In this document: positions 1 through 64,000 of the stretch, in pieces
Numbering within the stretch: position 1 is the stretch's first letter
Layout of the letters: each line of letters starts with the position of its first letter
Source of the DNA: Sphyrna mokarran
Lineage: Eukaryota
Direction of reading: 5' to 3'
Length of the DNA stretch: 64,000 nucleotides
Assembly (NCBI GenBank): GCA_024679065.1
Contig: JAGIQG010000030.1
Location: 9,548,001 to 9,612,000, forward strand
Notes under the pieces: model-generated
Database searches by the model: none
Told to the model about the DNA's origin: nothing
The model's input: the letters and a program-made list of their open reading frames with translations, nothing else
Translations under genes and position numbers: made by a program

Positions 1-12554: not shown

Positions 12555-13710
12555 ATGGCCAGAGGGCAGATCCCATCTCCAACTAGGGATGGCAGGCAGG
12601 CTCTTTAACAGAATGGCCAATCAACGGCCTTCCAGTTTGAAAGAAGCAGCAGACCACAATAGGAGAGTTAGTGAAAAGTTGCCTCAACTTTTCAACTTTT
12701 TTTTTTAAAAAAAATTAGATTCAATAGATTCTGCAAAAATGGCCCCAGATAGAGTTTCAGCCTGATGTAGTTGAGGGATTTCCTTCCAAACATTTTGGAC
12801 ATTCTAGAATGAAATGGCTTAGGTTTAAGCTACAGGGTAGCAGATTTAAAACAGATGGAAGAGGAATTACTTTATTTAAAAGGGTAGCACATCTGTGGAA
12901 TTCTCTAAACCAGAGCATAATGGGTACTGCAACACTAACAAATTTGAAGATAGGTTTTTAATTGAAGAAAGATGAAGGATTTTGGGAAGCAGTCAGGAAG
13001 GTGGAGACGGGGCCAAGATTAGATCAGCCTTGATCATATTGAATGACAGAGTAGGCTTGAGGGGCTGAATTGCCTACAGCTGCACTAGTTATGTTATACT
13101 GAATGTTTCACAAGATAGTACATGTTTAAAACCATGACTAGTTTATCTCATTTTACTTGAACCAAGAAAAGTCTTAATGAAAACAAAACGTATTCAAAGA
13201 AACTTCAATTCTACTTTTTTTTAACTCAAAGAATTAAGAAAGTTTTTTTGAATAAAAAGACTGATAGAAAATTAATTCCATCAACTGACAAAATAATTAT
13301 TTCTATGGGTGATGTTCAGACAGAATCACGGATTATTTACTGTGTCACAATCAAAAAGAAAAGGTTTAAGTTTGAAAGCATGATTAAGCTATAGTATTGA
13401 GGCTTATTTTTCCTGCAAATCAGCTGCATGTCTTAATAAGCCAACACATAAGAATCCAAAACATAAACTCATTAGGATCAAGGCAGAATCACTTAATACA
13501 TGTCTCCTGAACTAGCAAGATTAATATTAGGGTCAGAGGCAGGTTGATGCTCCATCCATGCTGCTTTTGCAGAGGTTAGTTAATCTAAATTAAAGATTTA
13601 AAGTTGAAGCACCCTCTTGCTTACTTTATCTTCCATTGTAGTCTGTTGCTTTTTTGAAACTGGAAGGCCCTGATTGGCTGCCATCTCTAATTGGACGTCC
13701 AGTGCGGGTT
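12555..13710. repeat. Inverted pair of a short dispersed repeat (12555-12700 +, 13590-13710 -)
   Basis: tccaactagggatggcag...gccaatcaacggccttccagtttgaaagaagcagcagaccacaat versus reverse complement tccaattagagatggcagccaatcagggccttccagtttcaaaaaagcaacagactacaat. Confidence 0.65.
12800..13095 (+). mobile_element. CR1 3' end
   Basis: agcagatttaaaacagat...atctgtggaattctcta...agatcagccttgatcatattgaatg...ggcttgaggggctgaattgccta. Confidence 0.8.
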
Positions 13711-14583
13711 TGGGGGGGGGGGGGGGATGAGGGAGGAGGGGAGGACAGGAGAGGGGAGGGTCATAAATATGGCAAGTTGGAGACACAGGCTGCTGTTGCC
13801 TTTGTTTTATCCCAAATTCTGAAGTTCACTATAGGGTAGACATGGCCACATCCAGAAGATAACAACTTTGGATTGATTACATCAACTTTGTTGTAGACTT
13901 TAGATTCATTACTGATATTCTTTTCTGATAAAAAAGATAAGCATCAGCAATAAAGCCAATTTTCAGACATCCAGATTTTGATTCTTGTATTTTTTTTCAC
14001 TTCAGAATGCTTAGCTTTTGGGGATGAGCAAATTACTATTATTATCAGGATGTTTAGTCACACAATAAAACACTTGAACTAATTCATTAATCAGGCCTGG
14101 AGTCTGGAAAATGTTAGAAGGTCACGTTGTTATTTCTTCTAACTTAAGATCTGTCTTTGTTCAATGTCACATGCACTTATTTTGTTCTGTCCCAAAGTGC
14201 TTTTAGTTTTGCTCAAAGCTATTTGAAAAGAAAAAAATACTCCATCTGAAAATACTACTTTAACATGCACTAATTTTAGAAGTGGACTGCTTAAACGTAT
14301 TTCAAACTAGGTGGCCATGATATAGTATGTACTAATAGTGTCAACATGAAGTTTCAAAATCAGAAACAAATTATTCAGTATTGTAAATATTTTTGGCACT
14401 TTTTTTTCCAATGCATTGCTACTACAAGAAAACTAAAATTAATGAGTTAAAATCAAAATACTCAACTCAACAGGAGGTACAGAGGTAAAATCTCTGGCTC
14501 GCTAGTCAAGTTCCTCAACTTACCCAATAAATCGTGGGCAGCACATGTCAAGCATTTCCAGTAATAGTTAAAGGATTCCTTAC

Positions 14584-14985
14584 CTCAAATCAGCTAAAAT
14601 GCTTAAAGTTGAGGTGATATACTTTACTCCTTAGACTATTTCATAGTGCTCATGTTTCTGGCAGAGTGTTTTAATCTTTTGAAAGGCTTCCAGCATTGCA
14701 GTTTTTTTTTAAAATTAAGGCTCTTTCTCAATTCCACTCTGGTAAACAGAATTTTTATAAATTTAAAAGGAAGTGTCAGCCTCCTTAATCCCAATCAGCA
14801 AGCTGTTTATGGAGACCAAATAAGTCAGACCAATAAGTCAATAAGTCAGTATTTAATTTGAAAAAAATTAGATTCAATGCTGCCAATGGATAACTCCTTC
14901 TCATAATAATGATCTTGGCAGAAAATGAGAAACAGTTTTCCCAAGCAGTTTTCACTGCAATGGCTCCTCTGCCCATCAATGCTAC
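14584..14985 (-). other. Putative ~400-nt non-coding exon with a uORF (alternative donor extends it to 14524)
   Basis: Acceptor aatctctgcttcttcag|; donors GAG|gtaagg (14583) and TGG|gtaagt (14523). Non-repeat sequence holding only a ~63-codon ORF (14785-14976). Confidence 0.5.
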
Positions 14986-15409
14986 CTGAAGAAGCAGAGA
15001 TTAATTTTCTTCATTAGGCCCCATTTAAATTGGTAAAGTTTTAGATGTAATCTTGTTCTCTGTAGATACCTTGCTGATTGGGACAATAATAAGTTCAGTG
15101 GATAGAGATTACTTCAAGGTGGTTGACAGTTCCTTAAAATCTATTTGGTTTCCCTGCAACTGTATTTCTATTTACCAGAGTAAAACTGTGGGAAAGCGCC
15201 CCATGTTTTAAAAAACTGGACTGCCAGAAATCCCTTCAGTGCCACAGGCAGTCTGAAATAGTCCAAAACAAAACAAGCAATATAGCTCCTCAAATTCTGC
15301 AACTGATTTAGCTAAGAAATCCTTTAAACGTAACTAGAAATGCCTGATATGTACTGTTCGTGATTAGTGAATAAGTTGAAGAACATTTTAGTAACCAGCT
15401 TCAAGCTAG

Positions 15410-15788
15410 AAGAGGTGATGGCCTAGTGATCTTATTGTTAGACTATTAATCCAGAAAATCAGGTAAAGTTCTGGAGACATGGGTTCGAATCCCACCATAG
15501 CAGCCAGTAGAATTTGAATTCATTAAAAAATATCTGGAATTAGGAATCAATTGAAGATGATAAAATCATTGTTGATTGTCAGAAAAACCCATCTGGTCCT
15601 TCAGGGGAGGAAATCTGCCATCCTCACTTGGTCTGGCCCATATGTGACTCTAAAGCCACAACAATTTGGTTGACTCTCAACTACCTTCTGAAATGGCCTA
15701 GCAAGACATTTGTTCAAAGACAACTAGAAATGGACAATAAATGCTGGTCCAGCCAGCGATGCACATGTTCCATGAATGAATTAAAAAA
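15410..15788 (+). mobile_element. Near full-length tRNA-headed SINE sharing its 3' tail with the LINE at 53757-54440
   Basis: A-box-like tggcctagtg, B-box ggttcgaatcc (15482-15492), body aaaacccatctggt..gaaatctgccatcct, tail caataaatgctggtccagccagcgatgcacatgttccatgaatgaattaaaaa. Confidence 0.85.
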
Positions 15789-16496
15789 GCTAACATAGTA
15801 AATGGGCTTGTTGTTCCATTATCAGGTTTGTGGTTAAGGTGTCTATTGAGTATTTATTTCAGCACAAATGAGAGAACAAACTAAACAGCTTCATTCTCTA
15901 AACTCCAGGTTCACAAAACAGAACAAAAAAAAGAAAGCATAAATAGAAATATAAAATGATGCCAGCATGGTGCACACTGCAAGACACTAAAGTGGTCTCA
16001 ATCAATGACATCTTCACAGCAAATCTCCCATATCCACTAATGCTGGAATACGGGAAGATGCGTTTTTAATCTGGTTTTCATGGCTAATGGTCTTAGAGTC
16101 AGATAGAATTAGTCGCAATCAAATGGAAACCTAAAAGGCCTGGCTTTCAAGAACAAACAGTATGGATACGCAACTGACACAAATTTAAAAGCTTCTGAGG
16201 TTAGAGTTTTGTGGGCCAAAATATCTAGGTCTGAGAGTTGCATTTGACTAAAAGACTAAGATTTGAACATCCAAACCTTAAAACCAAAAGCATGCATTAA
16301 AACACCTCAGTCCATATACTCAGACTTTCACAAGATAAAAGAAAGCCGTCAGGCCATTTGATCTCAGCCATCCAAAGTACTAACCCAATTGGCTTTCAGA
16401 TGCAGCCTTTTTCAGATTTTTGACTGCGCCCAGTGTCTTGGCCTCAAAAAAAAAACAAGCCTTCCCAGCAACTCATTCCAGCTTTAATTTTCAATT

Positions 16497-18947
16497 CAAA
16501 GAACAAAGAACAAAACAGCACGGGAAACAGGCCCTTTGGCCCAACGAGCCCGCGCCACCACCCCGATGTTCCCACCTCTACCTGTGATCCTTGTCTTTGT
16601 TTATAGATCTATGGATTGAAACCAAATTTGAGACAATTTAGGGAGAACTTATTCTGCCAATCAGCCTAACAGCACATCTTTGGGATGTGGGAGGAAACCG
16701 GAGCACCCGGAGAAAACCCACGCAAGCACAGGGAGAACGTGCAAACTCCCACAGACACAGGCCCAAATCCATGTATCTGCACAGCACAGCGATAGTCACT
16801 GAGCTGTCGTGCTGCCCATCAAATGGTCCAGGTCAAGCATACACTAACGACGTGAAGCACTAGGATACTCTCGAAAAATCCAAGAGCAGCCCTCTCACGA
16901 CCCATCGCGTGTATGCCCCTTGTTAGACAACAAGGTGGACCAAAGCACCTGTAGGATAAAAACAAGTATATCAATATCATCATCTATTTACACACTTCCC
17001 AGGGACTCCCAAGGCTCATGACCCCTATTTTAAATCAGTTTTCTATACCCCTCCATTCCCATTCTGTTCATGTGCCCATCTAAGTATCTCTTAAATAACT
17101 CCAGAGTGCCTGCCTCCACCACTTTACTTGGCAGCGCATTCCATACCCCCACCACCCTCTGTGTGAAAAAACTCCCTCTAGCATCCAAATTATACCTTAC
17201 CCCCCTCACCCTAAGCCCATGACCTCTCATGCTATTCGAGTCCATCCTAGGAAAAAGCTTAACCCTGTTTACTCTATCTATGCCCCCCATAATCTTGTAC
17301 ACCTCTCCTCTAAGTCTATGTCTTTCGAAGGAAAACGGCCTCAATTTGCCTAACCTCTCCTCGTAACTCAGACCTTCTATACCAGGCAACATCTTGGTAA
17401 ACCTCCTCTGCACTCTCTCCTGAGTCTCCACATTCTTCCAGTAGTAAAGCGACCAGAACTGGACGCAGTATTCCAAATGAGGTCTAACCAACATTTTATA
17501 CAACTGCAACATTAAAGGCCAGCTCTTGTACTCTATACCCCTTCCTATGAAGGCTAGCATACCATATGCTTTCTTCACAACATTCTCCACCTGCTCTGCC
17601 ACCTTCAGAGACTTGCGCGCCTGCACCCCCAGGTCCCTCTGTGTTTCTATACTCTTAATAGGTCTACCCTTTATCATATACCTCCCCCCTACATTCTTTC
17701 TCCCAAAATGCATCACCTCACATTTATCAGGGTTGAATTCCATCTGCCATCTATCTGCCCAAGCTACCAACCTATCTACGTCCTCCTGAATCGCCTGACA
17801 ATGCTCTTCACTATCCGCAAGTCCAGCCATCTTTGTATCGTCTGCAAACTTGCTGATCACTCCACTTACTCCCTCTTCCAAGTCATTTATATATATTACA
17901 AATAGAAGAGGTCCCGAGCCCTGCAGCACACCACTAGTGATCGACCTCCAGCTAGAAAAACACCCTTCCACTATTACTCTGTCTCCTATTACTAAGCCAG
18001 TTACTTACCCATCTAGCTACCTGTCCTTGTATTCCATTAGCCTTGACCTTCTTAACTAACCTCCCATGAGGGACTTTGTCAAACGCCTTACTGAAATCCA
18101 CATAGACGATATCAACGGCTCACCCTTCGCCCACCGTTTTCATCACCTCTACCAGATTCGTAAGGCACGACCTCCCCTTAACAAAGCCATGCTGTGTATC
18201 CCTAATCAGATCGCAAGTGCCTATACATCCTAAGAATCCCCTCCAACAGCTTCTCTACCACTGGCGTCAAACTCACCAGCCTATAATTTCCAGGGTTATC
18301 CCTACTACCCTTTTTAAACAACAGTACAACATTAGCTATTCTCCAGTCCTCTGCGACCTCACCTGTGTCCAAAGAAGAGACAAAGATTTGCCTCAGAGGC
18401 CCAGCAATTTCACCCCTCACCTCCCTAAGCAGCCTGGGATAAATGTCATCAGGCCCCGGAGATTTATCAGTTTTAATGCTACCTAGAAGCTCTCATACTT
18501 CCTCCCTCAGAATGGATATTTCCCTCAACTGGTTCACAGCTCCCTCAGAGACAGGAGCGGTCAACAAGCCCCTCTCCTTCGTGAGTACCGATGCAAAGTA
18601 TTCATTCAGGATCTCCCCCATTCCCTCAGGCTGTAAGCACAGTTCCCCTCCTCTGCCCCCAAGAGGTCCGATGTTTCCTCTAACCACCCTTTTATTCCTA
18701 ACATAGGAATAAAAAGCCTTTGGATTTTCCTTAATCCTATCCGCCAAAACCATTTCATGTCCCCTTTTTGCCCTTCTAAGTCCCCGTTTGAGCTCTCTCC
18801 TACTGTCTCTATATTCCTCCAACGCTGTCTCAATTCCCAGCTGCTTTGACCTATCATATGCCTCTCCTTTCTTCCTAAGGAAGTCCTCAAAATCAATAGT
18901 AATCCACGGCTCTCTAATTCTACCTTTCCCATCTTTCCTCCTTTTAC
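16497..18947 (-). mobile_element. Young 5'-truncated CR1 LINE with a composite 3'UTR (structured domain plus embedded V-SINE)
   Basis: ORF2 pieces IKENPKAFYSYVRNKR, GSRDNPGNYRLVSLT, ISKFADDTK, LEYCVQFWS; stop at 17030; V-SINE body at 16660-16820; (GTTCTTT)n tail. Confidence 0.92.
17030..17971 (-). pseudogene. C-terminal part of CR1 ORF2 (reverse transcriptase), 313 open codons
   Basis: SGVLQGS..PLLFVIYINDL, FADDTK, KMLVRPHLEYCVQFWS, FFTQRVVGVWNALP; upstream part frameshifted. Confidence 0.9.
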
Positions 18948-20999
18948 AGTAAAGCAACTGACCTGGAACTCTGCATTGTAAGATTATAAAATCTAGGATA
19001 AGCAAATCACTGAGAAAGTTGCAAGCAGACTGTTGTAACAGTCTCTGTACTTTAACAACATATGTGGCATAACACAGAACAGAAAATCTATTACACCAAG
19101 CCAAATTTGCTGTACTTCAACAATACTAATACACCAGTAACCCCAAATAATGCAAAACAGTTCAATGAATGTGCAATGTCTCACGTAAACTTTTATACAG
19201 ATTGAACATTTTTGCTTTCTTGAATATGCTCTAATGCTATAATGACAACAAGAATAGAACTACATGGAAAGTATTTAAAAGGAAAAACTGTAAGAAACAG
19301 TTTTATCACAAAACTTGATAAATGATAATTCAGGATGATAGCTTTAATGGGCTATGAAGTAAATTGATTTGTAGCTTTGACATATGGTAGTTCACAGATG
19401 AAAGATAGCCATTACGCTACAAGTTGCGAATGAATTAGTGTCAGAAAAAGAACACTTGGAATTTGACACTGGTGAGAAATAACTTGTACATTCCGTTGCC
19501 ATGTCCAATGTGGCAAAATTTTGAAAAGTTCAGCATTTCCAGCATAGCAGATATTCACAGATGTTGACTGCCTTTTGTAGCACTGATTATCACCAGTAAC
19601 CTCAAATATTAACAATGTCACACACACAAAAAAAATGTGGCCATCATCACATTCAGGAAGTTAAATAGAAAGAAAAAAAAGACTTCTCAATAGCCAAAGG
19701 TCAGCGCTAACTAGGACGCTGGACATGGTTTGATTGAGGAATAGGGAACATCACAGAATTCAAACATTGCTCATATCCTCAAAGTCAACAAACGCTGTTG
19801 AAAACTATATTTCCCTTTTTGTAACTGAAACTGAGAAACCAATCCCCTTGGCAGTTTCCATCCACAATTTCCCTCCCCAATTTTTTTGAATACCCACCCC
19901 CTACATTTGAGCTCCATGACTTGTAATGCCACTGAAAAATCAAACTAAAAAAACTTTATCCTATGGAAGTACAGTTTCACAGCATTGAATCCTCACTTGC
20001 ATTCCCCACTTTGCTGGTTGGGAATATTCATTCCCAACTTCCCGTTGCTTGGCCACTCACTGGAAGCTAATCTTCTAGACGTTGCTATAGGTATACCCTT
20101 TCCTTCCCTCAAAAAGTTCTATTTGCCATCTTCAAAAAACTGAGTTCGACTCCTTCTTTTGACTACTACTTTTCTGATCAGTATAAAGTATTGCCCATTG
20201 TTTCACACATCAATCGCTTTGCAAACACGTTGTTTTCAAAGTTGATCTACGCAGGCTGGAGAAAATAAATAGGAGTACATGTGAAAGAAGGATAAGAAAA
20301 AGTAGATGTAATACAGCCAATAACATTGGCAACTGTAACAAACAGGCAAAAGCCATTTCATTGCAAAGTTTTGAACACAACCTGAAATTACAAATGCGAT
20401 ACAGCAGTCCATACAAGCCATCTATTAAATTTAAATACTATTTCTTTCAAATGAGGGCATGTGGATATCAAGTTAGACTTGCATTTTAGTACACAGTCTA
20501 ATTCAAATTTCTGCTCAGCTCCATCTCTGATATCAAATTTGTAATATAACCGTTTAGTGCACGTGAAAAAGGAAACGGATACAGCCTGCAAAGCAAATTC
20601 ATTTCAGATTTACACAGTTCGATTGAAACTCAAGCGTAAACATCATCATCAGTGCTTCAAGTGACAGAATTCCCAATTCTACCTCCTTAAAATTCTTCAA
20701 CTGACAGGCAAAAGGAGAACTTGGGGAAAAACTTAGAGACGTATGTTAATGTTTTTAAAGTTCAAGTGCAAATTTTAATACTTGAATGTGGAATTATGGT
20801 TAAATTTCTGGTTATGAATAGAAAACAATTAGCTATCATGATGTCCTTAATTTCAGGGTGATTAAATTAGAAATCTGCAAACAGATTATAAAAGAAAATA
20901 CTTAATTGTTTTCCTTCGAGTTGTCTTCTGGTGATTTGTCTCTAATCACTTTGCAGTTATCATATCGTAGATATACTTTTGCCCATGCATTAAATCTAC

Positions 21000-22290
21000 A
21001 AAGGAAAGACTGGTCATTGGCGTCAATATAGAAAGTCATCCTATGGTATTTAATAAGAACATTGTAAAACAAAATTTAACACTGATCTACACAAAGAAAT
21101 ATTAAGACAGATGATCAATAGTTTGATCAAAGGTAGATTTTAAGGAGGATTTTAAAAGATAAATTAGAGGAAGAAAAGCAGAGACGTTTGGGAATTTAGG
21201 GTCTTGGCAACTGAAAGCACAACTTTCAATAGTGAGTCATTAAATAAATTTAATTCACAGGATTTGGACATACTATCCATCTCTAATTACCCTTGAGAAG
21301 ATGCTGAAAAACTGCCTTCAACTGCTGCTGTATAGTGAAGGCATTCCCATGTCACTGTTAGGCAGAATTCCAGGATTACATCCAGCATCGATAAAAGAAT
21401 GGCAGCATACTTTCAAGTGAGGACGATGGGTGACCAGGAGGTAGTGGGATTCTCATAGACCTACCTCATTTGTTCTTGTTCTTCTAAGTGTTAGAACTCA
21501 CAGGTTTGGGAGGTGTTATCAAGACGCCTTGGTAAATTGTTGCAGGTATCTTGTAGATGATATCCATGGAGTATCTGCAGTGCATGGATTGAATGTTTAA
21601 AGCACTGGTTGGGATGTCAGTCAAGCAAGCTGTTTTATGATGATGAATAGTGTCAAGCTTCACGTGCTATTGGAGATGGATTCATTAAACTAAGAAGCAC
21701 ATTTTCCATTATGTTTCTGACTTAGACCGCATTATTGACAAAGACACTTGGGAAATCAAGGGATGAGATTAAAAATTGGTATGTTCAAGAAGTCATAACT
21801 TAAGGACCACAGGTATCTCTGAGGTGGCAGTCTAGGTCTGCAAGAGATTGGAAACATTAGCAGATGCAAGAGGTGAGGGGGTAGTTCTGTGCTTGAATTG
21901 AAAACAAGATTGAAAATTCTGAAACAATGGTTTTGCTGAACCAGGAACAAATGTAGCTCAATGAATACAGGTAGGTAAATGGGATCTCAAATTAAGATGA
22001 CCTCGAGTTTACAAAAGGCAGACCCAGGAATGTGCTGGAATAGTTAAGCAGAGCTAACAAAGATGTGGGTTCCAGCAACAGGCGACCTGAGACACAGATT
22101 GTATTCAGCAATACTACAGAGGTAAAAATAGTCTTCGTGATTATGTCAAAACATAGTTGGAAGCCCAAAGATCAACAATTTGGTTTAGCCTCAGACAAAC
22201 CCCTGGGTGAGGCATGCGTTGATGGCTAGGAAACAGAGTTTATAACAGGTACTGCAAACAATGGCTTTAGCTTTCCTAATATCCTAAAAC
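21000..22290 (-). mobile_element. Old L2-like LINE 3' fragment, interrupted at ~21245-21755 by a LINE fragment of the 53757 family
   Basis: acagatgatcaatagtttgatcaaag...ttttaaggagg is homologous to 61890-61980; insert matches 55-300 (ccttgagaagatgctg...ttccaggatt..cagc). Confidence 0.55.
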
Positions 22291-22714
22291 AAATGCGCCT
22301 GCTCCCAAAAATTATTCATTACAGCATAAAAATTCTTTACAGTTATAAAATATAATGTGGCAGATTTGACTACTGATCCAGGTTTCTAAAACATGTTATG
22401 ATTTTACTGTTGCACCCAATATTTAGTACTTTTATGGTCGTTGCATAATTTAAGCTTTCATTTATATTATATAGTATTGACCTACTTTGCATTTAAATAG
22501 ATATTAGCATTAATGAATTTAACAGGTTTGTATTCCAGGTTAGCAACAGGCACATTGATAGATTAAATATTTATGAAGTAAAACTCTATTTCACCACAGT
22601 GTGATAAAAAAATTACCCAATTGTGTTATTGTTTGTACTTTCCAACCATCTGTATCATTTTGGAGTGGAGTTACCAGTTCAAGCTCAAAGCTACCAAAAC
22701 ATCAAGTCACATTA

Positions 22715-23130
22715 TTTTATTCTTTCTGGTTGTATCACTGCTTGGTGTGATTCCTGCTCTGCCCAAGACTGCAAAAATAAAACGAAGGCTCATGAACGAA
22801 GCCCAGTCCATCACACAAACCAGTTCCCATCCACTTTGTCTGCACTTTCCGCTGCCTTGGGAAAGCAGCCAGCATAATGAATGACCCCCATGCACTCTGG
22901 ACATACTCTCTTCCATCTTCTTCCATCATAAAAAAGATACAGAAGTCTGAGGTCAGGTACCAAAACAACTCAAGAACAACTTCTTCCCTTCTGCCATCAG
23001 ATTTTTGAATGCGTCTACCTTGCATAAAGTTGATCTTTCTCTATACCGTAGCTATGACTATAACACTACATTTTGCACTCTCGCCTTTCTTTCTCTATGA
23101 ATAGTATGCTTTGTCTGTAGAGCAATAATA
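22715..23130 (+). mobile_element. Rex1/Babar LINE 3' fragment
   Basis: ILSGCITAWCDSCSAQDCK, NEAQSITQT; 3'UTR caagaacaacttcttcccttctgccatcaga. Confidence 0.8.
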
Positions 23131-24941
23131 AATGTTAGGATATTTCAAGTATGGAAAACTTCCACTTCCTTCTTGGCAAATTGGAAAATAAACAATAGTT
23201 TATTCGGATTCAATTACACTGGCAATTGTAATGCTACTATGCACCATAGAATTTCATTTAAATGTCAGGTGTTCTTATAAATATGCAGAAGTCTTTCAAG
23301 GATATTCATCAGTATCTTGAACATTCATTGTTTATTTGATCATATTCAAGATATGCACCAGAAGAGTCAACGACATAACATTAACCACCAACATTACATT
23401 GAGAATCTTGTCAACAAAGCATCATTGAAAGTTATTGTAAGAGTAGAAGATATCAAGTATCTAAGATGACCATACCAATAAAACAAATATTTTTTGTTGA
23501 ATTAGTAATTAAAATATGGAATACATTATATATAGTCTATTTTGCATTATTTAACTGGGAATTAGGCATTTGAAGATTTTTTAAAGCACGTGCAAAACAA
23601 GGAAATAAACCAAATAGCTGTGTGAAAAATATTTTAAATAAATCAAATAATTGCAGAAGCAGTTAAACCCAAAAGATTAAATGCAAGAGGAGTCAAAGAT
23701 CATATTTTGAAAGTTTTAAATGATCAGTCTTCTTTGAATTGCCAATTAGTTTTGCTCTGTGGGCTCATGCTCACAGACCGAAGTTCTTTTTCCAGCACAG
23801 CAAATAGAAAATAACCAATCTAATTCAGATGGAATCTCAAATCTATCGCAGATTTGTTTTAAAATCATTCTTTACACTTTTAACCTTTTCAGTTGAAACA
23901 TGCAAAAGGAGGTTTAGGAACACAGTCTCTAAGCAGAGCTGGAAAAACTAAGTAATAACCTATGCTCACTTTGTACAGGCTCACACTATTCCTTGTCCCT
24001 TCCTGTAATCTCTTCAATACCAACCAAGCAGTTGCACCACTGCCAAGGAATTTCAACTACTACCAAAGTGCAGTCCTGCAAACATATCTAAACATAATAC
24101 TGATTCAACTAAGCACATTTAAAAAAACTTGTTTAATTCGTGAAATGTCATTATTTGAAAAGAAAAATATTTAATTGTACAGAGAAAATGTGTTTAAATG
24201 AAGAAGAAAAAACAAGATCTGGAGAAACATGATTGATTAAATGGTGAAAATTTTTTCTGGCATCAATTAAGCCATCATAAACGAATTCAGACACAAGTGG
24301 TTTCTGAAATTCAGCAATGTTTTAAAACATATTACATGTTCTCCATTCATTAACTGACAGTCTCGTCTAGCACAGCTGCTCACTTAAAATTGAATCCATA
24401 ATTCATGTGACTCTAAGTTGAATTTCAAATGCGACAAAGTATTTTGGCAAAACTATTCGCTTCCAACTCCACAGCATTCCGCTTACTTCTCTAAATCACC
24501 AACTTTGTGACCAGAAACCAGATTTCTCCCAAGCTGCTCTGACCAATTCCATCTTTACCCTATATACACCAATATATAAATTTCTACAACCTAAAAGGTT
24601 GAAATTCATTATTTCAGTCCTATTGATCACTGGCTGTTAGTGTTGTGTTTCAAATTCTTCCATGCCCAGCTGCAACTCTTCACAACTGACACAGTGAGGT
24701 CATCAATTCCACCACCATGTAGTAGTAGCTTGTGGTCATCATAACTTTGTACAATTATTTTCCTAATTCTCAACTTGTGACCTATTTTCAACCTTTTTTT
24801 GGTAGAAAGCTAAGAAAAACATATTTTACTGAGAACACCTTGAGCCACTTCTGTAAACTTCCTTTACTTTCTGTTGCTTGGTCTCCACCGTTCCCTCTTG
24901 TAAAATGCTTAGAAACATTTAATTCCATGAAAAACACCACA

Positions 24942-25652
24942 TAAGAACAAACAAAACAGCCAGGGAAACAGGCCCTTCGGCCCAACGAGCCTGCGCTGCC
25001 ACCCCAATGTTCCCACCTCTACCCGTGATCCCTGTCTATCTTTATAGATCTATGGATTAAAAACCAAATTTGAGACAATTTAGGGAGAATTTATTTTGCC
25101 AATTAGCCTAAGAGCACATCTTTGGGATGTGGGAGGAAACTGGAGCACCTGGAGAAAACCCACGCAAGCATGGAGAGAATGCGCAAACTCCCACAGACAC
25201 AGACCCAAATCCATGTATCTGCACAGCACAGCGATAGTCACTGAGCTGTCGTGTTGCCCATCAGATGGTCCAGGTCAAGCATACACTAACGACATGAAGC
25301 ACTAGGATACTCTCGAAAAAAATCCAAGAGCAGCCCTCTCATGACCCATTGCATGACCCATTCCCTTGTTAGACAACAAGGTGGACCAAAGCACCTGTAG
25401 GATAAAAACAAGTACATCAATATCATCTATTTACACTATTTTAAAATCAGTTTTCTATACCCCTCCGTTATCCATTCTGTTCATGTGCCCATCTAAGTAT
25501 TTCTTAAATTACTCCAGAGTGCCTGCCTCCACCACTTTACTTGGCAGCACATTCCATACCCCCACCACCCTCTGTGCGAAAAAACTCCCTCTAGCATTCA
25601 AATTATACCTTACCCCCTTCACCGTAAGCCTGTGACCCCTCATGCTATTTGA
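24942..25652 (-). mobile_element. Second, shorter copy of the composite CR1/V-SINE element
   Basis: Colinear and highly similar to 16497-17240: tail, V-SINE, structured domain and the last ~70 codons of ORF2. Confidence 0.92.
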
Positions 25653-25924
25653 CAAAAAGATTGTTCTAAATACCAAGTTTTATTTGGGCTATACCCTAAA
25701 ATAACGCCATTTGCAAAATTACCTAAATCATGTGTTCTATCAGTTAATTTTTACCTTATTTTTTAGTTGCACCATAATTTGTTTTCCACATGAATTTTCT
25801 AACAATTTGAATGAGAATGGTAATATCAACATAGACACTATTACCCTGAACAGCACACTACAATGCACACAATGTACTAGTTTCATCTAAAGCAACTGGA
25901 CAAATCAATTTCAAGTGGAACATA

Positions 25925-26010
25925 TGCCAGAATGTGACGACAAGGGGATTTTCACAGTAACTTCATTGCTGTGTTAATGTAAGCTGACTTGCAAATCTAA
26001 TAACGACTTT
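25925..26010 (+). mobile_element. Isolated 3' tail of the alternative-tail V-SINE
   Basis: atgtgacgacaaggggattttcacagtaacttcattgctgtgttaatgtaagctgacttg. Confidence 0.7.
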
Positions 26011-27454
26011 CTGGTGGAAAACGTTGCACTTTTAAACATTTAAGTAGCTCATTGCATCAGCTAAAAATCAAATGCATGTGATTGTTAGCTATTGGTTCTA
26101 GATTGTGCAGAAGAACATAGATATCCAAACGCTTATTAAAAATGGTTTTCATTCCTCAATTGCCATTGTATCAGCCATAATATAGTTGAACTAACCCAAA
26201 GATCGCTAAGCCCATTTCACTGGTATGACAGAGCTTGTTGGTGGTGGGGAGAAATATTACACTTTTCAATTCGCATCATCTGAATAAGACTCAAAGTTTA
26301 ATTTTATAAATGCTGCCTGCATCACTGGTATGAAGTAACTATAAACCTTTATGCAGTAAAATTATCTAAATTGCTAGATGCATAAGCTGGATTTAAAAGC
26401 TAACTAGTTTTTTTTCCCTATAGAACAGATCTAAAAACTGACTTTTTTTTATTTATGCGACTCATTATTTGTAAGCATTAAATAGTCAAATACTCATTAA
26501 TAAATTTGAAAATTTGAGCAATTGTTTCTTTGTAATTAATTGTTTCTCCATGAACATACGTTGTATACTGCTGTGGTTTATAGAAAGAATTAATGAGTGT
26601 CTACCAACTGTCAGTGGATCTTACACACAGTAAGAACTGCTTGTTTTTTTAAATGAAATACCCAATTGTTAGATATTTGATACTTCAGTAGCAGCCTCAA
26701 ATATTATTTTTATACATGCGATGCACATCAAATGCACTCTCCAACCGGTCAACCATTTTAATAAAATGAAACACTGCCATACAATAAAAGTGACATTTGT
26801 TTGAAAAGAATATCCCTAGATTCACTTTGTCTCAGAGCATTGCAAGGAAGTTTAACATTAAAATAATTTAAATATGCGTAACTGTTAATGTAACTCAAAT
26901 TTAATCCTTTGCATGCCAATCAGAAAACATTCCAGCCCCTGAATCCAAAATAGCTAAAGTAGATCGGAAGATCTGCATGCTTGAGTGGATTGAATGCTTT
27001 TAAGGTTCTTGGGTGGGTGGGAGGGAATAAGCACTGTTTCCACAGATCAACTTAAAAAGCAGGTATAATCATGATAAATTTTGCTAAAGGGGACATTGCA
27101 TACAAAAGCCTGCATATCGTTCTGTTTCTTCATCATCTAACTTGATCTGCAAGCAAGTAACTAGTATTCAAAATGAAAAGAGTCGGTTAAGATAATTCAC
27201 AGTGGATAGGTGCAAAAGGGTAAACCAACAATATGCATTATCAGAGTATCAGTATTATTTGATTAGAATTCCAAAAATGAAGTACTGATCAGTTTTAATA
27301 AAGCTACAATTTTTGCTTTTAACTTTGTAATTGACCGAGAACAATCCTCATTCAAGTTTAACAGCAATGTTTCAACACAACTTAAGATAGTCTGAATACA
27401 ATTGCTAGTAACTAACTGGGGTAGAATGCACGAACATTTATATCAGTGTTCCTT

Positions 27455-27590
27455 CGTTGGAACACTGTGGATGTACATACACCACATGGACTATAGCAAT
27501 TTAAGACAATTCACAACCACATTCTCAAAAGCAATTAGGGATGGGCAATAAGCCAGCAACACCCACATTCCATGAACAAATTTAAAAAAT
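27455..27590 (+). mobile_element. LINE 3' tail fragment (53757 family)
   Basis: aacactgtggatgtacatacaccacatggact...gcaattagggatgggcaataa..cccacattccatgaac. Confidence 0.65.
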
Positions 27591-30500
27591 TCTTCTTTTC
27601 TACCATTGTTCTCCAAAACATATATAATTACATAGTCCAGAAACAAAACTTAATGTGAGGTGAAGGGAACTGTTCTGGCTGCGTGGGACAGGAATACCAT
27701 AATTCCATTCAAAAGGGGCACTTTTACAGTTGAAAAGTAATTTTTCACAAACGGGAATCATAATAGTGGAAATGAACATTCATTTAGATTCAAAGTCTGA
27801 AGGCAAGTTCAGGGTCAAACTCAAGTGAGTGGAGTTAGAGGTTACATAATTAAACCTGTGTTTCATTGGTGCACGCAGAAGCCAAGTCCATTCTTACAAG
27901 ATAACTGCCGAGAGGCAGTACGGAAACGGATAGAAGAATCGTGAGATAAATTGAAGGTGGCGGTGGGAGGACTGAAATAAAATTTATGGTTGCAAGTTGG
28001 CTCCTCTAGAGCTGTTAGGAATGAAATCAGTATTGCCAATGAGAATAAGCGGTTCAGTAAGAGCCAAATCCGGTTCTTCACTTGCTAGTGACAACAAAAA
28101 TTCATTAGCAGTACTTAAAACCAAAAAGGAAAAATGTACAGCACTGGCAATGCAATATGCTTCAAAGTAACATTAAATCAAAAGTTGAAACCAAATGTTA
28201 ACATTTTACACAAAAATTCTAAATAAAACCACAAGAAGCTTTAATCTATCAAGTTATTGCTGTTGGGCACTATTTTCTAAATTACAATTATGCGCATCTT
28301 TTGATTAGCAGAAAGGACTAAGCAAAATGTTAAGCCTCCTCAATATTATGATGACAATCTTTTGGGTCAAGAAAAAGAATAATCAAAATAGTACAGGTTT
28401 CAGTTAACTCTGGATGTAATTGGAGAAGTTAATTAAAAGACATGCTGGAAAGAGCTAATTACTTTAAGAATTTGCACCAACAATCAATCACCCATCCATA
28501 GAAGATTAAGGTCATCAAAAAGTAGTAATATTTCATAAAACGTATGGATTCTCAAATGCTACCAAGTGCTCATTAATTGCAAGAGGCCCTATTTGCCTAT
28601 TCAAAAAAAGGAAAGATCTCACTATTCAGGACAATTCCTTAATAAAAGAAATGACTGACTATTTAATTTCATTTGTTCATGGGGTGTAGGTGTCGCTGCC
28701 ATAGCCAACATTTATTGCAATATTTTCCAACAAGTCAGTAACTATGCCTCAAAATAATTTGCCATGAAACATTTCTTTGACATCCTGAGACATGAAGCTC
28801 ACTATGTCTATAACTTCAACTTCTTTATTTACAAAAACACTGACTTGCCACTTCACATTTGGGAACTTAATCTAGAAAGCACACTTTATCCTGGATTGAG
28901 GACTGATTCCATAATTTTTTTACTAGGTTAATAAAAAAGCAAAACTATTTCATTAATGTCTAATTAATGCAGAACAAAGGAAAAAGGGGAGTAATTAGTT
29001 TTGATTTTACACTAACTTTGTTCTTTGAGGCATTTAGAAAACTGCAAAGCCACAAAAGCAGACTCACTGACAGTCTTATCTATTTCAAGTAGCAAATTAG
29101 GTGCTAAAAGCTTTACAGAAAGCTAAGAAGACCTCGCTACCAACAGTCTATATCTTGCACCAAACTCTGACTGCTTAACGTAAGTTATCTGAGATATACT
29201 CAGTTTTAAAATGTTTAAAAGAAACACAGGAGAGGAGTTGAACGTAGGGTATGGTAGCATTATGGTTACAGTAATAGATTAGCAACTTAGGGGTCACAAG
29301 TTGTGGTCCTGTAACAAAAATATTGCAACAATTTGTGCAAGCTTCAGCTATAATAATCTGGCACTGGCACAAACTAGTGATTTGGCTCACCAATCTCCTT
29401 TGGGGAAAGATCCTGCCACCGCTACGTGCAAATACAATTTCACAGGGCATATACTAACATTTATTGCTCCAGTGTCATGCACATCCAAAGAATAAATAAC
29501 TAGAACGAAAATTCAAGGCACAGGTACCAACATGCACATATTTATAACAACAACCTGTCTATGAGGTGAGAGATTTATTTCCCTACCCTCATTTCTAAGT
29601 TTATTTCCAGGCTTGGGTGAAGAAAAACATGTCCAAAACTAAATTCCACAAAACCACAATAGGAGAAAGAAAATAGACAATGGCATTCCTTTTTGCCTCA
29701 GCTACATTTATAATTTCTTCATTTATAAAACTCCCCCCTCCCACTCCTCAGTGAACATACGAAGCAACTACTTCAACAGGCGGAGGAAATTCCAAATAGT
29801 AACCTGAAAATAATCAAGGCATGAAACATTGAAGATAGATTGATGAGATGAATTTATACAGTTTGATTGAAATAACAGGAATGTATTAGCTCATTAATGC
29901 TACACCAGAAAAAAATTATATTGATTGCTTGGTTACTAGATTTGCATGCTCATATTATCCAAGCATAGCTTTCTAATTTCAATAAATTAACATTCATTTA
30001 TACAAAAAGTGACACACATTTTAAACAGATGTTTGCAAAACCCCAATTATCACTACATTTATGAAATATATATAGTGGACAGAATGATTCATTCAACATT
30101 TGCCCATTCACATTATTCTGTTAACCAAGCACATTGGATTTTGGCTATTAGTTATGTAAAAATTGTGTCAGACAAACCACAATGCAGTGAGGGTTGTAAT
30201 GACCCAAACCATATCTTTCAAACCATGTAATTCATCCAGAGCTTCAGCCAGCTTTAAAAATATCAATTTCAAAAAGCATTCAAATGCTTATGGCAAATGC
30301 TTTGTCTTCAAATAATCATGATAATGAGAATCCCCCAAAATAATTAAAAAATGTGCTATATTGTGCTGTTGCAGGATGAGAGAATACTGAAAAATAGATC
30401 AATGCACAATGTAATAGGCTTCACCTAAACTGACAACCTCCCTGTTGCATTGGTATTGAATGTAGTACTTGAAAAATGAAACAAAATCACTTTCCCCACA

Positions 30501-31752
30501 GGAAGAACATGAATACCTGATTATTTCTGAGTGTGAAATGGATAATAGTCTTTCTTTATCACCCATCTCTAAAGCAGAGGACGTAAACACACATACTACA
30601 TTCACAAATTTTAAAAGAAGGTTGTGGACCATTAAGGATACCTTCAAATTTGATTCTTCTCCAATGATTAAGTTGAGAACGACTCCTTTACTAATCTATA
30701 TCTCAATACTTCTCTATCCATGAGGTTCTGAATTTAACTAACAATCGTCATACAGATGATACTTCACGTATCACGTTATAACTGCCCATTATCACTTCGC
30801 AAAAAGTATTATCTAGAGGCATATTTAGCAGCAATATACTACAAGAGAAAGTGCACTTAAGCAAATATGATTAAATGTTGTAAGAATAACCTTTTTGTGC
30901 ATCACTCCTTACCAACATAAATTGCTCCCAGAGCCAGTGAAGGCTGCAATCAACATGTATCACACCTTACCTTAATACATTTCAAAAAGCATATTGCAAA
31001 TCACAAGGTCAAAATGTTGAATTTGTTGTTTTTTGACATAGCTCAAATGAACACTGCGCAAAAATTTCACGTTTGGTTCTGTATTACCAAAATCCAAATG
31101 GCTTTTAGCCAAAACTCAGATAATGTTATAATCACACAGGTCTTAATACACTATTGAGGTATATTCTATGTTAAACAGACCAAACAATGCAATAGCTACT
31201 GCTAACAGAAACTGGCAGCAACTATTGAGGAGCACAACCTTTAAATTTGCCTGCAGTTACAAAACTGTTGGCATGAGTACTGTGCATCTCCCATTACTGA
31301 CTAACATTTTCAAATCAGATTTGGTCACATTCCAGTTCAGCCTTTTGCCCGTTTTAAGTCTAATCTCAGAATAATCTTCAAAGGCTATCTGACAAGATAA
31401 AGTTATCTTCAAGTAAATGAATTGTACTGGTCTACAGAACTTCCATTAACAAAAAAAAAATCGCAATCTTGAGGCAATTGTTTCGATTTGCATACCTGTT
31501 ACTCCTTCACTATATGTCCGTGCCCGTCCAATAATTTGGAGCACATTTTGATATTCCACACGCACCATCTTTTTTCAAAAAAATAACTCAACTGCAGTAG
31601 GTGAACCAAGCATCGCAGTTAACCCACCGCATTTTATCATTAGAGGGAAATGGAAAGGAAAACATTACAAGAGGGCGCATTTTGAACTACTGATGTGCAA
31701 AGAAACTGATTTCAGCGGTTCATGACAACAGAAAAAATAACAAATCTCTTAC

Positions 31753-31820
31753 ATTTCAGTGCCACAGGGTAGGTCCAGTCATCACAACACTGATTTTGAC
31801 ACCGGTAGGTTTTTGTTGTA
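31753..31820 (-). other. Putative 68-nt second non-coding exon
   Basis: Acceptor gtgtgttttttttaaaag| and donor AAT|gtaaga. Confidence 0.45.
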
Positions 31821-31899
31821 CTTTTAAAAAAAACACACATATAGACACACACCTCTAGCGTATTATTTTTACATAATAAACATGAAAAATTTGCACGAT

Positions 31900-32900
31900 C
31901 GTAAGGGAGGGGACAGATGGGTGTGGGGAAAGCCAAAATAGTGCCAAAAACTCTGCACGAACACCTTTGTACCCGGTCGGAAAGCAGACAGAAGAGAGAG
32001 AGAGAGGGAGAGCCGCTCACCAACTACATCCCCAGGCAGGCAGGCAGACACCCGGAAGGGGGAGGGGTGCGCGCAAAGGAAAGGAGGGGGTGGGTATGGG
32101 ACGCGCATGCGCAGAGACGACTGATGATTGACGGGTGGACCGGCCAATCGGCGGCTGCTGCGCGAGCCCGCCCGCCGGCCCGCTCCAGCCAATGGGCGGC
32201 ATCGCAGAAAGGGGCGGAGTCTCGCTCGCGCGCAGCCAACGGTGGCTGCGCGAGCTTCACTGGCCCGGAGGGCGACGGTAAACACAACGAAATAAAAAAA
32301 GATGAATTAAATTTTTTAAAAAAGCCGGTTCCGCTCGCACCGCCTACCTGCACGGAAGGTAATCCGGAAAACGAACCCTTTTCTTGAAATCTGATTTTTT
32401 TAATCATGCTTTTTTTTGTAAATAAAACGTTAACTCGCTCGTGAAACGGCGTTCTTTCCTCACTATTTTCCCCCCCCAGCTGTGTCGGAGAAGGCGCCCT
32501 GTGTGAACAAAAGGCCTGGGTTTTTCTCTTTTAGTTTTTGATAATGAAAACGGCCGCAGCTCAACCTAACTTGAATAACGGCCGGCGTCAAGCGCTGAAC
32601 GAGTGATTGACAGTGGCCCCGGGCAGGGGGCGTGGCACATATGGGGGATATCGCCAATGGGATCACAGGAATTGCGACCCAGTGGGCGGTGCCTCCGGAG
32701 GGGGAGGAGTCCGCTTGGCGGAGAGAAGGGGCCGGTGCCGCCGAGGGAATGGGGCTCAGAGAAGTGGTTGCGCCACCTGTCAATCAAGCCCGCCGGGGGG
32801 CGCATCAGAGTGGGAATGAGGGTGCTGGATGGTGGATGTCCGTATGGTATCATGGCTAAGAAGCATCATGGCCAAGTTGCCACTCATCAGACGAAGGAGC
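31900..32900. promoter_or_regulatory. CpG-island, TATA-less housekeeping-type promoter
   Basis: Sharp CpG/GC rise. NRF1 GCGCATGCGC 32103-32112; CCAAT 32144 and 32189; GC box GGGGCGGAG 32211-32219; ETS CCGGAAG 32052-32058; ZNF143-like AACTACATCCCCA 32022-32034. Confidence 0.85.
32021..32100 (-). other. Putative first exon (5' end approximate) of the minus-strand transcript
   Basis: Donor TTG|gtgagc at 32020 at the island edge, followed by a pyrimidine-rich intron start; the minus strand looks T-rich to the left. Confidence 0.65.
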
Positions 32901-32977
32901 AGCGCTCCCAAAGCTAGTGCCGTTTACTACCAAATAAACCTGTTGGAATTTAACCTGGTGTTGTGAAACTTCTTACC
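32880..32977 (+). mobile_element. Penelope-derived repeat with a mutated hammerhead core
   Basis: cat-CAGACGA-aggagc-agc-gctcc-CAAA-GCTA-gtg...caaataaacctgttggaatttaacctggtgttgtgaaacttcttac. Confidence 0.7.
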
Positions 32978-33029
32978 AAGTAGCATCTGGTCAGACAACA
33001 GAGCAACGACAGACAGGCAGGTGGCAATA

Positions 33030-33712
33030 TCATGGTGCCATTTACATCATAGAAAGCAACTCTTCTGGATGTATCAGAGGTTGGTAGGCTTCAGCTCTGC
33101 CCAAGACAGCAGAGAACTACAAAGAGTCTTGAACGAAGCCCAATCCATCACGTAAACCAGCCTCCTGTCCATGGACTCTGTCTATGCTTCCTGCTGCCTC
33201 AGAAAAGCAGCCGGCATAATTAAGCACCCCGGACGTTCTCTCTTCTGCTTTCTTCCGTTGAGAAAAAGATACAAAAGTCTGAGGTCATGTACCAAATGAC
33301 TCAAGAACAGGTTCTTCCCTTCTGCTGACAGACTTTTGAATTGACTTACCTTGCATTACGTTGATCTTTCTCTACACCTAGCTATGACAACAACACTACA
33401 TTCTGCATGTTCTTGTTTTCTTCCCTATAAATGGTATGCTTTGTCTGTATAGCACACAAGAAACTACTTTTCATTGTAAGTTAATACATGACAATAATAA
33501 ATCAAATCAACCAAGAGTTGCTTCTTCCTTACTGTCACCAGACTTTTGAATAGATCTAAATGGCATTGTGACCTTTCTCTATACCCTAATAATGATATAT
33601 CACTGCACTCTGCACCCTATCCTTGTCTTCTCCATGTATGGTATGTTTGTGTAGTGCACAAGAAACAATACTTTTCACTGTTTGTTAATACATGTGATAA
33701 TAAATCCAATTA
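33030..33712 (+). mobile_element. Rex1/Babar 3' fragments (two adjacent 3' ends)
   Basis: atagaaagcaactcttctggatgtatca...aacgaagcccaatccatcacg...caataataaatcaaatcaa, then a second 3'UTR at 33515-33710. Confidence 0.8.
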
Positions 33713-33789
33713 AGTCATTTGTTAAAGGGTAGTAATTTATTTCTGAGAAGGTCTGGCTTAGTAAGAAAATAGTACAGTAGTTGGAAATC

Positions 33790-34082
33790 ATAAAATGGCA
33801 TTCAAAAAGATGCCATTTTGCCCATCAAGCCTGCACTGACAATCCCACCCAGGCCCTATTCCCCGTAACGACATGTGTTTATCCTGCTAACTGTCCTGAT
33901 ACCAAGGGGCAATTTTGCAAAGCTGACCAACCTGTGGCAAGAAACTAGAACACTCAAGAGAAAACTAATGCAGAGACGGGGAGAAAGTACAAATTCCACA
34001 CGACAGTCACCCGAGGGCGGAATTGAATCTAGCTCCTTGGTGCTGTAAGGCAGCAGTGCTAACTACTGTGCCACCATGCCAC
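33790..34082 (-). mobile_element. HE1-like V-SINE with CR1 tail
   Basis: Minus-strand head ggcatggtggcacagtagttagcactgctgccttacagc; V-domain gtgtggaatttgtactttctccccgtctctgc. Confidence 0.8.
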
Positions 34083-34094
34083 ATCTTGGATTTT

Positions 34095-34440
34095 GACCAA
34101 AGGTGTGCAGGTTAAGTGTATCGGCTATGCTAAATTGTCCCTTAGCATCCCAAGATGCATAGGTAAGGTGGATTGAGAATACTGAATTGTTCCTTAGCGT
34201 CCCAAGACGTATAGGTTAGAGGGATTAATGGTTATAGGGCCCGGGTGGGATAATCTGTCAAAGAGTTAGTACAGAGTGGATGGGCTGCACAGTAGGGATT
34301 CTATGATTATTGTTACATGTATTGGAACGCAATGAAATGTATTGTTTTTTGCATGCTGTGCAGATAAAGCATACCATTCATAGAGTATATGGTGAGAAGG
34401 AAAGAAGAGGGCGCAGAATATAGCGTTACAGTTACTGAGA
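34095..34440. mobile_element. V-SINE 3' half (+, 34095-34310, with an internal duplication) abutting a Rex1 tail (-, 34305-34440)
   Basis: ccaaaggtgtgcaggttaag...aaattgtcccttagcatcccaaga repeated; gggattctatgatt tail. Confidence 0.7.
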
Positions 34441-36469
34441 AGGGGCAACACAGTGTACTTTGGCACAGGGCCCTAACCACTGAGGCGCCTTGCTGTTGCG
34501 CCTGGTAAGTCCCAGCTCAACATGGCCATGCACCAGGGCATCCAATCAGACATTGATTACTTTTGTTGCCGATAGCCTCAATTCAGCAGCAAACACAGAG
34601 CAAAATCAGACTCTGACTGGATGAGTATCAGACTGAGAAGGTAAGTAACAGTTGGCAGTACAAATGAGACCATGAAGCGAAGGAGAGGCCAGCCATGAGA
34701 CAAGCTGAGGTTTGCACTGGCAGCAGAGAGGAACTACCCTCACCGTTTCCCCTGCCCTCAAGTAAGTGAGGTGAGAATGGGGGAGTGTGAGGAATGGAGG
34801 GAGGGAGAGTGTGTGAGGGGGGTTGGGTTGCAGACTTGCAGGGAGGGAGAGAGTGAGATCCAAATTGTGGGGAGGGAGAGTTTGTGTTGGGATTGCAAGG
34901 TCCACACTAAGGGAATGTTTGTGAAGGGGAAATGGACGGGAGAGTAGAATTAATGTTATTTAAAATCCATGATCAGAATCATAACTGTTTGTTAAAAGTT
35001 GAATTCCATTTTTGTGAACCTAATAAAAATATGGAATTGACTGCGCAAGTGGCTGCTCTTTCAGACACTTATTTAACTGTCTAAAATCAAGATCAATTTA
35101 TTTAGCGATGTGACACGACACTATCTGTATGGCAGTCAAAAATGCAAAAAAATGAAGACAAGAGAAAGGAGCTAAGCAAAAAGACAGTTTGTCATTTTAC
35201 TTTAAAATGTTTGAAGTATTGGAACAATACAAATTCACCCAAAAGTATCGATGAATTATCTGATTTGCCAATTTTCAAAAAAAAACAAATGGACTGAAAA
35301 AGTTGAACAACTGGACTCGGGAATGACAACAACTATAAGATATTGCTGATTCTATTGAAGTGAGGGAAGAAATTTCCAAAGCTCATATTAAAACTATGTA
35401 TCAGTTCAAAGATGTAAATTATCTGGAAGAACTGAGTTATCAGCTCTGTTTGGAGGAAAGTGCTGAAATGTGTTGTTGCCACAATCAAACTGCTGTCTTC
35501 TTTAGGACCATGATGAAGAGGACATGAGTCATACTGTCAAACCATAAAGGTAATTTTTTAGCCTGCCTTGAATATCTCAATGAATTTGATGAGCTTCTCC
35601 AAGAGCTTTTGAAAAGTTATTAATATTGTGGCTCAGGGAAGACCAACTTTGTAATGCACAAAACCCATGACGACTTCATCACTATAATAGCTGAGCATTT
35701 CAGAAACCAATTCACCAATGAAGTAAAAGATACCAAATATAATACATAATAATTGATTCAGCTCCAGATGTGAATCATGTGGATTAATTAATATTAATTT
35801 TAAGATATATGACTGATGATGGTGTGGTTGTAGAGCGATATCTTTGTCTAGCTATAACCTTTGTCAAGCTATGAAACTTCAAGCTATAATCTTTGTTAAG
35901 CTATGATACTTCTGAGTGTCTGGAGACAATTTGCTTGGCAATCATTACAAATTTAGGTCAAAACATCAAAATTGTCATGGACAGAGCTTTGATGATGCCA
36001 TAAATATGGCAGAAGAATATTCAGGTCTGGAAGCAAGACTGAACAATGTAACCCATGTACATCATTTATCCCTGTTTCAGGCACTCCTTGAGTTTAATCT
36101 GCAATGCAGCTGAATTCTGTGAGAGAGCTGTACATTTTTTTGACATGGCTGAAAATGTGTATGCCTTTTAGTTTTGGTTTTCACATATCAGTGGAATATG
36201 TTGCAGTCACGCTTAGAACAGGCAAAGGGAAAACATTTCAGAGTCAGAAAGAATTTGTGACCCCAGGCAATCTATTTACGCAGATGCTGTTTTGGCATTA
36301 AAAATGAACTTTGCTGACATAAAGGAAACCATCCCAGACATTGCCACATCAAATTCAGAAAAAAATACTTGAAAACTGAAGCAAAATCCTTAGGAGAAAG
36401 TTTGAAAAGAACATTTTTTTTACTGTTTTGTGGAACTGTTTGCTTCAAAGAATTAATACTGTCAGCAAA

Positions 36470-38026
36470 CTGTGTTGGAACTTTTAAATTCTATCAAGAT
36501 AGATAAGTCGCCGGGACCGGATGGGATATACCCCAGGTTACTGTGGGAGATGAGGGAAGTGTTTGCAGAACCCCTGGCAATGATTTTTGCATCGTCAGTG
36601 GAGACGGGAGAGGTTCCGGAGGATTGGAGGATTGCAGATGTGGTTCCCATTTTCAAGAAAGGGAACAGGGATAGCCCAGGAAATTACCGACCAGTGAGTC
36701 TAACCTCAGTGGTTGGTAAGTTGATGGAGAGGATTCTGAGGGACAGGAATTATGAGCATTTAGAGAAGTTTAATATGATCAGAAATAGCACAGCTTTGTC
36801 AAGGGCAGGTCGTGCCTTACAAGCATAGTTGAGTTCTTTGAAAATGTGACTGAACACATTGACGAGGAAGAGCGGTGGATATGGTTTACATGGACTTCAG
36901 CAAGGCATTTGATAAGGTCCCCCATGCAAGACTTCTTGAGAAAATGAGAGGGTAAGGGATCCAAAGGGCTTTGGCCTTGTGGATCCAGAACTGAATTTCC
37001 TGAAGAAGGCAGAGAGTGGTTGTGGATGGGTCTTTTTCCACATGGAGGTCAGACACCAGTGGAGTGCCCCAGGGATCTGTTCTAATTCCCTTGCTGTTTG
37101 TCATTTTCATAAATGACATTGACGAGGAAGTGGAGGGATGGGTTGGTAAGTTCACGACGACATGAAGATTGGTGCTATTGTGGATTGTCTGAAGGGATAT
37201 CAGAAGTTGCAGCATGACATAGATAGGATGCAAGACTGGGCGGAGAAGTGGCAGATGGACTTCAACAGGGATAAATGTGTGGTGGTCCATTTTGGCAGGT
37301 CCAATGGGATGAAGGAGTACAGTATCAAGGGTAGGAGTCTTAGCAGTGTTGAGGAGCAGAAGGACCTTGGAGTCCGGGTCCATTGGACTCTTAAATCAGC
37401 CTTGCAGGTGGAGGACGTGGTCAAGAACACGTATGGTACACTGGCCTTCATTAATCGAGGAATTGAGTTTAGGAGTCGGGAGGTAATGCTGCAACTTTAT
37501 AAGACCTTTGTCAAACCCCATTTGGAGTACTGTGTGCAGTTCTGGTCGCCTCATTACAGGAAGGATGTGGAAGCTATTGAGAGGGTGCAGAGGAGATTTA
37601 CAAGGATGTTGCCTGGATTGAGAGACATGTCTTATGAAGATAGGTTGAGGGAGCTAGGTCTCTTCTCCCTGGAGAGACGAAGGTTGAGAGGCAACTTGAT
37701 AGAGGTTTATAAAAGGTTGAGAGGTATAGATAAGATGGATTCTCAGAGGCTATTTCCTATGGCTGAAATGTTTAAGGTGCTGGGGAATAGGTATAGAGGA
37801 GATGTTGGGTAAGTTTTTCACTCAGAGACTGGTGAGTAAGTGGAATTGGCTGCCGTCGGTGGTGGTAGAGGCGAACTCACTGGGGTCTTTCAAAAGACTT
37901 ATGGATACATGTGATTTAATGGGATTGGGAGTTATAGATAGTTTTATGGCCTGGTAGGTATGGATATGATCGGCGCAACTTGTGGGCCAAAGGGCCTTTT
38001 TGTGCTGTAGTGTTCTATGTTCTAAA
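36470..38026 (+). mobile_element. 5'-truncated CR1 LINE inserted in the hAT fossil
   Basis: KSPGPDGIYPRLL, PGNYRPVSLTSVVGK, HLEYCVQFWSPHYRKD; tail gggcc..tgtgctgtagtgttctatgttcta. Confidence 0.92.
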
Positions 38027-38303
38027 TCATGGAATCTCTACAGTGCAGAAAGAAGCCATTTGGCCCATCGAGTCTGCACTGGCTCTCTATCAGATTATTT
38101 TACCCAGGCTCTCTCCCCCGCCCTATCCCTGTAATCCCATATATAGCTAATCCATCTAATCTACAGGTTTTGGGACACGAAGGCGCAATTGAGCATAGCC
38201 AATCCCCCTTACCTGCATCTAAACACCTTTGGACTGTGGGAAGAAACCCAGAGGAAACCCACACAGTATCAGTGAAAATGTGCAAACTCCACATAAACTG
38301 TCA
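38027..38303 (-). mobile_element. V-SINE (5'-truncated), tail-to-tail with the CR1
   Basis: tttggactgtgggaagaaacccagaggaaacccacacag...gtgcaaactccac. Confidence 0.8.
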
Positions 38304-39789
38304 TACCAAATATTGATATAAATTTATTGAATACTGCACAATTGTCACCCTCAGTTAAAAGCTTTTCCATGGAAGTTTGAAAAGCTCAGTGAAAACAGAG
38401 ACACGAACATTAAAAAAAATATAGATTCCTCTAATGCATCTGATAAGGAGTGAAAAAGGTGCAGGAAGTTATTTTTTTCATGAAACTAATGACAATGAAA
38501 TCAATTTAAAAGGGAAAGAGATCGTCCTCGAGACTTAGTGTTAATTGTAACACAATAATTGCGCAATTGCAGATTAGGAGTGAATCTCTGAAGAAACCTG
38601 TTGATTAATTTTGTGTGTTTTTTAACAGAGGTAAGAATGTAAATGCCAAAAGCCACTGCAGTAAGAAAGGGAAGACATAGGCACAGCTCTTTTTGAAGAT
38701 GAAATGAAACTATTCATTCATTTCATCGATACTAATGAGCTCTGCCCTCTGAGATCATCAGTTGATTTGTACAGACTTGTGTGTGATGATTTTCAGGCAA
38801 ACTTTTCAAATGTGGAAACCATTCTGAAAATATTTTAACAATATGTGTCTGAAATGCTTCCAGTGAATATTCTTTTTCTGAATTGAAAATAGTTTAAGAT
38901 TATTTGCAAAGTACTATGAGTCAGGAACATTTCAGTAATATTGACAATTGAAAGTGCATCTTTACAAGATAATATTAACAATGATGTAATTGATGATTTT
39001 GTCAAGACATTGAGTAGAACTAAAATTTAAATCGTCTAATGAGGAACGAAGTAAGAAAATTTTAAGCATCTGCCCTACTTCCATATTCTCTTGTTTAAAT
39101 TCTGTTTTTCAAAATGGACCATTGCCAGGCTGATATAATGGCTGAAACAGGTCACAAGCTGCTAATTCTAACCACCATCATTCTCAAAACCGGCCTTCAG
39201 AAAACCTCGAGGACAAAGAATGAAATCCTGTCAGCCAAAGCCACCTTGACTCACCAGCCTCCACTCACATGAATTTATGGCAATAACTTCTTTTTATCTT
39301 GTAAGTGGAAGCAAGGAAGTTAATTTTTATTTTGTAAACTGAGTGAGACTGAAATCTACTGAATGGCAGCATATGTATCTCATCGATCGGTGTTTTTGCT
39401 TCTCCACTGGCTCATTCTGACAAAATCCTAATTGTGACGCATGAATCTTTTAAAATAAAGAGTTGCTAGGCAATGTTTTTATTAGCTGTACAAACCTGTG
39501 ATGTCATCAGTTGATTCTTCCAAATTGTTGCTTACGAGTAAGCTCCATGTTTGCTCACCTCAAAACTCACAACACAATACTGACTATCTTTCCTGTCATT
39601 CTGACAAAAGAGAAGCTTGGGTTTCAGCAGGATAATTATTCATACAAGCATGTTTTTACAAGTGAAAAGTCAGGGATCGATTTGTGAATTTTTGTGGCTT
39701 CCGCTTTTGCGTTCCATGGGGTGAGGTGATGATTAAGAGACAAGAAATGAAAGTGAGCATGGCGCTCTACTAACTAAATCCGCCACTGC

Positions 39790-40229
39790 TGGGAATCTGA
39801 AATAAAAACAGATGATGTTGCAAATGCACAACTGATCTATGATGACAACTCAAGCCAAAGGAAAAAAGAATGTTTTGAAGCATTATATTGGACTTAAAAT
39901 ATTAACTCTGTTTCTCTTTCCACTGAAGCTGCCAGATCTGCTGTGTTTTTCCAGTGCTTTCTGTTTTTATTTCAGAATTTGAGTATTTTGCTTTTATTCA
40001 ACGAGTGATCCTCAGTGCTTTTATACTTACAAAGCTGCTTAATATCTCTTAATAGTGTTGAAGTCATGTTTTGTCCTATTATGCTCCTGTAAAGCACCGT
40101 GGAACTGTTCAGCACTGTGGATCACTGGTTGAATAAAAGCAAAATATGGCAAATTCTGAAATAGAAAAAGAAAATGCTGGAAAAATTGAGCAGTTTAGCA
40201 GTATCGGTGGAGAGAGAAGCATAGTTAAT
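39790..40229. repeat. Probably Penelope-terminus-derived repeat pieces forming a long inverted repeat
   Basis: Arms 39901-40019 and 40111-40229 are reverse complements (ttaactctgtttctct..gctgccaga.ctgctg..tttccag...ttatttcaga); related piece at 8840-8935. Confidence 0.7.
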
Positions 40230-41921
40230 GGCCCTGATTTTACCAACACGGCTCGCAGAACAATAATGAAGGACAACTCAGACTGGTTGAAGCACAGGAT
40301 GCCATTTGGGCCTTCATGTGTACGCTGGCTCTCCAAAGTAGCAAACAGAAGTTTAGCATAAGGGATGACATTCAGTAAATCACAGTGAAATTCGGTAAAT
40401 CTTAGTGAAATATCTGGTTCGCTGTATACAAAACCCTGAGCCAGTATCAGATCATCCAAGAATAATTTTGCACCATTCCCCACAAATATGCTGTGCATTA
40501 ACAGGAGAGAAGTGTGTTTCTTCAGAAGGAACTCTTCAGATGTGGACAATAAAAATATAACAAAACGTACACCAACTTATAAATCAAAGAAAGAGTTTAA
40601 TAAAGAAACTTCATTACTCCAAACTTGGGGTTTTGCCCCAGACCAATCCAAGCTCCCCACAATTCCCAACAGGTTCTTATTTATAGTTTGTCAGCTGACC
40701 GTCACATCATTCTGTAATTGTTTCCATGGTTACTGGGTCAGCTGACTCATAGCTTCTTACCATTGGTCACATTACATCTGATACAAAGCTGTCACCCAAA
40801 TTTGTAACTGACTTTGTAAGCAAATATCAACATGATTTCTGGTTGGGAAACAGGCAGATTTGCATCTTTGGCATACAAACACTTGGATTTGTTTTGTATC
40901 AAACTATAACAAAGAATAGCACATTGACCATGTTGGTTCGAGATCTCCACCACCTCATAGTAACTATAAATGGGTAATAAATACTGTCCTTGCCAGACAT
41001 GCTCACAGCTGAGAATGAATTAAAAATATAATGGATTGCTTTGAAGTACAGCCATTGTTACATAGGCAAAAGCAGCAGCTGCTTTGCAGTCAGCAAAGTT
41101 CCCATAAATAACATTGAGATGACATTCCAGTACACCACAAAGAGAGTACAGCACATTTTAATATGCATTTTTTGGATGAAGTGTTAAACTGGAGGTTCAC
41201 TTACTCTATCAAATGGATGTGAAAGATCATGTGACATTATTCAAAGAGCAGGGGAATTGTCAACTTCACTAGAACAGATTAAGAAAAAGTAAAAGATTTG
41301 TATTTATATAGCATTTTATATGCCCACTGGACATTTGAAAGTACAGCCAAAGAAGTAATTTTCAGTGCAGAAATGTTGAGATAAACGATCAGTTGATTTG
41401 TTTTTGCTGGTGTTGGTTGAGAAAGACATGCTATGTTGCATTATGAAAGAAGATTCTACTTTTACAACTATAAAGTGGAATCTTTATTGACCATCCAAAT
41501 CAGTGGAATAAACATGTCTTGGTTTAAAACCTCATCTCTATTGAGCTAAAGTAACAGGCCTGAAAAAAATTACTTCTATCTTGAAGACCACCCAAAATAA
41601 TTGGAAGCTCCACTTTCCCAATTGTAGTTTTAGTTAGATTGGTTCAGCAATGAGACTTTTGCCTCCGAATCAAAATTCTGTGGGTCCAAGCACCAGTTTG
41701 GTAATTAAACATGCAATCTGGTCTGTCCTTTCTGCAGTAAAGACAGAGATGTAGACCTGGAATCCTTTGACTTTGCTTGCAATTGTCATTCTCCATCCTG
41801 CTGCAATGAATGGAACTTTGGCTGAGCACCAAGTTCTCCATTTTCACTGCCAATATTGAAGCAGCAAGACTAACGAATCCTGGTTGCAATCTTTTAGAAA
41901 AGGCTGATTGGGTGGAAATTT

Positions 41922-42195
41922 AAAGTTTATTTATTAGTGTCATAAGTAGGCTTACATTAACACTGCAATGAAACTAATGTGCAAATCTCCTAGCTGCCAC
42001 ACTCTAGTGCCTATTTGGGTGCAATGAAGGAGAATTTAGCATGGCCAATGCATCTAACCAGTACATGTTTCAGACTGTGAGAGTAAACCTGAGCACCCAG
42101 AGGAAACCCACGCAGAGAGTGACCCAAGCCAGGAATTAAACCCAGGCCCTTGGTACTGTGAGGCAGCAATGCTAACCGCTGTGCTCACCATGCCA
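41922..42195 (-). mobile_element. V-SINE with an alternative (non-CR1) tail
   Basis: tRNA-like head and V-domain; tail cattgcagtgttaatgtaagcctacttatgacactaataaataaacttt. Confidence 0.85.
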
Positions 42196-42634
42196 CACTA
42201 GTGGAAGTAAAGATTCCATCAGCACTCTTCAAAGAACAGATTATTATCCTCCTCAACATTTTTGCCTCAATAAAGAGCAGATTAACTGATTTCCCCATCT
42301 AATCTGCTCTTCATGGATGATTGATTTTTTTTCCTTTGCATAACAACCTTAATTGCACTTTGAAAAGCATTTCAAAGTTTGGTTAGGTGCTTTGAGGTGT
42401 TCTATAAAAATAGAAGTTATTTATTTTTCTTTGATAATTTGAGTGCAATATTACCAGCAATGTGAAAAAAGAAGATTAATTTTATGTGGAATCCTTCATA
42501 ACTCCAGGACATCGCAAATCACCTGAAAATCAACAAAGTACTGTTGAACCGGGTTCGCTATTATAATGGAGGAAAACCAGCAGCCAACGTGCCCATGGTA
42601 AAATCCCACAAATAGCAATGCTAATAAAGACATG

Positions 42635-43075
42635 GCTGCGTCAGCTATGATGCAGCTGATAGCACATTCACCTCTTGAGTCACAAGGTTCCGTACTCAAG
42701 TCCCGCTGCAGGAAAAATAAAATCTGATGCTGCAGTGCAGTACTGAGAGAGTGCTGTACTGTTGGGGGTTGCTGTCTTTTGTGTGAAATATCAAACTAAA
42801 TAAAAACCCCGATGGCATGCTGGGTGCTAGTAAAAAATCCCCATGATGCTACTCAAAATAAGAGCAGGAGAAATATCCCCAGGGCCCTGGCCAATCTCGA
42901 AACAGACAATCAGTTCATTATCAAATTGCTTTTTCTGGGTGAGAGTTTGCTGAGTCCAGGTTGGCTACTGCATTCCGTACATTGCAACAGTGACTACGCT
43001 GAAAACTACTTTGGCTGTAAAGTGCTTTCAGATGTCCAGTGATCATGTAAAGTGCTATATAAATACAAATCTTTT
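42635..43075 (+). mobile_element. Deu-domain SINE (SacSINE1-like)
   Basis: tRNA-like head, gcagtactgagagagtgctg, Deu-like gtaaaaaatccccatgatgctactcaaaataagagcaggag..cctggccaa, tail gctatataaatacaaatc. Confidence 0.7.
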
Positions 43076-43104
43076 ATTTTTTTCTTCATCTGTTTTAGTT
43101 AAAT

Positions 43105-43335
43105 TGGAGAGCTCCCCTGCTCTTTGAATAATGTCACAGGATCTTTTACGACCATCTGAGAGAACAAATGAACCTTCAGTTTAACATTTCATCCAAAAAA
43201 CGCACATTCATTAGTGCTGTATTCCCTTAGTTGCATATTGGAATGTCAGCCTGGATTATGTGATGAAACGTCTAATATGGGCCTCGAACCAACAATCTCC
43301 TGTCTCAAAGGCTATATTGCTACTACTGAGCCAAA
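43105..43335 (-). mobile_element. Deu-domain SINE fragment
   Basis: ctcccctgctctttgaataatgtcacaggatcttttac...ttcatccaaaa...actactgagcca. Confidence 0.65.
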
Positions 43336-43564
43336 GCAGAAATTCAAATCAAATAAATCATTATATTCAATGCTTTTTAATCTGTAACATTGTCAGCACA
43401 TCAGAGGAGGTATTAGAAATAGTTCTAATCTGTAAATTAATATTACTCTGAGATTAATTAAATCCAAAATGGTTAATGTTTATACCCATTGAAGTTGAAT
43501 CTGATGGTTTCATTTTGTCATTTAAATTAAATAAACAAATTATTTTTGCCCAATCTCTCCTGAA

Positions 43565-43940
43565 GATTTGATTTGATTTATTATTGTCACATGTATTAAT
43601 ACACAGTGAAAAGTATTGTTTGTTGTGCGCTATACAGACAAAACATACTGATCATAGAGAAAGAAAGGAGAGAGTGCAGATGTATTGTTACAGTCATAGC
43701 TAAGACGTAGAGAAAGATCAGCTTAAAGGTAAGTCAATTCAAAAGTCCAACAGCAGCAGGGAAGAAGCTGTTCTTGAGTCAGTTGGTACGTGACCTCAGA
43801 TTTTTGTATCTTTTTTGCTGAAGGAAGAAGGTGGAAGAGAGAACATCCAGAGTGCGTGGGGTCCTTTAGTTATGCTGGATGTTTTACCGAGGCAGCAGGA
43901 AGCGTAGACAGAGTCATGGATCAGAGGCTGACTTGTGAAG
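43565..43940 (-). mobile_element. Rex1/Babar 3' end
   Basis: gatttgatttgatttattattgtcacatg...gggaagaagctgttcttgag. Confidence 0.85.
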
Positions 43941-44002
43941 AGGTACAATTACAGATGTGATTCAACTACTTTGTCTGAAGGGCCATTCTTCTAGTGAAGT
44001 TT

Positions 44003-44291
44003 TAAAGTTTATTTATTGTTGTCACAAGTAGGCTTCTATTAAGACTCCAATGAAGTTATTATGAAAATCCTCTAGTCTGCACACTCCGACACCTATTCGG
44101 GTACACTGAGGAAGAATTTAGTATGGAATGCACCTCTCCAGCATGTCTTTCAGGCTGTGGGAGAAACCAGAGAAACTGGAGAAAACCCACACAGACACAG
44201 GGAGAACTTTCAGTCTTCACACAGATAGTGACCCAAGCTGAGAATTGAACGTGTGTGCAGTGAGACAGCATTGCTAACCACTTGCCACCCA
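44003..44291 (-). mobile_element. V-SINE, alternative tail
   Basis: Same architecture as 41922-42195. Confidence 0.85.
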
Positions 44292-45179
44292 ATAATTAGC
44301 AACAGTAGCTATCTAGGAGTAATGGAACAAAATAATAGTTGTATTTAACAGTAGATGGTATCTTAACTAATCCTGTCATCGTCCAGCCTCCAGAAACATT
44401 TTCCAGAAATGGTCACTGGTTAACATCAGGGAAAAAGGCTGTACTTGATTTTTGTTTCAATTGTACCACATAGTTGCTGAAATGAATTATATCATCCCAG
44501 TACTGAAAAATTCAGTTAACTCAGCACATAGTAGGATGGAATCTTAAACCTTCCAGGTCTGTCTGGCTCAGTACCACACTAGAACGTGCATTTATCATTA
44601 TGTTACAAAGGGAATTAGTTTATATTTATCAAAACAATTGTAGATTTGAAACCTCCTTGCAATAAATAGAGGTGATGTGTCATTCAAAGAGTATATTCAA
44701 GTTACATTTTATGTGAACTGAATATTAACTTTTAAAATTACACAACACACAAAGCAACATACGCACATGAATATCCAGTTTGGCAGCCTTTTAAACTATT
44801 GCTTTTGGTGCCAACATTTTGTAAAAGCCTTAATTGTCTAATGTTTGCTGCAACATCCAATTGTTGAAGATTAATGCCATTATTTCAAAAGAATGAAAAT
44901 GTTGACCGCTGTTTACTGTCACTTCATAACAAGCAACAAGACAGACTGATTCCGGAACTTATCAACTGCTATTTGGCCACATAATGCAGTTAAGAAAAAT
45001 GTGTTGAACTGCTTGAATAGGCTGGCCATAATGGTAAATCCACATGTTTAATTTATGGTGCACATGACAGGCCTAGTTTGGCAATCTCCCAATGAACTGA
45101 ATCTGAATAATTCACTTCCTGCATTATTTGGTAGTTTGCATTTCACAAAACTACAGACTCCTGATTCGTATTTGAGTGT

Positions 45180-45472
45180 AGGGTGGCACAATGATTATCA
45201 TTGATGCCTCACAGTGCCAGGGACTCTATTTTGATTCCAGGCTTGGGTCACTGTCTGGGAGAATTTGCACATTTACCCCATGTCAGTGTGAGCTTCCTCG
45301 GGGTGCTCTGGTTTCCTTGCACAGTCCAAAGATGTGCAGGTTAGGTGGATTGCTAAATTGCCCTAGGATAAATGCGTGGGGTTATGGAACAAGGACCTGG
45401 GTGGGATTGTGGTCGATGCAGACGCAATGGGCCAAATGACCTCCTTCTGTGCTGTAGGATTCTATGATTCTC
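45180..45472 (+). mobile_element. HE1-like V-SINE with CR1 tail
   Basis: gggtggcacaatg..gcctcacagtgccagggac..ttcctcggggtgctctggtttccttgcacagtccaaagatgtgcagg..ctgtaggattctatgattc. Confidence 0.88.
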
Positions 45473-46189
45473 ATTATTTCCAACAGAAGATTTGTGGTTG
45501 ACATACTGGGGACCGTAAAATTCATTGGGCATTGATGAAGAAGCTCAGGTGAGAATGAAAGCCTCAAACCTCTGCTGGGTTAGAGTTGATGCAAGAAGAA
45601 GCATCATGTTTTTGTGGTGAAGAAGTATGAGCATTTCAAGGGATTATCATAAGCAAGTAGCCCCAACATGGAACAAGATGTGAACTTTTAAGCTGAGATC
45701 TGTGTTGAATGATAGTGTTGCCATTCTTTGGTTTCAGTATGAACATGTGGCTTGGAGGAAAACCAAATTTGTATCTGAGGCATAAAATATCTGCAAGGAG
45801 CTGAACAGAATGGTTGCATCCTTGATAATGGCTTTACATTTAAAACGTTCAGTTTATACAGAAATTACTGAAAATCTGTACTCAGTGGAGCAAGATTACC
45901 TGGGGATGATGGATGGCCATGCACTCGAAGAACAATTTTCAGGGAAAGACGTAACATTCACAGCAAGCCTTATTTTCTGCCTTGTGCTTGTTACATATGG
46001 CTACACACCAGTTGGGACTGATTCCAACCAGCAACGTTTCTGCTATGTTGGATAGTGCTATCAATTGATAAGGACAAGGTCCATAATGTTGAAGAAGCCT
46101 GATGTAACTGTATGTAAACAGTTGCACAAACCAAAAATAATGGAGGTGATTGTCCCAAAAACATTTTAAGTACTGAATTTGCATGAACG

Positions 46190-46300
46190 TAAGAACATAA
46201 AAAATAGAAGCAGGAATAGGCCATCTAGCCCTTCAAGCCTGCCTCGCCATTCAACAAATTAATGGTTGATCTGAAATGGATAAGTTCCACTTTCCCTGAC
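46190..46300 (-). mobile_element. CR1 3' tail
   Basis: taagaacataaaaaatagaagcaggaataggccatctagcccttcaagcctg. Confidence 0.75.
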
Positions 46301-46304
46301 AACT

Positions 46305-47105
46305 GGAGTAAATTACACCTTTTTTTCAGTGGAAATTTCAAAATGAATCTCCCACACTCAGTGAACTGCAGAGTGCCCTAGTGAGATTCATGCTGAAAAT
46401 CAGTGGGCAGGGCCTATTCCTACTGGAGAGGCCGGCAGCATGACCCTGAATGCCAAGATTGGCGCATGTGCAGTGACCCTTTCTGCTGGCCTCCGGAACA
46501 CTGGCCAACTCAGTGACTCCTGCATTGTCATGCGACCTCCCCAAGGCCTGACTGCTGACCCTTATGACCATGTTCGGGCCCAACTATGATTCCTCTCCCC
46601 CCCACCAACAGTATCCACTCCCTGCAGTGCCAACACCACCCCCCCCACCCCGCAGTGCCCTTCCCCCAACCCCGGAAGGAGGGAAGCCTCCCTCCTTCCC
46701 TCATTTACTCTGTCTGCAGAGTGGCAGCAGGATCCCCCACCACCACTGATCACCTCACCAGGCCTTTCCCCCATATGCTACGCCCCTTTGGCACTGCCCC
46801 ATCACCAGTGGGCAGTGGTAAGGTGCCCCTGTGCATTGGCACTTTGCCACTTGGACAGTCCTAGGGGGAACTGGCTGGCACTGCCAAAGTGCCAATGCCC
46901 CAGGGGGCATCTCTCACCACTGCCATCTGACTCTATGGGGAGGCCCCAATTGCTGACCTTCCATTCCAGCAGAGTTGGGCCACTGAAAGTGAGGAGGAGC
47001 TCTAAACCCTGCTGGACTGAACCACTCATAGCGTTGGGGGGGAGCCTAGCAGGCCTGGATATTTCAGTTCTGAGCCTGCTAATCATATTTAACTTATATT
47101 AAAAT
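46305..47105. repeat. GC-rich non-coding block, probably a non-autonomous DNA transposon
   Basis: Abrupt GC rise with internal inverted motifs (gcattggcactttg / caaagtgccaatgc; ggcactgcc repeats); no coherent ORF; ends not resolved. Confidence 0.4.
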
Positions 47106-48647
47106 CCCCACTGCCACACTAGAGAGGGTCTACAATACTGAGGCTGCGTTGATGACAAGGGCACGAGGCATCTCTCAATACCAAGACTTAGAAGAAGAAT
47201 TTTGGTCCCAGTGAAAACAGTTTCAAAGAAAGCTGAAAAGCTTGTAGATTGTAGCACGAAAGGAAAGCTGACACAGGCCCTAAGTTTCAATTTTGAAGTC
47301 CTGTGAAACAATGGTTTATATAAAAATGAGTCTTGAATTCCACACAGTGAGTATCTAGAGAGTAAGAAGCTTCATGTTTAGATTAGAGCGCATGAGCAAA
47401 TGCTCCTAGGAGCAATTACCATAAAAAAGCATTGAGAAAATATAAAAAGGCTGCAAATAGAAGCTGAGGGATAGCAGTATACAACATACTCAACAGACAA
47501 CAAATCTTGTGCTGTTTGCCAAGCTGAAAAGGTCACCCATTTTGTTGAATAAATGGAGGAGAAACAGAATGGTTATTGATACCTATGCTCACTTTTGAGC
47601 ACTGAACATTGACAATTATTTTATAGAAAAGGCACCACATTTTCTTCCATTGCCTGAAGTTACAGCATCATTGAAACCTGTCATGTATAATCAATTGCTG
47701 AGATTTTAATGAGGCTCAATGTTAACCTTTGCACTGCAGAAACACCTGCCTCAGGTGATAAGGGTGACAAAGATTCAAAGGAACTACTGCTTCCTGCTTA
47801 TGTTCCACTCGCCTCTTCACTGCGTGAGGTAGCCCACAACAGGAAAGTATGTATTTATTTCAATAAAGCTGATGAACATGGCTGTTCAGGACTGTGCACC
47901 TGCAACTCAGCTTAATCCATTTTTCTTGTACATACTGTGCTGCAGAAGCTTGCTGCTTTCAATGTTTACACCAGCCTTGTTGAATATGTATGCATATGTC
48001 ACTTGGGAGGAAACTGCCATTTGCAGTAATAAAAATTAAAGAAGGCTGAGGGACTTTTTTTAGACAACAGTGTCTGTTTATTACTTTATTGTTCACTTTT
48101 GAGTGATTATTATTATCCCAGGGTTTTTACCCCTCTCAATTTCAGCATCTTTTCCGGCTCTACAATGCTCTTTCCTTGCACATTCTGGCTTCCTGTGCAG
48201 CCCTGATTTCATCATTCCATCTTGGAGTTATGTCTTCAGCTGTCCCAAAGCTCAAGAATTCCTTCTGTAAAACCTTCCATCCCTCTATCTCTCTGAAGCT
48301 ATTCCTTAAAAACCAATTTGATTGTGATTTTGGTCACCTGTCCTAATATCCCATATGGTGCAGCATAAAATTTAATTTTTATAACTTTCCTATGAAGTGC
48401 ATTGAGACCATTTATTAAATGCATTACACAAATGCAAGATGTTGCTACTACCAGAATAAAGACCAAATTAGTGCAGCAGACTGGGAGATTTCAGTGGGGC
48501 TGGATTAACGAGATCTGTGCTGGGCACCTGGCCCCTAGCTATAATCCTAGGGCCAAATTTCTGGCACTGTCAGCTCTACGCTGGAAATAGGAGATATATT
48601 AGGTATGCAATTGCCTCTCCCTCACTATAGTTTCATTACACCATTTA

Positions 48648-48925
48648 GAGTTTATTTATTTATTCGTGTCACAAGTAGGTTTACATTAATACTACAATGA
48701 AGCTACTGTGAAAATCCCCAAGTCACCACCTGTCGAGTACACTGAGGGAGAATTTGGCATGGCCAATGCATCAAACCAGTATGCCTTTTGGACTGTGGAA
48801 GGAGCATGTGGAAGAAACCTACGTAGACACAGGCAGAACGTGCAGATTCCATGTTGATGACGCAAGCCAGAAATCGAACCTGGGTCCCCAGAACTGTGAG
48901 GCAGCAGTGCTAACCACTTGCCACT
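48648..48925 (-). mobile_element. V-SINE, alternative tail
   Basis: Same architecture as 41922-42195. Confidence 0.85.
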
Positions 48926-49209
48926 ATTTGGATTCATTTTTAAATTTTATTTTGCAATGGAAGAATCATCAGAAAGATAGGTTGATAGGGTTAAATGAAG
49001 AAGTTTAGGAGGAGGCTCTTATTAGGAGAATAAATGCTAGCATCTATCTGCCAGCTAGGAAATGGTCCAAAGTTCGATTCCAAAAAGCCAATTGATGAAG
49101 TATACTCAAACTACATTAATTCACTAAGAGTAACACAGTCGGCTTTGGTAAGTGTCTCTTTACAACAATTTCATAAACACCATTAGGCCACATGGTTGTT
49201 GCTCCTCTT

Positions 49210-50560
49210 TAATAAAACAATAATAAATAAATTAATCAAAAATATCAGGAGTGACTGCCCCGATGGGGCACTGTGACAAAAAGATATCGAAACATTAAAG
49301 GCAACTTGCAAAATCAAATCAGAATAAAACCAAAGTGTCATTACTGGAGGAGATGATTCTTCCCAGTTCCCACAGTGCCCCAGCAGAAGGCCTGAAGCTT
49401 ACTGGTGGACACTGCGTACTTCTTCTCCAAGGAAGGCTGGCAGTTGAAGGGCAGACAGTTGGGTTGGACAACCCCTCAAGAGTCCACTGGACCTGTTAGT
49501 GGCCAACCTGGCTAGGAGCAGGCTTATGAGGAGGTTTCCTGTCATGCTTGGTCCCCTCCACACCATTTAACCGAAGATTAGGAGAATGGAGCTGCATTAG
49601 AATCAGATCTTGGGTGGCAGCCCCTAGAAATAGCCAAACCTCAGATATTCTACATAAACATAGAACATGTCTCCCTTCAGCAGCAGAAAAAGCACACAGC
49701 TAGGAGTCTGTAAACCATCTTAACCTATGATTGCATGGTACAGCTGCATGCAACATCCTTCACGCCAGGTCCCCAATGGAAAAAGGGAAGACTCCATGTA
49801 GAGAACCTGCCAAAGGTGACCTTCCCCCACTGTCAGGCAGTAGAATACCAAGATGTGTCTTGATAATTAAAGTAGGAAAGGACATGGAGGGTTGCAGGCT
49901 ACACAGGAAAGCCCACTGCGCTGAATGGGAAGGTATGGAAGGAATTTCCACAAGATGGCTCAAATTGTGGGGTTGCAACTCCTAAGGAAGGTATCTGGGC
50001 ACCGAACTAATGTGGAATTTCTTCCAAATTTGATCTGCCTCTGCTGTTTTCAGGTTGTGGGTGGCTTTGGCCACGAGCAGGGCACTAATAGATACATGCC
50101 TGGCTAGTTCTCGTAGTCATGATTAGAGATGCCAGTGTTGGATATCCACTATCCAGCATGTCCCTGAGTCTGGTTACCCTAGTGGCCTGAGGCCTCTCGT
50201 CTACCAACCATCAAAATCCATATTGATGAAGGTGTGAATTCTTGAGCAGCGGCTCTCTGAAGATAGTCACTACTCCTGATGGGAGGGAGCTCCTGCATGA
50301 GATGAATGTATTCCAGACCCTGATCAATTCCACTGAGAAAACAAGCAACTTCTACAAAAAGGCATGGAGACTTGCCAGGTCAACAATCAGGAGCTGTGGG
50401 TCACAGTTGAGGCCGTGCACCTGGGGGAAGAAATGCATTGTCAGGGCACTCTATCAATGATGGGGTTTAATGCAAAGGCATCCTGCAGGGTCTGGAGCTG
50501 GAAATTTGTCACCTAAGTGCAAAGGCACACCGGCCACTGACCGCCCTCCCTAACCAGGAG
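49210..50560 (-). mobile_element. Highly degenerate Tx1-like ORF2 C-terminus and 3' end
   Basis: Minus-strand remnants FSVELIRVW, IFREPLLKN, SSILLIFG, LLISLLLARLA occur in the same order as in the Tx1 at 10577-12490. Confidence 0.6.
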
Positions 50561-51199
50561 ATGCAGATTCTCACCAGTGACCCCATGCATCCTCTTGTTC
50601 CAGATAACGTCATTGACCTGCCTCTGTATTTGCGCCTCTTTATATATGTTCAAGTGAAACCACAGTAAATGCCCTCCATCTGAATACAATTAAGCAAGAT
50701 TAATGTACAATTATCAATTGGGTCCTGTGGCTCATTGCAGCAGAATCTCCAATACACCTGAACTCTTGGGTTTCCAGACTGCACATTTTTCTTGCTCAGA
50801 ATCCTTTAGCATTGGACATCTCTTTGCTGCACTGAATAGTTAACCTTTCAATGTCTGATTGGCCAATAGGCCAGAACAGTTAGATTAAGTTGGTTTATTA
50901 AAGATTTCCATTATTACTGCAATGAAGTTGCTATGAAATTCCTTTAGTCACCATACTCCAGTGCCTGTTCGGGTCAATGCACCTAACTGATTGGATGATC
51001 AGAGATTCCACAATTGCATTAAGTTTGAATGCACAATTGTTCACCGTGGTGGGTGTGTCCAATGTAGTTAAAAAAATTTGATGGAATTTTACATTGTCAC
51101 TCAAACAAGACCAGAAATTTCCATCCAAGATCAATGGAGATTTCCGTCTTCAGATCCTCACCTGCTCCTGTTGTGTGGCAGGAAAGTTCAGTAAGAGTC

Positions 51200-51860
51200 A
51201 TGGTAGATATACCAAATTTCCTTAGTCTTCTGAGGAGGTTGGCGGGCTCACTTAACTAGAGTGTTGGCATGGGAGGGACCAGGACAGGTTGTTGGTGATC
51301 TTGACATCTAAGAACTTGAAGCTCTCGACCCTTTCTACTTCGTCCCAGTTGATGTGGACAGGGCCATGTTCTCCTTTATGCTTTCTGAAATTGATGACAA
51401 CCTTCTTCATTCTGTTGACATTGAGAGAGAGATTATTGTTGCTGCACCAGTTCGTCAGATTCTCTATCTCATTCCTTTTTGCTGTCTCGTGATTGTTTGA
51501 GATCTGACCTACCATGGTGGTAATGTCAGCAAACTTGAAAATTGAATTGGAGGGAAATTTGGCCACATAATCGTAGGTTATAAGGAATATAGTAAGGAAC
51601 TGAGAACACAGCCTTGTGGGCAGCTGTGTTGAGGATGATCATGGAGGAGGTATTGTTGCCTATCCTTACTGATTGTGGTCTGTGATTTAGGAAGTTCAGG
51701 ATCCAGTCGTAGAGGGAGGTGCTGAGGTCCAGACCATAGAGTTTGGAGATGGGTTTTGTGAGAGTAATGGTGTTGAAGGCTGCGCTGTAGTCAACAAATA
51801 GGAATCTGACATGGGTGTCTTTATTATCTAGGTGCTCCAGGGTTGAGTGCAGGGCCAGGG
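51200..51860 (-). mobile_element. Rex1/Babar reverse transcriptase fragment
   Basis: [75 protein letters not shown]. Confidence 0.9.
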
Positions 51861-53756
51861 AAAGAGTGTGGGAAAAAAGAAAGGGACAAGATAGGAATGG
51901 GAAAAGAGAAAGAGGGAAAGGGAGGAGAGAGGGACGTTGTGGGAAAGTGGGAAAAATGAGAGATAGATTTAGAAAGTGGGAGAGTGAGATACAGAGTGGG
52001 ACAGAACAAAAAGCCTCCCTCTCTCTTTCTCTTAAGCTTCCCCTTGCCCTTCCATCTGAGGGTACTGAATGGCTATCCAATGCCAAACAGATGGAGGAGA
52101 GAAAAAAAATCATTTCCAGCACCCCCCTGTCCCACCCACAGTGTTCTTTCTTACTCCCTCTTAACCATCAAAACCATAAAGATTTTTAATAAATATAACA
52201 AAGTGGGAGACTTTATATATATCTTCCATCAAGTTGTACTAATTATCTCGACCATTTTTGATCCTGTCACTTTGAAATCTTGTCTTGAATAATGATCACA
52301 CATTCAGCTGAACCTCAAACAAAGCAAGAGTGTCATTTGCAATCATATAGACAGTACTTCTTAATGCTTCATTCTGTGGTCTGGAGAATATGAAAAAAAA
52401 CATTCATGAAATGACAGAAAGGCGTTTGAAATGGAAATTTGTACTGCGAAGGTTGTCAGTGCAGCTGAGTTTACAATGTCCACATGACTGCAAAGGATTG
52501 AATTAAGAAGAGTTTCTCCAGTAGCAGGATGAGTACAAATTGTTATTTTAAATTTTGATTATGTTTTCAAATTACTCTTACAGATATTCATGATTTGGCT
52601 GCTTTGTATTCACATTGTGCCTAGTTGGAAAAGGGCACTTTACGGGACCGATCATGAGACATCACCAGCCGTTTGCGCAGGCAAATCCTAACAGCCAGGA
52701 GAGTGAACGTCTTTCCAATAAATCACTCATTTGTTTGTATCTTCGTGGTATGCAAGCCTAACCTTTAAAAATATCACAATGACAGAATAAGATTTTAAAC
52801 AGAGTATTCGTTAGCCCAGTAGCTAGATGGCTGGTGTGCAGTTCAGGATAATGGCTAAAGAGTGGTTTTGATTCCTATTCTGGCTGAAGCAGATGCAACC
52901 TGTCTACTTGCCCCAGGCCTGAGGACAGAAGGCAAAGGCAAACTAACACTGACAGAAAACTGCAAAGAGCTCCGGGTGAAGCATCAACAGACATTGAGCC
53001 AAGTACCTGCTTTTGGGCTGAGCACACATGACATGGAGTGGTGAAATATAATTTTATATTGGTAGTACATTGAGCAAGTCCTGTGTGTACTAACCAGCCA
53101 CCCCTTGAGACTGAGTGTCAGAAAGATATTTAGTTGCAGCAGGTGTTACAGCTTTGTCCATCCTTATGTCACATAGGAACAAGAATAGGCCATTCAACAC
53201 ATTGAGTCTGCTCCACCGTTCAATATAACCATGGCTGATTTTAACACTTAAACGCCTTTTGCACACAATATCCTCATAACACAATTATTAATCTGTACCT
53301 TAAACATACTCAATGACTGAGCTTCCATAGTCCTCTGGAAGAGAGAATTCCAAAGATTCACAACTCTTTGTGTAAATAAACTTCTCTTCATCTTGCTCCC
53401 AAGTGGCTTCCCCCTGTTGTGAATTGTGCTTCCTGGTTCTAGACTCCACAACCATGGGAAACATCTTATTGCTCCTACCATGTCTATTCCTTTAAGTATT
53501 TTGTTGGCGTGAATGAGATCACCTCTCATTCTTCGAAATTCTTGAAAATACAGACCCTGTTTGCCCAATCATTCTTCATAAGACTGTCCCATCATCCCAG
53601 GAACAAGTCTAATGACATTTGTTGCTCTTCTTCTATGACAATATGATTCTTTCTGAAAACTGTACACAGTACTCTGGGTGTAGATTAACTAAGCTTTTAA
53701 AAATTGAAGCATGTCCTCACTACTCCTGTGCTCAAATCCTTTTGGGACAAAGGCTA

Positions 53757-54440
53757 GGAATACTGTGGTGAATAACTCACTTCCTGACTCCCCATTGTCT
53801 ATCCACCATCCATAAGGCACAAGTCAAGGGTGTGATGGAATACTTCTCACTTGCCTGAATGCGTGCATCTCCAACAACACTCAAGAAGCTTGACACCTTC
53901 CCAGACAAATCAGCCCACATCCACAAACATCCATTCTCTCCATCACTGACATTCCGTAGCAACAATGTATACTATCTTTACACTGCAGCAATTCACCAAA
54001 GATCCTGAAACAGCACCTTCCAAACTTTTGACCTCTTCCATCTAAAAGAACAAGGGCAACAGATACATGGGAACACCACCACTTGCAAGTTCCTCTTCAA
54101 GTCACTCACCATCCTGACTTGGAAATATATTGCCATTCCTTTGCAGCCATTGGGTCAAAATCCTGGAATTCCTTTCCTAACAACATTGTGGGGCAACCCA
54201 CAGCATGTGAACTGTAGTGATTCAAGAAGGCAGCTCACCACCACCTTCTCAAGGACCACTAGGGATGGGCAACAAATGCAATGATGTGGAAATGCCAGCA
54301 TTCAATTGGGATAAGCACAGTAAGAAGTCTCACAACACCACATTAAAAGTCCTGTTGGACTTTAACCTGCTATTGTGAGACTTCTTACTAAACAAATACT
54401 GGCCATCCAGCAATGCCCTTGTCCTATGAATGAATAAAAA
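53757..54440 (+). mobile_element. 3' portion of a CR1/L2-group LINE, putative partner of the 15410 SINE
   Basis: IHKAQVKGVMEYFSLA, TTLKKLDTFPDKSA, WNSFPN; tail shared with the SINE at 15720-15788. Confidence 0.75.
54281..54390. mobile_element. Palindromic Penelope-derived mini-insertion
   Basis: 17-bp perfect inverted repeat at 54319-54335 and 54373-54389; flanked by aacaaat direct repeats (54271, 54391). Confidence 0.7.
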
Positions 54441-55169
54441 AAGGCTAACATTTCGTTAGCCTTCCTAATAGCTTGCTGCACTTAAAAGTTAGCCTTCAGT
54501 GACTTATGGATAAGGACACCTTTCAAGATACACACTTTGTAATTTCTTTCCATTTAGGAAATACATTGCATATCTATTTGTTCTATCAAAATGGATAACT
54601 TCACATGCATTACTTGTTGATGGACGACAATCAGCAGAATGAACTCTGATTCTTTCTTTCCCTATGAAAGGCTCAGGGTTGAGAAAATTTGATTTTTGTC
54701 ATGCAAAATTATCTTCTGGTCAAATTTTTGGCCCATTTTTCCTGGGCAATAAAGGCCAACAACGGATCCTGCGAAGATCAACTAACCCATCACAAAATGT
54801 ATTCACAAGAAATAATGAACACGAGTGGTTCATGTAGAATTAAATGCATAATGCAATTATTACCTTAGCTAAATGCAAAAGGGTTTGGACACAGCAAGAT
54901 GCCACAAATGTAAGTTAGAATAGTGGCCTATTAATCATTTTTTGGTGGTGTTCTTGGAGAGAAGATCATGGACTAAACTGTGGGAGCTCCTTATTCATCT
55001 TTGAATAGGCTCACATTCATCTGATCTATGACAGACAAGGCCAACGTATAACATGAGAGATGGTATTTTTGACCAGGAAGCTCTCCCTCTGTACGGCAGT
55101 GAAGTGTTAGTCTGGACATTCAGTGAATGAATGATACTGGTTGATTGCAATCAAATTATGCATCAATGA

Positions 55170-55435
55170 GACAGAGATAAGGAGGAATTTCTTCTCTCAG
55201 AGAGGAGTGAATCTGTGAAATATTTTACTGCAGAGCAATGTAGAGGCTGGATCATTAAATGTTTTCAGGGTTGAGATATACAGATTTTTAATTAGTAAGG
55301 CAGTTGAGGATTATGGGGATAAGACCAGAAAGTGGAGTTGAGGATTATATCAGATCAGCCATAATCCCATTAAGTAGTGGAGCAGATTCGATGGGCAGAA
55401 TGGCCTACTACTGCCTCTTTGCCTTATGGGCTGAT
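55170..55435 (+). mobile_element. CR1 3' end
   Basis: aggaggaatttcttctctcagag...agatcagccat...gcagattcgatgggcagaatggcctact. Confidence 0.8.
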
Positions 55436-55689
55436 GGTCTTATGATTAGAATCATGGAGAATGCTGTTGCTTGTTATGTGGATTACATGATTAAATTATT
55501 ACCTTACATTCATTAACAGCCATTCACTTACAGTAGACTGCAGAACCAATGCAATCCATTTGCACTTGGGATTTTATTTTCTCTATGCAGCCCTCACCAC
55601 TTATACTGTGAGTGTTAGTGCTAATATGATTTGCCTATTATATGCATTGAAAGGTTCATACTTTAAAGTGTTCTGTTTAAAGCTGGTTC

Positions 55690-56160
55690 ACAGAATCATA
55701 GAATCCCTACAGTACAGAAGAACATAGAATATAGAACATCACAGCGCAGTATGGGCCCTTCAGCCCCCGATCCTGCGCCGACCAGGAGAATGAATTTAAT
55801 AACCCTTTAACCTAAACTATTCCAATACTAGCCATATGCCTATCCACTGACCATTTGACCATTTTAAAGTTGGCAAAGAAAGCTATTGAGCCTGCACCAA
55901 CTACAATCCCACCTAGGCCCTTTCCCTGTAACCCCACATATTTATTCTGCTAATCCCCCTGACACTTTGAGCCAATTCAGCACGACCAATCAATCTAACC
56001 CATACATGTTTGGGTTGGGAAAGGAAACCAGAGCACCTGGAGGAAATCCATGCAAATACTGGGAGAACGTGCAAACTCCACACAGACAGTCACCCTAGGT
56101 CAGAATCAGAACTGAATTCCTGGAGCAGTGAGGCAGCAGTGTTAACCACTGTGCCACCCT
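55690..56160 (-). mobile_element. V-SINE with a CR1 tail fragment (55725-55875) nested in its tail
   Basis: atcatagaatccctacagtacagaag interrupted by aacatagaatatagaac..gggcccttcagccc; V-domain and head at 56010-56160. Confidence 0.8.
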
Positions 56161-57497
56161 GCCTCCTGTTGCTGAGTATACTTGAACTATGGTGAATTTC
56201 AGATTTTAGGAAGCACTGATGGAACTCGATGTGCTAATTCTCATAATGTACATCATAGTAGCGTCCAACAATCACAAAGTGTGAATTTGTTGGGTTCATA
56301 GCGCTAATATTTAAATAGGAACAACAGTCTGACACCAAAAATGTTCACGTTTAGACCAAGGCTCACTATAATAAAAATATATAATTTACACAAATGTTAG
56401 GTGCAATTTTGTTCCTGTCTGTGCCTGCTACTTATAGCTGTGTCTAAGATGGCATTTTGCAAACACTCATCTCAAATAACTTAGCTGACTGCTGCACAGA
56501 TTTGGAAGATTACAGATCCCTGGTTTCAGCTGGGTGATTTTATTCAAGGCTTCAGTTGAGGGACTCAACATGATGAGGGAGGGGACAAATCATTTAAGGT
56601 TTCTTTTCAGGAGTGTTGATTTTTTGAAGGCGAGATTTTTCTTGTCTGATTGTTTTACCAAATCACGTACTATCTTTAGACAAGGTGAGGGTTGGGAGGG
56701 TTTGGGTGGGGTATGCAAACAGCTCTCAAATTTTCAACAAAGCTGCTCTGAATCTGCCCACTGGGAAAATAGAGGAGCAGCAATCCACACACATCTCCTG
56801 CAGTGTTATTTATAACATTTAGTGATTATTGAAGATTTGACCACCTGCGCTCTCCCTTCCTGGAGGTTGATACAGGAGCATTATTTTGAATAAGAGCAGT
56901 AGCATAGCGTTTCGAAATGTTCGAATATTTTCTTAATTCAGTTCCTCTTTTCTGAAGATGACAGTTCTTGCTGGGTAACGGTCACATACATTTCCTGATT
57001 GTATAGCAAATAAGGAATTGGAATGATGTCTCATTCCTCCATCCCCTAAGGCCATCAAGCATTCCCAATTGCTTCTTGAATAAAATAATCTAACTCAGCA
57101 TAGACAAGGGATTGAGCCTGTGATCTTTCAACGGTCTGCATTTCTGCTACTGAATGTTTTAATCAACTGAACTATTGGGATGAAGGTTTTAGCAAAATGT
57201 CATCTTAAATGCAGGGCTAAAAATCTACTATGTTTGTTCCAGCTGGAACCACAGGAACAGAATTACACTTCACATCTGTTTAGCATTGCATACTTTATTA
57301 TAACAAGAGTTGCAGCTGAATCTCAACATTTCTGGTGTCTAACTACTGATCCTGATTTAAATGTTAGTGCTGAATCCAACACATTAACATTTTGTGAGTC
57401 GCTAATAACAGATAGAGGAACTAGCATGAGTCACATATAAAATTGTTTCCATCTATTTTGTAGATTAGTGGTGACAATGAAAGCAAATACTGTCTCT

Positions 57498-58015
57498 AAG
57501 TTTATTTATTAGTGTCACAAGTAGGTTTACGTTAACAGTGCAATGAAGTTACTGTGAAAATCCCCCAGTTGCCACACTCTGGCCCCTGTTTGGGTACACT
57601 GAGGAAGAATTTAGCATGGCCAATGCACCTAACCAGCATGTCTTTCAGATTGTGGAATTCCCTTCTTCAGAGAGTAACAGAGGCTGGTCATTGAATACAT
57701 TCATAGAATCTATACAATGCAGAAGGAGGCCATGTGGTCCATCAAGTCTGCACTGACAACAATCACACCCAGGCCCTATTGCCCTGCCAGTATATATTTA
57801 CCCTGCTAGTCCTCCTGACACTAAGGGGCAATTTAGCCTGGCCTATCAACCTAACCTACATATCTTTGGAATGCAGGAGGGAACCGGAGCACCCGAGGAA
57901 ACCCACGCAGACACACGGAGAACATGCAGAATCTGCACAAACAGTAGCCCAAGCCGAGAGTTGAACCCAGGTCCCTGTGGCTGTGAGGGAGCAATGCTAA
58001 CCAATGTGCCACCCT
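57498..58015 (-). mobile_element. Alternative-tail V-SINE 3' half (57498-57655) and a CR1-tail V-SINE (57700-58015)
   Basis: aagtttatttattagtgtcacaagtagg tail; second copy gaaccggagcacccgaggaaacccacgcagacac. Confidence 0.85.
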
Positions 58016-59029
58016 AATATACTTAATGTGACATAATTATTTGGGACACACAATAAAAATGCTAGCCTATGCAGCAACGCCAATGCCTTGTGAAAGAATA
58101 AAACCAAATGATCCTGATTACACATTTTCACATTTACTACAGGACTTTTGATGGTGAGATGCTGTGTGTTTTTAGTGAGTTCGGAGTCTGCTTTCTCCTT
58201 GCGACCTGACTTCCCAACAGAATTTTCAAAATATAAGTTTGTACCTGCAAAGCTTTCATTTGTCTTCTATTAGCTCTTTAGAATGTACTTCAACAGATAT
58301 GCCATTGGTAACACAAGAAGTTGGCAGGCAATTCTCCTTCACCAGCAGTATTTTGGCTTGAAATTGCAGCTATGCTACAGTAAAGTGAATTGACTCTCAT
58401 TTTGATTTTCATCCTTCCTTTTGATGGAAGCATCTTATCTCCGCTGTACACTCTCTCCCAATGGCTTCACTTAAATTAGAAATGCTACACGACCTTGAAA
58501 TTACACTGCATGATATTAGTACATGAATACTTAATACATTCATATGTAATTGCTTCTCCGTTTTAATGGAGGAAATAATTTGTTAATTTTGAATGGTTTA
58601 ATACCTCAGTTTAAACAGCAGAAAGAGAAGTTTCATACAGATGCATTAGGTGTACATTGCAGATTGTAATTTCAAGGCCCTTATTGTGAATGGAAAGCAT
58701 GACCAATTTCGTCATTCAGTGGCACACTATTTTGATTTATCAAAAAGGGACAGATTTGTTGGTCTAATGTTTTCGCTTTTCAAGAAATCCTAATGTTCTT
58801 TTGAATTAGATAAATCTATATCCCAGGTCATTTAGGTGCTGCTCTTGACTCTTCAAAGTAAGGGAGTTATACAAGAGTGCCTTAGGCCAGATATGCTACT
58901 TTTTTTACTTTGATTAATTCAGTAGGTGCATTATGTGGAGCTACAAAGGTCACAAATAAGTTTGAATCAATATCCCCATCCATTTCCATGCTTCTCAAAT
59001 TATGCATAGCAATAGGGTTTGGTTTCTGG

Positions 59030-59360
59030 ATGTATCATAGAATCCCTGCAGTTCAGAAGGAGGCCATTTGGCCCATCAGATCTGCATCAATTCTCCAGCT
59101 GAGCATCCCACTCAGGCCTTACCCCATATATTTACCCTGCTAATCTTCCTAATCTACATCTTGGGACACTAAGGGGCAATTTAGCATGGCCAATCAACCT
59201 AACTTCCACAGCTTTGGACAGTAGGATGAAATTGGAGCACTACAGCAAACGCACACACACACAGGAAGGAGGATGTATACACTCCACATAGACAGTCCTC
59301 CAAGATTGGAATTGAACCTAGACCCCTGGTGCGGTGAGGCTGCAGTGTTATTTACCATGC
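59030..59360 (-). mobile_element. V-SINE with CR1 tail
   Basis: atcatagaatccctgcagt..ggaggccatttggcccatc..gacactaaggggcaatttagcatggccaatc. Confidence 0.8.
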
Positions 59361-59779
59361 CATCCTTGTAGGATTACTCCACCCAATTGCAGCAACAATA
59401 TTCAGAAAATTGCCTACCAAAAGCCCACAAAACTTAAGCATGATAATTATTGAAATATAAGGATAATTCCCTGAAGGATGTGAGAGTTGGAGAATCAATG
59501 CTACAATCAATGACTGTTACCTGGGCTTTGTTGTCAAATTTTCACAACTGAAGTACTATAAATGATAAGGAACTGGAGTTTGAACATATTTTTCTTTAGA
59601 CTAATGTTTCATATTGAGTATTCAGAACTTAAAGCAAAGAAACAGGTCACTTGACCCAACTAGCCCACATATTATTTATACCCCGCAAGAGCTTCCTATC
59701 ACCTTAATTCATCTCAGCTTATCACCATATCCTTCCATTCCTTTCTTTGTCATGTCCTTATCTATCTTTGTCTTCGTCA

Positions 59780-60795
59780 GAGATGAGATGGAAGTGATCA
59801 AGAGCTTCAAATTTCTCGGTGGTCAGACCTGTCCTGATCCCTCCACGCCAGTGCAATAATTAAAAAAGCCCACCATCAGTTCTAATTTCTCAGGAAATTA
59901 AGGAAATTCAGCTTGTCCATTATGACACACAATATTTACAAATGCCCCATAGAAAGCATCCTTTCCAGATGTATCACAGCTTTCTATGGCTTCCACTCTG
60001 ATCAAGACCACAAGAAACTACTGAACATTGCCCAGTCCTGCATGCAAACAAGACTACCATCCATTGACTGCTTCTACACATCCTGATGCTTCAGGAAAAC
60101 AACCAGCATAATCAAGGACTCTATGCACCCCGAACATACTCTCTTCCGTCTTCTTCCATCAGGAGAAAGATATAAAAATCTGAGATCATGTACCAACTAA
60201 CTCAAGAACAGCTTCTTACATGCTCCATCAAACTTTTGAATGGACCTACCTTATATTAAGTTGATGTTTCTCTACGCCCTAGCTATGACTGTAACACTAT
60301 ATTCTGTACCCTCCCCTTTCCTTCTCCCTATGTACTCTATGAATAGTATGCTTTAATGATTTTGGCGGGGGAGAAGCTATGCTTTTTGCTGTATCCCAAT
60401 ACATATGATAATAATAACATAAGAATAAGGAATAGGTCATCTGGCACCTACTGAATTAATCAAAGTAAAAAAACCTGCTCCGTCATTCAATAAGATCATA
60501 GTTGATCTTTTTGTGAACTCAGCTCCACTTACCCGCCCGCTCATCATAACCCTTAATTCCTTTACTATTTGAAAATGTATCTATCCTTGCCTTAAAAATT
60601 CAATTGCCTCAACTGCTTCACTGGGTAGGGAATTCCACAGGTTCGCAACCCTTTGGGTGAAGAAGTTTCTCCTCAACTCAGTTTTTATTTTGAAGCCATG
60701 TCCCCTAGTTCTAGTTTCACCAGCCAGTGGAAACAACCTCCCTGCTTCTATTAATAATAATTATGACAATTTGATAATAAATCAAATCAAATCAA
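59780..60795 (+). mobile_element. Rex1/Babar 3' fragment with a minus-strand CR1 tail (60416-60750) inserted in its end
   Basis: IKSFKFLG, IESILSRCITAFYG; Rex tail ataataaatcaaatcaaatc resumes at ~60775. Confidence 0.8.
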
Positions 60796-61859
60796 TGTAT
60801 CTAAATGATTCAGTTTCGCCACTCCATTTGGTAGTGAATTTCACTTTTATCCCACTTTTCTGAAAGGTGCTAAATCAAGTCTGTCTACAACTTGATAGGC
60901 ACTGGAGGTTCTTTGATAGAACAACAACAACAATTTATATTTATATAGTGCTTCACAGGAGCATTTTAAAACAAATCCATATGCCATTTTTTAGAGTAAG
61001 CATGGATATTTTTGAAGAAAATTACTGAATGGACCATTCCTCCTCGCTGCCTGCCAAACTGTGTCAGAGATGTAGAGAAATAACAAAACGAAGGAGAAAA
61101 TGAATCACTAAAAAAAATAAAAATTGTAAGTCCACCTGCTTAATCGCAGGAGTCTTCATTTCATATCCTTCTGCTTGTATTAATTCAACCTAACTTGCAG
61201 AATTAAATAAGTAATGTGTGTAACCTATTGATGCATCTTCAGATTTATCCATTTTATCACAGACTGGCTGTTTTAATCTGACTGTCAGATCAATGAGATT
61301 TAAAGCAGCTGACTGGACCATTTTTGTGAAATGCAAAACTTAAAATGCAGAATGAAAAATTGATTGATTAATTCTGAAGAGTTGTGAATCAAGCAGACCC
61401 ACTGCTGCAATGCCAAATTGATTCTGTCGTTTCAGTGCTCGTCAATTCCTGCTTAATTTCATAGCATTAGCACTGGAGACTTTAATACAATTAAGATAGT
61501 TGTAAAATTAGACAATCTTCAGTCAAATGAGTGAGAAGATCACTCTCACATTGTGGTCCATTAATGCAAGCACTTGCATTCCTATACTGCTACCTGAGGG
61601 AGGAAAAGCAGGGCAAAATATTAAAGCCATCTGCTTTTATATTAGTTTTTGCCAGGATAGTGCTGTCTAATCCTGGTGGGCAGATTTTATCATGCTGGGA
61701 GAAAACCCAGAGTAAGCCTACTGATGTGACCAAGCAGCACTGGGGGAAATTAAAATGACCACAACCTATGTGCCTTATCAGCTAAGTTTATGCTTGGTTT
61801 CAGTGGGTTTGATACCACTAGCATTTGACATGTGGCGTTCTGCGCAGCAGTCTAACAAC

Positions 61860-62460
61860 AACTTGTCTTTATAAAGTCTTTCACGCAGTTGACACTGAGC
61901 CACAAAAAGGAAACATGGGGACAGATGACTGATAGCTTGGTCAAAGATATAGGGTTTCAGGAACATCATGAAGGAGAAGAAACCTTATTGAAACATATAA
62001 GATGATTAGAGGTTTAGATAGGGTGGACAGTGATAGCCCTTTTCCTAGGATGGAGAAAGCTAGCACGAGGGGACATAGCTTGAAATTAAGGGGTGGTAGT
62101 TATAGGACGGATGTCAGAGGTAGGTTCTTTACCAGAGGGTGGTAAGGGTATGGAATGCCCTGCCTGCTGCAGTTGTAGATGCGCCAAGTTTGGTGGTGTT
62201 TAAGAGGTTAGTGGATAAGTTTATGGATGAAAAGGGAATGGTTTAGGTTAGAGGGTCATTGCTTTTTCCTAATTGGTCGGCGCAACATCGAAGGCCGAAG
62301 AGCCTGTTCTGCGCTATAATGTTCTATGTTCTATGTTCTAAGAGAGGCAGAGCTTTAGGGAGGAGATTCCCAAACTCAGAACTTTGGTAACTGAAAGCTA
62401 TCAAGGTGGAGGAATTAAAAACAGGGATGCCTAAGAAGACAAAATTAATGGTGTGCAGAG
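61860..62460 (-). mobile_element. Old L2-like fragment with a plus-strand CR1 3' end (61982-62340) inserted
   Basis: gacactgagccaca..agcttggtcaaaga; CR1 insert STRGHSLKLRG, tail gttctatgttctatgttcta. Confidence 0.75.
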
Positions 62461-63574
62461 TGTTAGAATCCTGGACCCAAACGCCAAGATATGCTGTAAA
62501 GCCAAAGTAGACCACAACAATTTTTCTATTTTGGCATAAATGTGAAGCTAGGATGCTTCCTTCCAGAAGTAATTCTACTGACAAATTAGGGATCTTTTAT
62601 CAAAACATCTTTAGTCATAGCACAATATAAATATGACACTAACAAAATGAAGCAATTTAACTTTTAACAGTTGGACAATAGTTAAAAAAAGAAAGAAAAC
62701 AATTCTAATTTCTAACTTATCACTATTATAGTTACAACTATGCATATGCTACTTTAAATACAATTAGCAAATACAGACATACTTGCTTGTGTCACTAGCT
62801 TTGAAACTTTCAGAGGTTTTGATATTCAGAGCAGTTTGGAGATTTCTGTGTTTAAACCCCAGCCAGAAACTGGACAGAAAGTTCTTTCTCTCTCTGCTAC
62901 ATAACAGGCTCAACCCATTAACCACATTATCACATGACCCTGTATACTAAATTCACCTTCCATTACTACAATAAAAAAACCCTAAGAACCTTTTCTTTGT
63001 AAACAAGCGTCCATCAGCCTTCTCCTAAGTAAACACTACATGACTAAAATGACTAATTATCTTGCTTTCCCAGCTATACTCCTTCCAAACATATTTTAAA
63101 AAACCCGAATTTTAAAACAATACCTTTAAACATAAAATATACCAATAGCACAGTGTCATCACAAGAGACCAGAGAGGGTTATGAGGTTTGAGAAGATTAC
63201 AGAGTTGGGAGCTTTAAGGACATGGAAATATTTGAAAACAGGATGAGAATGAGTATTGTATAATTGTGGCTCTGCTTAATGCGGAGTCAGCATCGGTCCA
63301 CAAGCACCAATCTACTTGACTGGCAGCTTGCCTATCCTTCCAGTAATGACACTGCAATGGCCAGAAGAGGAAGTGCACAGAACTGCCTGGAAATAAGTCT
63401 TGGGAACAGAAGACCTAGGTAAGTGAAGGGGTCCTGGGGCAGGGATTGTAGCAAAGACCTATGGGAGTGACAAGGGGACAATCAGAGTCCCTGGGGATAG
63501 GCCAGGGCAGTGGGGGGTGCGGGTGGGAGGGGGTAGAAATCCAGAGGTCACCAGGCCTTAAGGGGAGGATTAAG

Positions 63575-63755
63575 TGGAAAAAAAACATCTGGTTCACTAG
63601 TGTCCTTTGGGAAGGAAATCTGCTGTCCTTACCTGGTCTGACCTACATTTGATTTCAGAGCCATAGCAATGTGGTTGACTTTAAACTGCCCTCCAAGGGC
63701 GACTGGGGATGGGCAATAAATACTGGCCAGCTAGTGATGCCCATGTCCCAAGAAA
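63575..63755 (+). mobile_element. 3' half of the 15410-type SINE
   Basis: catctggttcactagtgtcctttgggaaggaaatctgctgtccttacctggtctg...gggcaataaatactggccagc. Confidence 0.8.
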
Positions 63756-64000
63756 GCATAAGACTGGTAAGAATTTTTTTTGTGTATTATTTCAGATTCC
63801 CATCATTTAAAATATTTTTGATGGTTGACTCAGTGTACCTTGGAGCAGAATTGAACAGCAAGCTATGCTGATGATATGGAGGAGGAACAGAGAATAATCC
63901 ATTTCTTTGCTTTCTCTATGTCAACACACTCTAACCTGCGCCAGATCTCAAAGTAGAGTTAGTGTAGGAAGCTGAGTGACTAGTTATCAGACTCTTTGTA

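Follow-up and report, generated by a model that had tools for sequence, protein, structure and literature searches.

HER1, a CR1-type LINE, and HE1, a V-SINE, both found in sharks and rays, were reportedly described by Ogiwara in 1999 and 2002. The two are tabulated as a pair (PMC3747384), and the V domain carried by HE1 in sharks and rays is given as about 80 bp long (PMC4824008), in agreement with the domain seen here. As far as this description goes, the pair resembles the system analysed here in having a CR1-clade LINE, a SINE in which a tRNA head is combined with a conserved central domain, and a CR1-type stem-loop tail, in a shark-like genome. It is set apart by the same description, since in HER1/HE1 only the tail is shared and has passed from LINE to SINE, whereas here the head and the central domain of a SINE lie inside the 3′ UTR of a LINE.

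In the accounts given by published surveys, such domains are absent from LINEs, and in one of them no sequence similar to the conserved SINE bodies had been found (PMC5786205). The same source describes two LINEs, Ingi-3_AC and R4-1_ADi, in which a UTR contains SINE-body-like Ceph/RTE-like sequence, and proposes LINE-SINE recombination; however, that segment is RTE-derived and lies in the 5′ UTR, and a tRNA head, a V domain or a test for selection does not form part of that description (PMC5786205). A captured piece of V-SINE is also known from MER6/MER6A, a mammalian Tc1/Mariner MITE, where it was spread by the replication burst of its carrier. As described, MER6, now extinct, is a non-autonomous DNA element that moves without an RNA step (PMC6887750). 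The present carrier is an autonomous retrotransposon, and its own silent sites provide a yardstick for conservation between master lineages. Canonical vertebrate CR1 elements share with our element an esterase ORF1, an APE and RT ORF2, and tandem subunits near the 5′ UTR; the main text of a 2026 survey of them, which has the words "SINE" and "UTR" once each, does not appear to include a composite 3′ UTR in its description (PMC13343379).

The DNA analysed here is from Sphyrna mokarran (GCA_024679065.1, contig JAGIQG010000030.1, positions 9,548,001-9,612,000 of the forward strand), and the whole of this stretch of 64,000 nt is called the window. A sequence-only reading of it had proposed that two minus-strand copies share the order ORF2 stop, UTR, eroded head, V domain and CR1-type tail, and this is borne out by their alignment, which has 749 columns and 87.6% identity (16499-17239 in copy A against 24943-25652 in copy B). 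Copy A had been placed at 16497-18947; its 3′ end stands, but homology with other copies begins at 18940. It starts with a 5′-truncated and frameshifted CR1 ORF2 (17030-18940, minus strand), which covers the RT, with a match to RVT_1, and the C-terminus, and has its stop codon at 17032-17030. This is followed by spacer 1 (16949-17029), which ends in a pyrimidine tract and CAG resembling a 3′ splice site, a predicted folded RNA block consisting of a closing stem, a short hairpin and a long irregular hairpin, and a tRNA-derived SINE head (16761-16817), identified by comparison with free SINEs, which begins 213 nt from the ORF2 stop. Then come the V-type central domain (16671-16760; 88-91% identity to the free SINEs of this genome), a further 35 nt or so of SINE-derived sequence leading into a variable spacer 2 (16560-16670), and a CR1-type tail stem-loop with a (TTCTTTG)n end (16497-16559), the nearest match to which is a short-UTR relative family. 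The acceptor-like site (16950-16949) and the folded block (16941-16825) of copy A are features additional to those of the sequence-only reading.

Copy B, also on the minus strand, has the same parts in the same order: the final 210 nt of a 5′-truncated ORF2 (25441-25652), spacer 1 and the folded block (25260-25440, with the acceptor-like AG at 25396-25395), the eroded head and V-type domain (25113-25259), and spacer 2 with the CR1-type tail (24942-25112). A private 30-nt deletion past the stop codon reduces its stop-to-head distance to about 180 nt. The flanks of the two copies were held to be unrelated, and indeed a BLAST search of the 1-kb flanks of copy A against those of copy B found no match on either side. 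No target-site duplications are evident at the two copies, and ARAGORN found no tRNA in the window. The UTRs of the other CR1s in the window, whose ends lie near 38026 and 62340, are short, as had been claimed.

The composite is abundant in this genome. A 19-mer from the captured head has 33,749 exact matches, against none for the control, and sampling gives an estimate of about 48,000 copies. A search with the junction of ORF2, UTR and head returned 1654 candidates, and all 40 of those scored span the junction at 97-100%. All 29 of the other loci compared have this 3′ end in common and are unrelated in the sequence 3′ of it, so that there are many copies with independent flanks, and the 5′ ends of family copies are staggered, in line with the differing truncation points noticed in the window. 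A shared 3′ end with staggered 5′ ends is what would be expected of target-primed reverse transcription beginning at the tail. When loci were picked by upstream ORF2 alone, 16 of 20 continue into the cassette and none of the 20 has a short UTR. The composite clade comprises at least three master lineages, two of them young, with copies 1-3% from their consensus (2.6% in lineage A and 1.1% in lineage B). These observations support the conclusion that the composite is the unit of retrotransposition, that it has been mobile recently, and that a master LINE took up SINE sequence. The V-type domain is copied as part of this unit, and the composite LINE thereby spreads it, as the sequence-only reading had suggested. 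That reading had also called the master LINE active; for current activity, we note that a full ORF2 frame is present in only 1 of 123 scored copies, and ORF1 of that copy is split.

Full-length members, of about 4.6 kb, carry tandem 5′ monomers and encode an esterase in ORF1 and an endonuclease-RT in ORF2; in the majority consensus both frames are open, over 350 and 998 codons. Exo_endo_phos_2 and RVT_1 exceed the Pfam cut-off in one copy (L312). Matches to Lipase_GDSL_2 (34.5 bits, cut-off 32.9) and OSK (38, cut-off 27) identify ORF1 as being of the esterase type. Other traits of CR1 are present, namely a stem-loop tail, a short tandem repeat, variable 5′ truncation and no poly(A), except that the 3′ UTR is not short, being 424-612 nt as compared to 67-80 nt in the CR1 relatives in this genome. 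Judged by its predicted coding capacity and these traits, the carrier is an autonomous CR1-clade LINE with a variant 3′ UTR.

The SINE-derived part is incomplete. Its head matches the tRNA head of the free SINEs in this genome at 34-36 of 56-57 nt (60-63%), which is significant against 2000 dinucleotide shuffles (p = 0.0005-0.0015), and the Pol III B box is deleted, so that the head is indeed tRNA-like, eroded and lacking a clear B box. The central domain matches at 77-80 of 88 nt, and the SINE-derived stretch ends about 35 nt 3′ of it. For the SINE parts of this genome we have assumed the labels V, HE1-type and L2-type tail. It had been suggested that the captured head could seed new SINEs, but of 30 copies taken in order of position over the initial 1.06 Mb of a single contig (two share a flank), none starts at the eroded head. 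On sequence comparison, the captured part is a SINE remnant and not a SINE.

Comparison of lineages A, B and C provides clues as to the possible function of the captured parts. At fourfold ORF2 sites the lineages differ at between 25/95 and 31/92 positions (26-34%), whereas the head differs at 2-3 of 58-59 positions and the V domain at 4-8 of 89 (3-9% for the two), and the tail at 1 of 56. The spacers between these conserved parts differ at 12-32% of aligned sites and have long indels; in spacer 2, lineages A and B differ at 11 of 34 sites and have a further 46 unaligned nt. The contrast between head plus V and the fourfold ORF2 sites (Fisher p from 1e-8 to 5e-5) indicates that head and V are under purifying selection, probably evolving about five-fold more slowly than silent sites. 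Since selection among master elements favours the element and not the host, this is an argument for a benefit of the domain to the mobile RNA, or to the expression of that RNA.

For the block of about 125 nt, a common fold is predicted from five lineage consensuses. It folds better than shuffled sequence, with z-scores from −2.6 to −5.9 (−5.9 in copy A, where none of 200 shuffles was as good, and −3.4 in copy B). Variable columns are fewer among paired than among unpaired positions (18/92 against 16/33, p = 0.003), for a structure predicted from the same five consensuses; 7 of the 16 variable pairs are unable to pair in one or more of the lineages, and a two-sided change is found in only one or two. 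The V-type domain and the head fold no better than shuffles (z from −1.8 to +0.2), which lends no support to a role for these two at the RNA level. Rfam covariance models found nothing near the gathering score in the UTRs of lineages A and B, at E up to 10, for ribozymes, miRNA, SECIS or IRES. An HDV-like ribozyme in the block, read by eye, lacks the required pairings and has no Rfam support, and was rejected.

Our preferred explanation, which we consider probable, is that this is an autonomous CR1 clade whose 3′ UTR holds a SINE head, a SINE central domain and a folded block upstream of what is likely its own tail, the pieces being likely selected as a cis-acting RNA element. A single capture in a master element, by insertion or by a template switch between the stop codon and the tail, would have supplied the cassette. 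With the B box lost, the SINE part would be transcribed only within the Pol II RNA of the LINE, and ORF2p, in the manner of the short-UTR relatives, would recognise the CR1 stem-loop tail. The head, the V-type domain and the block may fold, or may bind a host or element protein, giving better RNA survival or better RNP/RT loading in cis. The same advantage in cis would account for the conservation of the domain in free SINEs.

An explanation compatible with this one, although we think it unlikely, is that the cassette acts at the level of DNA or of splicing, being a captured host exon, made up of a 3′ splice site, an exon and an old SINE, that serves the element as a terminal exon, an enhancer or an antisense promoter. 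Spacer 1 varies in length between lineages (24-166 nt), but has a pyrimidine tract and CAG at its end in all of them; judged by a crude test, these are present in 113 of 124 copies. By a crude scoring of AG sites, the acceptor-like AG ranks among the top, and is joint first of 492 in lineage A. In copy L052 a GT site in ORF2 is joined exactly to the acceptor-like AG; against this, there are 6 nt of microhomology at the junction, and the 40 copies scored include no other that has it. Nor was an abundant spliced non-autonomous derivative found: of the matches to two splice-junction patterns, the second of which is limited to junctions having a purine at each of two set positions, 30 of 232 and 30 of 64 were inspected, and almost every one is either a point mutant or simply truncated at its 5′ end. 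The erosion of the head (about 38% from free SINEs) is far above that of the V domain (about 10%), as though the captured copy had been shaped elsewhere beforehand.

The sequence-only reading had the element using the LINE-derived tail of the SINE for RT recognition, which would follow if a whole V-SINE, tail included, became the 3′ end of the LINE by read-through or by a template switch onto SINE RNA. The head, domain and tail do stand in SINE order, the shark HE1 SINE and HER1 LINE have a common tail as tabulated (PMC3747384), and, towards the 5′ side of the tail, a bulge of 5 nt is nearer to the free SINE than to the short-UTR relative. However, the last 43 nt of the tail match the nearest short-UTR CR1 relative at 40-41/43, and the free SINE at only 31-32/39-41; the terminal repeat unit is also that of the short-UTR CR1 family and not of the free-SINE tail, and the stem-loop is the same as in the short-UTR relative, with the outer stem compensated. 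This family is also the nearest ORF2 relative. In addition, nothing before the head is clearly a remnant of a LINE tail that had been displaced. Free SINEs sharing the central domain carry two different tails: among 232 V-domain matches not classed as composite, 83 have one tail, 54 another and 91 are unclassified, and the 4 with the composite tail are all truncated composite copies. Capture of a whole V-SINE, which is largely refuted for extant SINEs, is in our judgement quite improbable, although an extinct SINE with a tail borrowed from the same CR1 clade would look identical. As the tail of the composite is nearer to that of the short-UTR CR1 than to the tail of either type of free SINE, the SINE is internal to the UTR, and the LINE has likely retained an RT recognition signal of its own. 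In trees taking in the families of this genome only, the composite lineages are monophyletic with respect to the short-UTR relative, at 98/99 with 330-nt consensuses but only 71/96 with 600-nt single copies, a level at which the short-UTR relative may instead descend from composite elements by loss of the cassette.

It is very improbable that the cassette is a neutral passenger which seems conserved because co-active lineages, through recombination or template switching, have homogenised the 3′ end. Activity of lineages A and B was simultaneous, to judge from the divergences above, and chimeric and inverted copies are common among the loci, but conserved segments alternate with divergent ones, and a swap of 3′ ends would have erased the difference in spacer 2. 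Conversion from free SINEs is also unlikely, since the composite V domains share substitutions missing from free SINEs, and several independent deletions in spacer 1 all retain the acceptor-like site. Local duplication of a one-off nested insertion is ruled out by the head-motif matches, the junction-spanning loci and the unrelated flanks.

Returning to the cis-acting element that we prefer, a stronger version, which we offer as a tentative possibility, is that the LINE has domesticated the core of its parasite. The V domain would be a portable cis-acting RNA element aiding retrotransposition and, with the new 125-nt fold and the conserved splice acceptor, would form an exon-like regulatory module. 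If true, functional parts, which usually pass from LINE to SINE, would here have gone the other way. Within an autonomous LINE, the silent sites of the element itself serve as a reference for the constraint on the V domain, and a standard cis retrotransposition assay allows the domain to be deleted; if this stronger version is true, this would give the first direct assay of why SINE central domains remain conserved across animals. The short-UTR CR1 families in this genome are likewise young and abundant, so that CR1 elements in general can succeed without the cassette. It is worth adding that, with tens of thousands of composite copies, annotation of each as a LINE plus a separate SINE would inflate V-SINE counts in shark genomes.

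Both of the composite CR1 copies described by the sequence-only reading are found in the window (16497-18940 and 24942-25652, both minus strand). They are 87.6% identical over 749 aligned columns, with no alignment between their 1-kb flanks. In the longer copy, read on the minus strand, the frame listing places the end of ORF2 at 17032-17030. The SINE-like head follows from 16817, then comes the central domain (about 16760-16671), and a (TTCTTTG)n repeat closes the tail at 16497. Searching the 2.77-Gb assembly, whose repeats suggest a shark-like genome, for the ORF2-UTR-head junction yielded 1654 first-look candidates; 40 of these were scored, and every one matches 359 or more of the 361 nt at 97-100%. 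A further 29 loci outside the window have a single common 3' end, unrelated 3' flanks and 5' starts at many points. The composite is a dispersed family, and not a local duplication limited to two copies. A 19-mer of the captured head has 33,749 exact matches in the assembly (control 0), and a sample of eighty stretches, each 10 kb long and set at round coordinates, with 8 adjoining the window, held 14 copies, corresponding to about 48,500 (Poisson 26,500-81,400).

To avoid UTR-based selection, 20 of 39 loci matched by an upstream part of ORF2 were sampled. Sixteen continue into the cassette (the UTR module of acceptor-like site, folded block, eroded SINE head and V-type central domain), one gets as far as the start of the UTR before the stretch ends, three are broken off earlier, and none of the 20 has a short UTR. 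Ordinary short UTRs, as previously noted, do characterize the other CR1 families encountered in the retrieved sequences, the 3' UTR being 67-80 nt in three such families versus 424-612 nt in the composite master lineages A, B and C. Among loci chosen on ORF1, the cassette lies within the stretch in 13/20. Full-length members are about 4.6 kb, and in a full-length majority consensus the two frames run to 350 and 998 codons and include GDSL-esterase, endonuclease and RT domains; the composite is an autonomous CR1. An active master LINE, as proposed, is indicated for the recent past, and activity may or may not continue today: one of 123 scored copies retains a 991-codon ORF2 frame together with the cassette, though with a split ORF1. 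At the 5' ends of three full-length copies (L304, L306, L317) the 5' UTR is a tandem array whose monomers measure about 150 bp and have a TATA-like motif plus a long stretch of pyrimidines closing with AG; PMC13343379 mentions tandem subunits for ORF1-less elements, whereas here they occur on an ORF1-bearing one.

Copies lie 2.6% from the consensus in lineage A (the window type) and 1.1% in lineage B (2741 candidates), both values coming from best-hit samples and thus biased young. Lineage C is older (about 15% between copies; 6846 candidates), and intermediates exist. All lineages share one order: spacer 1, pyrimidine tract and CAG, 133-nt block, head, V-type domain, spacer 2, tail.

Free tRNA-headed SINEs sharing the central domain are common in the assembly, with two tail types (83 and 54 copies classed) that we take to be HE1-type and L2-type. 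The captured head matches the first type at 34-36 of 56-57 nt (p 0.0005-0.0015), with the B box deleted, and the central domain at 77-80 of 88 nt; similarity fades about 35 nt beyond. The suggestion that the composite seeds new SINEs found no sign in 30 position-ordered copies, none of which begins at the head: even the shortest copy retains 53 nt upstream of it, and 25 extend to ORF2.

Fourfold sites over the last 300 ORF2 codons, used as the yardstick, differ among the three lineages at 30/92, 25/95 and 31/92. The head differs at 3/58, 2/58 and 3/59, and the V domain at 4/89, 8/89 and 7/89 (together against fourfold sites, p 1e-8, 5e-5 and 1e-7); the block differs at 27/133, 16/133 and 17/134 (p 0.04, 0.008 and 0.0002), and the tail at 1/56. 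The block of the window copies folds with z of -5.9 and -3.4, 0/200 shuffles being as good for each, and one predicted structure is common to the consensuses of five lineages (z -2.6 to -5.9). Its columns vary at 18/92 paired versus 16/33 unpaired positions, and 9/16 variable pairs remain paired in all five. Compared with shuffles, head and V-type domain showed no unusual folding, and the block has no match in Rfam.

Taking the composite structure, copy number, autonomy, LINE-type tail and constraint as established, we propose that a master element acquired the module in a single capture event between its stop codon and its tail, that Pol III function was lost afterwards, and that the module was retained through a cis benefit to the element. 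This benefit would most likely act at the RNA level, given the folded block and a domain known from mobile RNAs. The main alternative is that the cassette acts at the DNA level or in splicing. The acceptor-like site is retained across spacer lengths of 24 to 166 nt, and 113/124 copies pass a crude acceptor test, six of the remainder being alignment offsets. At one locus (L052:5470-5590) an ORF2 GT site is joined exactly to the acceptor-like AG, with 6 nt of microhomology, as either a splice product or a microhomology deletion may have left it. No second such junction was found among 40 scored copies, and in the matches examined (30 of 232 and 30 of 64) pattern searches for other junctions to this AG turned up largely point mutants and truncations; the conserved AG is a candidate 3' splice site only.

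That the LINE uses a borrowed SINE tail now appears unlikely. In the last 43 nt the composite tail matches family S, an old short-UTR family and the nearest ORF2 relative without the cassette, at 40-41 sites, versus 31-32 of 39-41 for the free SINE. The S tail has an identical terminal repeat and the same stem-loop, its outer stem compensated. A small tail bulge is nearer the free SINE than S, a state also found in other CR1 families. S joins the three lineages at 98/99 in both consensus and single-copy trees, and they group apart from it at 98/99 (consensuses) and 71/96 (single copies). S may be a sister family that was always without the cassette, or one from which the cassette was lost; either way the tail is that of the composite's own CR1 clade, which argues against borrowing unless it had earlier passed from this clade to a SINE now extinct. 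The sequence-only reading was partly right: the feature and its composite architecture are real, and the borrowed-tail mechanism is unlikely. Simple exchange of 3' ends does not account for the conservation, since between the conserved segments lie spacers differing at 12-32% of aligned sites, plus long indels.

The composite-UTR element is probably an undescribed form of CR1: the literature searched, with the original shark SINE papers, Repbase, Dfam and most subscription papers outside its scope, showed no V domain reported from the 3' UTR of a LINE. The nearest precedent for a V domain captured by another element is MER6 (PMC6887750); the papers covered also include PMC5786205, PMC3747384, PMC4824008, PMC5499810, PMC5804259, PMC11481361 and PMC13343379.

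Among sequencing runs of other organisms, those of organisms A, B and C contain half or more of the sampled words. When reads were aligned to the end of ORF2, the spacer, the block and the head's first half, runs of organisms B and C gave deep coverage in every bin, the lineage-A-specific spacer among them. Organism G has block and head at low depth, with lineage B/C-type letters and without the lineage A spacer, possibly as low-level contamination; organism K gave 0 reads from 6% of its run. This pattern, from short contigs, fits an older cassette shared among organisms.

Inverted or tandem neighbours and 5' inversions are frequent in the family (L002, L005, L009, L016, L055, L149), and two copies 13 kb apart on one contig share a 5' flank as a local duplication (L265, L266). 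At L162, L258, L269 and L299 the composite starts right after the microsatellite that ends a copy of another CR1 family, which suggests that composites insert into CR1 tails or arise there by template jumping. Free SINEs with common head and central domain and two unrelated tails, one CR1-like, lie in the window at 57480-58030, 43990-44320, 41900-42200, 48630-48940, 55870-56180, 45170-45480 and 33790-34100, on the strand opposite to that listed. The second tail is presumably L2-like, and would be noteworthy if the shark lineage is without intact L2. The window also holds a dispersed repeat of 300-400 bp (22724-23124, 33048-33713, 43565-43930, 59948-60355; 72-79% identity) and older repeat pairs (11595-12055/50145-50604, 41120-41365/42999-43248, 7189-7491/60472-60752; 66-81%).
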